Below are positions 1 through 64,000 of a DNA stretch of 64,000 bases, one piece after another. Origin of the DNA: Catajapyx aquilonaris. Its lineage: Eukaryota. The translations under genes and the position numbers were made by a program. The notes under the pieces were generated by a model. It worked only from the letters and a program-made list of their open reading frames with translations. It did not search any database and was not told where the DNA came from. Within the stretch, counting starts at the first letter, position 1; each line of letters opens with the position of its first letter. The stretch lies in contig KZ538055.1 in assembly GCA_000934665.2 (NCBI GenBank), forward strand, positions 1-64,000, in the 5' to 3' direction.

Positions 1-220
1 GCTACCTGTAAACAGTGGCAACGCACGTGGCAACGACAGAAAGAACGCTAAGCACTCTCCACATGCCGATGTCCGAACACGCCCAGTTGCCAGGTAACGC
101 CAAAGTCGTTGTTTACACTTGTTATATGCTATTGTGTCCAGCACTGTACATAATAACTGTACTGGACGATTTGTGTGCAATGACAAAATATGTTTGTATA
201 GGCTGAAGAAATGCAATTAC

Positions 221-1154
221 CTTGAGGAATTCCGGTGGGTTCTTGAAACAGCCAACTCCAGGAGGAGTTCCAGTCAGGATGATGTCACCCGGAAGCAGCG
301 TACAGAACCTTAAAGATGATCAGATCAGTACGTAGCAATCAGTGCACTCGCTGGAGGCATGTTGACTTACTTGGAAATGAAAGCTACGATGGCAGGCACC
401 CCAAAGACCATCTTGTCAGTGTTTCCATCCTGCTTCATGACCCCATTGACCTTGCACCGGATGCCCAGCTTGTGTGGGTCTGGTATCCCTTCCTTGGTGA
501 CCACGGCTGGTCCGATGGGACAGAACGTGTCCATTGTCTTGCCCAGGAGCCACTGACCCCCGTTCCTTTGCAACTGCCATTCACGTGCGCTGACATCGTG
601 AGCCACTGTGTATCCAAACACGTAATCAAGCGCCTTGGATTCAGGCACATTCTTTGCTGCCTTTCCGATGACTATGGCCAACTCCACTTCCCAATCCAGC
701 TCGGATGTCAGGTCGGGATAGATCAAGTCATCTGAAGGTCCGCATATGGAGCTGGGGAACTTGTTGAATATCAGTGGCTCGGTCGGTATGGGCTTGTTCT
801 GTTCTTCGCAGTGGTCCTTGTAGTTCATCCCCACACAAACGACCTTGTCCGGTGATGTGATGGGAGCCAGAAGATGGACATCCTGATACTGCAGTTTGGG
901 TGCCGACTTCACCAAGCTGCCAAAAATCATGAAAACAGTTACGCTGCAAAACCCTGCCGTGTTGTGACTGACCTGTTGACCTTCCCCATGCATTCCCCAT
1001 TGTGCAACAGTTGGACCAGGCTGCTTGGTATGGCCGGGTCGGCCGCACACAGGTCAACAATAGGTCCACGCGGGCCATCCAGCTGCACCCCGACCTTAGG
1101 CGGACCTCCCTTAGACGTGAACTGCACAAACCGACTCATGGCCGTCCTCAGCAT
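221..1154 (-). CDS. FAHD2: Fumarylacetoacetate hydrolase domain-containing protein 2-like (3'-partial; coding exons 1154-973, 916-371, 308-221; final exon outside or at the edge of the window)
   Basis: The spliced translation gives MSRFVQF...[16 protein letters not shown]...[12 protein letters not shown]...[13 protein letters not shown]...[14 protein letters not shown]...[16 protein letters not shown]...[27 protein letters not shown], the FAA-hydrolase family motifs. GT-AG introns at 972-917 (56 nt) and 370-309 (62 nt) keep the frame, and there is a donor at 220. The start could be ATG 1154 or 1139. A likely 5'UTR intron lies at 1236-1165. Confidence 0.93.
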
Positions 1155-1236
1155 CAAGTGTCACCTGTAATTATCGGTATGACCTACAGTGATAATGCTG
1201 CAATGACGGTTATGTAAGTGTGTAAGTGCTACTAAC

Positions 1237-1620
1237 CTGAGTGTGCCTTCTAAGCTGCAGTGGGTGGGTCAGCTGCCAACAAGGCAGATTAAAAAGCAGG
1301 GTTGCCTTTCTAATCAAGTTTCTCCTTGACCTCTATTAGCAGTGGGGGTGGGACTAACCTGGTTCAAATTTCCCTCCAAAATGATACTATCGGTTGGTGA
1401 TACCGATAGTCCATTGGCGATGATTTCGGATAGGTCAGCATCGGTAGCATATGTGAGAGGCAGGCAAGGTGTGGAGTTGGGGGGTTGGTTTCTTATAAAA
1501 ACCGGTCTCCCCGGTGTGTGTCCGCCCCCTTTGCCTCTGCTGGTCAGTTGGGACAACACGCAGAGAAGGCCAGAAGAAGAAGAAGACACGTCAGCATCAG
1601 CGCCTTTGGACCAAGAGAAG
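1237..1620. promoter_or_regulatory. Compact divergent (head-to-head) promoter region between FAHD2-like and the aminopeptidase gene
   Basis: The start codons are under 500 bp apart and divergent. The plus strand has TATAAAA at 1494-1500 and an Inr-like TCAGTT at 1544-1549. A 9-bp inverted repeat ACTATCGGT/ACCGATAGT lies at 1386-1410. Confidence 0.6.
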
Positions 1621-4600
1621 ATGGGACGTCTTACCAGGTGACCACAACATGTCAACCACATGTTCAGAACCGACAAGTATTTTTAAGGAAAATTGTATTC
1701 ACTTGATCAGCCAAATTGTATGTCCGGTACAGCACAAAACAATTAGCATTGTAAGCCGCTGCCACCGCTTATGAATTGGTAATGTCCACTCCCTTTGTGC
1801 GGGATGGTACAATGTGTCCGCTGGTACGATGGCTTACATTTTATTCATGACCTTCAGAGGGGTGTTGCAGCTATTGCGGTGTCAATTTCTGGGATTGGAT
1901 TGCAGGAGTTTAACCTTGTTCAAGGTGAACTCGGGGAATTGTGGGTTCGCTTTTGGCCTTGTTTGCTGCGGGGAATCTGTAATGATAAGATTGATTTTTG
2001 GGGTTTTCCTGTTTTCACGTTGGGTTCTTCAGATTAATAATGATGTCGTTTGTCCCTCATAGAATGACATTAATCTGAAGAACCCAACGTGAAAACAGGA
2101 AAACCCCAAAATCAATCTTATCATTACAGATTCCTGTTCCTGCGTGCAGAAGAAAATGTTTGTTCAGAGTAATGAAAAATGTCTTTTTTTAAAGGATTAC
2201 ATGCCACATATTTTGTCGGTTATTGGGATGTTTCTTTGTGAATCTGTGTGTGACCATGATAATGACATCCAAGTTTTCATGTTATCCGCAGCAGCTGGTG
2301 ACACTTGTCTACTTCACTCTTATCAGGCATGTCCCATGACAGCAGATATCAAGGGGGCTGGTTAGACCGTGACTCACACTAGGATGATAATTGACTGCCA
2401 CATGGAAACTAATGACCTTCACTATCTGTTTTGACTTTCAAATGTAATTGAACTCCAAGTGCTAATAGGTATTAGTTCCTCAGCTGATAAATAGTAATGT
2501 GTTCCAATTATTGATAATTTTATGGGGATTTCCAAGTATCAATAATATTCCTTCACTTCAGCGTCATCTACAATAGCCTGGCTTTGCTTTCTGATTCCCT
2601 CCAATCCTCTCTCTTGTCCAGTGTGATGCCATGCTCGCTGAGCTCGTGCAATAATGTGGACAGTCCCAACTATGATGCCATTGTCTTGGTGGCATCATCT
2701 GTCAGCAAGCTTGCTGGACAGTTCGATGCCCTGAAACCTCATCTGGAGGCACAGAAGAAGGTAATTAATGAAGACGGTGGAGTTTTAAAGAAAAAAGTGA
2801 CATGCATGCTTTTTAAAATTTCAGATTGACGACAGCTTGGAGAAGGACGGCGCTGTGATTCCAGTGCCTCTTCCAGCCAAGCGTCTCGTCTATTCTCCAA
2901 CTGGCCCCTTGGTTCGGGACTATGACGATGTCCGACGCTTTGGTGAGGCTGCTGGAAAGGGTATCCGTCGTGCCCTTGCAGCCGGGGCCACCAAGCCAGT
3001 ACTGGCAGTGCAGCCTGACGGAGGCTTCCCGAAAGCCACACTGGTTGCTGTCCTTGGAGCCTTGGAAGCACTCTACGTGGTAAGTAGCTGACACCCTACA
3101 TGTCAATTGGAGTTAACTCCCATGTGTTTTTGCAGCCTCTGCAGTACAGGGAGGACGTCCCGAGCAAGAGCAAGAAAATCGAAGACCTTGCAATACTTGG
3201 AGCCGATGAACAATTGATCAATGTTGCATCAGCACTTGAGAGTGGAAGGTGAGGACAACCAGATATTTATCTAATGACCTCTAAATTGACCCTTTTTAAT
3301 TGCAGATATGTTGCACGTGACATTGGCGGTGGTGATCCTGAACGCATGACCCCTCTTGGAGTGGAGGAGTATGTGAAGAAAGTGTTTGCCGATACTAACA
3401 TCACAGTGAAATCCATCAGTGGCCGAGCCACTCTCGAGAAGGAGTATCCTCTCTTTGCAGCTGTAGATCGTGCTGCAAGTGGTCAGTACTGTTGGGTGTT
3501 AGTCCTAGGTTGCCATTGTTTCCATTGGCTGCATAAATATACACAGAGGCTACTACCTGCTGGCTCCTGCTATGCTGACGTACATTTTCTGCTTGTTTTT
3601 CAGTGATTGAGCGCCACCAGGGCCGCATCCTGAACCTAAGCTATGAGGGGAAAGGTCCCATAACCCAGACCCTGTGCTTGGTGGGCAAGGGAGTGACCTA
3701 TGACACTGGCGGTGCAGACATCAAGGCTGGAGGTGTCATGGCTGGGATGTCCAGGGACAAGTGCGGGTCTGCAGCTGTTGCTGGGTTCTTCCAGGTAACT
3801 CATTCGTTCCTCTGTCTCCTCGTTTCAATCTTTGCATGATAAACATGGCAACAATGTGTTATTTCCCCTAGGTGCTGAGTGTTCTGCAGCCTAAAGGTCT
3901 GAAGGTCCTTGGAGGCATGGCAATGGTTCGCAACAGCGTCGGGGAAAATTGCTACGTGGCAGATGAGATTATCACTTCCCGAGCAGGGATGAGGGTGCGC
4001 ATTGGCAACACTGACGCTGAGGGACGGATGGCCATGGCCGATGTGCTGTGCAATGTAAGTTGGTGACATTACAACATTGATGGGGAAATAGTTCACATCA
4101 CATATGGAATTCCATATTGAACAGATGAAAGAGCTAGCAGTGAAGGAAGTCAACCCTTACTTGATGACCATTGCAACTTTGACTGGCCATGCTGCCTTGA
4201 CTGCTGGACATTATTCTGTGAGTGATTGGTTGGAGAGCTGGTTAATCGAATTCGCATTGCTGACACTGTGCATATCCTTTGACAGCTGATAATGGACAAT
4301 GGCCCAGCCAGAGCAGAAGGCTGCTCCCACAAGATGCAGAAGGCAGGCGAGATCGTTGGGGATGAGTTTGAACTGAGCAGCATCAGACGTGAGGACTACG
4401 AATTCCACCGTGGCCAGACTGAGGGAGAGGACCTCCTGCAGTGCAACAATGCTCCCTCCTCCCGCACTCCCCGTGGACATCAGACACCGTCTGCCTTCCT
4501 CATCATGGCTTCTGGACTGGACAAGCACGGAAAGGACGCCACGAAGCCTCTGAAGTATTCCCACTTGGACATAGCTGGGTCTGCCGGGGATGTGCCTCAT

Positions 4601-4663
4601 CCCCCGACTGGTGCTCCAATCCTGGCCATGGCCGCCAATTTCCTCCAGGATCAACTGCTGTAA
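1621..4663 (+). CDS. M17 (cytosol/leucyl) aminopeptidase, W07G4.4-like subfamily, 514 aa; exons 1621-1637, 2622-2760, 2825-3079, 3136-3248, 3306-3481, 3604-3794, 3872-4054, 4125-4217, 4286-4663
   Basis: All eight introns are GT-AG and phase-compatible (1545 nt CDS including the stop). The metal-binding and catalytic motifs LVGKGVTYDTGGADIK...MSRDKCG and IGNTDAEGR are present, plus IATLTGHA and YSHLDIAGS. Exon 1 (17 nt) is the least certain. Confidence 0.93.
1972..2134. repeat. Long near-perfect inverted repeat (fold-back/MITE-like) in intron 1 of the aminopeptidase gene
   Basis: Arms 1972-2038 and 2069-2134 are reverse complements apart from a 1-nt indel, with a 30-nt spacer. No clear target-site duplication. 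Confidence 0.9.
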
Positions 4664-4719
4664 GGTGACATGAGTCAACACAGTGGCTATTTTTGTAATC
4701 CACGATTTTTGGCCAACGG

Positions 4720-4725
4720 AATAAA
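4720..4725 (+). terminator. Candidate polyadenylation signal of the aminopeptidase gene
   Basis: AATAAA about 60 nt after the TAA stop, followed by GT-rich sequence. Confidence 0.6.
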
Positions 4726-4808
4726 AATATTGCATGGAATCAAATGTTGTGTCATTGGGTCTGTTGCACACTTGTTAATCCCGAGGTGTGGAAGAACAAA
4801 TGGAGATA

Positions 4809-4885
4809 TTGGGTGGAATTTTCGTTGTACTACTAGGTACTTTTAACTGCTAAGTTAGTAGTAACTAAACGAAAATTCCACCCAA
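4809..4885. mobile_element. MITE-like element, family A copy 1
   Basis: Terminal inverted repeats TTGGGTGGAATTTTCGT...ACGAAAATTCCACCCAA; related copies at 5865 and 11909. Confidence 0.75.
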
Positions 4886-5052
4886 AGATGGTCAATGTCG
4901 ATTCTGTGTGGTGTACAAATTGAAATGGTTGACATTTGAAAATAAGGAACTTGATTTGAACCGATGTTGTTTCTTAACACAATATTTCATAGGAGTGATA
5001 TTAGAAGCTAATATATTTGTTTATAAGCACAATTAAATTGGATAACATGTTT

Positions 5053-5200
5053 GTGTAATGGTTAGCACTGCATCCCTTCCACCTCGGAGGTCCTGAGTGC
5101 GATTCCCAGGTTAGGCAGAGAACTTTCTCACATGGGAATAGTTCGATGGGATCTCTCTTATGTCTGTGTTCGGGGTTTTCTACCTCTCCAGAAGAGGCTT
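5053..5200 (+). mobile_element. Decayed tRNA-derived SINE-like head
   Basis: An A-box-like TGTGTAATGGTTAGCAC and a B-box-like GAGTGCGATTCCC occur at tRNA-like spacing, but there is no complete cloverleaf. Confidence 0.4.
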
Positions 5201-5864
5201 CTTTCTGCAACTTGGGAAGTACGGTAATTTCCAAACACTTCCAGGTGGTAATTGCACCCAGTTGCTTTTGACATCTGGCGATTTTTTTTCTTTTTTTTTC
5301 GCAAAATCCCTCTTGTCATTACATGTTATCTGCATTTATGTCAATTTGTGACTCCATAGCAGTTCATGCTCTCTATGGATGTTGAATGTTTTGTAGTGGG
5401 TCCTAGTAGGACCACCATCTTCTCAAACATTGTTATATTATTTGGACTTTAAAGATTTATTTGATGCTTGTTGTTTTCCTTATGGAATTTTTAAAATATT
5501 TCAACTTTTGACTTCAAGTTACTTGAGTGTAACTAATCCCAGGAGCCCTTGAGTGACTTCGAATCCATTGTAATTTTTATTGGGTACAGGAAAACTTTGT
5601 ACCTGGAAGGTTCGACCCCTGCTGCAGTTCTCTTCATTGTTAATTAGAAATCACCATATTGCGTTGCATGCGAGAACTTGCAGGATGTTGTTTTCTAGAA
5701 CCAATATTGTCCTCAGTGTTGACTACCAGGAATATTCATCAGCATTTTCTGCATGCAGTTGAAGATTTGAGATACCATAACATTGTGCTAGCAATGAAAC
5801 ACATGAAAATGATATAAGTCAAGATCTGGAGTGCATGCAAAAAGTGGCCCAGTTGCAGAAACAA

Positions 5865-5973
5865 TGGGTAGAATTTTAGTCATACTACTAATTACTTTTA
5901 ACTTAGCAGTACCATTGCATTACACTGGTATACTGCTAAGAAGTAACTAGTAGTACGACGAAAATTCCACCCA
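5865..5973. mobile_element. MITE-like element, family A copy 2
   Basis: TGGGTAGAATTTTAGTCATACTACTA...TAGTAGTACGACGAAAATTCCACCCA; same termini as copy 1, with a longer palindromic interior. Confidence 0.75.
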
Positions 5974-8900
5974 ATGCCTCATTACTGTAAGAGACATGCA
6001 ACATATATCCCACTGTGACATACACTAAAATAACCCAACCACTTCTGAACTGGCCAGATCAGGTTCTTACCATACAATCAAGCCTGTCTTGAACTTATCA
6101 ATGTATAATTAATGCTGTCCAATAGAAAATCTTCTGCTGCTTGATCCAACTCCCTGCATGGGCAAGGTCAGGAGAAAAAAAGAGATAGTGTGTGTGTATA
6201 GTATAGTTGTGTGTCTAATGCCAGGGACAACTTTTGGGTGCTGGTTCCTCCAAGCCGTGACCAAGTTTCAGAACGAGTTATTAGGCATCCAAAAAGGCTT
6301 GGGATGTTGATATGGATGTTTTTGGGAGACCATCAAGATGATTTTTTTTTTGTCTTATCTCTTCTCTTCTTCTTCTATCCTCCTCTGCTTCATTCCTGCT
6401 CGTCTCATCACCAGCCCCGAGGCAATGCAGGTTATTGCCTATTCAAATCCGAGTCTATTTTTGGTTCATCCACTTTTCCCAGCTGGATGCCGCCCATGTT
6501 TTTATCCATCCGACTCTATATTACATTTAAATTATTCTCTTTTTTTCCATCTCACACTGATCCAACACATACTCGACTATATTTACCACGAATTTTTGGT
6601 TGGCTCCCCTCTAGGCCCTTCTTTTCCATCGTTGAAAAGCAGTTTTCACTCAGGTGTGTATAGTGTGAATCCAGCGTAACATGGCATGGAAGTGGGTCCC
6701 ATTACTAACCTACCCCAAAAGATTGTTCGGGGATCAAAAGGAAATTCCTGCTGACTCTTTTTCCTTTTCTTTTTTTTATATATTTTCCTTTCCAAGCTTT
6801 CCTTTTTCTGACCGGCTTTTGTTGTCCGGTCTGGACGTTGGAAAACTCGCTCTCTGGCTGGTGGATAATATATACCACGGGTATAATAAGTGTGTGTGTA
6901 CGTGGGTGGGAAAAGTGGAGCGGGAAGTTGAACTGACCTCGCAACAATCAGGAAGGGATTACACGCGTCTTGTCCGATTGTTGCCTTGGGGAAGGAAGCC
7001 AGCCGGTCACAGGGTGTCGCGTAAAGTACGCTCCCATCGGGAAAGGAACTTCACGCCTTTGTAGAGACCAGGTTCTCACATTGCTCAGATGGCCAATTAA
7101 AACCAACCTGAATCGGTTTACCTGCGAAATCTAACAGGGCGGAGCTGGTTTTATGTCAACCGAACTAATCCACTTCCTGATTTTCCACTAAAGGAGCTTC
7201 CGTGGCTGTTATCCTGGCTTGCAGGCAACCATCCCAACGGCCTTGCAGAAAAAATAAACAAGGGGTCGCAAATGTTTCGTGCAGTGTCTGAAAGGGTCCA
7301 AACAAAGTGACACTTGATGATTGAAACGCTGCACCTGAGTTATGCAGGTTTAGAAGACACTATCGGTTATCTGAATCAGGTTTTACGATAAGACACTCGC
7401 TAATTGACCTTGCATATAGTCGTACATCTAGCTTGTCAGGCGATGGGGGCAACTTTTTTTTTTCGTTTAAACACTTCTTCCGGTTGATTACAGTCAAGGT
7501 GTTTGCTAGGCTGCACCGCGAGTGACGCTCATATATTATTATTTTTCGATGAGGGTGAACCAGTATTACACCAACTTGCAGATTGGAAGGAACAAAAAAA
7601 AATTAGCATGTGGGAGGCCGTCAATTAGTTAGTGCCATTGCAGTGACACACTGATGCAATTGCTGGCATTTAAATCAATTATGCACCTTGCATCCTGAAA
7701 ACAGTCATTAATTTTGAAGCAAACGAAAACAATATTTTGTGGACTGTCATGTTTATCAGTACTCATAGTTAATTTAAAAGCAGAATCCTGTATAAACAGG
7801 TGAGCCACAAAAATTCGAGATGGCCATATGTGTAAATTTGAATGGGATGAGTGGGGGGGGGGGGGGGGGNGGGGGGCGAATGAGAAGGGGTTTTAGATTA
7901 GACCTTTTGAGAGTGGGTGTGAAATGCAAAAGCTGCAAGGCCGACCCCCATGCATGTGTCCTTCCTTTACCTCTCTCATGCTGGTGCCTGCCTGCCCACC
8001 TTCGCCTGCCAACAGGCCAGATTGGCTTCTTCTCAGAGATTTCAAACCACCATCCACAAGCACACGCCGAGGAATTATTTTCGTTTTCTTTCATTTCCTT
8101 TTTTTTTCTTCTTTATTCTGCCAACCAAACGTAGGAGAGTGTTGTTTATGGTCCCAAAGTCACATCAAGGGACCTTACTCACCAGGAGATAAAGTCAACG
8201 CTAACATTTATGTTTATTTTTATAGTCTAGTCCGTGGACACCATAACATGACGACATGGACTCGAAAAGTGCAAGGTGGAATCTTGACTTTCTAGCCACA
8301 GGACACATATCTCAATCCTGGGAATAATAGTGGGAGAATTTGCAAATGGACATCGCATCGTCACCTTTTCCTTTCTCACCTCTGTATATAGTTGATGCAT
8401 CGGCACGTGCAAAATATTTGATGCGGAATAATTGCAACCCCCCCCTGCATATTTGGCTCACGAATACAGAGCAAACCGAATGGAAAATATTCAAAAAAAT
8501 AAAATGTACAATTTTATTGACACTTATTTTGTACAGCAATTTATTTTGGTTGAAACCGAGTGTGTCAAGATCTGACGGCGGTTCATTAGCTTATGAACAA
8601 CCTGTTTAAAATGGCGGTAAGGCCAATTAAGGCGACATAATTATGTTCACGTGTACTTGTTCATACTTTTTTTTTGTCTCCCATATAGGAGTAGTACATT
8701 ATGCTTTCTTGCACGTTCGGAGCTCAGAGTGGTCCTTGAGTCTGATAAATATTTACAGTTGCACCTGAGAGCAAGATAGATGTACTTATCAGGCTGTCAA
8801 GAACCGGCGATGCTTTTAATAGCCTGCCTTTTGTGGATTAGGGAGCGGCCATATTTTACACTCACAGGCGGACAGGTTTAACTTCTAGCTGGCCAGAGTA

Positions 8901-11900
8901 TATAACCCCCGCGTACTTGCTGTACACCCAACATTTTTGTAAGGCTTCTGTACGCCCCCTGCCGAGTGAATTATTTGTTGACACCTTGTGGCGCACTATA
9001 AATATACCGGAGAACTGGTTACTCACAGTCTAAAAATGGCGAATCATGCACTTATAGTGTACTAGTTCTGGTGCATCGCCATACCTGTCCTACACATGCT
9101 CAAGTAATTTCCATCGAGCAGAGACTCACATTTTTCACGATTTTTATTGTCTGTGCTGCTGCCCCTGGGGAGTAGTCGTCCATGGAGCACACACATCATA
9201 ACACCGAGCACATACGGGTCGGGTGAACGACCCAAACGCCACTGGCTCCATGTGAATGGAACAACTTCCAGTGTGTAGTGTGTGTGTGTGTGTGTTTTTT
9301 TTGCGGGCTCACCTTTTTTTTGCGCGCGCGGGAAGCAATGGGACTGGTTATACGGCATCAGATACCTTACCTTGGTGACTGGATCACTACTTTGAGAGCC
9401 AGTGATTCAGACCAAAATATTTGGCTATAAAATACACGAAATAAAATCATAGAGCGTCCCCCCAAAAATTGTGTGACAGTAACGTGACTTAGTAGGTGAG
9501 TAGGGTACAAAGGCAGTACACAAAAAAAAATAAGACTGGGTTGAATGACTCGTTGGCTGTTATGCAATTGGCCATTCAATGACCTCTCGACTGATTCTCC
9601 AAGGCATCTGCATGTGTCTGAACTCATACTGTATCATACCCAGGAAGCCTGATAGGATTGGGAAATCCTTTCAAACTTGCCTGGAAATGTGTGTTACTTT
9701 CCCCCCAGAATTTTGCTGATGAGGTGTGGAATTAACCTACTTGCAAACCTTCCTCTTTCCCCCCCCCTCCCTTCCCTCCCTTCTTCTTTTTTATGCACGT
9801 ACATTGTTGTGTGCGGTATGTCGCAATTGATCTACGTGTAGTGGGACGTGCGAAGGGGTCAAGTTTGGCCTCGTATCTGTGTCTAGGTGAAAGCAATTCG
9901 GTTTCCAGCAAGCTGTACGTGTCACGCAAGGACGGCTCTCTTTTTTTTTTAATTAGCCTACACTTTTTCATTAGTCACGTAGATGACACAGTTGTTCTCT
10001 AATAATACGAGCATTTTAGTAATTTTTAAAACTATCTGGACTTGAAGCGGAACCAAACGTTTATGACAATTTTGCGCAGCAGATTGTTTCTTTCGACTAA
10101 AATTGGACCATTGTGAGATTTTTTAAGCATTGAAAGGCTATCATATTAGAGACATACTTTTAATTACATACATTTGGGTTTAAAGTGAGTTATTTAGCAT
10201 TGTCTGATAGTACTTTGAAGCTTACTTGCTGATGGTGAAGTCGATTATCTGCCTATTTATTGCCACAAGGGAAAAGCGAGTCCTCAAACTTCAAACAGCC
10301 ACATCTCAAAGTCAATCCACAGTTACTCTGATTTTTCTAGAAACTCTTTAGGAATAATTAAAAATGCACATTATGCAGCAAATTAACAATGTTATTTTGT
10401 CTGTTTCAGTTGGGTTACACCGCACTGGAGGGCTTGTTTGAAATCAATTATTCTCTTTGGGATGGAATTGACGAAATATGACGAATTGAGATAATATAAT
10501 ATTTTGGAGGTACGTCGAGTTTTTATTTTATTTTAATGAGAATCGAAAGTGGTCGCTGAACAATTTCTGCAATGGTTATTATTTGCGATGCTCCCATTGG
10601 ACCTGTGTGTATTTTCGGGGCGGTCATATTGTGTCAGAGGTGTGGTCCAGCCTTGAGCCGAGTTGTGGCGTTAATTTATTAGCGCCGTGGGAAAGCTCCA
10701 AAGGAATTTGAGTTGAGGTGCTTTTTTTTTGGAGGAGGCCTAGCAGTGGTGGTGGAGGAGGCCTGGGTCCTTCTTCGGAGGTCATGTATAGGACGCACCC
10801 GGAATATTTAAAAAAAAGGGAGGGAATCAGCGGGCTTCAATGGCCGGGGTCTTCCCTCAATTTTTCCTCAAAGTTCATTCACTCCTGGGTCCGACCTTGA
10901 AGCCATCCTCAGCCCAATTTGGGGGGTCCTGGGTCCCAACTACACACGCCTCCTAATGGTTCATCCTGGCGCCTGCAAAAAAAAAAATATATTTTAAAAA
11001 ATAAAAGAAGTGTACAGCCTTGACAATGACACCTACTGAGTTGGCGAATTTGCAGCAGGTGTCGTTGGCTCCTTTTTTTATCTCCTCCTTTTGCAAACCC
11101 CTCCCTGTTCCATTGACCCCTGTTGCGAAGTTGCTCCAGAGACCTAGAAGCGTGGCCTGGCTATGTTTATCCGGCGTTTAGAGAAACATTTGTGTAAATT
11201 GCGCTCTTCCTTCTCTGCTATTACGCAAATTTCGGGCCGGCTTGAATAGCATTTCGTATACAGCGTATCATCAGAGGAGGGGAAAAAACCTAAGGTGTCA
11301 TAAATACATGTGGATGTCTTACTAGTTTTTGTTGCCATTTTTTGCACCCCTTAAAAAATGGAGGCCTGAAGCGACGTGTGTGTATGTGTGGGGAGGTGGA
11401 AGAAAAAAAACATTCAAGTTCAACATCCTTGCAAAATGTGGTGGGTCGAGATACCTCCTGTTCGACCTATGTATAGTGACCTATGTGCACATGTATATGT
11501 ATGTGGGGGGTATTTTTAAAGGTGGAGAGTATCTCGAGGGGTGAATGATCGGAGGGCGTCGTCTCTTCGGAATGGTACAGTTACGTAAGGCGTGTGTGTG
11601 TGTGGTTGTTTGGCGATATTTGGTCAGGCCCACCGCAGGTTAGCCCTGAGTACATGTTGTCCAGGCCAACGGCACCTGACTCAAGTATCCTTGCAGTTTT
11701 TTTTTTTTTGCGCCTTCGAGGTTGCCAGCAAGACAGGTTCCGTTGCTTGGGAGGCTGGGGTATGAGGCTCTACCGTGCTAAAATTATGGGATGCATAAAT
11801 TACTGCGAAGGAGATAAATTAGCCTGCAGTTTAATTTACAGGCTCTGCAATCAAAATATAGTTTAACTGCAATATGCCATAACGTTAAAGTTTTAGTCGA

Positions 11901-11908
11901 TTAACAAC

Positions 11909-11988
11909 ATAGGGGGGAAATTTTCGTCATACTGCTAGTTACTGCTAAGTTAGCAGTAGCTAGCAGTGGGACGAAAATTCCACCCATA
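11909..11988. mobile_element. MITE-like element, family A copy 3
   Basis: GGGGGGAAATTTTCGTCATACTGCTAG...CTAGCAGTGGGACGAAAATTCCACCCA; same termini as copies 1 and 2. Confidence 0.7.
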
Positions 11989-12539
11989 TTTACTGCAGAG
12001 TACACAGTACCTTTTGATAGGATTGGCAAAACGCGTGGGTGAAAAGTCAATTTTTTATTTGCTTGGACTGTAACGAGTTGTTTCATGATAGTTTGTTGCG
12101 ATTTTTTTTTAAAATTAAGAGAATAATCCAGGACGCTGCCTGACTTTCAGCTGTTTTTTGGTGGATCCTATATCAGCATAATTTTGTATGACACTGTAAA
12201 TGTTTGTCCTGGTTTTTTTATTCTTCCCAGCCAATAAGTGGCAACGTGGCAATATTATGTGGGCAGCCTTCATCAGGAGCCGATCTTCAGTTTATGAGTG
12301 GTTATACATGCCAATCTGGTGCCATTAGTCCAGGTGATATTAGCACTTAATTATTATCATGGTAAAGCGTGTTTCACTCCATTTGAAATGGGGAGTCAAT
12401 TAGCAAACCAACCAAGGTCGGTGGGTCCTCTTTCTTTTTTTTTCTTTTTAATATGGGAAAGAATTGATGATATTTCGCTGGTGACAGGCTTCGGATGGTG
12501 GACTAGATTCGTACGATGAGTAGTTGGCTGCTAATTAAA

Positions 12540-12680
12540 CAGTGTAACAGGCAGTGCACTTGTTAGGAGCTCAGGCTCTCACTCTTGGGTTCTAATCGCG
12601 ACCTACATTTTCTGTGGTTTCACCCCTTGTCACTTACAAAACAATTCCGGAATTGTTTTCTTTCAAGATGGCCCTTATTC
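12540..12680 (+). mobile_element. Possible decayed SINE fragment
   Basis: A B-box-like GGGTTCTAATC is followed by TTTTCTGTGGTTTCACCCC..TCAC..AATTCCGG, which resembles the body of arthropod tRNA-SINEs. Recognised from memory only. Confidence 0.3.
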
Positions 12681-15600
12681 TAACAATAAAATATTGCTCA
12701 AATAGAATGTCTTATTATGCGACATTCTGCTGGAGTATGCCACGATCCATAAAGCGGATTCTACTGTAATTTTAACCTCATTACTCAGTGCTTGGGTGTC
12801 ACCTTTTATTTATGGATGGTCTGGCATTCCTGTGTAAGGGCCCCGCATTTGACAACTTAATGGTGCAGCTGGTGGCGTCCCTCTTGAAAGTTCCAGACTC
12901 GTACAATAACGGTTTCTAGGATTGTCACCCTTCAGGCCACGCACTAATTTCAGTGAACCCGCCCCTCATGCAATAATTCACTCCATTTTTATCCCCCCTT
13001 CATTTTTTGGGGGGGAGTTGAAACCTACAAAAATGAGTGGTCATCCACTGTGCATAGCAGGCCAGACCTAGCCCAAGATAGCCTGATACAAAAGTCTGTT
13101 GCATTGGAGATGTCCACCGAATATTAAGTCCGTTGCTTAGAAAAGACTGCCTATAAGACCTTCCAGAGGTATATAAGAAGAGGGGTCCCAATGGTGGGTG
13201 GGTGGGTGGGCTTCTCTCTCTCTCTCTCTCTTTCCCTCTCTCTCTTCTCCCCTTGACTCGATCCTCGGTCATTGCCCTCCACAGAAGTTTACGGTACCTA
13301 CCTTGAGGGACGCAGCCCAGGTTCTTCTTCTTCTTCTCCTTCTTCTTCTCCTTCTTCTTCTTTTTCTGAAGGAGGGGTTGCTGAGTTGGGTTGGGTTATG
13401 TTGGGTTTGATGCTTTCTAGAAGGTCGAGGGGGTAGGCTTCTCTCTCTCTCTCTCCAACGGGATAAGTAATAATATGAACTAACCTGACACGCCAGCCCC
13501 GCTAAAGAAGAAGAGGGGACTTGGTTAGATCATGGGAACATATTGCTTGGACCTTCTTTTTTTTAGCAGGATATAAGGGAGGGGTACCGGTGGATTCGGG
13601 GGAATTTCTTCGGGACCGATTCTTAGAAAGGAGTACATTAGAGAGTGAAGGAGGTTAATGGGGTTCTCAAGAGGGCATGAAATGAGTTCATCGAAAAAGC
13701 TTGAGGAAGTGTGGTAAAAAGCCTCAGGGGGGCGGCGGCGGTGGTCTCCTGGGACTTGTTCCTCTCTTTTTTTTTGCCACCTGGAAGTCCTCGTTTTCTG
13801 TCAAGTTCAAGGACGAATCACTTTCGGTTTAGTTCGTGCACATTTTGTCTCGCGAAAATCGGAAGCGGCGCGATATCTCTGGTCTTTCCAATGGGCATGT
13901 CCAAAGATCAACCTAACGCGAAAGTCGATAAAATTAACCAATTAGTATGACAGCTTCAGCCAAAAATGTACAGTACATAGACTACTTTTTATGCAATCTT
14001 ATGTAAATTCTGGCTGGAACTGTCCTACTCATTGATTTTATCGACTTTCGTTAGGTTTTATCGGAGGGGTCACTGTGAATCGGTAAAGATTCGCAATAAT
14101 TCGATCTTAAACATTCACAACAATTCAGCAGGTTTTCACAATATGGCCGGGTTTCACTATACCACAAGAGGTACCGACGATTTGATCATTGTTATTAATT
14201 ACCGTGAAAAAATAAGCTGCCAACAATAAATAGCGAAAAAATAATGGGCCGACAGTTTTTCTTTATCTTATTTTGAGTGGTCTTCGCTATATTTTTATTT
14301 GAATTAACTCCAACATTTCGTGAACGTATATTTTCTCAAATTGACTCGATGAAGCAACATTTTGATTACTTTTGCTGTCTACTGAAAATCAGTTACGGAA
14401 ATCGACGTAAATATTACTATAGTCGGTATAACAGTTAAGAAAACACCTAGAATTATTTAGAGAGCGATGGTACAACCAGTAACCCTTCTAAGCGTACAAA
14501 ATTAACCAGAAATACTTGACTGTCCGACCTCTCTCTCTCTTTTTTTAAAGAAATAGTCTAAAGTCATCAAAAGCACGTAAATAGCGGGTGGACCGGATAC
14601 TAAAAGTAAAGCCCAAATAGTTGAGCCGCGGCCGTATATAACTGGAGCACCGTAGACGAAAAACCAGCTGTATATGTACCGTAGGTCAGTAAACTTGGGA
14701 CAGACAGTTATGCTGCAGCATAATACATCATTCGACCTTAAAGCTGAAGCCAAGTTTTATGGAGGGGGGCCTGGACTATAGGGGTCATCCTCTCACCTGT
14801 AAAAAGGTGTCTTCCTTCTTCTTCTTCTTCCCCCCTTTTCAAGAGAAGCTCCGGAGTGAAAGCATGTAAAACCAAAAGTGGTTTTGAGACGCCTGACTCT
14901 TCTTCTTCTGATGGTATAGGCGGTGGTGGGGCACCTGCTGGCTAAGGGGTGGGGGGGCTATCATCCAGGGTTATTAATGGGCGTCGTGACTTACTAAGAA
15001 CAAGTGATCTTTTCCCCACAAAAGAGAAGTAAAAACGTGTGGAATGGGTTTTTGTGTGCAGGGTGATTGGCTTTGCGGGACTTTTGAAGGGTTTGGGGGC
15101 ACGTGATGGCGGCCGGCTGGTGGCCAGAAAGAGAAGAGAAGACCACCACCACCTCCCTCCCACCCCAAAAACGGTCTCAGAAAAGATGTCCATTATAAAC
15201 GGGGGAAGAATCCGGTCGCCTAGGTGAGTGAGTCGCGCGAGCACATGCTCCTTTTCATTTGGGAGAAGTAACGGCTGTTGGCCCACTGATGCGGCTCGCT
15301 TCTTTTTCCTTAGGAGAGACCACTTCCCATTGTTGCTTCTTCGAAAAGCCTGCCTGCCTGCCTCTCTCTAAACCAAACCCACCCACCCACCCTTCAAACT
15401 GAACGGTACCCACCAGGCGGAAGTGCAAAACTTGAATAGCTTGGTGCACCGGCCCCAATATGCAAATCGCTGACTAACTGTCCGAAGGAGACTCCAGCAG
15501 CCAGGGGGGAACCAGCAGAAGCAGATGTCCCAATGTCCATGGATGAAGCAGGCCTCCTCCTCTCAGAAGAGACTAATTATGCTCCAAGGAGGGGGGTGAA

Positions 15601-17717
15601 GTTAGAAATCAAAAGGTAATTTTTTTTGTGGCGAAACTCCTCAGCCCATTAGCATGTCTTACATTTGTGCTGTTGTTGTTGTTTTTTTGAGCTGGAGCGT
15701 GAGTGTTGGCACGTTGCAGCAGAATTTTTGGGGTTGCCATGTGCTGGGTGGGTTGGTCTATTGTGTGCTAATAGTGTGTGGCCGAGTAGGAAGTCAGGCC
15801 TGAGTAGGTGAGGACTGGAATGAGAGCCTTTTTGCATCGGGGATGTATACAGCATGCATGCATGCAGGAAGCGGCCACTAAAGGACACACCGTTATCATT
15901 CTTCGCAGGGACACGGAGATTTCTGCCGTGCAATCAGTATACGTGCCAATGGAAAGTCATACTCATCGGGAAGAGTGCATGAAGAGAGAGAGAGGGGGGG
16001 GGGGCGGGGGGCGATGGGGAGAAGAAAAAAAAACTTCCGTGAAACCCGGTTAAGTCAGTATTCAAGTTCGAGAAGGAATAAAAAAAATATATGAGGCTTT
16101 GAGATGCAAATGTCCACGCACTGATAAATAATCTGCAAGGAACCCCCATATCTACAATGAAATCGGTCCTTGCATTCATTACATACAGTGGACCAGGTGA
16201 GAAACATTTAGCGGAGAAGGAAAAGGGTGAGAAAATTTGAAGGATAAAAAAATTTGGGAAAAGATATTTAAGAGTGTGTGGAAGGAAACACCCCCCCCCC
16301 CCCCCTCCTTCTTTTTCTGGTGTCACCTTTCAGAGTACAACGTGGTTTGTCATCATTCGGGTTCGGCTCTTGATGGGGATGTAAGAAAACTTCATCGACC
16401 AGCCAGCACCTTTTATGCAGAAAAGCCTGGAGGAAGTGGTGGGATGAAGGGGAGGGAACAACACTCTCTCCCCCCTGCTCCCTTCTTTTTTTTTGCAAGA
16501 AAGTATTCTGAACTAAGAGAGGAAAAAAAATAGTTTTGAATATGGTTTCCTTCCCTTTTCTGCCTTCCTCCCTCGTCCCTAATATGAATGAAATCCGAGA
16601 CACTTTCGGTCGCAAGTATGGGTTTTAACTTCAGGACGCTACTTTTGTGGGGTGTCGGCTATGCATACATCACATTTGAATTTTTTGTGGAGAGGATCCT
16701 GTAGCTGGTCCTCCCTCATCCACCCTGCACATCTTCTAAAAAAAATGGGTGCAGGCCCAACCTGACGCCATGGGAGCTTAGAACTGATTAAAACATAATT
16801 TGATTGCACGTGCACTGACAACATCCATTAGTAAAAATCCTCGCCAAAACCACTGTACTGAAGAACTTACAGACTCCTGCAAAAATGTTTGAATTTTTTA
16901 TAAAGACTGATCTATGGTGTACCACTATTTCAAACCTTATTCATACATCCCGGAATGATACCAATGTGCATTTCAGGTCTTCGTTTAGAAAGTTATGTTT
17001 CCAGTTTTGACGGGCGGTATTTTTAGGGGAGGGTGTTATAAATACGCAGTTCCGGAACCTGTCAGTAGATACCGGTGCTGCGGTGAGAAACAGGACCTTG
17101 CATCATCGTGGGAAACCCGGAAAAACACAATGGGGGCCCAATCTCCCCCGAATTTCACAGAAAAATTGAAGGTCCACCCTTTGCTGTCCTGATAATATAA
17201 TATAGAGTGGTCCAGTTCCGCATTGAAATGACATGGGAGGGGCAGACAGGGCAATAGAAAAAGTGAGCGTGTCCGGACGACCCTTCCAGTTCCTGGAACC
17301 GAAACCTACGGGGCTGTCCATAAATATATTTATATATAAAAAAAGAAGGAAGGGGTTGAACTTTTCCAAACCCGGAACTGGGAGGAAGTAATCGGCTCCG
17401 GCTGACTGGGTCCCCCGGGGGGGCTAGTTTTCAAGAGAGGGTCAGCAGTGGAAAGAGGGTATTAAGGTGCCTACAAGCTGCACCCACACCTGCCCACCCA
17501 CCCACCCACCAATGGCTCGTACTCCTTTTCTAGGAAGAAGAAGAAGCATCTAACGGTTGATTGGAAGCCCGTGTCATCCAACTCCACAGGTCCACGATCC
17601 CGTTAACAGACAACCTCTTCTTCTTCTTCTTCTTCCAAAAATAAATCCTTTTCCCCCGCATTTCCGTGTGCCTTTCCGTAGAGTGGGTGGCTCTCTTTTT
17701 TTCGGGGGGGGGGGGGG

Positions 17718-17879
17718 NNNNNNNNNNNNNNNNNNNNNNNNNNNNNNNNNNNNNNNNNNNNNNNNNNNNNNNNNNNNNNNNNNNNNNNNNNNNNNNNNNN
17801 NNNNNNNNNNNNNNNNNNNNNNNNNNNNNNNNNNNNNNNNNNNNNNNNNNNNNNNNNNNNNNNNNNNNNNNNNNNNNNN
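17718..17879. other. Assembly gap (162 N) following a poly-G tract
   Basis: Run of N characters. Confidence 1.
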
Positions 17880-20800
17880 GTTGGCCCCGGGGCACTTGGC
17901 CTAGGATGGATGGTGGTCCTGAGAAGGGGGGTGTGGAAGGTAGGTAGGTAGGTAGGTGGGGAGGACAACACACCGTTGGTCTTCTCCGCCCCAGACTCGA
18001 GCCGTTTTTCCCATCATTCCTCTGACCGTTATTATATACACACCATTTTTCCTCTGATTGCACACCCTGTAGTTGGCTTCTCTCGCGAAAACTCAAGGTC
18101 AGGCGAGTTTGCAGGGTCGCATATCTGCCAGGATGAACCGAGGGGAATTTTTGTTATGATTTCGTATCTCTACTAGAGAGGCTGATGTCAAAGTCCGTTC
18201 CACCCGGGCTCGGACTGTGACTCGGTGACCTTTTGAACTTTGGCGAGTGAGACATGCACCAATCCACACTGATAATACGTAACATCTGCGACTGGTGCCA
18301 ATGACCTGCTTGATGCGGAGAAAAACAATGCAATAGTGGATTCATGCCGTTTCAGCATGCACCTGTTTGTCACCTTTTGAAAATCGTAGCCGTATTGTTA
18401 ATATTTGGTGAAAAATATAAATTACTGGAATAATACATTGTCCAAAAATTAATACAGAATTGGATATGGTCGGCTAATATTTTCTGCTTTTTTTCATATT
18501 TTATGATTTGAAAAATGTTTCACCAATTTCCGAACAAACTCTTATACCGGTAGTAAAAATCACACTGTATATTATTTTCAATATTGGAACACACTATTTC
18601 GGTAACTCAGACCTTGCTCCAGACTCTATATTGGGACAAGCAGATGTTTCATCCAAAACTGGTTTGTTTTGTTTTTATTTCCTCAGTGAAGGGGGCACAT
18701 GCTTCTGAAGTAATTTCCGATTCGATTTTTTCCATCCCCCCTTTCTTTCCAAGGCACGAGCGGGGAGGCACCAGCTTTAATAACCACACTCGAGATAAAA
18801 CCGAACTCACGCTAAAAAAGAGAGGTAGTAACTGGACCTTCTCTTTGTTGTTAGCAGGGGTCAACCGCTAACTACGAACGGGACCCAAAACCGGAAGGTT
18901 CGAAAAGAATGAAGAGAGAGAGAGAGAAAAATGCTGACCATACTTCTCTGCATGTTGTCGGATTGTATGAAGGAGCCGGGGATGATTTTTCCCTGTAATT
19001 AAAATGGCGAGATGAGTGTTTGGGGGTCACGGGAGGATTCGAGACTGCTGCTGGAAGGAGACAAAAAAATATATAGAAGAAGGGAAAAAAAAAGTTTCAC
19101 TTGCGGACTTTCTCGGCCTGAAAATCATGCTTTGCTTTCCCTTGGACTGGCCGTTTCTCCTTCTATGGGAGGAAGTGAATCAGAAAACTCTCCCAACACA
19201 CTCGGCCAATGCAGGTCGTCGCCAGTGAATTGGGAGCAAAACTCCGCTCCAGGGATGTATAAAAGACTTTTTTTTTTCTTCCATCCCAAGTACAACTCCA
19301 TAACACACTTTTCATTACCAGTTTGCTAAGCCTTTTATCCAGCATCCCTAACCCCAATACATTGTTGGTGAATATGGATCTCGCAAATATGCTCTCCAAC
19401 TATATGTATGCGGAGGGAGAAGTTATTTGGCCAATTTTGTCTTAAAAAAATTGCAGAAACAGTACCGGTAAATAATAAATGTTACATTAATTATTCCATT
19501 GTGCACTATTTGCCCTGTATTGATTAGGTAAGAATGGCAATTATTCCCAATTCCAGCAGATAAGATCTCTGATTGTTGGTGCGAACAATTCGTAACTTCT
19601 CTTTCTACCCTCCTTTTGGACAGTGGACTGGAACAATACGCATGAATGAATGCACTTGAAGGGATGACTCGGCCTGGAATTTGCACAACCTGCGCAATAC
19701 ATATTACAAAATAGGTACTGTACATTACAGAAAACATTTTGATAGTATCCTATACGGAGAAGGTGCACCCAACCTATACGTAGATGCGAACTACCGCCTT
19801 TTTCTTGCTACTGTGCGTCACTGCCATGGGATTCCCTTACAATTTTCTGACCCGAGATGAGTGTTTTTTACGCTTTATTCCAACCCTGATAAAGACGTAG
19901 CAAACACGTCATTAATAAGCGCAATATAGGAAGTATGTGTATTGCGATGCGAATATTTTCTCCCCCTTGTTACATAATTTTACATAGGTGTACGTCCTAT
20001 ATAGTGTAGCGCATATGTATACAGGGTTCAATATGTTATTGGAGATGGACAGAGCAGCACGTGGTTGAAGTCAGGTCGGGCGGGCGGAAAGGAAGGGGGG
20101 GGGGGGGATCAGTATGGCTGGCGGTATTTGGTACAACCGGTTCTGATGTGATAATATTACACCTATCAAGGACGTCGGACGCGCCTTTCTCTCTTCACTT
20201 GAGCAGCGAAAGAGTCTGCTACCGAAAGAAGAATAAGAAGAAAGAAAAGGGTAGTATGTGCAATGCCGTCTAGAAATGCAGAGAAAGGTTGGAAAAAAAA
20301 GTGGCTCTTCCTGTGCTCCACATTTTGCACAGCTCGGATATAGTTCAGGGCTGGAAGGGTGAAAAAAAAAATATTTTGCAGAATGGCCGAGAGGCACACG
20401 TGCCAATTTTATGGGAGTGACTGGGAGGGGGGGAAAGGACGCCGGATGGTGACCTTACAAGGCTGGATAAATTTTCTTGCATAATCACCTTCTGTCTGGG
20501 TCCATTCAGGCTGATGAGGAAGGGCAAGGAGCTCATTTTTTTGAGAGAGAGGGGGGAGACGTGGTGGAAAGGGGGGGGGGGCACATTATTCGCTAATAAT
20601 TCAGGCAGTACTTATACACATTTAGAGGAATTACCATATGACTTTTGAATGCTTAAGCTGGGGGAGATGGACGGGAGCATTTCCAAAACGAAGCCCTTCA
20701 GTTAGTTTTTCTTCAGCTATGAGTTTTATGCAAATTCATGTCCAGTCAGATTAGTCTAAAAAATTTCGGATTGGATTGAGAATATTGTCATATTTGTATA

Positions 20801-21096
20801 CTTTACTTTCTTGCATTCCTAATTTGTTCCGCAGCATGATTTTGCCGTTACGGATTCGCACATACGCATTCTCATTTGTTACTGTCAGTTAGTTGACAGC
20901 TGACTGCAGAAGAAGCCAGAAGCGGGTTATGTGAAAAACCCATATTTTCATTATAAATCACAACAAGCTTTTTTTAGTGACACGTTCATGTTTTTATAAC
21001 TGGCCAAAGGGTTCAAATTCCGCTTTAATGCACAGTACCCAATAATATCCAGCGTTTCTTGTGAATCAGTTTTTTCAATCATTCAGAGTTGCACTT

Positions 21097-21110
21097 TAAT
21101 AATAATAATA

Positions 21111-21192
<82 letters not shown>
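21097..21192. repeat. (TAA)n microsatellite, about 32 units with one TAG interruption
   Basis: Directly visible; it produces the spurious poly-Tyr ORF 21096-21350. Confidence 0.97.
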
Positions 21193-21730
21193 GTAGTCGA
21201 TGCACAATAATTTTTCCCGAATCTTGATGCATCACGAGGCGTCACGAAGCAGCAGAAATACTCGAAAAAGATGCTAAAAATCGTACCGAACCAGGAAGTC
21301 ATTATACATTCCCCCTTTTTTATATACGTCATTGCATGCTGAATCCCCATTACATCACAGGATTACACCAGTAATCCCCCCTCCCCACCTCATGATCCCC
21401 TTCCCCTTTTGCCAAGATTACAAAATATTTATTTACGCCCACCCGCGTCACTATAGCCAGGGATGAGTCGCATCCACGTGCTTTTTGGTGACAACCAGAG
21501 AGGCAGCCAGTGCGTGTGTGTGAGAGAGTGTATCCCGTGAGAGGGAGTTTGAATAATTTTTTTTTTAAAGAAAAAGAAGGCATGGAGAGAGAGAAAAAAA
21601 AGCAAGCAAAGCAAGAGTGGGTTGTGGTTGTGGTCGGTTGGTCGGTCTGTCGAGTGAGAGGCGGGGGTTGGTTGGTCGTGTGTGTAGTTTGGAGGAGCCA
21701 GTAAGCGAGTGAGGCTCTCTGGGTCCGGTC

Positions 21731-22040
21731 TATAAGGGACGTGTGCGCGCCATACATACACGTGCACATACTCTGTACGCTCTCTTTTCATTTTTAATCT
21801 TTTCCACCCCCCTTAAAAAAAATTAATTCATCTCGGACCCTTCTCTCGCACCTTTTTTGATCCCTCAGGGAGCGATAGTACCAGCTGTAGTGGTCGGCCA
21901 GGTTTTCTTGGGGTCGGTGGGAGGGGTTGAGGTGCTTTTGGAGAGGGGGGGTGAGGGTAAGAGGGGGTAAGGAGGCAGGGGGGGGGGGGATCTCTCGGCC
22001 CTATTTAGCCGGTGTCTGCAGGTCTGCCACGGTCAGAGCG
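21731..22040 (+). promoter_or_regulatory. Candidate core promoter(s) of the tal/pri/mlpt transcript
   Basis: TATAAG at 21731. An alternative is TATTTAG at 22002 with an Inr-like TCAGA about 30 nt downstream (22033-22037), about 55 nt before smORF1. Which one is used cannot be decided from sequence. Confidence 0.45.
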
Positions 22041-22090
22041 ACGGGTCGTGTGCTCTGAGCCGGTACACCTTTCGCATCGTATACGCAACA

Positions 22091-22129
22091 ATGGGCGGGA
22101 AGACGTTAGATCCGACCGGGTTGTACTGA
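22091..22129 (+). CDS. tal: Tarsal-less/polished rice/mille-pattes micropeptide 1, MGGKTLDPTGLY (12 aa)
   Basis: ATG GGC GGG AAG ACG TTA GAT CCG ACC GGG TTG TAC TGA. It ends in the diagnostic LDPTGxY-stop motif and has a good initiation context (CAACAATGG). Confidence 0.93.
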   Translation: MGGKTLDPTGLY

Positions 22130-22156
22130 AGTTTTGGGACAAGAGCATAGCTGGTG

Positions 22157-22201
22157 ATGTCCAAGATGCCCGAGACGCTGGACCCGACGGGACTGTACTG
22201 A
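22157..22201 (+). CDS. tal: Tarsal-less/polished rice/mille-pattes micropeptide 2, MSKMPETLDPTGLY (14 aa; 11-aa MPETLDPTGLY if started at ATG 22166)
   Basis: ATG TCC AAG ATG CCC GAG ACG CTG GAC CCG ACG GGA CTG TAC TGA. This second LDPTGLY-stop ORF starts 27 nt after smORF1, and all differences from smORF1 across TLDPTGLY* are synonymous. Confidence 0.93.
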   Translation: MSKMPETLDPTGLY

Positions 22202-22238
22202 GAGAGCAGGTTGCCTGACTTCCTCCAAAGGGGACGAG

Positions 22239-22697
22239 ATGGCCACGGACGTATGGGTGTACCATCCGGAAGTGAGTTGGGCCTGCAGCACCTGCGATGA
22301 CCTGTTGTTCCCAGATGAGCAGGGAACTTCTTCTTCAATAGCCGGTGAGCATAGTATAAGAAGTGGAAGGGGGGAATGCTGGTCGTTGACCCTGTACTTC
22401 CGCGTTGTCACATGTCCCAACCAGCCGGTGTCGCTGGTCAGCCCAGGGCGGGTCGCACCCAGGGTTGGAAGGGAGCTGGGGCCGCCCCAGGGTGCTGGGT
22501 TGGAACTAGGGGCCGGTCTGGGGGCAGGGGCAGATGGGGCAAGGGCAGGGCAGTGGGAATGGGAGGGGTCGCGGGCCAAAAGCTGGCAACCGCGTCTTAT
22601 ATGCTGCCTTGTGTTTCTTCCTGGTTCGAATCGTACCTCCCAGCCCTTGCCCGTTTACTGGGTCACAGCTGCTCCAGCCCCGACCATTGCCAGGTAG
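22239..22697 (+). CDS. Possible third, motif-less ORF (152 aa) on the tal transcript; translation uncertain
   Basis: The ATG has a good context (GAGATGG) and lies 37 nt after smORF2. The ORF ends before the poly(A) signals. No recognisable homology; the central part is G-rich and low in complexity. Confidence 0.25.
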   Translation: MATDVWVYHPEVSWACSTCDDLLFPDEQGTSSSIAGEHSIRSGRGECWSLTLYFRVVTCPNQPVSLVSPGRVAPRVGRELGPPQGAGLELGAGLGAGADGARAGQWEWEGSRAKSWQPRLICCLVFLPGSNRTSQPLPVYWVTAAPAPTIAR

Positions 22698-22859
22698 ATG
22701 GTCAGTCGCAGAAATACCAAATTTGCAAGTGGATTCGCGTCAAAATGAACATTTTTGGTGGGGGTCCACACCACTGTTTTGGGCTCAGAAATGCGCCAAA
22801 ACGCCAATGCGCCAAAAAGACGTGTCTTTTACCTTCACCGATACGATTTAAGAATTATA

Positions 22860-22917
22860 AATAAAGTGATTTTTGATTGGTGTTGTTCTAGGCTTCGTAG
22901 CAAATAATGTGAATAAA
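22860..22917 (+). terminator. Candidate polyadenylation signals of the tal transcript
   Basis: AATAAA at 22860-22865, followed by a GT/T-rich tract, and again at 22912-22917. This implies an mRNA of about 0.85-1.2 kb. Confidence 0.6.
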
Positions 22918-23045
22918 TCAGTCAGTTTGCGAATTTCTGTAATTCTTGAGCGGGTAAAGCAGGATTTGCGCAAAATCATGGGCTCGACTTTAGACATGTT
23001 AATGGTTCAAGTAGTGACACTGTCATTGAAAAATAGCCTTTATAG

Positions 23046-23105
23046 GTCCAGTCATGATCGTAAAAGCAAATAAGGGTGTATTTCATTTTACGATCATGAC
23101 TGGAC
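23046..23105. repeat. Perfect 20-bp inverted repeat forming a 60-68 nt hairpin
   Basis: GTCCAGTCATGATCGTAAAA (23046-23065) pairs with TTTTACGATCATGACTGGAC (23086-23105); inner AAATA/TATTT pairing leaves a 6-nt loop. Confidence 0.9.
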
Positions 23106-26100
23106 GTATGTGAATTGCTGAGAGTGAATATTCGGGGGGTTTGGAGTAATTGCACGTGTTGAAATGGGCAACAGGTGGTGCAGTGCTCCAACTTGCGGGA
23201 TGTTGTTCATCCTAGCAACCTGTTTAATAAGGAAGCAACAATCTGGTTAAAATGGTTGCTCGATCGTTGGACTTGTGCCTGCCCCATATTGTTTGATTTG
23301 TGTGACTCCTTCGATTGGTGGCCCCCCCAATCACTGAATGAATGGTCTTGTGCGATTGCTGACTGCCTCCTTGGGTCTTGGCCGGTCATTCCCCTCGCCC
23401 TCGATCTCTCCTCGAGTGTGTATCACGTTCTTGAGACACTATCACACTTCTTGCACCATTCAGCCATTTTACCCTTGGCCAGCAGCCCCCTCGGATGTGG
23501 GACATGAATGTCGCTCGTTATTGTTTCAAAGCGTGACTCTACTTTTCGCCATTGATGGCACACCGGGGGGGAGGGTGTTGCGTAATTGACTTCACGGTGA
23601 CGTAATCCTCCAAGAGAGGTCAGTGGACCAAATCTGGCCTGGAGAAGAAAAGAGGAGTCCCTTTTTGCGGGGGAAGCCGTACCATTGACCTTTCAAGTGG
23701 TGGGTTTCGTCGAGCTTGCAAAATAATACTCTCGCGGCCAGACACATGACAGCCTTGGGGAGACCAGCTGAAAGTGAAGCTCACCCGGTCTACTATACTC
23801 TAACAGGGGTATGCAAGGCAGCTAGCTAGTTTGGGTTGGTTGAGAGATAGCACGAGGCAGCCTCAAAAAGTGAAAGTCCTGGAGGCCCCCCCCCCCCCCT
23901 TTTCTTCAGGGAGAGAGCTTCTGGACGGATTAGATCATCTCGATGCCCGATCGGTCCAGCTTCCTGTTCATTGCAAGGGCAGAGGAGCAGGCCAGCCAAA
24001 ATTAATGGAAATGCAGGCCGGACGACAATGCACAAATTTGCAATATTTAAACTGGGGCGTCTTGCTGCATTGGGACTCATAAATATTAAGTTCGCACAAT
24101 TTGTATTCAGAATTTTTTATGGGTCTCCCCACGCCAATTACTCGAAACGTAAACAAATTAATATGCTTCACTCATTCATAACTTCATTAATTGCATCCTT
24201 CTGAAAACTTGAAGTTTGTGTTTACAGTTTACTCGGCAGTTGATCGTAGCAGCATTTAAATACTTCATTTTCATTTAATGCCCTTTAAAATCCTGTTGAC
24301 TATTCATGCGCAGTACGGTTCTCTCTCTCTCTTTGTGTGTGTGTGTATGCAAGGCGATTACCGGTATCGGGTCTTTTTATCTCACATCCGGTTGATATAA
24401 CATGGGCCATTTTTGCTTTCAAATTTTTCCAAGAGGCTTCCAACTGACCCCAGCACGAAGCATCTGGCTACCGGAATTTTTCAAGTTTTCCTAGATGCAA
24501 ATTGGCCACGCTAAAATACAGTATTAAAGTTTCCTCGCTTGGCACATGATACCTTCCTCTTTTTATCCGGATTTTTTTTTTCGAACTAAAAAAAAAGTGG
24601 CGTCGTGAAAACCAGTGCAAGTGTCGCCCCATCATTCAAACACCCCTCTTTCCAGAATTGGTTTCTAGAAAACTGATTGTAAAGTAGGTGTTAACGGATC
24701 CCCTTGGGAACTTGGGGGATGTGCATAATAATGGATGGACTAAAAAAAAGCATCAACCTTTTCCTCTCAAAAAAATTTGAGGGGTCCTATGAGGTCATAA
24801 AGGATCAGTGAGACCGACGGAACAGGTTCCTTTTTTAAAGAGGGGGGGGGGGGTTAGGACAATTTTTTGGTTCCCTCCTCCTCCTCCTCGACAAGTAGGT
24901 TGGAACTCGATGTCAACTGGAAAATGGCGTAATAAACCGAGCAACCTTCTGCTGGGATTACAAAACAGTGCTCGAGCCTGCTAACCGGATGTGTGAGTTT
25001 TAAGATAGGGCTTGCTTGGGAGGGAGAGAGAGGTGGTGGTCACCCTGGTTTGGGGTCGAGGTCACAGAGGTTGCTTCCGGGTGTCCTTAAGTTTCGGCCA
25101 TATCCTTGAGACCCGATCGTGATTAGGTTCATCGCAGGACTATTAATACCTTAGTCATGCTGGATTGGCGATATCTTCGGGGCCGATCGCTTCTATACAG
25201 GTATATGGGTGGGAAAATTGCGATTTTTATTTTGCGTATTGGTAGCTGCTAGTGCTGGCGCAGGAAGTGGCCAAAAAATTCCATCGAACCAGTGACTCCC
25301 GGCGTTACGCCGTAAGTAATGTCGCAGCGAATTTTGCGGGTAAGGAAGTTGTGGGCTGTCGATAAGAGTGTATTGGACTACCGCCAAGGACGTTATGCAA
25401 ATGAGGATTGGAAAACCGAACAAATTAGAGTGGGCACCCGGGGCTTACCTGCCCTTGAGGGAGAGAGAGCCACTGACCATCCGCGTTCGGTTTTCTTCGT
25501 CTGTGACCCACTTTGGCCTGAATGTCCCTGACAGCTCGGCAAAGCAGATCAAAACATTGGCTTATTATTATTACAGGTCGGGGCGAATGAAGAATGCAAC
25601 TAAATAATGGCCTCCATGAAGGCTGCCATATACGACCTCTGTATATACAGGGCAGGGTCGAAGGTTAGGTCAGCGCCCCATTGGTGGCTGGGACGTACCA
25701 TTCTGTATAGTTTTGTCGGAATTTTACGAGATCCCTTTTTTGGGGCTCGATCTGAACGACCTTCCCAACGGGGACGTGCACACACATTACGTGCCAAAGC
25801 ACCCAAAAGAAAAAGAAAATTCCAGCCACGCGAGGTCGGATCTAAGGTCAGGGAAGGCCCCTGAGTGACCAGCAGCGCTATTCTTGGTTGGGGGGGAGAT
25901 GTTTAAAAAAAAAAAAACGTCAGGATTGTGGATGATTTGGATGATTGCCCCCTGCTTGAGGCCGTGGCCCCTTATCCAATCTAGGGGAACGTGAAGCCAT
26001 GCCAGGCGCTCAAGGGCTAATCTCCGCTAACTCGATCCGGATCCAACTTTCAATTGACACGAAACCGTTTTTTTTAAAAAAAGAAAACACGAATAAAAGG

Positions 26101-26913
26101 GGCTAAAAATGAGCGCAACAGCTGCGTTTCCAATATGCGTCACAGTGGAGCCAACAGCTCAAAAATAACGCGAAATATTAGTGTGTTAACCCAGTTTTGC
26201 ATCTGCCATATTTGGCAAGAAATGAATGAGTGGCCTACAGCTGGCGTGGAAGGGACGTTTCCTGCTCCTTCCGACCTACTATCCCGGAAGTCAAGAGTTG
26301 CGATTATCTACAGACATTCCTTGGGATTCAACCGGTAACAAAGAAGTGGAAGGGAGGGGGGGGGAGTTGGGGAGAGGGGGAAAAAATGGCGGATTCCTGA
26401 AGGCATTTAGTGCCATGCGGTAGTGGTGCCCAAGGTGTGAGGTTTGATTCGTTGGCCTGCCCTGTCTCCAAATGCCGAGCATCTCTAGCGAGAAGTTATG
26501 CGGCCTTCGAGGTTGCACATGTTTTCAGGCCTTTCACTGGCCCGGAACGAATTAGGCAGGCCGAGGGAAAGAGGTGGTGGGGTGGGGGAGTTGAAAAGAA
26601 GGGGGGGGGGGGGGGAAAGAAAGAAAGAAGAAAAAAAATGAAGGAAAGTTGGGTTATCCACGTGCCTTTCCGTGTTACAATTTCTTGCGGGCGCGAACGA
26701 GTTATTGGCATGTAAGGTATAGGCGGATAAAAAATGCATACAAATTACACGTGCGGTTGAAGGAAATTGTTAAAAAATTTATGGCTACGTAATATTATAG
26801 CCGTTGGCAAAATAACCTGGGGGCATTTCAAAAAAAAAAATATTGAGAAGGAAATGCTGCTTTAATTGATTAGGGTGTCAACTTATACGAGATTAATTTA
26901 AGAGCTGGTTCTG

Positions 26914-27099
26914 TACAGGGTGGCGCACTGTCCAAGTATGCCCAATAGGCAGGGTAATTTTGTGCTTTTCTTTACCCTAGAAACCAAGCAGGTATCAGAT
27001 TGTGATTGTTGCTTCTATGCAAGTACGCGGCTGGGTAACTTGTAACAATTTATTCCATTGCCCCATGATCCGAGGGCTTGGCCGGTGCACGACCCTGTA
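26914..27099. mobile_element. Tc1/mariner-type MITE (182 bp) with TA target-site duplications
   Basis: TA|CAGGGTGGCGCACTGTCCAAG ... CTTGGCCGGTGCACGACCCTG|TA; the termini match at 19 of 23 positions including the TA. Confidence 0.7.
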
Positions 27100-30000
27100 A
27101 GTTTCTATCGAAGTAGGTACTTGGATGCATCTTGTTTTGCCATGGCCTAGCAGTCGTAAAACCGGTTCTAAGCCAGTGTCATTGCATCATAGATGGCCTA
27201 ATCCCATCTCGGGACAATCTGAAGTTGTTGTTTCTTTGGCCGCCTGTAATTTAATAGACAATGGAAAAGGCCACTCAAAAATCGTTTAGATGCTTTTGCT
27301 GGTTACATGATCCAAATATTCCAGTGCTGATAAAATTTATTGATAATCGTGGGTTGATTTATGCCCTGTCTACACGAAGGGGTTGGGTAAAAAGATGGAT
27401 TGTTCACCTCTAGCTACCACAAGGAATGAAGCCATCTCCTACTACTGGAAGAATCATATTTGTTCGTCCATGGGTGCCAATACTGCATTTACCAAGTTGG
27501 AAGGCCTTCAACAATGCCTTGACGTGACAAATACGGTGTTGACAATCCAACCTCAATTAATGTGTAAATAGCTGCCTAATGCTGAGATATTGCCACCTCG
27601 CTGTTTACGTTGATGCAATTTCGCGAACGAGTTTGAATTTATGTACACAACAATATTGTGCCCATCCGCGATGAAGTCAGCCGGTTATTTTCAGAAGTAC
27701 GTCCCAGGAATAAACCGGCCGTTTTTTTTTCAATTATTAGCAAACACTGGCCACCTTGATTCCAAGCTTGTATGCAAAAATCCGCGCAGAGTAAAAAGGA
27801 CGCCTGGTCACCTATTTAGATGTTCCCTCGAAGGACACCCCGATTCTAACTTGGTAGTGCTGCTGGTTAGACAGGGCTGGACCAGTCTCGAGATATATAG
27901 GACCCCAACCAGCAGCCAGAGCTAATCCTTCATCTTTTAGCCATGTAATAAATAAGTGGACGGCCGGATCCTTGGGGGCCGCTGCATCCACATGAAAGGT
28001 GTTGCTATCAAGGTGACTGATCATAAATCAATAACCTTGTAGCTCTGGAGATTTTTTTTATTTAAAAAATTTGTTGTGTGTGTAGTTTGCCCCCGCATTT
28101 CCTCCATGCCGATGATATAATCCTCCCGGGGTCTCTCTTTGTTGGTTTTTTTTTGTTGTTGCTTCTTTTCCTCCTCTACCCCAGTTTGGTGTCAGTCGTT
28201 GCCCTCCGCTGTACCGTTACCTCCACTGCCAGGTTGTTGAACCTATATTCCATTGCTGGAGGCCACGGGATGGCCTACTCTGCAACGCCGAGGCTGCTGC
28301 GGCTTCTTCTTCTTCATTCCCCTCCGGACTGCCCACAGACCCTTACCACCCCCCCTCGGCCCAATGGCCTGCCGAAGCTCATTTTAAAATGAAAATAACT
28401 CCCATTGTTGCATGCACGCCATTTTAGAGCAAAAAAAGAGACCACCTTTTGGTTTCGAAATAACAGGTATTCCAGAAAATGAGGGGGGCCGTATTTGCAA
28501 AACCGGGATTTTAGATATAGAAAACAGCAGAGTGCCCAACAGCTGGTTATCTGGCTGCAACGCCAGGTGCGTTGCGTAATGATCATTTGCATAACTCCCC
28601 GGACATGTGTACTATAAGCTAGGGGAAATTCTTCTGGTTGTCCAGATTACATGACAAATGGATGCACAACCAGGAGTTGACACTATCTCTTGGCCTCGGA
28701 AGTGCAAATGCCAAAACAGTGATCATTCTCTCACAGTGCTCCGGACACACTGGAGCGTGAAGCGAATAAAAAAAAACTATTTGAACTCTTTGCACCGAGA
28801 CGCAACCGGTTTTGTTGTTGTTGTTCTGTACACTCATGACCTGTCTTGTTTCTCTTTCAAAGGTGCTGAAGACATTCGCGGCCAACACCATGGTGCCACC
28901 CGCCAGGTCAGGGGTCATCTTCATCCGATCCTGGGAAGAACGTAAGAACTGCAGGTACGTACAGGTGATCCAACATCACATTATATTATAGTTAACATTA
29001 CATTCAATGTACTTCTTACATTTCCAGGAGTAAACAACAACATGTCCTGATGAGCCACAACTGCATATTTTCTTGCATTTAGAGATGAATGGACACAAAA
29101 AAAAAAATGTTGGCACGAGTGGAGGGGACCAATGTCGACCAGATTCGGCGGCGATTGTGGACTATGGATGACCTGACTCGACTATCATAGTGTGTTTTTT
29201 TTCTAAAATATATATAAAAAGGTGTAGATAATAGGGCCTACACTTGTACAAAAGACTGATGATCCTGGTGACACCGTTGTGTAAGTTACCAAACCTCCCA
29301 AATCTCAATCCTTTTCCCCTCATCCGTATACCCATACCCGCCCCCATAAAAAGTTACATGTTATCAGGTTGCAACAGGGTGACTTGCCTTCAGATCTATT
29401 GTTTATTTTTTACTTTTCACCAGGTAGAAAAAATGCAATATTTTTTATTTATGATTTGTAGCCGTTTTATTTTTCCACGAAGATGCTCAAGAAAATAAAA
29501 TAACAATCGACTTAGAGAAAGAGAGCTCCAGTGAGAGTGAGAGAGAGAGAAAGAGAGAGAGAGTAAACACCAACAGCTTGGTTTACAATCAACAAGAAGT
29601 GTCACATTGGTGGCACCATAATAATGGATAATAATTTTAATAATATGCAAAATATACTGTATCAAAATGTGGTACCGTGCGATCATTGCAATATCGACAT
29701 CTGTGATATAACAATCCCCTAACTTAAGGTCTTAATCAAAGCCAACTGATCAACAAAACAAAAAATATTTTTTTGAAACAAATTTTGCGACTCTTTCTTT
29801 GCGGTGTCCGAATTTGTTTAGACAGCACCAATCTGCTATTACCTTAACCAGTGTTCGATGAAGTTGATGTGCGGTGTTTACTGTATAAATTTGAAAGGTT
29901 TATATTGGGAGAAAATAGGAAGTCTACTTGACACAAAAATGTAACACTAGGTGCAAGTTTTTTTCTGTATTTTTTTTCTTTTCCTTTTTTTGCTGGGAGT

Positions 30001-33000
30001 TGTGTTTCCAAGCGAATCTTCCAATCCCTGAAAAGAGGAGACGATGCGATGCGAAATGTTTGTATTTTAAATATACTTAATATTAGCAAAAAAAAGCATT
30101 TTCTAATTTTAATCCCACTATTTTCCCCGAGTTCTATTTTTTGCCTGCTATTTAACTTCCTTTCGCTAATAATAATACCATACGGAGATAAAAAAAGCTT
30201 CCTGCTGCAGTTGGAAACCTTCACAAGGTAAGTGTGAGGACAGGTTAGATCCCAAGGTAATAAAGAAAAGATCAGCCTTATTCGCAACAATATGCTTGTT
30301 GCAGGCGGGTGCATGGAAGTAATGACCAGTTGCAAGAGTGGTGGTTAAATACCAATAGTTGATCAATGATTCAGTTTCTTGCTGCTAAACTGCGATGGGC
30401 TGTACCTTCGTGCGTGTCTTGCATGTACATTGATTGATTGATTGATATTGAGGTTTTATGGCACAAGTTGCACTCCCAAGTCCACAGTTCAAGATCTGAT
30501 GTAGCCTGATTACAATTAGGTTTTTGTCTCACCCTTGCACATGCACTGCTGCAGCAACACACGCTCTGAAATGCACGCCCTTGGACCTTTCATGCTCAAA
30601 CATCAATTTTCGTATGATTGAAAGCCGGAATATTTTTCATCGCGAATTATTGTGAAGGTCCAAGTAGTTGTTGTGTTACTCCTAAGGATGCAATGGAACT
30701 TTCACCGCTGAATAACCTTAATTGGATCAATTGGATTCGACCTCTTTCAATCAAGGTGCGGTTTTCAGACTGCAATTCAACAGGCGCCGTCTGATTTTTT
30801 TAAAAAATAAGAAAAAGTGATAAACAGCTCTGGTTGTATGCTGCCGTCTGTTATACTGACATGAGAACAATATACGATATTTCGACATAAAAAAAATTCT
30901 TTTGGTGCAAACACCTTGGCTTTGGGCCACGCTGCTCACTGGTGTTGAAGGAAATTAACAGTCGATTCAGGGTCATCAGACCTGTTCGACTCAATTGCTC
31001 ATTGTCGCGAATGCATATAGGGGGTATTATAACATGTGTACACTGAATGGACTGATGCTGAGACCCAAGGCACTGGCAAAAGCGTGCTCCACATTGCGTC
31101 ATCACTCTCCCCAGAAGAGGTGTGTCTGCCTCAGACAAACTGGGGATTATTTTGGTGACAGTGTTTTTATCACTCTTATCATCAGGACATCGACATGTCC
31201 AATTAGTGAAATCATTTCCTTATGAGACACACTCTGTCAGTAATTATTATGAGAAAAGCTGGCAAGTTATCTCTCCAATTCCAGCAGTGTGTGAAAACGC
31301 TTCTCAATCGCGATATTATTATGGCTATGCCTAACACAATTGGAATATTTAATTGAATAAATTGCTGCATTTTCTAGTGTAATTTAAAAAAATTATGTAC
31401 GGAGCTCACTCTGGCGTGGGTTCTTGGAGGTTACTACTATTAAAATTCATATGCTGAATCCATTTGCGCAGGGTATATAGAGGCCTACACATTAATGCAC
31501 AGTCAGGTGGCTTTATTTTGCAAAGTATAGCTGGACATATTCTTACGACAATAATGCGGTCCGCCCTTGCAAGGACAGGATCGAATTGCAAATTATCTGA
31601 TTTTGCAATATAGGGCCTATACAAATAGGATTAAAACGCACGTGCGATGTGGCGGAAATAACTTCCTACAGTTGCGTCGTTCGATCTTTGCATCAGTGCA
31701 GCAATAATGCAAAAACCATAGTTTATTTTTGACTTGTTCTGATATAGAGGCACCCCACCTGAACCGGCATTGAAAGCATCGACTCATCGACATGCAATTA
31801 GCATTCCTGCGAGTAAAATGGTGTGTCCTTGCCCAGCACCAGGACACACCATAGGAGGGCACCGAGGTCATCATCGCAGCAGCGCACTGGAATGCCACAC
31901 ATTCCGATGCACTTCTGGCTGAGCAATATTTCCTCATTGCCCTACATACATAGTGTGATCCTAAGAATAATTGGGCGTGAAGGCCACCCACCTCCGATCA
32001 CTTCTGTAGACACACGTGCTGCGATCACACGATGCCGGCCATACCGGTACGTCCATTTACTTTTCATGTAATTACGCTGGCTCCTGCTGCTTCCTGATCA
32101 TTTCTCTCTGGTCCTGTTCGGGTAATGGAATAATCGCAAATTGATCACGTGGACGCTCACTGCTCGATTTTATGACCTGGTAATAAATACTTTGTATAAC
32201 CGGCGCGACCAGGGGGTATGAACATAGGGCAGGGTTGACCTCCCCTTATTATATACACGGCACAAAAATTGCAACTTGGTTTCCGCGAGGACAACACTTA
32301 TCTTGCTCTGTTGGGAGCTAATTAAAAGAATGTGTTTGTCTGGCCACTGAATACACCACAGCATCAGCAATGGTCGTGCGCACCAGCAAATAATCTCCCC
32401 ACAAGGTTTCTGATCCAACAAAAGCAGGGTTTGACCCTGATTGCTTGGTTGCCTGATCACGAGCCGGAGATAAGATGCATATTATTGGGTGGTCCGGAAT
32501 TCACCGGAAGTACACACATTCTCTTCATGGAAAAGAAAAGGTGGGCACGACTTTGAAGCCGGTACTATATAGGAACTGGCGTATGTTCCGAGTAATTAGG
32601 GGCTAAAATTAGATGTCCAATTAGCGATATGCGGCTTGTGGCACTGGTTTCGACGAAAAGGGAAACCGCGGAGATTACGGTATGGAAATGACGGCATTTG
32701 GGATAATCGCTAATCATACAAACATGAGATTGACTAATGCGGCCTGGGGAGAAAGGTTCGGACATATGACCCGGTGCACATGCAGCTGCGTATTTCATGT
32801 GTACGGACACTTAGAGGGCACGACAATTTCACCTATTGGGGCCCGGCAACAGAATAACTTCGGGTACTAACGTCATCAGAAGACTACTAATATATTGACG
32901 AATTTCTGCCGACAATATCACTGGCATTTCAAGCATATAAAATCATTAAAAACCTCTCGAAATCACTATTGAAAAACAGGCTTGTTTACAGCTATATTGC

Positions 33001-34748
33001 CACGATATGATGCAACTACAGCGGGGAAGTGTGTTGTTAACCTTACAACGCTCATGTAATGCAGGAATTATACTGCCTGAAATACATTACCTCTCACGAT
33101 TGCGTTAGTCGCGCAGTGCTTTCAAGGTTAAGACAGAATGTTCTCGCTACTCACTATATTAATACGAAGTACCACAAGTGGCGGTGCTCTTTCCGAGGAC
33201 TGATGGAGTATACCTTTTTGCACTCAATATTTACGCTCACAATCAGTCGAGCTCCTGGCAGTTATGCAACTCACAATGCAACCTGCAAAAAAGTGCAAAA
33301 AAAGGTGCAAATATTCCGCACCGCACGTCTTATCCTGTACGAAAGTCAAGACGCAAGTTAATCTGAAGTAATTTTTTGCGTTTTGAATATCTCACACTTG
33401 GTATATTTTCCTTATAAGGATTGGTATTACAACTAGGCCACGATGCAATAAAATAAATTACGCACATGCATACTGTATAATAAACAAGCCTTCCAAATAT
33501 TCACGTCTTGTGATTCAAGGGCGAAGAGAAAGGACAGCTTTTTTTTGATCACGTGTTAGTCATAACCCTTTGCATCCAGACTTTAATACCGCGATGCCAA
33601 CCTTTTTTTTGATACCGGTTTTATTTAGAGTCTGGCTGTGTGTTTCTGGAGCGGAGGAATTGTGGCAGCAAGGTGAACGTGAATGTAAAGGAAACTATAA
33701 ATCAAACGACAGGGTGAGGTGGGGTGGGGTGAACTATATATTTTTTAAAGTTGTCTTGTCTTTTTGCATTGACACTGTTCTCCAAAGTGGACATGATTTG
33801 TTGATGTCATTGATATTGAATTGAAAGTTGCTGCCTTTATTATTATTCATTCGAGGCGGATCCACATACTCGTATTTTATGATCATGTATAAGCATCGAT
33901 TAGTTTTCAGAAGGTGTCGATTGCCTTTTGCAAATTACTGATCCCGCTATTTACGATGTGCCAAGTCATGCGGATTTATTGGCATGCTTTCTGTGCCTCG
34001 CTGAGATTTATCAGCATGCTCTTGTTAATTGGATTTTGCCAGCGCGTTTCTTTCGTTGTCATAATCATGTTATGTTTGCTTTTGCAATGTTTATGAAAAT
34101 AATCTCACGATTCTGTTGCTGTTAATTAATTTTCAGTGTCGATCTGTATAAGCACGAAGGTTTGTTGCATATCTCATTGGAGTAGAGGAAATTGTTTACT
34201 CTGGCAGTCAATGTAATGATACACATTGTTGGCAACTGCTGACTCCGCCCTTTCTTTTTTTCACGCCAAATCGTACAGCAGTACATTAACCTTCCCTGTC
34301 GAGATCTCTCAGTCGGAGTAAACCAATATACCGACCTGAAAAGCGATACGTATACAACACGAGTGCTCTGATTACGTCGGCTGAATCCGAATGTTCAATA
34401 GGAAGTGTGGCCGCAGGACATAATTTGTGACGAGAGTCATCGCCTTGAATTAATTTCCTGCATTACATCTCAAGGCTGATGAGCCCTGTTGGCAGCCTCA
34501 GAGCCTACCCACCATTACAACAGAGGTCTGCCATTCTGACAGGAAAGGCTGTACACACACTCACACAATACATGCTTATACACCTGCCATGGGTCCATCC
34601 ATAGTATACATGGGCGAGACAATGCCGTTTTTACATAAGCGCAGATTGGATCATGACCTGGCACAAAAATACAGGCGAGGGAAAGGAAAAGAGCCTAGTC
34701 ACCGAATTTTGGGGCCTTTTTATTATACACAGGGTGGTACGGTGCCCA

Positions 34749-37700
34749 TTAATCGTCTCTGAATCGGAAGTCTAGGGCGGTGCTGAGCTTCCTCCAGAAC
34801 CGGAGCAGAGACATGTTGAAGGCCTCCTCAGGCAGGTACGGACAAGGCATGTCGCACGTACCCTCTCCGGAACCTTGCTCCATTGCTCGAAGGTACCGGT
34901 AGAATCGACTGGCCTCCTCCGCTTTCACTTGGGCTCGGTTCACCCTGAAAGGACGGACCAAGCACAATTACATCAGCACTGGACTCTCCCCCTCTCAAAA
35001 CCCCCAAAAACAGCCAGAAGGAAAAAGTGACCATTCCCTCTCTAGCCCCCCTCCTCAAAAAAAAAAGGACCCCCTCCTTCGTTTCCTCTTTTCAAGGCTG
35101 CAAAGGTACCGAAATTTTTCTTTGACACCACCCCACCCACCCCAAAACCCCAAGAGAGAGAGAGAGAGAGAGAGGTCTTCGCCCTCTTGTTTGTAACCCT
35201 GACCTTCAAGGGAGGGAAGAAGCCGGGACAAGACCTCGGAGAAGAAGAATTGGGGGAACCCTCCTCCTCCAAAGAGGAAGGAAGGAAGGAAGGAAGGAAG
35301 AGGAACCTTCCTCAAGTTCGAGCGGGAAAACATCTCCAGGCACTCACTCCAGACGCTTGAAAATTATCTCGCTGATTGGGTAGTACTTCTCCGGATCCAC
35401 AGACATCTCGCATATTATACGCTGCTGGCAGGTGTCTTCCGGAATCTGAAAAAAATGTGAATCCCAGAATTTTTTAAAAAGGAGACAATATCCATAATAG
35501 AGACAAGTTGACCTTGATCGTCAGTCAAATATGTATAGGAAACCTGCCAGGTCATTTGACTTGCGTAAAATGAGAGTGTAGCCAAAATATTTTTAGAATA
35601 TTCGCTGAGTGAGAGTGACTGGTTGCGGTTCTTGTGACTTCTCGACATGTGGACAAGCTGGTAAAGTGCACCAAAAACAATCCTCATGCTTCAAGGCCTT
35701 CCCCACAAGAATGGGGTTACAAGTGCTACAGGGTGGTCCTGTAATGCATAACAAAACGGTGTACACTCTCGCTCTCCATCTGCCCAAATGTCCCAACTGC
35801 TTTTGGAAGAAAAAAAGAAAAAAAAATGTGGGGTCAACGACCGGGCAGAGTGGTTGGTGGCAAAGGTGCAACATCGTCTGCTTCTGGAGGAGAAGAAGAG
35901 AGAGAGACCCCCTTCGACCAATGAATGGGGGCTCACAAAGCAAAAAGATAGTCATCCTTATCTATACACAGAATAATAAGGATAGAAAGAGGAGGAGGGG
36001 TGTTGGACAGATATTTTTTTTGTCAATATTTTTTTGGGGGAGGAGTGTGTGTTGTTGTTTTTTAAAATATCTTGGAGGGGGAAGCTTCTCAAGTTCTGTC
36101 ATGGAAAAAAAAGTGCGTGACTGCAAGTTCTCCCTCGAAGATGTAAGATTATCGGCTTTTTTATCCTGCTAGGATTAATAGGCCTGTTTCCACAACTGCG
36201 TTTTTATTCAAATGTATGTGTAGCACCCGGGAAATTTTTTTACACTGGATAATATATCGAAATAAAAATCCACGATCAGATTTTTCGGTCCAATATTATA
36301 GACAGCTGTCAATTCGAAAACGGCCGATTTCCCAGAGAAATGTTATAATTATCCACTCAAAAACTGATAAGGCTCGAAACCCCAATTACCAGGCGAGGTC
36401 GCTGGTTGTAACCAGTTTTATGACCGTCACTTGTCGCTTAAACTATCATTAGCACCTCTTAAGAGTGGTAGCGTAGGCTTTCAAGTCGCCCGTAATTCAT
36501 TGGCGGGGGCTTTTCGAAAGGAGAGAAAAAAAAAGTTTAAACAATTAGGCGTTGATTTCATTATCCCTGGAAGACTTGTCATAATTTCTTGCCAGCTCGA
36601 AAAGAGCCGTGCACTCTGCCAAGGACTCGAGTGCAACACGGTCACAAATAAAGCGAGTTATTGTTCGGGTGACGTGTCCGGTTGTCACCACTCTTTGTGG
36701 GTGATTGGTTGGGGGGTGGTGAAACAGAAAGGCTAGAGAGAAAAAGGTGGGTGGTTTTTAGTCGGTCGGAGTGGGTTGGGTGATGGCCTGCTGTTGTGAA
36801 GAGAAGGTCTTCCGAGGCCGTGGTTTAAGAGTGAGAGCGAAAAAAGGAGGAAGGTAACATACACACAAAAGGAAACCAAGAACTACTAGGGACCGAATAT
36901 CTCAAGGGCGAGTTGGGCAAGGTCAAAGGTTCCGATTGTTTGCGAGCTGTTATTCAGACAGGTGAATTTCTGACCTGCAGGTAGTCGAAGTAAGTTGTGA
37001 GTCTGTCCAACTCCACAGTGTACGAGGGGTCGTCGTAGCTGTCCACAGGGGGGTCAGAGGTCACGGGCTGGACGTCCCGTCTGTATCGCTTGCTGAAGTT
37101 TGGTAGGATAAATGACAGCGGGATTGTCACCAGCAGACCTGCAATAATTATTTTCTTTCCGTCAAGTAGTGCGTGTCATTACACCTGTGTAGGAGTCTTT
37201 CAAAAAATTGTCCTTGGCCGATCCTGTAATAATATTGATGTCACCGGCTGCCCACGTTATTGAAGCTGACACCCAGTCGAAATTAGGTTTTTCCCAGTCC
37301 AGCATGGTTACATGCAGAGATGTATCTTTTGCAGCATCAGAGAAGGTTAACCGGCTGACTGGTGCTACCGGACCGGAGTTTTTTTATTCTTTTTTTGCAA
37401 GCTGTGATTCGCCAAAGACCTTGCCAAAAGTCCTCCTCTCACTCGACTGGGACAGGAATTATTGCAATAGTGCAACAAACACCAGGCGGTGAAGCATTGG
37501 CCGCCCACATTACAAGTACCTACATTTCCGCCATAATTGCTTTGTATGTACAGTGGTTATGAATGGCCGCGGCCTTGGAAGGAACTTTTTTTTTTGCAAC
37601 TCGTAACTCAGTGCACAATAATGCATCGGGTGAATGAAGCCTACCAATGTCAATCGGCGCCTCGGTGTTGAAGTAGACGAACCGCTTTTGACGGTGACGA

Positions 37701-37768
37701 CCTTTCTCAGATGATGTGACAGGGATGATGCTCAGGCAGGTCACCAACAGGATGCTGCAAAAGTTCAT
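34749..37768 (-). CDS. Secreted DM4/DM12-like cysteine-domain protein, 193 aa; exons 37768-37645, 37138-36975, 35445-35348, 34944-34749
   Basis: Three phase-compatible GT-AG introns. The protein has a signal peptide MNFCSILLVTCLSIIPVTSS, then RQKR-FVYFNTEAPIDIGLLVTIPLSF, a second basic site KRYRR, and a domain ELDRLTTYFDYLQIPEDTCQQRIICEMSVDPEKYYPISE...SRFYRYLRAMEQG...C...CP. The exon structure is firm; the family label is by eye. Confidence 0.82.
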
Positions 37769-40365
37769 CTCTGGAAATATATAGAGTCGGATATGCAGAT
37801 ATCATGAATTGGCCAAGATTTTGTCACTCTTTTTTAAAATGGGCATATGGAGCACCCTGTATTGCGGAAGTGATTTTTAATTCAGAGAGAGCCAACACTT
37901 TGTTGCTGGTGCTATCGAAATGAGGTCATCAGGTGATTTACAGGCTGTAAATGACCATTGCGAGTGACAGATATGAACACAACTTTTCCTTGATTGAAGG
38001 TGTCCAGACCTTGGGTGGAAATGGCCACATGGTATGGACATCATCATAAACGACAAAGCAAGCTGGCCACTCCATCAATCTGGCCGTTAAAACGGACGGT
38101 TGTTGCTTCTGGTGCCGGCCTTTTTTAAAAAAATCAACAGGTTCATACAATGACGCCCACATGGTGGTCAAACATGAACAGAGAAAAGCATGTAACTGTT
38201 CCTATATATTTAAAATAAGCGAAATTGCTAACCATTGGCTAGCAACACCTTGTGTTTGATCAGCCTGACTGATTGGTATGCTCGACTCGGATGCGATTCG
38301 GACACCTAAAGGAGTTAATTACGTCTCAAGGCTGACGTGTTATTCGAGTGGGGCGATTGTTCCTGTCGCAGCAGCATTGACAAGTGCATGGGGATGCAAG
38401 ATTGTCAACCGAGATGTCTTTGTTGATGGTTGGTGGTGGGGGCCAGCCAGCTATTATAGAGCCAATAATAAAATGAGCCTTTGTGGTCTGGTGCTTGCCT
38501 GAGCCTGGTCGAAGGTGAGCAGGAAACAACGTAACACTCGGGCCCTTCCTGGTTCATCAAATGAAAGGGGGTCGGACTCGGCTATCTTCACATCGAGAAG
38601 AGGTTATAAAATTAGCACCGAATGTATATAAGCCGAGAAAAATTATTCAGCAGGTAGAAAAGTCCATGGACTCGTAATGTGAACGGGGACGCACGTTGAA
38701 GCAGATGGATTTGCTCTGAAAAGTTGTGTTACTTTGTACACATTCGGCGGAGCACTTGCGTTTTCCATGTACCCTGTATTGTTAGCATTATCAATTTGGA
38801 AGACCTCATATAGGGTTTAACGACATTTGCATGAAATGAGCCAACCTCTCTGTCAATTAGGAAGCCACAATTGCTCATTGTTTTGTCGGTGAATGGCCAG
38901 CCGGGATCGGAATTTCCGGTCTTGAGCTCTTGCGGTGTCGGTTTTACCAATCAGGGATTTATAAGTTGGCCGTCTGCCAGCGCCATGACCTTCCCCAACC
39001 AAGGGACTCGGTCAGTGATGACCTTGACTCATTTTCCCACTAACCGCGGAATTTTTTTAAAATCCGCATTTTTATACGGCCGAATTGTCGTGTTTTTGAT
39101 TCGTAAATTCGGATAAGTACCAGGTGTCACATAGGGGCTCGTCCGGAACGAGATCAAAAAACCTTTCAGGGGCATCATGTACAAGAATGCGATTTGGAGC
39201 GTTCTCTTACATATTCAGTTGCTTTGAGACCTTGTCTGCTTGTCAAAATACAACCCGACCGGCCTCCACAGCTGGAGACATTCATGGTGACAACAGTATT
39301 AGTGAGCCATCCTTATATCACTCGGGCCAGTCCTTCCTGCACTTCTTTTGGGAGACACAAATCGTGTCGGATTTACAGGGCGTAAAATGTCAAGAGGTGT
39401 GACCCCGAGAGGCATCTGAGGTCACGTGCAGTCTCTTTATATTGAGAGAGGCTTAAGACCACGCGGCCTTGTCGGCTGTTGTTTTTTCTCTCCTTGTTCT
39501 TCTTCCTTGGAACCAGTTCTATATGGGGGCCCCCCATCAACATCCTAGAGGAAGGCCAAGGTCAGGTTTTTACTCCCACTGACCAATGACCATGAGACAA
39601 AACGGACACAAAAATTCACTTTCTTTGGGCACAAGCGTTGACCCGACGGCAGTTTACTTTCTTCATGGTAGTCTGATCGGAAAGGAGATAAAAATAAAAG
39701 GAGACTCGAATGCACGAATAACTACACGGCATTCTTGCAACGCATTATTGTTAAAAGAGGTATCGCATCTGGTGGTCACACGAACATACCATGGGCTGAT
39801 CAAATCTGTAGGGTCATACTGTCCCATGATTTTTGAAAACAATGTTCAGTTACATGAACAATAAAACTACAAAGTACAAGGTGTGTCCCAATTAAATTAT
39901 TGATGAAGGCATTAACTTATGCAAATACTGTTTGCCCCATAATTCATAACGTCTCGTTATCCTACGCGTGCCCTTGAGCAGTGTATGACATGAGAAATCA
40001 CCCATCATTATAATTTGCAGAGAATCCGTCGTAACTACACTGACATATGGCTCAGACATCGCTGCTAATTAAGACATGAACAAACCTGTCGTGTCACGGC
40101 TTACTGACGCACCAAGCTGTTTGTGACAATGATGCTCTCAAGTAGTTAAATCAGGATGTATCTCCGCGCGTCTATATTAAGACATATTTTTTTTTTACAT
40201 TGCCATTCGGAAATAGTCATGACACCAGAAAAGCAGTCCTTGCAATCGTGTGTTTTGCAGGTTGCAAGACTAGAAGGTGGGAAAAACAGGGGATTGTCAC
40301 GGAAAATACCGCGCCTAACGACAATATGTTTTTCGCGCGATTGAAAGGCTCGAGAATAGACTTAC

Positions 40366-40445
40366 CTGCGGAGGAGGAGGAGGCCGAACTGTGAAGTGAT
40401 GTCTGGCTGTGAGCTCAGGGGTTTCTTTCGACACCTTATTTATTC
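40366..40445 (-). promoter_or_regulatory. Candidate core promoter and non-coding first exon of the DM4/DM12-like gene
   Basis: Strong donor CAG|GTAAGT at 40366/40365, with TAAATAA at 40442-40436 about 30 nt before Inr-like sequence. A matching acceptor TTTCCAG ends 2 nt before the ATG (37771). Confidence 0.5.
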
Positions 40446-43400
40446 ATACATGGAATGCAGAAACTGAAGAGCGGCCAGACTTCCTCGTCCTCGGGCAGTG
40501 TCAGCAGCACCAGGTGTGCGAAAATTGCAACCAGCAGAAGACTCGTGTTTTCATTGCACCTCCGGAGCATGCTTGTCCTTCCAAGGTCACTCCCATTCAC
40601 CTTTTCCCTTTGCCGGGTTCAAGGAATCCGAAGAATCTGGATGATTGCAGGGAATTCGAAATTTGGCCACTGGCACACAGAGGAAGTGACCTTCGGGCAA
40701 GGGATGCTTGGTGGGCGGGTGGCCTTCTCCAGCTGATATGCAGTCCTTGTCCGAGCACATTGCAGTGTGTTGCACTTAGAGGTCATTGCGTTACATCTCA
40801 CAGATCAGTGTAAAACAAACCGCGCAGTTACTCACAGTCAAAATTGCTTGCAAAATATCATATATTTTACGTGGCGCAGCTGCAGGTGGCGTGGGATAGT
40901 AATATCGTTTGGAGGTCGTTGAGGCGAAATAAGTCCAAACTGTAAGCCACACTTGGCAAAAACAATTACAGATTATGAAATATCTCAGTGCAAACGAGCT
41001 GTCTCCATTGTTGAGGTTATGGACATCTGTTTGCCTGATGTGTGTGTGTGTGGCCATGTGAGCAAATGCAAACAAATTGCACAATGGAGTCCTATAGCCT
41101 TGGTGTGGGATTTGGGAAAACTACACGAATAGCTCAACCATACATGTAAACAAGCATTTCACCACTTTTCAGCACCAAAATGTCATTCCTCGATAAATTA
41201 TCGCGGGTTTTAAAAGTCACTCTCAAATTGCCGGGGAAAAAAGTCGAGCTCGTTGCTTTTCTCCGGATATTGGGAAATAATTCGAGTACATTTCTGCTCA
41301 TACAGTATATTACATTTCAACGGGTGTGTCAGTTGACGAAATACGTGGAAATGACCCCCTGGAACCCTTCAGATTGCTCCTGATTGGGAAATGAGCTAAT
41401 ACGTGCTAATAAGACACGAACTTCCTGCACCTTGGGCGGTGTATAGTTGTGTCGTAATAATCGGCAAAGTATTACCGCAGCCTCCGAGTGGGAAAGAGTA
41501 GTAATGAACCGTAACGTAAACACGAGTCGGTACCGTTGGAGTCATTATACTCCTCAGCATTGGTGCCCCCGGGGGGAAAAGCATCCTTCGCATGCACACG
41601 TTCTGTTGCTGTGTGTGTGTAGTCTATACTGCCACCAGTTATAACAGAAAAATGTTTTTGACATAACAAAACGCGAGTGTTGTGTAAGCCGGAAGAGACC
41701 AACTTCTCTCCAGAGAGAGTGTGTGGGTGGGTGGGTTGGTGGTGGTGGTGACCTGGCGCAATCCCAGTGGCTCATCGGACAGGTACGCGGAAGAAAATGT
41801 TGCGAGCGAAGAATAAGACCCGCCAGCACTTACTGGCTCCGGGCCTTCCTGCATTTTCATTCCCTCAACACTAGCAGGCTGCTGCTTGGTGCTACCTGCT
41901 GCAACACGTGAATGCAGCATGTACAACAGAGTGACACTTTGTTAGCACCTTGTACTTATACTCAGTGGCAGTAATACGCACTTAAATCCGCACTCACATA
42001 CGACCAGGAACTTATTGTATACAATACACACTGCAAATTTACCTTTACGAATTGTTACCTTGCAACCAGCTTTTATTGTCGAGGTGAGTTACCTTTATTT
42101 AATGGTAGAAATATTGCCCAAGTCCTGTATAAAGTAGCAGGCGAAAAGGTCAATCCTGCCCGGATATGAAACCCATTCTGGATGCCTAAAACCAGTTCCC
42201 GATATTCCCGAGTGACCTATACAGATTATTGTCCGACATTTATCTTCCTCTTTACATCCTTACTTTGAGGGGAAAGTCTCGAGTTTTTATAGTAGGAAGA
42301 TACATGACAGCTGGTCCTTGGTGTGAGGCTGATATCCTATAAACTATAAAGGTTAGAAGGCAAGGATCGGGAGGTCACCTCCAAAGAAGCTGCTGCTGGC
42401 CATGTGCTCGATGTTCCATAATGTTTCAGAGAAAACTCCGAATAGGCTTAAGTACCAGAGGGGCACTTTATGTACAGATGTCATCCGTAGCCATTTACTT
42501 AAATAATTTAAAAAAATAACGATGATAATGACATCTGTAGATAAATTGAGCTCATTCTTGTCGGAAACGTCCTGGACAGATTGTTTTGTTCGTTGGTTGG
42601 GCGCGGTGGTATTAAAAGGACTCTCAATTTCGGCAGGTCCTCCTGTAAATAAAAGAAGTGGTCAAAAAGCCTTTGGGAATAGCCCCCCCACTTTCTGAGG
42701 AGCCGTTACAAGGTTGGATATATTGCTGCATCGGATCTATTTCGAGGGCCCAAGGCGACGTCCACCAAGCCAGAAAATGGCCTGGCTTGGCTGCAATCAC
42801 TTTCGCCCTTGGGATCCGGAAAACCAAACTGCAAAGAGAGCGACAACAGGTTGTCTCGAAAAAATTTAAGCTCTCTGTGTATATTATACGAGGGGTGGAT
42901 TGTATTGGGTCGGCAGTAAAAGTGGAAAACGGTAGCAAAAGGACAATCGGGGCGCATCAAAGGAGAGCCCAAAGCCAGCAGGTGAAGGTTCTTTACCAGG
43001 GAGGGGGATTTACGACTTCCCTTCGTCACTTTCGGTAGGACCTAAGACGAGGTGGTCAGCCTAGGTTAGTGGGCTCAGGGGGGAATAATATAAGCTCTCT
43101 TCTCTCGATAGTTTATTTCGTTTCCGCAGGGGAGAGAGTGCTGGACACGGTGGGGGAGAGAAAAAGAAGACGAGAGGGAACCCTAAAAAGAAAGGGAAAA
43201 CAGGGTTTTTGACCAAAACTGAAACGTTGTATGGCCGCCTTTTTTGGGATCAGGTAGAACCCTTCAAAAATGCGGGGTAAAAGTAAAAACACCTTGATAG
43301 CCCCCCCGAAAGGGAGTCTCAACTGAATGGCTTTATTTATTTTGGTTGGTCCTCCAAAAGGCCCAAGAGTGAGTCATCCTGGAATGTTTTTTGGAGGCAT

Positions 43401-44154
43401 TTATTGATGGAAATTGAAGCATGAATCCGAGTGAACCTATTCTTCTCAGACAGGTCACTTCTCGAATATATATTTAATAGGTAGCTTTACTTCATCGTGT
43501 AATAAGCTGTAGTCGTAATAACAATATTTCTAGAAAGTGAGTAGGAGTGTGGACTGATGCGTTAATAAAAGTGGCACAGTCTTGGCAGTTAATTCAACAA
43601 GTGGTGCTGATGTCACAATGGCCAGCAATGACTGCTACAATGTCACCAATGGGACGAAAAGGCCTGTGACGTCAATACTAATCTCGGACATGTCGTACAA
43701 TAGCTGGTACCGGATTTATCCGGGGAAAATGCGTCACTTTTTTGACTACAAGTCGATCCCAATAATTTATTACGATGAGTGGATCCTGCAAAGCCTGCAG
43801 CCTGAGCGTCATAATGAAATAATGAAGGCCAAGCCTTAAAGGTAAGAAATGTCACAAATCAGCCGTTGTCATAATATCACACGTCAGAATGCAAACAGGT
43901 AGCCGCGTCCAGGGTTAATAAACGTAAACGCGTTTCTTGAACTGCTGGCAGATGGCAGGAGACTCTGGTTCCTTCCCAGCTGCCATCTGGTTTCCGTGGC
44001 CAGGACTGCAGCGAAAACCTCTCCCCTGAATGGTCCGTGACCCAACATGAAGGCAGCAGGCATGGCTTTCAGGATACTTTTCCTTCATCGCTCGTATCCT
44101 GGTCCACACACAACCCTTCTCACCACTCTAGTGAGTAGTGATGCGATGGTCACG

Positions 44155-44202
<48 letters not shown>
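44155..44202. repeat. (GTG)3(GTA)13 microsatellite
   Basis: Directly visible; it produces the spurious poly-Val ORF 44047-44406. Confidence 0.95.
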
Positions 44203-46680
44203 ATGTGGCCCATAAGGTTGCCTATTATGCCCTTTTGCGACTTTTCATGCCTATTTGGCCATTTTTGGGATAGCTTTTTGAACGGTTCGAAGCAATTTCG
44301 GGACTTTTTGGGCCTATTCCGGACCTATATAGTTCCTTCAGAGCCATGTTTTTTTTTGCGGAGTATTTTTTGTGCTCCGGACAGGACCAAAATAGTTCAG
44401 ATTTAATACGAATAATGTTGCCGTGACGCATAGGAAGCCGAAAAGCGGTTCCAACCAGAGCAAATGATACTTGCTTGCACTTTGTATTTTGCCCAAGATT
44501 TGTGATTTTCTGAATTTATATTGTTGTTATTCGGGTTTTCTCTGGTTTGTGACCTTGCATTTATACTTTAGGCATATAAAATTTGTGCCTCTTTTTAATT
44601 TTCTGCAACATTATCCTCCATACGCCCACAAAGTAAAGCTTTTGTGCCTATTTTAGTTTTTGTTTGTGTATATTTAAGTGCCTGTTTCAGGGTTTTTTCG
44701 TGCCTAAAAATCCGGACTCTATATAGTTATAACATATTTCCCACACCTTCACAATATGGGAATTTTTCCACCTTCATAATCTTACACACTTGCAAGTACA
44801 ATACATGTATAATACACTGCATGTGATGCCATAAGAGAGCTGTGCCACTGTAGAATTGTTATTATTGCAACGTATGAGTTATTATCATTGAATTGAATTA
44901 CAATATTACCGATTGTCGAGGGTCATGTATTAAAATCTAGAAAATATTTACCGGTATATAAAATAGAATTACATTTTGTACATGAGCAAATTGATGCCAG
45001 CGGAAAATGTGACTATTTCTGATGCTGCATCATCTTTATCTCCGCAATTTGGAAAATAATATTATGAACGATTATAAACTAATTTAATGCTTGCAAGTTA
45101 GTGCTAAAATTATGACAAAGAATTGTGAAGATTTGGAAAGCACTGTAAGTCTGTAACAGTTGTATAATGAAAAGGAATGTTTAAAGTTAAACACAATCGA
45201 ATTTTTAAAAATCCATTGTTACGATAATGACAGAAAAATTATTTCCATGTGCAAAAGGATGTTTTCAGGATCAATTCCGCGACAAACATACAGTCACACA
45301 ATGCAAGAAATAAATCATGCCTGGAAAGTCGTCACAACTTTCCAAGCTCTTATTCAACTGGACCCTTTAGCAAAATATATTGAGATCTGTTTGTAGGTGT
45401 TTCAGTTAATGTAATTGTATTGCAGATTAAGGCATAAAGCATTTACTTAAATTAACGTTAATATGCTGCTTTATGCATTGTTTTAAAGCATCTTGTTTAG
45501 CATAATTTGCAGGCAAAACATTGTTGAATAGACAAATCCTGATAGTAATTAACGTGGCAAAAACCAGGCCATGAAAAATGCGATGCTAATCTTCTGAGAA
45601 CTAATGTTCTGTACGTCCATGTAGCTAATATTAATGGCTAAATAATAGAGCGATAATGTATCCAGAGAGTCGAAACCTGTGTCAAAACGTGACACCTTCT
45701 CACAAGAGGTCCTGCGAAGGTGAAAAGAGACTGAGGCTGACACAGCATGTGTAGGTGGCCGACAGCCAATAAAAGAGTGACCTCATTTCACCGCGTGAAT
45801 GCTTCTTCGGCACAGCATCCAATGCCTTGTGGTGATGGCCATTAATCCCACCATTTAGTGGACATAAGCGACCATAAAGTCCGCACTTTTCAAGCGAAAA
45901 ACCACGTAAATGCAATATTGTCCCAAGTGGTTGGGTTGATGTCCATTCGGCTGAATCGCCTTTGATTGGTGGGTTAGGCATGCTGTGTTTTTTTACGATG
46001 CCGACAGCATAATTTTTCCCCTATTTAAAAAAAAAACCTGTTGTGTCCTGCATTCGGAGCCTACTGGACTTGAAAGGCATTTTCTTGCTTGTCCTACTTT
46101 CTGGCCGTGGCCGTTCCTGGTGACGTAGGAGTCACCTTGACTTCTCTGGGTTAGCGGGAAAAGTCCTTCTCAGAAAATCCTCCTTGCAGTTGAGGAAAGA
46201 CTCAATGGACGAGCGGATCAACGTACGACCAACACCGGGACAGCACAATAATAACACACAGCATGCGATGACACTTCCTAATATATACCGTATGCTCTGG
46301 CCTTTTTTTTCACTTTTTTTCCGTTGGTATAACAGCGACATTAAAAGAGACTTCATTTCAGAAGAGTTTTAATAAATTACATAGGATATACAGAACGAGT
46401 GAGGAGGAGGGGAAAAAAAGTACAAAGCAGGATCCATAAATACACAGGAAAATTAAACGAGCCATTTTTTAAAAATAAATAGAAATGCCATAGACATTAG
46501 TGGTTTTGATTTTTAAACTTGAGATGTGACTTACACCTAGTTAAAGCTTTCGTTTGTAAGGTTTTTTTGGTCCCATACTGACCGTATACTACATGATTCC
46601 CTATCACGCCATTAAAAAAAAAAAACAAGTGCATTTGTCGAAAAAGTGCATATTAATTAACAATTTTCGATCTATAGGAA

Positions 46681-46776
46681 CTTGGGCACTGACGTCAACA
46701 GGAGCCTTTAATTGTTAATTTAACTGCTGACATTGTCGAAAGTAATATTGTTTAATTTTTGACGTCACTATCCAAG
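46681..46776. repeat. Degenerate inverted repeat (MITE-like relic)
   Basis: CTTGGGCACTGACGTCAA versus TTGACGTCACTATCCAAG, complementary at 15 of 18 positions, with an AT-rich spacer. Confidence 0.45.
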
Positions 46777-48677
46777 TGCCGATTTTTGCTATTGTGTCAG
46801 CATTTGTGAGACTCAAAATAGAATGGTCTAATGGCCATATTCTTTGAGCTCAATAAATACTGGCTGAATCCACCATTCATTCAATTTATCAGCAGAAGAC
46901 TAGCATTCTCTCAAATAATATACCCCCTAACACAGTTTACAGCTTGTCTATAAACACATGTCTACAGAAAAAAAGTCATGTCATAATAACTTTCATGACT
47001 GAACATCACAATCATGCACTTCCTCACACAATCGCCCAACATATTTTCACATGTCGCTTTGAGCAAATAACTTTTGAGCCCTCGTCCAGTGATCGGTTTC
47101 CTTCTACACCAAGCAAGAGCAGAATATTTAATACACGCATGTACCACATGTACATCACTACACACGACAGCAACACACACAAAAAAAATCATGACTGACC
47201 AGTCACCATGATCCGATTCTGGAGGCGGTTACCGCCAGTTAGAATTGGTTGCTTTTTACCCTGAAAAACCCCTCGGAGAGTCGCGTAGAAGGAAGTGCTT
47301 ACAACACACATGCAACCGTGCAGGTTAATTGTCCTCATTCCTTTAACGAGTCTTGCCTGCTGGTAGGAACATGAGTATCACCTGAGTCATTCCGGAATTC
47401 CCCCCCCCCCCCNCCCCCCCCCCCCTTTCTGTTGATTTTTAACTTGTGGATAAAAGATGTGAGTGTATAATGAGAATGAATTTATGGGGAGGGAAAAACA
47501 AAGTGTGTAATTGCACTTGTGATTTCTTCTTCTTCTTCTTCGGTGATATGAAAATGTGGATGTTTTGTGCGAGTGATGGTGATGGGGAGAAATAAAAGTG
47601 CAATAATATCACTGTGGAGTTTTTTTTAAAAAAAATATTGCCCATGGTGTCAACTTCATGTAAATGTCATAACCTGCTTTCCAAGCACCTACATTAATGC
47701 CCGGTGTATCCATGAACTTTTTGCTAGGCCGTCTTGAACTCATTGAAATCCACTACCACTGACGCACTGTCAAAAAATAATCACTATGATAAATTAGCTA
47801 ATTTCTATTATATGCGAATCCGGATAAAAATGGAGTGCTTACTTCCCAAATTATTTTGAGAGTTTTTAACTATTCATGCACTTGGCCTGGTATATTTTCA
47901 GCAAAAACGTAGCCGTTCAGTTTGATTAAAGCAGCGTTAAAATTGTAATTTGACATGTTCCATTTTCTATTCAATTACCTGAGAAATATTTCCGTAGAAT
48001 AGTGCCAAGATTTACGTTACTGTATATGGAAGTATGGTTAACTGAAATATGTTTTACTGCACATAAGTGATATTTATGAGCGAAATTAGTGAAAACCACT
48101 CAAATTAATTGGAAAAATTGTGCAGTTACTATATAAGTTTAAATGTGCTACAAGGTGGTCAGACAGAGATGCTACGACTGAAACTACATGTGCGTATCAG
48201 CTACAGTACAACTGCTACAATAATGCGTGCCCAGTTCGAACCCCCTGTGCAGTAAATCAGTGAATGTGCCATAATCCTATATGGTAATTAATCAGTGTTG
48301 AAGACATTCTTAGCCAGGGTTTCTCTACCATTTGATGAACTACCCATCGGTCAGTAAAATGTTGGAGAAACCAGTCATTACTGGACAGCTAACACTGACA
48401 CATCTGCTTCAAATGAACGATTATGATGATCAGCAGGGGTGCCACTGGAACCTGTCACGTAAGAGGGTCTTCAACTATATTCGTGGCGTGGATGACAGTG
48501 ATGTAGGCCCTGTCCCGGCCTCAGCACTACTAATGCATTTAAGGTGCTTGTAAGAAGGCCCCTGTGTGTTGCGGTCTCCCCATAAAACCGTTACTGTCTG
48601 ATTTAGAACTACTGTACGTAAATCGAAGGGCTGTGACTTTTAAAAAAGCTGCTCACAATACAGGCAGCGTGACTCAT

Positions 48678-51600
48678 TCATTGATCATGGATGGTGGTGG
48701 ACTCGACGACCACCGGTGGCGTCTTCTGGGTGCCATTGTTGCTTCTGTGTGCGAATGTGCCGGAGGATGCTGGAAGGACCACGGACGATGGACCATTGTC
48801 GCGTCCGTTCCGTCGTCCGTCGCGTCCGTTTCCGATCAGCTCGCTCAGCTGGTTGTAGGTGTTGACCATCGGAAGGTTGGTCAGCTGCTCCGTGTCGGTC
48901 GGACACGCAGGGTACAATGAGAGGCATTCCTTGCCTCCCTGGCCGTCCTTGGCTGCCTTCATGTACTTGAAATACCGGAGAACCTGAGGACTGTTGCTCA
49001 CCGGACGCTTCAGCTCGTTCGGGTGCCTGGTCAGATAAAATGGACTGGATTTAGTCACTCGGCAATAATTAATCAGGAGGCGGAGAAATTATTACCTGGA
49101 CACCTGTGTACCAAATCATTGTTACAGTGATAATAATAGCACTGTCCAAATGAGTCCATATTTCAAGTGGAGTTGTAACCCTCGGCCTTCCTCAATGTTG
49201 CGTCATTGTATAACTGAATTATATAACAATGGGGGGCTGCAACTTTTGTATTAAAAAGCATTAAAGAGGGATGTGGAGGGTGAACTGGACCTTGCATGTG
49301 AACCATATTTCGCGATGCATGAAATTAGGTCTGCATGACACCACGGTACATGACTGTACCACTTTGCTTCACATGTTTGATGCGCAAGAAATAAGACAAG
49401 AAAATTAAAGAAGAGACAATGTCGGTGCGGGGACCCGCGTTTTTCTATGTGAATCCCCCCCCAATAAGAAGTAAGGGACATTTCGGAATCTGCTTACGTG
49501 AGGGTCTCATTCGAGTGCTTTAGTCACGGGTCATTCTTGTAGGTCACTTTTGTGGCCAAGTAATTTTCGCATTTATTATTTTTTGGCAAATTTTTTGGAT
49601 GGGCAACTCGTGGTCTGTAAAGAGTCTCGTCTGTCTTGGTGAGGTAATACGCAACACTAGTCATCCTGGCATTGAAGCATTAGTCCCTGTCTGGGGTGAA
49701 TTAACTCTTAATTACAGAGGACGCTTCTCTCAACACTGCTCTTCACGCTATCTGCTGCTGTTCAACCTCTGAGCAATATTTTCAACTGTGAAGTACGTGG
49801 CAGATAAATCTGAAACAAACGGTTCCGAAAACTCTGCGAAACACTCCTGAGAGAAGTGAATCTCATGTTAGAAATTGAATAGCCTGCCAATGTGCAATGA
49901 GAAGTAAGCAGTTTAGTGCTACATATGGTCATATTTGCATTAATTATTTCATGTGGTAGTGTAAATCAAATATTGCTTTGCTCCGGTAAATTCCGGTTTG
50001 CAGCTTATTGAATAGCCATGCGCTACACATTGTTGCGAATTTTAAAAAGGCAGCCGACTTACCAGGAGGTATAGGGTGAGAATTGAGATTGCAAACAACT
50101 TTTGTACCAAACACTGCGGTACTTTGCTGTACAGAAGGCTGTTACTTTTGGCCTGGAGTGTTACATTAGCATAGCCCGTTTTGTACCGCAAACACTGAAA
50201 GAATTATATGCCAGCTCATGCACTGGATTATTGCAATGGAATGTATATACCTGCTAAGTTGTGCACTGAGGAGATTGCTGTACGGGGCGTACTTGACTGG
50301 GAACTTGTAGATGCTGCATACCGCCCTCTCCCTGCATCCTTCCTCTTTGAATCCAAGGTGTGAGAAGATGGAGTCTATCCTGGACAAAAGGGGGCTGTAG
50401 AATGGGTCGAAGGAGTCAATGTGCAGCATCGACGGAGGGATCAGCTTGAATCCTTCCTCCTGCTGAGGCTGCTGGTGCTGGGGCTTGGCGTTGGCGGTCA
50501 GCAGCGGGAGGGTCAGGCTGGTGGGACCCTGGACGCCTCCGACGACGCCCCCAGGGCCCCCGCCTCTGACCTTCTCCATGAACTTGGCCAGGTTGGCCAG
50601 GTCATCCGGGCTGCGCGGAGGGTGATTCCTGACGTTTGGATTAGCAATGCCGAAGAACCCGGAGTCAATGGCCTGCTCGTTGATGTTCGTCCCGGACGTC
50701 TCGTGGTAGTCCGGATAAGGATGGGCGTAGTTTGGGATCTGAGGGCGTCTGTTCTTGGCGGCCTGCTGCTGGGCTGCGGCTGCGGCTGCGGCCACTGCGG
50801 CCAGGTTGTTGTGGAATGGGGAGTGGGCCTGCGGGTTGTGGTGAGTGGCCGCCGCAGAGAGGGGCCACCCTGCGTGGTCGTCGTATGCGTCCAGTCCTGC
50901 CCCGAGGCCGCCCCCGTGCAGAAGGTCCCCGTACCCTGCCAATGGGTCCTCGTAGTCTCCCACCCCTGGAGACATCAGGTCAAACAGGCTCTTCAGGGGT
51001 CCTCCGCCTCCAGAACCTCCGAACCAGTTGCCGAACATCATGGACTTGAGGCCGAACAGGATAGGGGTCATCATGCCCTTCATGGCCAGGAATACCAGGC
51101 CTATCGAAATACCCGCCACGAAGCTAGGTCCGGATGATAAGGCCAATTCTGAGGAAATAATTATTTTCATTAAACTTCACAAAATAACTTTTGGATGTCA
51201 CCTCAGGAAGGTGAGGTATTCACGTTCAACAATTTAAGGACTGGCGACAAAAATATTGTAAATGAAGTGCCATCAGTGCCCTTAATTCCTGAGAGTGTTG
51301 CAAGTCGTTACAGTCCAGCATCATGTAATGACTGCTGCATGACACGATTCACTGAGAACAATGCCGACTGCAATCACGTTTTGTCCGAGGGCAGTTTGGA
51401 TTCACTTAATAATTAATTACGTGGTGCTAATTACTCGACTCGACAATGTCACCTTTTGAGACCTCTGGAAACAGGTTTGGTTGCCTTTTAATAAGAAAAG
51501 ACAGGATAATAGTTTTTTGATGCCTCCAAGAAAATAATTCAACCTGACCTCTGGTTTGCAGCGAAACCAATTAAAAATCAAGTTGTATTACGGGATGCAC

Positions 51601-54600
51601 ACTCTTTAAGAATTAGTTTGAGTGGATTATTTTCTGCTCAATTTGAGTTTTTGTCCCAAGATGCAAAAATAAAATCATTTTCTCCGTCAATTTTAGTAAA
51701 GGATGAAATTTAAAAAAATATTGCCAGCATTTCATTTCTGAGTCAGTCGATAGACAAAATGCTATTAAAATACACTGGGTCTATTTTTAATTGGGAAAAA
51801 TTAAAATACCTCAGAATAACTTGCAAATTTTTCCTACGGAATGTGTCATGGGAATTCGCTCCCCAAGCAAGTAATCCATCAAGTTACACCCATCAGGTGC
51901 TCCCATTGCACTGGACTGTGTATGTAGCACCCTTTGCATTGTAAAAATTGGTGCCATAACACGTACATGATTATGCAAAAAGAGGAACCTGCTTTTTATT
52001 ATTCTGAAAAATTTTGTGCAGGTTCGCATGGGTTACCTCGGCCTAGATCGCGAAAGCCCCTTAACGACTGTGGGAATCCCACACACCTCCTTCCACACCC
52101 CCTCTGGAATAATTTCTACGCCATGTGGCCCAAGCATAACACGAATTCTGGCCATGTTTCGTGATGTGTGCCAAGTGTCCGGCCAACCATTGGCATTGTC
52201 TTACTTTGGCCGGAGTTTAACTCCAGCAACATACTTCCGCCAATAAAGGTTAGCTCGGGTCAAACCCTCCCATCTTTTTACACAATTAAACAATTGTTCC
52301 TTTCCTAATGTATACCCTTTTAAAGTAAATCTGCGGCGTTTCCAAAGGTTGGAAGGTCGGGACTTATTCCCACGCTACAACCTGGAATTTTTTGCGAATT
52401 CATTCTGCCAATTCAATGGCTTCATTTTTCATGGCCTGTTTTTTTCCACGTTAATTACTGCCAGGAGTTGTCTATTCAACAATGTTTCTATTTGCCTACA
52501 AATTATATTAAAAACAAAAGGCTGTAAAACAAGGCATAAAGCGGCAGATTATTTTCTTTGCGACTCGTTGCACCGACCGGATTTACTCTGTACATGTACT
52601 CATCATAAGCCTGAAGGGATTAGTTGCACTAATGGGATATGTAATCCGTCCTGTAAGCGTGGCAGAGAATAAATTCGGGAGGATTAAACCATTATTTAAA
52701 GTAAGTTTTTACACAAGCAGGTCGTGCAGTTATTCCGTTGTGTAGGTGATATTATTGGAGTTATAATTATTGCGCATGTGTCGCTTCGGATTGTTTATCT
52801 CATTAACCGTTTGAAAAAGAAGCAATGATAAATCACTATGTATGGAATGTGGTCATGATTTATTGCTTCCCAACGGGGTTGCTGCTTTTCCAAGCCGATC
52901 GAGTAAACAATTCATAACTTTTCTCTCACCCTATTCTTGCATTATGAACACGGGCAGTACACTTATCCTGCATATTGTTCGCAAAGAATTATTATTGCTG
53001 CGATGTGACAATCTGAGTACATTGAATATCACGTCGCCGACAGTAATTATTCATCAACGAATTTCCTACTCTGGCCTCTTCGTTAATAATAACTTTCTTG
53101 GGTTACACATCAAGGAAATCATATTAATTGGCCATGTAACAAGATGCCTTAATGAAAAGGATGGCTGGCATATGTGCTGCTTGAGCCTGTGCTGATTAAC
53201 CCGTGGCCATCATGTGCCCCAGACTGAGACTGCTCGGTGCAATAATTGGTTTAATCTCGCTTAAATAACAGTAAAAATCTGGGCGATGAGAAACGTTACG
53301 AGACACCCGCAAAGCAATCATTATGTACGTGGTCTTGCATGGTGAACCTGACTTGCCTGGCGTGGTCAGTTCTCGTTCTTTCCAATGCCAAGAATGCCGG
53401 TTTTGATGTGCAAGGTTACAGTTCTCTCTCCTCCTCTTGTAACAGTTTGTTACGGTTAGTCAGCGATCGGAACTACCATCAGCCTGTCAGTCCTTGATTG
53501 ACTTCTGAGTTTACTTTTGCACGGAATAGCACGTGGTATACCATTACGATGCATGCGATTTTTCAGACCCAACTTCAGGATATCGGTGGATCGTTTTACC
53601 CTCCTTAGCCTCATCAACCTGATTATTACGATTCAGTAATAAAAGAAATACCACCTAGTGGTATGTAGCGGAAAGATATTATCGGCAACTAAGTGATATG
53701 TGCAATAAAATTACAGCTTTAAACAAATTGAAACCCTGATCAGTATTGTAACTGAAAATACTCCCAGAATATTTTGGTTTTTAAATATACATTTTGAATC
53801 TATAGTGCCAAAAACCATCATATTTGCAACGAATCTCTTCATATTTTAATCTACCTGGCTAGGAGTTCATTGTAGAATTTTTGTTTTAATTAATTTTAAA
53901 CACCTTGCCCGTATTGTTGAAGGTGTTTACAGGGTGCGAGACCTTGTAGTTAACGTGCAGTGCTGTCCATCCCCCAGCAAGCAGCGCGAATAATAAATAT
54001 TGCATGGACGTGTGCGTGTCCAGTGCCTAACTGCGCTTTCAACCCTTTGGATTCTCAGTTTTTCCAGGTTAAACCAGAAGTTTGCATCATACGTTCATTC
54101 GAACCATTGTGGACGTGTCTTAATTAACACCCTTCGCGTTGCAGTGTAAGATCGGTATCCACTCCTTAGCTGACATGCTCTTGGTGAAAATGTATTCAAA
54201 TATTCTCACAGTACCTGTCAGAGTATGAAATGCTGAGCCCGTTCTGCAGTTAAAAATTACATGAAACTATTGTACGCAACTAAGGCATATCAGAGGTAGC
54301 ATATGAATTTACAACAGTTTCATTCAAAACACAATTATTTTGGCTATTATTAAATACAGGCTAGAAAACCACTTTGACATGAAAGAGAATTGAACAGGGA
54401 TTTGGAAGAAAATAATGTTTTGGAGCCAAAGTTTTCTTGTGAATTATGTTGCCAGCATATCTCACTTGTTGACCGGGTAAAAATATATTGTATATCTGCA
54501 ATATTTTCATGTTTTCTGCCTGGTATGACCTATTAGAGCTTTCGTAATATTATTTATGCAGCGCTAATAACTAATAAGACAAATAATGTCGGTGGAAATG

Positions 54601-55778
54601 GATTGTCTCTAACAGTGAAGCTTATATGGAGTGCAAACATTCTTATCAATTATAATATTTGTTATAAGAATCTCATAATTATGCCATTGCTCCACTCTAC
54701 ATGTTATTAGACCAAGGATTCAACCAATCCTATCAATTCATTAATTAACAGTAAATGTAAATAAAGTAAAAAAAAATATTTGGTCGAAATCTACCTGCCC
54801 TTAATATACTGTTTTGCCCTCAACAAGATATTTCTGGCTTCTACTTAGATACGCCCAATATTTCACATGTAAATCACATCCCTGGGCATTCTTGTTAGCC
54901 ACATTGTTGCCATTTTAAGTGTGCCCAAGTACGCTTCATACGGGAAGTTTACGCAAAGGCGACGTGCCGCATTTTAAACGTCCTGAATGCTGCCGGTTTG
55001 CGAGGTTGACGAAAGACCCACTTTTACTAGTAACACAAATTATTACTTTTTCAATTATATTCCCTGACAAAAAGCCAATAACTTGTAGGGCAACGAGGCA
55101 TGAAATATGGCACGTGGTCCATTCGAGGATGGCACCAACCTACTTTGGCCAGCACTTTCACCGGGTCCTCGTGTTGCTCTACACACACTTTAACACAGTG
55201 TCATCTCGTGGAGGTGTGGCTTTATACTCACTGAACTCATCTTTGAAGAATGGGACCTTGACCCGGAGGTGGAAGCCAGGGTCGATCATGGTCCTGGCCA
55301 TCTGAGGCAGGGCGAGTCCGACCGATGCGTTGACCACCCTGGGCACCTGCACTTTCAGCACGTGTGTGCCCAGGAACTCCTGGATCCTCCTGAACACCAG
55401 CTGGTCTATGGTGTCACCGTGGTTCTTGAGGAACTCGGGCAGAGGGTAGCTCATGGTCCCGCGACCCCTGCCCGTAGTCACCTGCTGCTGGTCATCTTGC
55501 ACTAATGACACGAAGCTGCCCAGCGGGATCGTGTCCCTATCCAGGAAGTCCGAGATCATGGAGGCCAGCACCACCTTCTTGCAGAAGAAGGTCTCCTGCT
55601 TTCCTTCTCCCGAGCAGGACTTGCTGGTGGCCCTCTGCAGGTACCTGAGCGTGCCGTGAGCTGACTTGCCATGGTCTCCGCACAGGTGATGACTATTCAG
55701 CTTGCACTTGACGTACCTGGCCGGTACCGGTGCCAGCAGGAAGAGGCCCAGGAACAGTAGAGATAATACGCGAGACAT
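48678..55778 (-). CDS. Osiris family protein, Osi17-like, 597 aa; exons 55778-55232, 51148-50251, 49026-48678
   Basis: Two phase-compatible GT-AG introns (phase 1 and phase 2). Features in order: signal peptide MSRVLSLLFLGLFLLAPVPA; two-Cys region CSGEGKQETFFCKK...DFLDRDTIPLGSFVSLV; DUF1676-like DQLVFRRIQEFLGTHVLKVQVP; hydrophobic segment FVAGISIGLVFLAMKGMMTPILFGL; C-terminal FDPFYSPLLSRID...CRERAVCSIYKFPVKYAPYSNLLSAQLSR...RYFKYMKAAKDGQ...CLSLYPAC, which matches my recollection of the Osi17 C-terminus. A small additional exon inside intron 1 cannot be excluded. Confidence 0.8.
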
Positions 55779-58700
55779 GTTGGCACCATGCCGGTCATCA
55801 CTGATATACACCGATCGGCACCGGTACCGGCGCGGGCAACAGCAGCAGCAGCCTCCTTCGCACTTCCATTCCGACCGCGCTCCTCGACTCGACTGGTTTG
55901 AAGTCTTCTCGGCAAGAAGGCCTTACCTGTTGGAAGTGGTGGAGGAGGCAGGGAGGTGGGGGTGGATAAAAAAGGTATGTAGGATGAAAACTAGGCCAAG
56001 GCACAAGCCGGCTGCTGCCTGCCAGCCAACAGCCTGTATCATCCAACTGGATGGCTAGAGAGTATAGCAAGGTTGTCCAGGGCTAAGGTGCCCAGCCAAC
56101 ATGTCATGGATATGTGTCAGCAGAGTCTCCGCTCCGTGAAATCTCATCACGGAGACGTCGCTGTCACGTGCAAAAGGTCACCTTTACATATCAAATGCTC
56201 ATTTCTTTTTTTTTAACAAAAAAAGAGGGGGGCGTGGTAGGTATATAGGGAGAGGCGACCAACATCAGAGGAGGCGGATGAATTTAGATGCGAATGTATG
56301 AAGATATTGCTTGCTCCGAGGTAATATCTGCAATGCTAATCGTGGTCGTAAATATGACCGCCAGAAAGAAGAACCGGTTCCGCACCTGTGGTCTGATGCA
56401 GTGTTAAGTTGTAATCGTCAAATTCTTAAGACGGTTAATGACAGAGGTGATGGAAAGGATTCGATTTGAAGTTGAGATTGCCAGCTGCAAGTGACCGGCT
56501 TGGTGTGCAAGTGCAACTTGACCTCCTTGCTTCTCTCTCATGTTGTTCAGCTCACAGTCAGTGCAATACTACCTTACAGTATGTACGAATTTTTTATTAT
56601 AAGAAAATTACATTTGCAAATTGAAACGTATGGTATGTATTGTAAATCAATGTAGGTGGCCTAACAAGTAATAAGTGAAATAGTAAATATTACATCGCTG
56701 ATAGGCCTACCTACATACGTTACAGACACACGCGAATGATTTATTTTGAAATATGCGACTTTTTTCTCGTGCAGCTTTAGAGAAACAAACAAACGAATTG
56801 CATAAACTATAAGTACAGGGGCAGCAAAACAGCTTTCTTCATATTAGAAATGATTCATTGCTCAAATTTTTCATGAATAATGCTGGACTGTAGTTGTCTC
56901 AGAATTCATTAAGGGTATAAAATTGTTGCTAATTTTGAGTTGCCGTTTTACTGAAAATATTTTTCATATAATGTTTTATGGGAAATACCATATACACGGA
57001 TAATGAATGAAAGTTGCTTAACCCGCATTGTACTTCCGCATATCGATAGTTTTTATATGACAAAATTCGAGCCCCCACCCCCCTAGTGATACGGTCCAAA
57101 TCATTTGCTTATCACAATACTGTACTTTACAAACAGATGATCTACAGCTGGGCCACATGGCCACATAGCTTACATGTTCAACCGCAGACGTCAAACACTT
57201 CCATCAATAATATTGAAAATCTAATGCAAGTAGAACAGAAGCCCAGAGTAATAAATTAGGAATTAAATCACGATTTTGCAGTAGGAGTAATATAGTACCA
57301 CTTGTTCAGTACAAGTATTGCGTGTGTGTCAGTTTAGGGTAATTTATGCTCGACTTTAGAGAAATAATTTTGCAATGTTGCGACATATTTTCTTCCTTGA
57401 CATAAGTTACCAAATTTGCAATATGGGTGATAATGATTGGAAAATGATTTAAACTAAACTAAGACTTGATAGGCAGAACGATCAGTCACAAAATGAGTTT
57501 GGCATTTTGCAATAGAATTCTTGACACGTATGTTCCAATGATAAAGTCAGTAGTCTACCATAATAGAAAATTAGGCCCATATAAACGCTACAAACCAAAA
57601 TTTAGAGTTATATAAAAAACTATTCCACTGTGACTCGGAAAGTTCTTGCAATAAATTCTGAATAGCTGTCTTATTACTTATAGTTTAAGCGACAGTTAGT
57701 CTCGCAATTAACACCATGAAGTGGCGGTAACTTGACAAGATGAATGAAGAGTGCAGCTGCTTACCTGCGACACAGACGGAATGTTTCCCAGAATATGCCG
57801 AGATCTCAAAATTCCTCACCACACTCGAGTCACGGCACAAAAGACACGAACGGAATGCGAGTCTCACGACATCTCGACATGAATATATATACGCGTGTGT
57901 GTATGTGGTAAAAGGACCCAGTTCTGGACTTTAGCCAAAAGGGAATAAGGATTTTTGTGGGGGTGACCTTTTAGGATGAAGGGCAAGCCCTACTTCATTG
58001 TCATCGAGCCAACTCGAACTTTGTCACCGGGTCACGATAACCACTCCCAAAAAGCCACTTCCGCTCGCAGATTTTTTTGGGGGGTGCAAATTCGGTCAAT
58101 TTTTGCAATGGCGGCCACTGGGGCACCCAACTGGACAATGCCAACTGGCAAAAGAAATATGCAACGTTACTTTTTTTTGTGTGCGTAATATCATTGCACA
58201 AAAATTGCCAAAATTTCAGTCACGATTGACCTGATTGTTCGGTGCATCAGTCAAGTGTGAGACGCATCTTTTCGCAGGTGCGTTTTGAGTGGTCCGAATC
58301 TTTTTCTGCCACATTACAGTTAATATTTTGGGCTTTTTTTCCCGGGCCCATTTCCAAGGATATGTGAAACGAGACGAAGCACCGGTACCGTTTTTACGAG
58401 GGTGTTTCAGGTATGGCCAAGCCACGCGCGGAATTTCGTGGGATAGGCTTGCAATTTTTTTTGCAAAAAAATATTACTAGAACATGTCGCAAATAAGTTG
58501 ACAACACCTGGACCAGTGTTGACGACTTCGCCTCGAGGTTGAGTAACGGTAACGGTCTGATGCTAAAAGCACCGTCAGGCAATAACTTCCTCTCCGCCAA
58601 ATTGTCATTGCAATTTTTTTTGCACTGTCTGGGCTATTATTTTCATCTGGAAGGCCCACGTCCATAGGTTGAACCAGGTTCAAACCCCTCTCCCTTTCGG

Positions 58701-59703
58701 CGTGACTCTGCCACTGACTGACCTGTACACAGTGTCACGCCATTGTTCATCTGGAGCACTAGGTGATTGTGTCACCCTCTTTTTTGACGAGCAACGGATG
58801 TCGCGAATATTTCGTGTATATATGGTAATGAGAAGATTTTTTAAATATATTTGGAGGGCGGAGAGTAACGGATGGAGGGTAGATCGAGGTCTTCCTATTT
58901 GCACATTCATAAAACCCTTGGCAGAGTTTAGACATGCGAAACAAAAGAGGCAATTTGCATGAAAAATTAGGCATTATGAATTTCGCGACTTGCGAGTGGA
59001 AATTCTAACGAGTTTTAATCAGTGCTGCGAATATTTTTTGTAATCGGAAGAATGGAAAAGGAACCCAGAGCATATTTTGTGGAATGAATAATTTTTTTCC
59101 CCCGCTTCTGGTTAATGTCTTTGGTCATTACAAGTTCAGTCGAATGAAACGATATATGTTGTCGATCAGGGTCAGGAAAACGTGCATGGTTGGGTCGGAT
59201 CGCCCAAATGTAATGTTGGGGGAAATATATGTGCACAGCACAACACGCACGTGAACCTTTGCCGAGATCATGGAAGCGCGAGCAGTTCTTTTCTTCTCGG
59301 TTCAGATTCTTGTCGGGTCAATCGGGCACTTGTTACACCGGAGTGCCAGCAGCAAACAAGTGTGGTGTTGCTTGGTGGTTAACTCTGAATCACCTTCACA
59401 CACGTGGTTCGGCTCCACCGATCACTGTCTTTCAACCTTTAGCGAATAAAGAAGCTCTTCCGGATTCGCCTTACTCTCCTTCTATTGAGAATATTAATTC
59501 GCTGCTGCGAGTCACCTACTGTTGCAAAATTATGCAATTATCGGAATTTTTTCGAGAAGTTCTCTCCATGCCAGGGAGGGTCTTCTCAGTCCAAAAGCGG
59601 TCCTTTCTTTGCTCCTTTTCCTATAAGCATCATCTAGTATGGCGTATATTATAGTACCCTCGTCTTCTCCAGTGAAACAGTTTGTTGAATAAAGTGAAGG
59701 CAT

Positions 59704-59813
59704 GGTCAATGAGAAACTGCAGTGCGTGCGGAATTGATATCAACCGTAATGAACTAATGATCAGTACAGAGGCGTACGCTTAGACCGTTGCAGCAACAAG
59801 TTTCTCATTGACC
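59704..59813. repeat. 110-bp element bounded by perfect 15-bp inverted repeats (MITE-like)
   Basis: GGTCAATGAGAAACT (59704-59718) and AGTTTCTCATTGACC (59799-59813); no clear target-site duplication. Confidence 0.7.
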
Positions 59814-62800
59814 GACGCGACGGATGAAAAAAGAATTTGGCTCCAGCATATCATCTGTTTCGTTTGACACTGTTTTTGCGACGGTATATTATACAAATGC
59901 GTAGCCTTGATTTTTCCTGCAAGACTCGTTTAATCAGGAAGTTCTGGCAATTACTTTCGCAGTGCTGGTTTTTTTGATGAACTGGTGTTGGTCATCGATA
60001 CATTTAAGCAGCCTCCTTCAGTATTTATTTGCAATAAAATTGTTGTGCAGCGAGTGACTATATGATGCGCCGGATGCTCGTCATTTTTTTTTTTTGCTAA
60101 TTGGCGCAATGCGACTCGCTGAACGGAAGTTAACGGGGAGCAAATTGGACGGGTTAATGTTTTGCAGAAGACCTCTGTAAGGCTGTTGAGAAAATGACAA
60201 TTAGCGAGGGATCAGCAGTGAAAAGAAATGCTTCCGGCTCAGGGATATTAATAGGCAAAGCCTGCGCATGTGTAATTATTATTAAAGGGCTAAGATATCA
60301 GCTCAGTGCTGCTGAATCGGATATTCGCATCAAATTTTTTACGATAAAATAAAATAAATCGCATTGGACTTTCTGGTGCTTTAGCTAACACTATGGTGAA
60401 AGTATGTTTTATGATCATTCAGTTAAGCGGTACATAATATGATCACACATCTATTAAGCGCAAGTGTCAAGTTCTAGTGGCAATCCATGTATTCGTCATG
60501 TTAGGAACATTTTAACAGCACAACTTTGTAGCAAGTCAACTTTAGTGCCGCGGTAGGTTTTTTGCTCAAATATTTGCAAAAATCTGGTTTGTCCCTTTCC
60601 TCGTAATCATCATTCAAATTTCAGTGTACTGTACGGACTGGCGTGATTGCGCGATTTGAATGGAACCTGACCTGCCTGATTCTGACCTTGCGGTTTTCTT
60701 AAAAAAAAGGGACTCGGCTTTCAATTTAATTCGCACCCTTCCGTGGACCATCGGAGCGATTGTTGTAACGGTTTGCAGTAAAACAGGCTTCTGTGCAAAT
60801 CAGCGATCGGAGGCGTGTTGAAATAATGTTACTGTTACACAAAATTCTGAACTGACCTGCTCGAATGTATCAATACCCCTCAAGCAGACTCGCTATTGAA
60901 AATCCGCCTCACCCACTTTAAGATTTTCGCAACACGTTTTTCTTTGGTTGTACTACCCGAGGTAGGTCAGTGCAAATTCTTGAAGGCAGCAGACTGCAGC
61001 AGGACAGGATAAAAATGTGTGCAAAAAAAGAGAAGCCCGACAGCTGTGAGATCTTGATCGTGATTATGTTGCAAGTTGGTCCTGAAGGAAAACGATCGGT
61101 TGTTTGGACCTTTACGGTTAGCAAGTCCCGCCGCAAATTATCCGATCAAAACCCTCGAACCTGCCTCAGGATGGCATCAAGTGCCGTTGGTCAATTATTC
61201 GTACCCAAGTAATTAGGGGCCCAACTGGACCAATTGGGCCATTTTGCGGGAGATCAGGACGTGATCGGGTCGATGGAAAATTCAATTCGCGTTGTGATCA
61301 GTAGTTGCGAAATTCGCACTCCACTTCGTGCTTTAATTATTATTCTGCGACACTTCTCATGCGAGCTATATACTGTACAGCATTGGTGTGAAGGAATAAT
61401 ACAGCAGTAAAACTCTCGTTTTCTTCTGCGGGAGAAGCCGCAGTAAATGTTTCGGTGACTCGAGCCCTTCATTCTTCCCTCCCTCTAATTTGTACAACGT
61501 AAATTGTAGACAAATACATTATGTCAAGCACGTAAATGCACAATATTTCAAACGAAAAGGCCTGTACCGTATGACCCGCATTGTTGAGCGAGACATAATA
61601 TTATTTCTGACATGTCCAGTGCGTATATGTTATATGCATCACGTGTGCGTGTGTGAAGACCATCGCATGTTGGCTCAATTAGTTAAACTCACGATAAGTA
61701 GCTCCGTTATCTAATTTGTATATTATTGTGTACCGAATCTGCATAAATATTTTAAAAAAACATACGCAGCCAGAATTATAACCCCTTCAAAAGTTGGCGT
61801 GCAAGAATTTCGGGACATGCTCTGGGACCTTTTTTAGCTCTGAGCTGTGACTTTTTGAAGAAGAAGAGCCTGCTGGTCTGAAATGAAGTCACTTTTCTCT
61901 CTCTAAATGCTTAATACTTCCGTGCACCAAAGGCGAATAAACAGGAAGGAAGAAAAAAATATATATCCCCCCAAAAACTGTACCCCCAATAATTTTCATG
62001 TCACATCGAGAACTTGTTTTTAAACCTAGCGAATATTTGCATAAACCTGATGTGTGTCCTGTAATGAGTAGCATGTGATGATAATTCATGGGACAGGAGA
62101 GATAAAAGTCGGTTTAAAAATCTGACAAAAAAAAGTTATACAGTATAGGTGTCGATTCTTGTTGAGCACAGAAGCCCCATTCAAATTTAATCCGATACTA
62201 GATTCACGTACACATTGTGCGAGGACCTTAATAAAACGGAACACACATCCTGGTATGCGCTTGTAATGTCCGGATAAACTCGTTTTCTTCAAGCAACCGG
62301 TTGACGCCCATTGTCGATTTTACTTTTCAGCCTCCGAGAGCAAGGTTTAACCCTCCTCATTGAGTCACGTATAGGCCATCACCGAAAAGAAATTCAGGAA
62401 GTTGGACTCGAATGGATCTGAAGAATTTGGGGGGGCCCGCTGCGATTATCGGAAATCATCAGAGAGATATTATTACAGTATACTGATCCGCGTTGTAGGG
62501 TTTGGCATTGGGAGAGGTCACTATCTGGAACACTGCTGGGTCATAACAGTTTTGCACGCCATATGTGTATGCAGCCTATATGTCCGTTATTCCGCTCTGG
62601 AATAATCTGCCATACATGAAACGTACTTTTTTTTACTGCATTCTGAGGGAGTGATGTGGCAGCCAGTTATACTCCGTTACGTAATAAGTTTTCAGGTAAT
62701 CATAAATGGGATTAGGAGAACATTACCGCATGATAATATGTTAAATACATTCTATGACCCTTCTGCGTAATTATGCTGTGTTCTGAGAGAAAATGCGAAG

Positions 62801-64000
62801 TTTTAGACCGCTCAAAATGTGTCCAGAAGGCAGCAACGTGCTTCAGTTTTAGTGAGGGCTAATGTACTAGCAGCTGCGCCAATAATTGCTAATTGGCACC
62901 AGAATTCTTCCAGGTTGTCTGCCGGTGACCTTGGGCAGAGCCAGACTTCTTCTTGGGCTGGAGCAGTGGGCCAGGTCAGACACGTGGGGACCAGACAGGC
63001 AGCCAGGAGGACCCTTAAGAGTTTCTTTTCAGTTCAAGATCAATGATGCCTAGTAGTTGCCTACCACTTGCCAAACTCGATTGTTCGTGTAGCCGGGCAT
63101 CACATACACTCGGTAAATTACAGCCTCCGTATACCTGAGTGCACTGCTTCTGTAATCACACTTCGAGATGACGACACATGATACAGGTCAGTTTTCTAAC
63201 CAAAGGCGGAAACAGATTTATTTCTGATGCAAAAAAATGAGGAGGGTGGTGCTCACGATTATTGAGGTAATGCTACACATTAGAATTGTTGATGACGCAC
63301 TTGGTGACCGCGGTCGATTCATGTCCCACGATTCGTTCTGATAGCATGTACCACTACGTTTTGAACCAGGTCAATTGTTGTGAATATCAATAAATTGGTT
63401 TTGGTATAAGGAAGAAGTGATGGGACCGCTGCCAGTTGCCATCAACAAAATAAGGACACAACAGGAGTCATCGTTGCCATTTTGTTGTCTAAAAAATCAG
63501 TTATTTGAACGAATTGATCTTGCCAATGATTCAATTTTATTGTTGCAAAAGTGGCTAGATGGGTCGTTTTGACGGGGAGACTAATCAGATTACTCCTTAA
63601 TAGGATCTCAATTTGGGTTTTTGTCAAACGAAACCTGTGCTCTTCTCAGTACACGTGACTTCAGATTGATGCCATAAAACCTGATCATTTTTACTGCGCG
63701 ATTATAACGTACTAACAACATGTCAGCCCTTTTAAGAAGCAGCATTTAGTACACCTATCAGTTCATTACTGCTGATGACAAAGTGCGTTTCAACAATGAT
63801 TATACTCGGGTACTGTTTATTGCGACAATCAGGTAATTTGCGAATAAAGTGCGAGTGTAGAGCCAGGTACCGTTTAAGTGTCAACCTAGAATAGGCAGTC
63901 TTTACGTCGCCCGACAACAATACTGTGTACAGTTTGACCTACTGTAATTCTGTCAGGTTAATTGCTCACCAAGCTCATGATGTGCACCAGGTTTGAAAAA

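Follow-up and report, generated by a model that had tools for sequence, protein, structure and literature searches.

Positions 22091–22201 on the plus strand of the window, meaning the whole 64-kb stretch of DNA that was analyzed, were assigned with a probability of about 0.85 as the coding core of a tarsal-less/polished rice/mille-pattes (tal/pri/mlpt) orthologue. The gene would be short, probably intronless, and polycistronic, with two type-A small open reading frames (smORFs). The identity of the locus as tal/pri/mlpt is well supported by its sequence, from which we also infer that the locus is functional. As a developmental gene with micropeptides as its sole products, tal/pri/mlpt is a textbook case, and it is routinely overlooked by gene finders and open reading frame (ORF) tracks. 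The same family assignment had been made in an earlier note on this DNA, and it is backed by the motif with its stop codon, the tandem smORFs, the silent-only divergence of the two motif copies, the start contexts, and the anatomy of five further loci.

The two smORFs lie within 111 nt of the plus strand and share one reading frame. SmORF 1 (22091–22129, plus strand) consists of 12 codons followed by TGA (22127–22129) and is translated as MGGKTLDPTGLY-stop. SmORF 2 (22157–22201, plus strand) consists of 14 codons followed by TGA (22199–22201) and is translated as MSKMPETLDPTGLY-stop. Both peptides end in LDPTGLY, and the TGA stop codon follows directly in each case. The plus-strand spacer between the two ORFs (22130–22156) is 27 nt in length; its in-frame translation is S F G T R A stop L V, with TAG as the stop codon. 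An inner in-frame ATG of smORF 2 at 22166 would give the 11-residue peptide MPETLDPTGLY. SmORF 1 starts within caacaATGg, which places A at −3 and G at +4. The corresponding contexts are ggtgATGt for the start codon of smORF 2 and caagATGc, with A at −3, for the inner start at 22166. A purine is found at −3 in the start contexts of the locus. When the sequence was read again, the coordinates, both peptides, the 27-nt spacer, and the in-frame TAG given in the earlier note were all found to be exact.

DNA contigs from two runs (X1 and X2) cover positions 21500–23500 and contain zero letter differences inside the smORFs. The sole difference of these contigs in the interval is one extra G in the poly-G run at 21977. 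Because the two runs are probably the source of the assembly itself, this agreement was not counted as independent support. A further run with the same species label (X5) gave no coverage of the interval. Several long poly-G and poly-C runs are present in the smORF region, for example around 21977.

The hallmark of the family is LDPTGXY, and the type-A ORFs are described as 11–32 residues in length, with several per mRNA that are translated by re-initiation (PMC1852585). The motif was taken as LDPTG(L/Q/T)Y followed by a stop codon, as defined in PMC1852585 and 10.1101/667022. A six-frame search of the 64-kb window found two LDPTGxY-stop sites and no DPTG site other than these two. The base composition gives a chance expectation of 0.00012 LDPTGxY-stop sites per window and of approximately 1e-11 for two such sites within 100 nt.

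The two copies of TLDPTGLY-stop were compared codon by codon. Five of the nine codons (codons 2, 3, 5, 6, and 7) differ, with the pairs TTA/CTG, GAT/GAC, ACC/ACG, GGG/GGA, and TTG/CTG, and all of the differences are silent. The earlier note had reported five differing codons with silent changes only, and the recount agrees, giving six base changes within those codons. When six random substitutions were placed in the 27-nt TLDPTGLY-stop stretch, 12 of 200000 trials gave silent changes only, and with a transition bias 45 of 200000 did. Across the window and five distinct organisms identified in metagenome contigs, LDPTGLY-stop is kept in 17 of 17 motif copies. The same 17 copies use six Leu codons, four Pro codons, four Thr codons, four Gly codons, both Asp codons, both Tyr codons, and all three stop codons. 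Selection acting on the peptide, and not on the nucleotide sequence, is shown by this comparison of codons. For the two copies in the window, divergence by silent changes alone is proof of past selection and not of present function.

The metagenome loci were obtained by scanning a collection of metagenome contigs with back-translated TLDPTGLY followed by TAA or TGA. Eight loci were found, and seven of these contain tandem ATG-initiated smORFs, each ending in LDPTGLY-stop. The remaining locus (L004), with a single FDPTGLY and no start codon, was rejected as a member of the array type; it looks like a chance hit. Nine of the 15 motif copies in the metagenome loci were not required by the search pattern. 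Loci L001 and L002 are 99.9% identical and loci L003 and L005 are 99.7% identical, and the seven loci therefore represent five distinct organisms (L001/L002, L003/L005, L006, L007, and L008). The numbers of smORFs for these five organisms are, in ascending order, 2, 2, 2, 3, and 6, and the smORFs range from 10 to 27 codons when the shortest start is taken for the second ORF of L001. Degenerate copies of the motif, with one or two mismatches, were not found on either strand of any locus. Judged from the motif, the metagenome loci are presumably arthropod tal genes.

The metagenome loci resemble the window in that tandem M...LDPTGLY-stop smORFs are found behind an ATG-free leader. They differ in the N-terminal residues of the peptides, with the exception of PETLDPTGLY, the tail of smORF 2 in the window, which is also found in ORF1 of L003/L005. 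A second ORF of the form MDPP(K/Q)KLDPTGLY is common to three of the five metagenome organisms. Most of the metagenome smORF starts have a purine at −3. The ATG-free leaders before the first smORF are 456, >501, 266, 483, and >226 nt in length for the five loci, where the symbol > denotes a leader that is cut by the end of the locus. No ATG gap on the same strand exceeds this leader in four of the five loci, and in the other one it ranks second. Non-overlapping spacers between the metagenome smORFs range from 43 to 202 nt, and the 27-nt spacer of the window is the shortest of those compared. At the nucleotide level, the window and the metagenome loci are similar within the smORFs only, and tblastx of the window against the five tal-like loci gave no similarity outside of them. 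Such a restriction is to be expected if only the peptide is under selection. It is a specific anatomy, and not the motif alone, that is common to the window and the independent loci. In the flanks of the metagenome loci, 71 of the 87 ORFs of at least 55 aa were compared with Pfam, those overlapping the smORF arrays being left out; none reached the cut-off, and two matches fell below it. Recognizable coding neighbors were not found within 1.5 kb of the metagenome loci.

In the window, the ATG-free leader spans positions 21585–22090 of the plus strand. The nearest ATG upstream begins at 21582, 509 nt before the start of smORF 1, and this gap is the second longest among the 1178 plus-strand ATGs of the window. 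When the leader stretch was shuffled, it was free of ATG in 1 of 20000 shuffles. Since the leader contains no ATG, the AUG of smORF 1 would be the first AUG of any transcript that starts there. SmORF 1 is thus reachable for scanning ribosomes, with no upstream AUG in the leader and a usable start context. Accessibility to scanning ribosomes is a criterion of our own, drawn from the re-initiation model of PMC1852585, and does not belong to the published definition of the family. Another long ATG-free stretch on the plus strand (34849–35455) ends in "M-stop" and contains nothing of interest. A (TAA)32 microsatellite is located at 21097–21192, approximately 0.9 kb upstream of the smORFs.

Within the leader, the sequence TATTTAG (22002–22008) and the sequence TCAGAG (22033–22038), both on the plus strand, were picked out by eye against consensus motifs and are presumably TATA-like and initiator-like elements, respectively. 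Positions 22002–22038 are a tentative candidate for a core promoter, which would give a transcript start near 22035 and a 5′ leader of approximately 56 nt. Palindromes of the ecdysone-receptor type are not enriched: with at most one mismatch to the consensus, three sites are present in the 64 kb, versus 2.54 expected.

Two AATAAA sequences on the plus strand (22860–22865 and 22912–22917) were read by eye as poly(A) signals. The region 22202–22917 (plus strand) is probably a 3′ untranslated region that ends at one of these two signals, and the predicted ends would therefore give an intronless mRNA of approximately 0.85–0.9 kb. Approximately 130 nt past the second AATAAA, a hairpin is found at 23042–23109 (plus strand) with 31-nt arms that are 90% complementary and a 6-nt loop. 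Its calculated RNA fold has an energy of −40.3 kcal/mol and a z-score of −8.6, which was equaled by none of 200 shuffles. The arm of the hairpin has no second occurrence in the window and no match in Rfam. Candidate identities for the hairpin are a precursor of the miRNA type, a small mobile element of palindromic structure, and a structure resembling a terminator.

The surroundings of the locus were characterized by comparing all 378 stop-to-stop ORFs of at least 62 aa and free of N with Pfam. The Pfam cut-off was reached by five of the 378 ORFs, all of which are located at 125–4063 or 55182–55922. Two exons of a FAHD2-like fumarylacetoacetate-hydrolase gene are found on the minus strand (125–319 and 370–1053), and two exons of an M17 leucyl-aminopeptidase gene are found on the plus strand (3579–3836 and 3872–4063). 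These two genes are arranged divergently, and the positions of the Pfam matches imply introns of at most approximately 60–80 nt. The remaining match is a DUF1676 (Osiris-type) ORF on the minus strand (55182–55922), with 39.6 bits versus a cut-off of 24.3 and an E-value of 7.2e-10. The smORF locus thus stands alone in approximately 50 kb with no recognizable protein-coding exon, a setting that fits an intergenic micro-gene. Rfam families were not detected in the window.

For the FAHD2-like exon, 7928 relatives were found, and the best identities among the matches listed are 64–70% (bivalves, echinoderms, a copepod, and a springtail). A tree of 33 rows was calculated from the window and 32 rows chosen from 120 listed matches (23 named and 9 other top matches). 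The row of the window appears on a long branch, weakly beside the molluscs (SH-aLRT 81) and apart from the copepod and springtail rows, and the tree is uninformative as to the lineage of the host.

A HMMER search with the DUF1676 ORF (55182–55922) against 1.84 billion representative proteins returned 12 relatives at E ≤ 0.001, the best with 33% identity. DUF1676 itself is carried by 10 of these 12 relatives at E ≤ 0.001, as weak matches, and seven of them reach the Pfam cut-off. A word search with the ORF gave no match. By eye, the translation contains a hydrophobic N-terminus and Cys pairs. Osiris proteins are described in PMC3284338 as having a signal peptide, a two-Cys region, DUF1676, a transmembrane domain, and an AQXLAY motif. 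The AQXLAY motif was not found near the ORF in the six frames, where later exons may escape recognition. PMC3284338 describes the Osiris/DUF1676 family as restricted to insects, and notes only weak similarities in ESTs from springtails and crustaceans and in Daphnia and Ixodes. The ORF is an outlier among DUF1676 sequences and may belong to a divergent and little-sampled branch of DUF1676.

The longest open frames of the window are located at 50169–51176 (minus strand, 336 aa) and 50364–51134 (plus strand, 257 aa), where they overlap on opposite strands. Neither frame matches a Pfam family, and the region may be a compositional island of low stop-codon content or an unrecognized gene. One assembly gap of 162 N is present at 17718–17879, and a single N occurs at each of 7870 and 47413.

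The layout of the locus was compared with those of known family members. PMC1852585 gives the ancestral tal gene two type-A ORFs, the number that crustaceans and primitive insects also have. Two to five copies of the peptide per gene are reported in PMC8435553. On the basis of layout and tail, the present locus is like the tal gene of Daphnia pulex and those of crustaceans and early-branching insects, for which two type-A smORFs with an LDPTGXY tail are described (PMC1852585). The mlpt gene of Tribolium castaneum is likewise polycistronic, and three of its four smORFs contain LDPTGLY, the same variant that is found here (PMC4612599). It differs in having three motif ORFs and a fourth, longer ORF, whereas two motif ORFs are present here and a further conserved ORF was not found.

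The tal gene of Drosophila melanogaster contains 11-residue type-A ORFs ending in LDPTGXY-stop on a short mRNA for which re-initiation was proposed (PMC1852585). It contains four type-A ORFs (1A, 2A, 3A, and the 32-residue AA with two motifs) together with a weakly conserved ORF-B, and no reading frame similar to ORF-B was recognized in the present locus. The motif variant reported for Drosophila is LDPTGQY, whereas LDPTGLY is found here in peptides of 12 and 14 (or 11) residues. In hemipteran mlpt, from Rhodnius prolixus and others, two LDPTG smORFs of 11–14 residues are carried on one mRNA (10.1101/667022). The hemipteran genes differ in having a conserved ORF of approximately 80 aa, smHemiptera, with the region GHR(Y/N)WMTHLPLSRP (PMC8435553); a conserved longer ORF was not found here. 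The earlier note had laid stress on the presence of only two motif peptides, which turns out not to be unusual. The two-peptide layout is not a novelty, because PMC1852585 describes it as the ancestral state and two motif peptides are also reported for Hemiptera (10.1101/667022). Figure S1 of PMC1852585 or Supplementary Table 1 of 10.1101/667022 may already list the species or identical peptides.

Three other explanations of the smORF pair were weighed against a tal/pri/mlpt orthologue. The locus might be a silent or recently inactivated paralogue, either a duplicate or a retrocopy, of the true tal/mlpt gene, too young for its ORFs to have decayed. Independent duplications of the whole tal gene are reported for Bombyx and Lutzomyia (PMC1852585), which shows that additional copies can arise. 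However, the two ORFs retain their start codons, stop codons, and motifs, the start contexts are favorable, and the 509-nt ATG-free leader, a feature common to the five independent loci, is preserved. A degenerate third copy, a poly(A) tract, or a target-site duplication was not found around the locus, and its isolated position in approximately 50 kb free of recognizable exons fits a developmental gene with large regulatory flanks. An inactivated paralogue is on these grounds unlikely. A chance origin of the pair, as short ORFs in non-coding DNA whose tails happen to be similar, has a negligible probability. Very short ORFs are abundant in any sequence, but this abundance is set against the expectation of 0.00012 LDPTGxY-stop sites per window (~1e-11 for two within 100 nt), the 12 of 200000 trials with silent-only divergence, and the recurrence of the same type of array in seven of the eight motif matches elsewhere.

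The smORFs might also be regulatory upstream ORFs of a downstream protein. Long ORFs that begin with ATG do follow directly on the same strand, one of 152 aa from 22239 and one of 162 aa from 22376, both inside the probable 3′ untranslated region, and hemipteran mlpt mRNAs carry an extra ORF of approximately 80 aa (10.1101/667022). However, a word search with the 152-aa ORF returned no homologue, and neither ORF matches a Pfam family. The stretch that contains them is 52% GC and open on both strands, with minus-strand ORFs of 182 and 124 aa, as is typical of chance ORFs. In addition, tblastx against the five tal-like loci is empty outside the smORFs. The 152-aa and 162-aa ORFs were consequently rejected as coding sequences and treated as chance ORFs. 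A purely regulatory role would also leave the conservation of the smORF peptides unexplained, which makes the proposal of upstream ORFs very improbable. The preferred assignment of 22091–22201 is thus as the coding core of a tal/pri/mlpt orthologue.

A working model for expression of this tal/pri/mlpt orthologue can be proposed. Transcription would start within the ATG-free leader, perhaps near 22035, and one short intronless poly(A) mRNA would carry both smORFs. Scanning ribosomes would initiate at the strong first AUG (22091), synthesize the 12-residue peptide, and terminate. The second peptide would come from those ribosomes that re-initiate, or leak through, at 22157 or 22166, 27–36 nt downstream. 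With so short a spacer, and with A at −3, the inner AUG (22166) could plausibly serve as a start. Re-initiation at smORF 2 may be inefficient, because the 27-nt spacer is shorter than the 43–202 nt found elsewhere. If the locus works as it does in Drosophila and Tribolium, its peptides would bind Ubr3, an E3 ligase, and activate it. Ubr3 would then ubiquitinate the N-terminal repression domain of Ovo/Shavenbaby (Svb), and the proteasome would trim Svb to its activator form. The Svb activator would drive differentiation of the epidermis and patterning of the legs and, in many insects, segmentation. For the present host, we infer transcription, translation, re-initiation, and every step that involves Ubr3 and Svb. 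The Ubr3-dependent switch of Svb from repressor to activator by the peptides is described in PMC6428570, and the mechanism given in the earlier note agrees with that description.

The match of the DUF1676 ORF may point to an arthropod lineage for the host. The neighboring genes, considered jointly with the range reported for tal, make a pancrustacean host with no close annotated relative the most likely one. The gene is described as conserved among Pancrustacea (PMC8435553), mlpt is reported as absent from chelicerate and myriapod genomes (10.1101/667022), and the origin of the gene is presented as an open question in PMC4612599. Full-text literature searches returned no report of tal/pri/mlpt outside Pancrustacea. 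A host outside Pancrustacea (a myriapod, a chelicerate, or another ecdysozoan) is decidedly unlikely, since mlpt was not found in chelicerates and myriapods according to 10.1101/667022 and DUF1676 is essentially restricted to insects according to PMC3284338. In its favor, the FAHD2-like exon stands apart from both arthropod rows of its tree and the DUF1676 ORF is an outlier of its family.

The earlier note had proposed that a non-insect arthropod host would bear on the age of the module. This holds for a host outside Pancrustacea, but not for a crustacean, which would add little because Daphnia has been known as a carrier of tal since 2007 (PMC1852585). If the host were not a pancrustacean, the locus would be the first tal/pri/mlpt locus beyond insects and crustaceans, and the Mlpt–Ubr3–Svb switch would predate the pancrustacean ancestor. 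With an insect or crustacean host, the locus is a routine member of the family. It provides a further data point for the ancestral two-ORF layout and enables correct annotation of the host genome. The combination of the motif, its stop codon, and an ATG-free leader (226–509 nt or more in six independent organisms) may serve as a detector of the family in unannotated DNA.

Follow-up and report, generated by a model that had tools for sequence, protein, structure and literature searches.

A predicted Osiris-type gene was found in a wingless non-insect hexapod, beside the same neighbour gene as in insects; this matters more than the shared domain and intron for which the locus was first noted. 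The reading that we favour, with a probability of about 0.75, is that the locus is an old cluster of a DM4/12 subfamily beside the NPFR gene in a japygid dipluran, and that one of its members, gene B, is of the Osiris type (Osi24/Osi17 group). Osiris/DUF1676 genes have been stated to be insect-only by Shah et al. (2012, PMC3284338) and also in the accessible parts of bioRxiv 444729 and PMC12825958; the first of these two ties the acquisition of Osiris to the porous insect cuticle. The window is the whole stretch of DNA analysed, 64,000 nucleotides from the start of a 139-kb contig (KZ538055.1, hereafter C135) of Catajapyx aquilonaris. The features are as follows.

Exons 37768-37645, 37138-36975, 35445-35348 and 34944-34749, minus strand: gene A, predicted, 193 aa, no internal stop
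37645..37768, minus strand: gene A exon 1, with start codon, hydrophobic signal peptide (judged by hydropathy) and basic furin-like site, followed by a phase-1 intron
36975..37138, minus strand: gene A exon 2, with short hydrophobic stretch, linker and DM4/12 helix 1, followed by a phase-0 intron
35348..35445, minus strand: gene A exon 3, first half of DM4/12 with Cys102 and Cys108
34945..35347, minus strand: gene A phase-2 intron, 403 bp, inside DM4/12, splitting codon +21 after the second Cys
34749..34944, minus strand: gene A exon 4, second half of DM4/12 (Cys159, Cys163), tail and stop
Exons 55778-55232, 51148-50251 and 49026-48678, minus strand: gene B, predicted, 597 aa, no internal stop, GT-AG introns
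55232..55778, minus strand: gene B exon 1, with signal peptide, two-Cys region (Cys55, Cys66) and DUF1676, ending at a phase-1 intron
50251..51148, minus strand: gene B exon 2, with hydrophobic segment (aa 184-216), low-complexity linker and first half of DM4/12 (Cys454, Cys460)
49027..50250, minus strand: gene B phase-2 intron, 1224 bp, inside DM4/12, splitting codon +22 after the second Cys
48678..49026, minus strand: gene B exon 3, with second half of DM4/12 (Cys516, Cys523), Osi24-type tail, low-complexity end and stop
C135:124985-126613, minus strand: NPFR, whose named matches are all NPF receptors

The start of gene B lies 5.4 kb past the end coordinate given by an earlier, sequence-only reading of this DNA. 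Exon 1 matched Pfam PF07898 (DUF1676) with 40.5 bits against a cut-off of 24.3, over profile positions 4-93 of 170, and the AF2 model of the DUF1676 region had a mean pLDDT of 78.6. The phase-1 intron end of this exon is common to unnamed orthologous exon ORFs in the alignment, and the orthologue in the springtail Allacma fusca (P0001) aligns over both exon junctions of the predicted gene. A putative signal peptide corresponds to a hydropathy peak at aa 1-23 (maximum 1.82; hydropathy only). Cys55 and Cys66 align with the Osi17 pair in a profile alignment and are nearly invariant in two homologue alignments. The putative transmembrane segment after DUF1676 (aa 184-216, maximum hydropathy 1.81) aligns with the Osi24 segment. 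The AQXLAY motif is absent from gene B; it is absent also from the named Osi24 proteins P0151 and P0008, and therefore does not separate gene B from these accepted members. Osi17 P0069 showed a loose match to the motif. DUF1676 and DM4_12 were both matched in 32 of the 75 scanned homologues at E<=0.05. We conclude, also from the N-terminal profile match to insect Osi17 given below, that gene B, as predicted, genuinely belongs to the Osiris type, within the Osi24/Osi17 group.

Within this group, gene B is the orthologue of Osi24 or else the one gene ancestral to both Osi24 and Osi17 of insects. The label "Osi17-like", which it had been given before, is probably wrong, since the tail, the membrane segment, the DM4 domain and the link to NPFR favour Osi24. 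Identity to Osi24 was 27% in the membrane segment and 58% in DM4, versus 14% and 51% to Osi17. Named Osi24 proteins are among the top insect matches of gene B and align through the tail, whereas the Osi17 alignment stops at residue 528 of gene B. The 10 aligned Osi17-type proteins extend no more than a few residues past the fourth Cys, whereas gene B continues into a tail conserved with Osi24. Insect Osi24 (CG15589; N. lugens Osiris24; "Protein osiris 24" of Laodelphax and Nesidiocoris) has in common with gene B the signal peptide, DUF1676, a Gly-rich hydrophobic segment, a low-complexity linker, the four-Cys DM4_12 plus tail, the lack of AQXLAY, the position downstream of NPFR on the same strand and, apparently, an intron end at the same codon. 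Gene B differs in that it belongs to a dipluran, is flanked by the DM4/12 genes A and C, has no Osi2-Osi20 cluster within 55 kb downstream (Pfam genome search) and has an N-terminus equally close to Osi17. Insect Osi17 shares DUF1676 plus DM4_12, the two-Cys region and, probably, the intron end with gene B. It ends, however, immediately behind the fourth Cys, its Lys/Leu-rich membrane region is longer, and its place is far inside the Osiris cluster, not beside NPFR.

It is worth considering that gene B might be the Osi17 orthologue, with Osi24 lost or missed. The profile of B-type N-termini matched that of insect Osi17 with a probability of 90.7 and an E of 1.2e-6. The match covered 163 columns, more than for Osi24, to which it was weaker (E 9.2e-5). 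The best concatenated tree also placed gene B and Allacma with Osi17, with a weak support of 65/64 that leaves the three-way split unsettled; two alternative placements kept p-AU values of 0.15 (B+Osi24, 0.153) and 0.32, and neither was rejected. Against these points stand the tail, present in gene B and Osi24 and missing in Osi17, the higher identities to Osi24, the NPFR linkage, which is an Osi24 trait, and the fact that the Osi24 query matched gene B alone in the genome. An Osi17 orthologue is quite improbable. Queries with Osi17, Osi24 and gene B itself returned only gene B at their limited sensitivity, and so did the genome search with PF07898, in which few candidates (5) were scored at low sensitivity; "the only Osiris gene in the genome" is accordingly a lower bound. 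A second PF07898 match, on contig C4581, was an ATG simple repeat and was rejected.

The order on the contig is NPFR (minus strand, 125.0-126.6 kb), gene C (plus strand), gene B and gene A (both minus strand). Gene B is downstream of NPFR on the same strand, 69 kb apart. In D. melanogaster and An. gambiae, NPFR is upstream of Osi24 in the same direction, according to the accessible part of the Shah 2012 supplement (PMC3284338). The NPFR-Osi24 order of insects is kept in the dipluran. In Ephemera, the two proteins bear the locus tags 009211 and 009214, and both records are on contigs with the same listed length, 600,029. For Oratosquilla and Cherax, NPFR and the relatives that were listed are on sequences of different size, which leaves linkage there unsupported; in Allacma, the gene B orthologue and NPFR are on different short contigs.

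The placement outside the insects rests on two genes. COX2 in the assembly was 92% identical to that of Japyx solifugus, 86% to Occasjapyx and 80% to Parajapyx, the others listed being at 79% or below. NPFR, on the contig of gene B, fell outside both the insects (SH-aLRT 93) and the springtails (100) in a tree of one gene made by a quick search with a simpler model, in which the insect branch is unstarred. It was 56-58% identical to the NPFRs of springtails, and no more than 69% identical to any named insect or crustacean receptor among those listed. A search for 7tm_6 gave two weak matches and no clear Orco; this fits a non-insect but is not taken as proof. Contamination of C135 by prey or another arthropod, insect or springtail, would make gene B a non-dipluran gene. 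The closest named relative of gene B is from a springtail, and the placement of the organism relies chiefly on a mitochondrial gene, which is on a different contig. The 139-kb contig itself, however, carries an NPFR that lies outside both groups, and even springtail DNA would be non-insect. We regard contamination as extremely unlikely. The springtail protein, Allacma fusca P0001, exceeds both cut-offs (DUF1676, 26.1 bits; DM4_12, 25.0 bits). Its DM4 domain is 79% identical to that of gene B, it joins gene B in the tree with a support of 100/100, and it is an orthologue over nearly the whole length. It differs in being unnamed in the database, where it carries a precomputed PF07898 label.

The sequence-only reading had described genes A and B as a same-strand tandem pair with a common C-terminal domain, and both observations hold. 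The two genes lie 10.9 kb from each other on the minus strand and were 28% identical over 125 aa (BLASTP E 1e-14); the Smith-Waterman score was 144, whereas shuffled sequences averaged 33 and reached 55 at most, none of the 2000 shuffles being as high. All four Cys are common, as claimed, but the last two are spaced differently. The introns of gene A are GT-AG throughout in the predicted splice model. The phase-2 introns are indeed offset by one codon, at +21 and +22 from the second Cys, although they start at 35347 and 50250, the previously given 35348 and 50251 being the last exon bases. "Near-identical" applies to their position and not to their sequence: the 403-bp and 1224-bp introns have nothing in common (best blastn E 0.21), and no DNA similarity between the two genes was found at E<=0.1. 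That the Osi17 tail is a DM4/DM12 module is right, but DM4_12 had already been reported in Osi17 and Osi24 in PMC12825958, the accessible text of which also describes four conserved Cys near the C-terminus of the DM4/DM12 family.

The position of the intron is not peculiar to this pair. It is at +21 in genes A and C, which share the position, and at +22 in gene B and in an unlinked DM4/12 gene on another contig, C10. Among 133 motif-bearing homologues, 29 stop precisely at +22 with R or K as the last residue in the protein records alone, which is what reading through a phase-2 donor would produce, and we infer that insect Osi17 and Osi24 carry an intron end at the codon of gene B. Since the position is common to the whole family, the intron is no evidence of a special link between A and B, contrary to what had been proposed. 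Domain and intron alike are an old trait of the family, ordinary and not new. They are probably explained by descent of both genes from a DM4/12 ancestor that already carried the intron, and the two lineages probably split before malacostracans and hexapods did.

The alternative is that A and B are a special pair, in which a tandem duplicate of A became joined to an Osiris gene at this locus, or A split off from B there, and the intron records the event. The genes are adjacent on the same strand, and a clade of A and B, 26 log-likelihood units worse than the best tree, was not formally rejected (p-AU 0.069). However, the domain of gene B scored 285-500 against springtail, insect and crab proteins and 144 against gene A, while gene A reached the same level against gene C (145) and a higher one, 183, against a crayfish protein. 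The family-wide intron, the lack of A-B DNA similarity and the generality of the fused DUF1676 plus DM4_12 architecture in insects also argue against the pair, which we consider very unlikely.

The old tandem duplication that had been suggested is plausible at the level of the subfamily, on the basis of the similarity scores and Cherax matches below, although the best tree does not make sisters of A and B. Gene C, the third DM4/12 gene (plus strand, about 89.1-89.9 kb), is, like gene A, a short DM4/12 protein without DUF1676. Mutual similarity of A, B and C gave z values of 16-27, versus 2-7 against the C10 gene; they form one subfamily, with three members within 55 kb. With the crayfish (Cherax) relative as query, 4/4 genome matches were on this contig, in a 286-Mb assembly of 20,583 contigs. 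It could be argued that the adjacency arose by chance, DM4/12 genes being many and scattered, as the C10 gene and the insensitivity of the genome searches would allow. The three members within 55 kb, the Cherax matches and the much greater closeness of A, B and C to each other than to the C10 gene make chance unlikely. The paralogue counts come from single-protein and Pfam searches that found 1 DM4_12 match, so that "the whole subfamily on the contig" is a lower bound. An ORF at 85.9 kb with a weak DM4 profile match (E 1.4) was not accepted as a gene. The grouping of A, C and Cherax unites long branches, and the bootstrap for it had not converged. With the A and the B type both present in decapods too, an ancient tandem origin of the A/B/C cluster is plausible but unproven.

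The three genes share with the DM4/DM12 family (PF07841 / IPR006631) the four-Cys all-helical module and the phase-2 intron after the helix of the second Cys. They differ in forming a subfamily of their own, in which the middle region is longer and a tail is present; its members score near or below the Pfam cut-off and align weakly to the typical C10 gene. Scanned as single exons, exon 3 of gene A gave 13.9 bits (E 0.094) and exon 3 of gene B 12.8 bits against the DM4_12 cut-off of 22, which the intact relatives from Allacma and Cherax (27.8 bits) pass. The AF2 model of the DM4/12 domain of a relative was all-helical (mean pLDDT 81.7). Fold searches gave a best Z of 4.5 for the DM4/12 model, with none of 48,161 chains at Z>=5, and 4.0 for the DUF1676 model, again with none at Z>=5; neither had a Foldseek match at E<=0.001. 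ESM Atlas matches, all under 0.9 and including tubulin-tyrosine-ligase clusters, were treated as noise. The null fold searches show neither a new fold nor a function.

By analogy with insects, gene B probably encodes a membrane-anchored protein of the secretory pathway or endosomes in the cuticle-secreting epidermis, with DUF1676 lumenal, and may help to deliver or shape new cuticle at hatching and moult. Its four-Cys domain would be cytosolic if there is one membrane pass, and lumenal if there is a hairpin. In the accessible text of PMC12825958, knockdown of planthopper Osi24 and Osi17 led to death, hatching failure and cuticle defects of wing and ovipositor; both are listed as lethal knockouts in Drosophila in that of bioRxiv 2024.02.06.579014, and Osi23 is endosomal according to that of bioRxiv 444729. 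Judging from insect orthologues, gene A would be a secreted or membrane-tethered DM4/12 protein of the same tissue.

As to the origin of the family, both A-type (Cherax) and B-type (Scylla, Oratosquilla) domains are present in malacostracans. Scylla P0066 and Oratosquilla P0075 resemble gene B in a B-type DM4/12 with tail (47% identity), preceded by a hydrophobic segment and then a long low-complexity linker, but are without the two-Cys region. A malacostracan trace of DUF1676 scored 12.4 bits (E 0.16), with a profile score of 27.1 versus a maximum of 26.1 in 60 shuffles. We tentatively propose, at somewhat less than even odds, that the Osiris family grew from a pre-insect DM4/12 cluster beside NPFR, that gene B is the descendant of its founder and has stayed undivided, and that the expansion took place in the insect stem. 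Before the hexapods diversified, one DM4/12 gene would have gained DUF1676 and a membrane anchor; should the N-termini of the malacostracan proteins be degenerate DUF1676, this may have happened earlier still. In the insect stem the founder would have duplicated into Osi24 and Osi17, followed by about 20 copies that lost DM4/12; Osi24 would have stayed at the original NPFR anchor, and genes A and C would be non-Osiris survivors of the parent cluster.

No published report of an Osiris gene in Diplura was found in a literature search that covered few subscription journals, and the main text of the Campodea genome paper (PMC6938034) has no mention of "Osiris" or "DUF1676". Weak EST matches to Osi17/Osi24 in Folsomia and crustaceans were seen by Shah et al., according to the accessible part of PMC3284338. 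Since these matches and the PF07898 label of Allacma came before, the dipluran gene firms up an old hint. A DUF1676 gene that passes the cut-off in both a dipluran and a springtail, and in the former keeps the NPFR-Osi24 order of insects, puts the origin in the hexapod ancestor or earlier, and points to the expansion of Osiris, not its invention, as the insect-specific event. Gene B offers an outgroup for rooting the Osiris family, and in a culturable springtail with a lone gene, the ancestral function could be tested without redundancy.

Two genes lie in tandem on the minus strand of the window, separated by 10.9 kb. Gene A encodes a DM4/12 (PF07841) protein and gene B a protein with both a DUF1676 (PF07898) and a DM4/12 domain. 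All five introns of the two genes showed GT-AG boundaries.

Genes on contig KZ538055.1 (G000:C135)
Window 37768-34749, minus strand: gene A, 4 exons, 193 aa (spliced model, open frame)
Window 55778-48678, minus strand: gene B, 3 exons, 597 aa (spliced model, open frame)
G000:C135:89103-89852 (about 89.1-89.9 kb, locus L008), plus strand: 3' part of gene C, a third DM4/12 gene; its 5' exons, probably at about 87-89 kb, are outside these coordinates
G000:C135:124985-126613 (locus L012), minus strand: single-exon neuropeptide F receptor (NPFR) gene, same strand as gene B and 69 kb upstream of it
Window 367-1053, minus strand: fumarylacetoacetate-hydrolase-domain gene, single ORF (PF01557, 182 bits)
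Window about 2700-4663, plus strand: multi-exon M17 leucyl aminopeptidase-like gene (weak PF00883 in the last exon), facing the tail region of the hydrolase-domain gene

The C-terminal regions of A and B are 28% identical over 125 aa (E 1e-14), and none of 2000 shuffles matched the alignment score. The sequence-only reading of adjacent same-strand genes with a common C-terminal domain was thus confirmed. When exons were scanned singly against Pfam, exon 3 of each gene matched DM4_12 below the cut-off and exon 4 of A gave a weak DUF7074 match; no other family was touched in that region. Intact relatives exceeded the DM4_12 cut-off (25.0 bits for the springtail orthologue of B, 27.8 bits for a crayfish relative of A), and the module of a close relative was predicted to adopt a compact helical fold (mean pLDDT 81.7). 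The domain common to A and B is already known: the accessible text of PMC12825958 describes a DM4_12 domain with four conserved Cys in both planthopper Osiris17 and Osiris24. From the best 150 of 275 homologues found, 75 were scanned, picked as long or top-ranked, and 32 of these matched both DUF1676 and DM4_12 at E<=0.05. The earlier suggestion that the Osi17 tail is a DM4/DM12 module is therefore correct, and previously published. Upstream of A, at about 40366-40572 on the minus strand, a short ORF that opens with hydrophobic residues precedes a strong splice donor (near 40366); this may be a 5' untranslated exon of A.

Both genes have a phase-2 intron directly after the helix 3' of the second Cys of the domain; counted from that Cys, it falls in codon +21 for A and codon +22 for B. 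The introns, described at first as near-identical, are so in position and not in sequence: they measure 403 bp in A and 1224 bp in B, and no DNA similarity was seen between the introns or the whole genes. The phase-2 intron of gene C occupies precisely the position seen in A, +21, and a further one follows later in the domain; in an unlinked, typical DM4/12 gene on another contig (hereafter the C10 gene), the phase-2 donor is at +22, precisely the position seen in B. Our Cys pattern was present in 133 of the 150 homologues. In 29 of these the sequence terminates precisely at +22, with Arg (21) or Lys (8) as the final residue, as expected from read-through of a phase-2 donor into a stop. Among 68 homologues sorted by pattern as non-continuing, a class that includes at least five mis-sorted complete proteins, most of the 39 other than these 29 enter unrelated sequence right after the +22 residue. 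Such ends were seen among Osi17-type as well as Osi24-type sequences, in which a phase-2 intron at +22 may accordingly be present. Being a trait of the DM4/12 family, the intron marks common descent in the family and gives no sign of a special link between A and B.

An old tandem duplication had also been proposed for the pair. Scores among A, B and C (z 16-27) are far above those of each against the C10 gene (z 2-7), and when the genome was searched with a Cherax protein, the four matches all fell on this contig, in two exons of B and in one exon each of A and C. In our reading, the three genes would represent one DM4/12 subfamily retained as a local cluster, which would support the proposal in a broad sense. 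A special pairing of A with B fared less well. The domain of B scored 500 with springtail, 392 with insect Osi24, and 285 with both Osi17 and crab proteins, against 144 with A; A scored 145 with C and 183 with the Cherax protein. A tree of 57 rows separated A, C and the Cherax protein from the 54 B-type rows with support of 99/99, on long branches and with an unsettled bootstrap; a forced A+B grouping was unrejected (p-AU 0.069). We read the A-type and B-type lines as probably already apart before the malacostracan/hexapod split.

The layout of the gene B product is a signal-peptide-like start, a two-Cys region, DUF1676 (40.5 bits against a cut-off of 24.3), a hydrophobic segment (aa 184-216), a low-complexity linker and DM4/12. 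Its initial label, Osi17-like, agrees with this architecture and with the B-type N-terminal profile, which matched Osi17 better than Osi24. Other features point to Osi24. Named Osi24 proteins align across the tail of B, whereas Osi17 ends at the fourth Cys. Mean identity to Osi24 versus Osi17 was 27% versus 14% in the membrane segment, 58% versus 51% in DM4 and practically the same in DUF1676 (17% versus 16%). The AQXLAY motif is absent from B and likewise from the named Osi24 proteins checked. A concatenated tree did not settle the order among B plus Allacma, Osi24 and Osi17. The NPFR linkage favours the Osi24 identity by synteny: in the supplement of Shah et al. 2012 (PMC3284338), as far as it is accessible, NPFR is upstream of Osi24 on the same strand in D. 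melanogaster and An. gambiae, and in Ephemera NPFR and B-relative proteins are three locus tags apart. Among the matches listed, the NPFR on this contig reached 88% identity with a single unnamed protein and no more than 69% with any named one; a quick single-gene tree placed it outside the insect and springtail groups. We conclude that gene B is best regarded as an Osi24-type Osiris gene with its nearest non-Osiris relatives clustered around it.

Genome searches with PF07898 and with Osi17, Osi24 and B's own exon as queries gave B as the sole match, with few candidates scored. A weak PF07898 match at G000:C4581:5703-5849 (L003) was rejected as an ATG trinucleotide repeat artefact. At G000:C135:79518-81434 (plus strand, L007-L008), an apparent three-exon small gene encodes, in order, a signal peptide, a Gly/Tyr-rich stretch, a hydrophobic segment, a His/Gly-rich stretch and a short Tyr-containing C-terminal helix, a layout loosely like the C-terminal half of Osiris proteins; the one exon scanned gave no useful Pfam match. 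The window also holds a GC-rich stretch at 22005-22864 with several overlapping candidate ORFs of 110-180 aa on both strands, rich in Pro/Gly/Cys, and a 73-aa open frame at 62812-63033 (minus strand) that begins like a signal peptide and contains several Cys, and for which no in-frame ATG and no Pfam match were found.

The DUF1676 region of B was predicted as helices with short strands (mean pLDDT 78.6). According to the accessible part of PMC12825958, knockdown of planthopper Osi24 or Osi17 leads to death and failure to hatch, and leaves cuticular structures soft or small. Available text of bioRxiv 2024.02.06.579014 places both among the lethal knockouts of Drosophila, with no olfactory phenotype for Osi24, and that of bioRxiv 444729 describes Osi23 as endosomal and shaping the cuticle envelope. 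By analogy, it is rather likely that the gene B product is a membrane-anchored factor for cuticle secretion at hatching and moult. If its Cys form disulfides, the long hydrophobic segment would hypothetically have to be a hairpin. Since A has a borderline hydrophobic stretch (aa 35-57) and no clear second membrane segment, its DM4/12 domain is probably lumenal or secreted.

In COX2 the assembly shares 92% identity with Japyx solifugus, 86% with Occasjapyx, 80% with Parajapyx and at most 79% with the remaining matches listed; Japyx belongs to Diplura, outside Insecta. The intact COX2 is on G000:C8523 (L017). In the mitochondrial-type sequence on G000:C5905 (L019) COX1 is frameshifted, which probably reflects a nuclear copy or an assembly error. 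Weak 7tm_6 long open frames at G000:C453:69645-69911 (L014) and G000:C742:1930-2187 (L015) are probably gustatory-receptor-like, and the 7tm_6 genome search found no clear Orco. Osiris genes are stated to be insect-confined in the accessible portions of PMC3284338, PMC12825958 and bioRxiv 444729, the last naming Collembola as without them; Shah et al. (PMC3284338) also noted that Folsomia and crustacean ESTs match Osi17 and Osi24 weakly. The springtail Allacma has an orthologue of B, and at least 14 unnamed exon-level ORFs end as exon 1 of B does. Among crustaceans, the B-type domain together with its tail was seen in long proteins of Scylla and Oratosquilla. In Scylla a faint DUF1676 match below threshold (E 0.16) lies where that domain would be expected, and the crustacean N-terminus scored 27.1 against DUF1676 in profile comparison, barely above the maximum of 60 shuffles (26.1). 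A literature search for 'Osiris' together with 'Diplura', in a coverage without most subscription journals, found no paper. The finding as first posed is real and mostly known. Its value lies in the context, that of an apparent Osi24-type Osiris gene which, in a hexapod outside the insects, is linked to NPFR as it is in insects.

Follow-up and report, generated by a model that had tools for sequence, protein, structure and literature searches.

The Osiris genes are linked to cuticle formation and are usually described as an insect-only family, membership of which is judged here by the definition of Dorer 2003 and Shah 2012. Three sources, in their available text, state that springtails, crustaceans and the remaining non-insect arthropods lack Osiris genes or DUF1676, and an 'insect innovation' account of the family is built on this absence (PMC12825958; bioRxiv 10.1101/2024.02.06.579014; bioRxiv 10.1101/444729). 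A locus in 64,000 nucleotides assembled from Catajapyx aquilonaris (GCA_000934665.2, contig KZ538055.1, positions 1 to 64,000; this whole stretch is termed the window) raises the question of whether a genuine Osiris gene is present there, to which type it belongs and what it implies for the age of the family. The gene is probably an intact Osiris member of the subtype combining DUF1676 with a DM4_12 domain, placed in a clade otherwise formed by springtail proteins, with Osi24 as its nearest insect type and a putative role in cuticle.

The gene occupies the minus strand and encodes 597 aa in three exons, from a start ATG at 55778-55776 to a stop TGA at 48680-48678, with two GT-AG introns in phases 1 and 2. 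The coordinates and gene model of a first-pass annotation (55778..48678) were reproduced exactly, and the full Osiris-type architecture that it had described (signal peptide, two-Cys region, DUF1676, hydrophobic segment and C-terminal domain) was recovered. Among sequencing runs, four DNA runs, all of one sample, contain the stretch, and no RNA run is listed for it. Its features are as follows:

55232..55778, minus strand: exon 1 (coding part), with start codon, signal peptide, two-Cys region and N-terminal part of DUF1676
55716..55778, minus strand: predicted signal peptide, approximately residues 1-21, from hydropathy
55581..55616, minus strand: two-Cys region, Cys55 to Cys66, from alignment with relatives
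55329..55601, minus strand: Pfam DUF1676 match (PF07898), gene residues 60-150
51149..55231, minus strand: intron 1, 4083 nt, GT..AG
50251..51148, minus strand: exon 2, with hydrophobic segment, Gly/Ala/Pro-rich linker and first half of the DM4_12-type domain
51030..51146, minus strand: hydrophobic segment, residues 184-222 (about 39 residues), from hydropathy and sequence
50251..50453, minus strand: DM4_12-type domain, first half, residues 415-482, with Cys454 and Cys460
49027..50250, minus strand: intron 2, 1224 nt, GT..AG, interrupting the DM4_12-type domain
48678..49026, minus strand: exon 3 (coding part), with second half of the DM4_12-type domain, tail and stop TGA
to 48837 in exon 3, minus strand: DM4_12-type domain, second half, with Cys516 and Cys523

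Exon 1 ends in phase 1 and is followed by GTGAGT, and exon 2 ends in phase 2, followed by GTATAT. Residues 1-23 are hydrophobic (Kyte-Doolittle, 19-residue windows, 1.6-1.8), the signal peptide being predicted from hydropathy alone. Cys55 and Cys66 (cysteines listed for the protein: 25, 33, 55, 66, 454, 460, 516 and 523) align with the Cys pairs of the relatives P0001, P0012, P0019, P0067 and P0099, and in the same alignment P0025 has a Cys in the second column only. The exon-1 ORF scores 39.6 bits on PF07898 (E 7.2e-10; cut-off 24.3), covering positions 4-93 of the 170 in the profile. The FLxTHxLKV motif that the first-pass annotation reported is present as FLGTHVLKV (residues 135-143; 55350-55376, minus strand). 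The hydrophobic segment, which has Lys-Gly at its middle and is conserved with springtail-type proteins, could on sequence be either one membrane span or a tandem-helix hairpin. A Lys-rich stretch is absent, as had been noted earlier; nowhere in the modelled protein do three or more K/R follow one another. A regex search for AQxLAY, a motif listed for Osiris proteins, came up empty for the window and P0001 as well as for all 68 Osi24-clade and 34 other-group proteins compared (see below); the motif is thus not defining for the DM4_12-bearing subtypes.

The C-terminal domain is of the Pfam DM4_12 type (PF07841), with four Cys. Taken separately, its intron-split halves reach 13.6 bits (E 0.11) and 12.8 bits (E 0.21) on the Pfam profile, for which the cut-off is 22. 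Separate N- and C-terminal profiles were built with the window protein left out: on the C-terminal profile the first-half ORF scores 97.1 bits and the exon-3 half 56.0 bits, and the spliced 597-aa model scores 163.3 bits on this profile and 46.7 bits on the N-terminal one. The four Cys columns are invariant across a 78-sequence alignment, and four conserved Cys are described for Nilaparvata Osi17/24 in the available text of PMC12825958. For the fold of the domain, AlphaFold2 predicts a small bundle of helices in the homologue P0011 (78-row alignment, mean pLDDT 80.0). Foldseek found no match to this model in the PDB at E<=0.001 (best 0.98), and with VIA-align the highest Z among 48,161 chains was 4.6, under the meaningful level for helical models.

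A second gene with a DM4_12-type domain, missed by the first-pass annotation, is located 11 kb downstream on the same strand:

34749..37768, minus strand: stand-alone DM4_12-type gene, five exons, 253 aa, no DUF1676
37768..37645, 37364..37185, 37138..36975, 35445..35348 and 34944..34749, minus strand: its exons

Two of its ORFs match the C-terminal profile (E 1.4e-6 and 0.0026 among 2171 ORFs), and its last three exons when spliced give 54.4 bits (E 1.6e-15). The full model, in which exons 1 and 2 were placed by sequence inspection only, has an open frame with GT-AG at 4/4 introns, and BLASTP against the Osi17/24-type set yields E values of 1e-14 to 2e-11. The product has a signal-like hydrophobic N-terminus, the four domain Cys and no long hydrophobic span. 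Stand-alone DM4/DM12 (PF07841) proteins such as this one share with the Osiris gene the four-Cys helical domain and an intron inside it at the same position and phase, but they are small, of secreted type, and lack both the DUF1676 and the long hydrophobic segment that the Osiris gene has.

The closest relatives of the Osiris gene are springtail proteins, namely P0001 of Allacma fusca (604 aa) and P0151 of Orchesella dallaii (394 aa), with DM4_12 domain identities to the window of 74.8% and 68.5%; the first-pass annotation had guessed at a non-insect affinity of this kind. All three exons are colinear with P0001: exon 1 aligns by BLASTP (63.5 bits, E 2e-16) up to the exon end, exon 2 at 78% identity over 72 aa (E 1e-34) and exon 3 at 67% over 64 aa (E 7e-29). 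A word-based search of exon 1 against longer proteins returned no match. A search with exon 2 alone over 1.84 billion proteins yields 181 at E<=1e-3 (best 3.9e-33), which puts the observation of an Osiris gene far beyond chance. P0001 passes both Pfam cut-offs (DUF1676, 26.1 bits; DM4_12, 25.0 bits), and the 45 longest relatives divide into 25 with both families, 7 with DUF1676 only, 10 with DM4_12 only and 3 with neither. In the Allacma protein the stretch from the signal peptide to the two-Cys region is longer than in the window by about 60 residues, and springtail-type sequences carry an SPFD-type motif after the hydrophobic segment that the window lacks.

The window, Allacma and Orchesella form a clade with SH-aLRT support of 97 in a 107-row tree and 98 in a 54-row tree, the latter from a quick search and both in effect unrooted. 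Adding eight unnamed fragments gives a clade of 11 rows, made up of springtail-type sequences and the window, with a support of 100; the window's place inside the springtail clade has a support of 83 or is a polytomy. The unnamed springtail-type fragments P0002-P0009 stop at the 3' boundary of the window's exon 2, and several (P0002, P0004) start near its 5' boundary. P0124 (712 aa) and P0128 (925 aa), which fall near the springtail clade in the 107-row tree, resemble neither profile in their N-terminal part and contain no Pfam family at E<=0.001, and are therefore treated as non-Osiris proteins with a related domain. The springtail affinity rests on one gene family.

Nilaparvata Osi17 and Osi24 both carry DM4_12 according to the accessible text of PMC12825958, and the affinity of the window was compared with two DM4_12-bearing groups only: the Osi24 type and a group of longer proteins (P0059, P0067, P0099 and others). 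The longer group is presumably Osi17, a label of our own for records seen as 'hypothetical protein'. Among 65 matches to the C-terminal region of P0001, 11 bear an Osi24 name and none an Osi17 name; Osi24-named proteins are the nearest named relatives, at 43-53% identity to this region of the Allacma orthologue. Over the domain, the window is 55-59% identical to Osi24-type proteins and 44-53% to the longer group, and its N-terminal part scores 35.6 bits on the Osi24-type profile against 4.7 bits on that of the longer group. Beyond the last Cys, a tail follows in the window and the springtail proteins as it does in the Osi24 type, whereas the longer group stops at about profile position 114. 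The longer group is a clade of its own that excludes the window (support 96, 54-row tree), and the window, grouped with the springtail proteins, adjoins the insect Osi24 clade from outside (support 96, 107-row tree). Osi24 itself (D. melanogaster CG15589; Nilaparvata lugens Osiris 24, 478 aa) has the same domain order as the window, with signal peptide, weak DUF1676, hydrophobic segment, linker, four-Cys DM4_12 and tail, though most Osi24-type proteins have about 380-530 aa compared with 597 aa in the window, where the linker is Gly/Ala/Pro-rich. Members of the longer group combine stronger DUF1676 matches (58-108 bits versus 39.6 in the window) with His-rich linkers. Judged from these sequences, at least the Osi24-type branch of Osiris seems older than insects.

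As the root of the trees is not fixed, orthology with Osi24 is indistinguishable from descent predating the split of Osi17 and Osi24. The gene may thus, though this is doubtful, descend from a single DUF1676 and DM4_12 gene that predated the insect Osi17/Osi24 duplication, making it a co-orthologue of both and of founder type, with its likeness to Osi24 reflecting slower change in Osi24. Such descent would agree with trees in which the three groups meet at one node with their order of splitting unread, with the similarity in springtail and crustacean ESTs being only Osi17/Osi24-like (Shah et al. 2012; PMC3284338), and with the stand-alone DM4_12 gene 11 kb away, whose shared intron position would be in keeping with a fused form that originated locally. 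Rooting with that neighbour failed, however, its branch of length 9.9 joining other long branches, and the N-terminal region and C-terminal tail are specifically Osi24-like, which orthology with Osi24 explains more simply.

A second alternative concerns the setting of the gene, which had been called solitary and outside any Osiris cluster. The window holds no second DUF1676: Pfam detects the family in 1 of 407 stop-to-stop ORFs (at least 60 aa, without X), and the N-terminal profile finds 1 of 2171 ORFs (at least 20 aa) at E<1. Neither the 8.2 kb of 5' nor the 48.7 kb of 3' flank within the window thus shows another DUF1676 gene, and this part of the claim stands; 'outside any cluster' was overstated, as the 5' flank is just 8.2 kb. 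In the accessible text of PMC12825958, Nilaparvata Osiris neighbours are 15-110 kb apart, Osi24 is about 110 kb from Osi20 with no listed Osiris neighbour within that distance, and over 5 Mb separate Osi17 from Osi16, so that 64 kb without an Osiris neighbour would not be unusual even in an insect. In D. melanogaster, Osi24 sits between Osi1 and Osi2 (PMC3284338), in contrast to the window gene. An ordinary Osiris cluster outside the window, with the 5' side as its likeliest place, is accordingly a possibility to keep in view, albeit an unlikely one given the absence of DUF1676 signal in both flanks; the published absence of Osiris outside insects would also speak against it (available text of PMC12825958; bioRxiv 10.1101/2024.02.06.579014; 10.1101/444729), yet the present locus puts those statements in doubt. 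There is no Osiris cluster in the window, and the window is too short to exclude one.

It is improbable that the springtail affinity misleads and that the window belongs to a true insect or entered the assembly of another organism as foreign DNA. Ten springtail-type sequences have two extra residues before DPFYSP, where the window has the insect length, and the FAHD2 gene, which the first-pass annotation had offered as a means of placing the species, proved uninformative (FastTree, 121 rows), with a long window branch (0.63) in no supported group. The best named matches of FAHD2 are echinoderms, molluscs and vertebrates (59-70% identity), Orchesella (66%) and eukprot Tk05324 (64%); no insect is among the named matches in the best 120, which is weak evidence against an insect source. 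Against it also stand the springtail clade support of 97-100, the close match of the hydrophobic segment to the springtail type, and a window-Allacma domain identity that exceeds the 71.3% between Allacma and Orchesella. The least probable reading is that of an Osi17 orthologue that left the cluster, as the first-pass title implied: Osi17 shares DUF1676 and DM4_12 (Nilaparvata lugens Osiris 17, 680 aa; available text of PMC12825958), the FLxTHxLKV-type motif of the window recurs in 5/34 longer-group but 0/68 Osi24-clade proteins, and 597 aa is nearer to the longer group (mostly 450-860 aa), but the named matches, domain identity, tree, N-terminal profile and tail all favour the Osi24 type.

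For an Osi24-type gene, a function and topology can be proposed that go beyond the exon structure, domain order and relationships observed at the locus. By analogy with published insect Osiris proteins, the product would enter the secretory pathway via its signal peptide; in the epidermal cells that secrete cuticle, its hydrophobic segment would hold it in endosomal or apical membranes, where it would act in membrane trafficking or shaping while cuticle is deposited. In the accessible portions of the respective sources, Osi23 is endosomal with predicted tandem transmembrane helices (bioRxiv 10.1101/444729), Osi9, Osi15 and Osi19 are endosomal (PMC9870157), and knock-outs of Osi17 and Osi24 are lethal (bioRxiv 10.1101/2024.02.06.579014). 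For the hydrophobic segment, a helical hairpin is proposed in preference to one span; DUF1676 and the disulfide-type DM4_12 would then both lie on the lumenal or outside face; an extracytoplasmic DM4_12 would fit the neighbouring DM4_12 gene, with its signal-like N-terminus and lack of a long span.

The locus is of moderate interest on account of the published statements that Osiris is absent outside insects, and the advance is modest because weak Osi17/24-like ESTs were already noted in springtails and crustaceans (Shah et al. 2012; PMC3284338). What it adds is a full-length gene with an above-threshold DUF1676, whose closest springtail relatives are already in public databases, unnamed; a literature search covering springtails and diplurans returned no description of a complete Osiris gene from any hexapod outside the insects. 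Together with the springtail proteins, the window gene would place the origin of the Osi24-type branch, at the least, before the insects, and it points to which Osiris member may be the oldest. Tentatively, an Osi24-type gene with DUF1676 and DM4_12 might be the founder of the family, having arisen before insects beside a stand-alone secreted DM4_12 gene like the one 11 kb away, or by fusing with it; duplication and loss of DM4_12 would later have built the 20-gene insect cluster from this founder. Were this so, a single Osiris-type gene would be expected in springtails and their kin, and the link to cuticle nano-patterning would become testable in animals with strongly nano-patterned cuticle. 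The cuticle of springtails is strongly nano-patterned. The gene allows one to ask on which side of the membrane DM4_12 acts, and whether the cuticle-shaping role of Osiris may have existed before the cluster did.

The Osiris gene at 48678..55778 in the Catajapyx aquilonaris window is confirmed, and on sequence comparison it appears Osi24-like rather than Osi17-like, and of a springtail type. The interpretation offered in the first-pass annotation is thus partly supported: an Osiris gene and its springtail-type relatives stand, while the Osi17 assignment is not supported and the solitary status is overstated. The gene consists of three exons:

55778..55232, minus strand, exon 1: opened by an ATG at 55778, with GTGAGT directly after
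51148..50251, minus strand, exon 2: preceded by a pyrimidine tract and AG, followed by GTATAT
49026..48678, minus strand, exon 3: closed by TGA

These coordinates match those first proposed exactly, with ATG, splice sites and TGA all present, and the exons, when joined by script, yield 1794 nt in frame (597 aa; intron phases 1 and 2). The protein has a hydrophobic N-terminus (residues 1-23), Cys at positions 25, 33, 55 and 66 and then at 454, 460, 516 and 523, an FLGTHVLKV motif at residues 135-143, glycosylation sequons at Asn150 and Asn579, and a hydrophobic stretch starting at residue 184; its hydrophobic segment comprises 39 residues interrupted by Lys-Gly. The Lys-rich stretch reported as lacking is indeed missing, there being no run of at least three Lys/Arg in the 597 aa. 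Against Pfam DUF1676, the exon-1 ORF scored 39.6 bits (E 7.2e-10), above the gathering score of 24.3.

Homologues were sought with exon 2 alone (298 aa) among 1.84 billion representative proteins, yielding 181 proteins at E<=1e-3, 130 of them at E<=1e-10; almost all matches cover just the final 55-85 residues of the query. A Pfam scan (E<=0.001) of the 45 longest matches found DUF1676 with a C-terminal DM4_12 domain (PF07841) in 25, DUF1676 only in seven, DM4_12 only in 10 and neither family in three. This combination of domains among the scanned relatives indicates that the C-terminal domain first described as Osi17-type is, as judged from sequence, DM4_12. In the window gene the domain is interrupted by an intron, and its halves alone reach 13.6 and 12.8 bits in Pfam (cut-off 22); after splicing, the model attains 163.3 bits against a profile of homologous domains from whose build the window was excluded. 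Four Cys of the domain are invariant in the alignment of homologues. AlphaFold2 models a homologous domain with confidence as a small helical bundle (mean pLDDT 80.0), for which no convincing match was found among solved structures. For Nilaparvata, DM4_12 is reported in Osiris17 (680 aa) and Osiris24 (478 aa) only, with four conserved Cys (PMC12825958). Two long unnamed proteins, P0124 (925 aa) and P0128 (712 aa), carry a related C-terminal domain (DPFYGP...), show no likeness to the Osiris N-terminal profiles and match no Pfam family at E<=0.001; they may represent a third architecture using a DM4_12-type domain.

The closest relatives are from springtails. The best match is P0001, an unnamed 604-aa protein of Allacma fusca that scores above the Pfam cut-offs for both DUF1676 and DM4_12, and the second, in a search with the C-terminal region, is P0151 of Orchesella dallaii. 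The three window exons align colinearly with P0001:

Exon 1: 25% identity over 163 aa, reaching the exon end (E 2e-16)
Exon 2: 78% over 72 aa (E 1e-34)
Exon 3: 67% over 64 aa (E 7e-29)

The window sequence shares an 11-row clade (support 100) with the Allacma and Orchesella proteins and eight unnamed fragments (P0002-P0009), within which the tree does not fix its position. All eight fragments stop at the 3' boundary of window exon 2, so this intron position looks conserved. Over the domain columns, window-Allacma identity exceeds Allacma-Orchesella identity. A 2-residue insertion common to all ten springtail-type sequences is, however, absent from the window, which is a point against a simple placement. 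Judged by this one gene family, the source of the window would be a springtail or some other non-insect hexapod.

Assignment to the Osi24 type draws on five lines of evidence, namely names, identity, trees, N-terminal profiles and a C-terminal tail. The C-terminal region of P0001 gave 65 matches, which beyond two springtails were all from insects, at 43-54% identity; 11 are named Osi24 (from Nesidiocoris, Apolygus, Rhodnius, Chelonus, Sergentomyia, Rhynchophorus and Euwallacea, with four Diabrotica isoforms) and none of the 65 is named Osi17. The relatives split into an Osi24 type of ~380-530 aa and a longer set (mostly 450-860 aa) in which DUF1676 scores are strong and the linkers His-rich; the latter is presumed by elimination to be Osi17. 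Domain identity to the window, measured over 104-115 columns, is 74.8% for Allacma, 68.5% for Orchesella, 55-59% for the Osi24 type and 44-53% for the longer set. The window groups with the two springtails in a 107-row tree (SH-aLRT 97), and that clade, with two long-branch proteins, adjoins a 70-row clade containing all named Osi24 proteins (96). In another tree, of 54 rows, the longer set is a clade by itself (96), with the window outside. The N-terminal profile built from 55 Osi24-clade proteins gives the window 35.6 bits, versus 4.7 bits for that from 27 longer-set proteins; the corresponding values for Allacma are 29.1 and 2.6 bits. The window shares a tail of ~17 residues past the last Cys with the springtails and the Osi24 type, whereas the longer set stops at about profile position 114. 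Taken together, these sequence comparisons favour the Osi24 type for the window gene. The trees are effectively unrooted, as the sole outgroup had a branch of 9.9 and fixed no root; they fit Osi24 orthology of the springtail-type gene and an origin before an Osi17/Osi24 split alike, and cannot say which applies.

The claim that the gene is solitary holds only for DUF1676 within the 64-kb window. Of the 407 stop-to-stop ORFs that are free of X and have 60 aa or more, the exon-1 ORF was the only one to match DUF1676 in Pfam. An N-terminal profile built from 90 full-length relatives, window excluded, and run over every ORF of 20 aa or longer (2171 in all) likewise matched exon 1 alone at E<1. No second Osiris-type N-terminal region is therefore visible within 8.2 kb 5' or 48.7 kb 3' of the gene. 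This isolation carries little weight, since among the listed rows of the Nilaparvata table Osi24 lies ~110 kb from Osi20 and Osi17 >5 Mb from Osi16 (PMC12825958).

A second, related gene was overlooked in the first-pass annotation. The C-terminal profile also picks up two ORFs on the minus strand, 35520..35347 (E 1.4e-6) and 34967..34752 (E 0.0026), which with an upstream exon, and GT-AG throughout, give a spliced domain of 54.4 bits (E 1.6e-15):

37768..34749, minus strand, modelled stand-alone DM4_12 gene: five exons, 253 aa

The model has a signal-like hydrophobic start and four Cys in the domain, and DUF1676 and a long hydrophobic span are absent from its 253 aa; it is a putative stand-alone gene of secreted type. 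It is on the same strand as the Osiris gene, 11 kb downstream, and the last of its introns shares domain position and phase with Osiris intron 2.

Other features of the window are as follows:

125-1053, minus strand, FAHD2-like gene: 228-aa ORF matching FAA_hydrolase (E 1.3e-53); another exon at 125-319
3579-4063, plus strand, M17 (leucyl/cytosol) aminopeptidase: two exons matching Peptidase_M17 (E 2.2e-18 and 5.3e-14), profile positions 60-180 of 310
28979-29161, minus strand, TILa: 21.9 bits, under the cut-off of 27
40923-41129, plus strand, C8: 16.8 bits, under the cut-off of 23.7

The best named relatives of the FAHD2-like sequence are marine invertebrates and vertebrates, with no insects among the named matches in the best 120, and its tree places the window in no supported group. 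FAHD2 appears too conserved for use in placement, because named matches from several phyla all show 59-70% identity. The weak TILa and C8 matches, on opposite strands, may be chance or pieces of a gene for a Cys-rich extracellular protein. GC content peaks at 22000-24000 (0.52), where overlapping ORFs of 110-180 aa on both strands (22036-22861) have no Pfam match. The window derives from a scaffolded draft assembly, with a gap of 162 N at 17718-17879 and a lone N at 7870 and at 47413.

In cells that secrete cuticle, insect Osiris proteins are located in endosomes and close to the apical membrane. Published work shows this for Osi23, for which tandem membrane helices are predicted (bioRxiv 10.1101/444729), describes Osi9/15/19 as endosomal (PMC9870157), and reports fly Osi17 and Osi24 as essential (bioRxiv 10.1101/2024.02.06.579014). 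The window protein would use the same entry signal as its insect counterparts, and its hydrophobic segment would form a hairpin, leaving DUF1676 and DM4_12 both on the luminal or outer side. We favour this topology, with both domains extracytoplasmic, because the 39-residue segment is broken by Lys-Gly, the DM4_12 Cys are invariant and the neighbouring DM4_12 gene is of secreted type.

Osiris was defined as insect-specific, with weak Osi17/Osi24-like ESTs noted in one springtail and in crustaceans (Shah et al. 2012; PMC3284338). Later papers state flatly that Collembola and other non-insects lack the family (PMC12825958; bioRxiv 10.1101/2024.02.06.579014; bioRxiv 10.1101/444729), and no published report of a full Osiris gene outside insects was found. 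Given that these ESTs were known and that springtail orthologues are already present, unnamed, in public protein sets, the locus reveals no new system, but amends the repeated statement that Osiris is absent outside insects.
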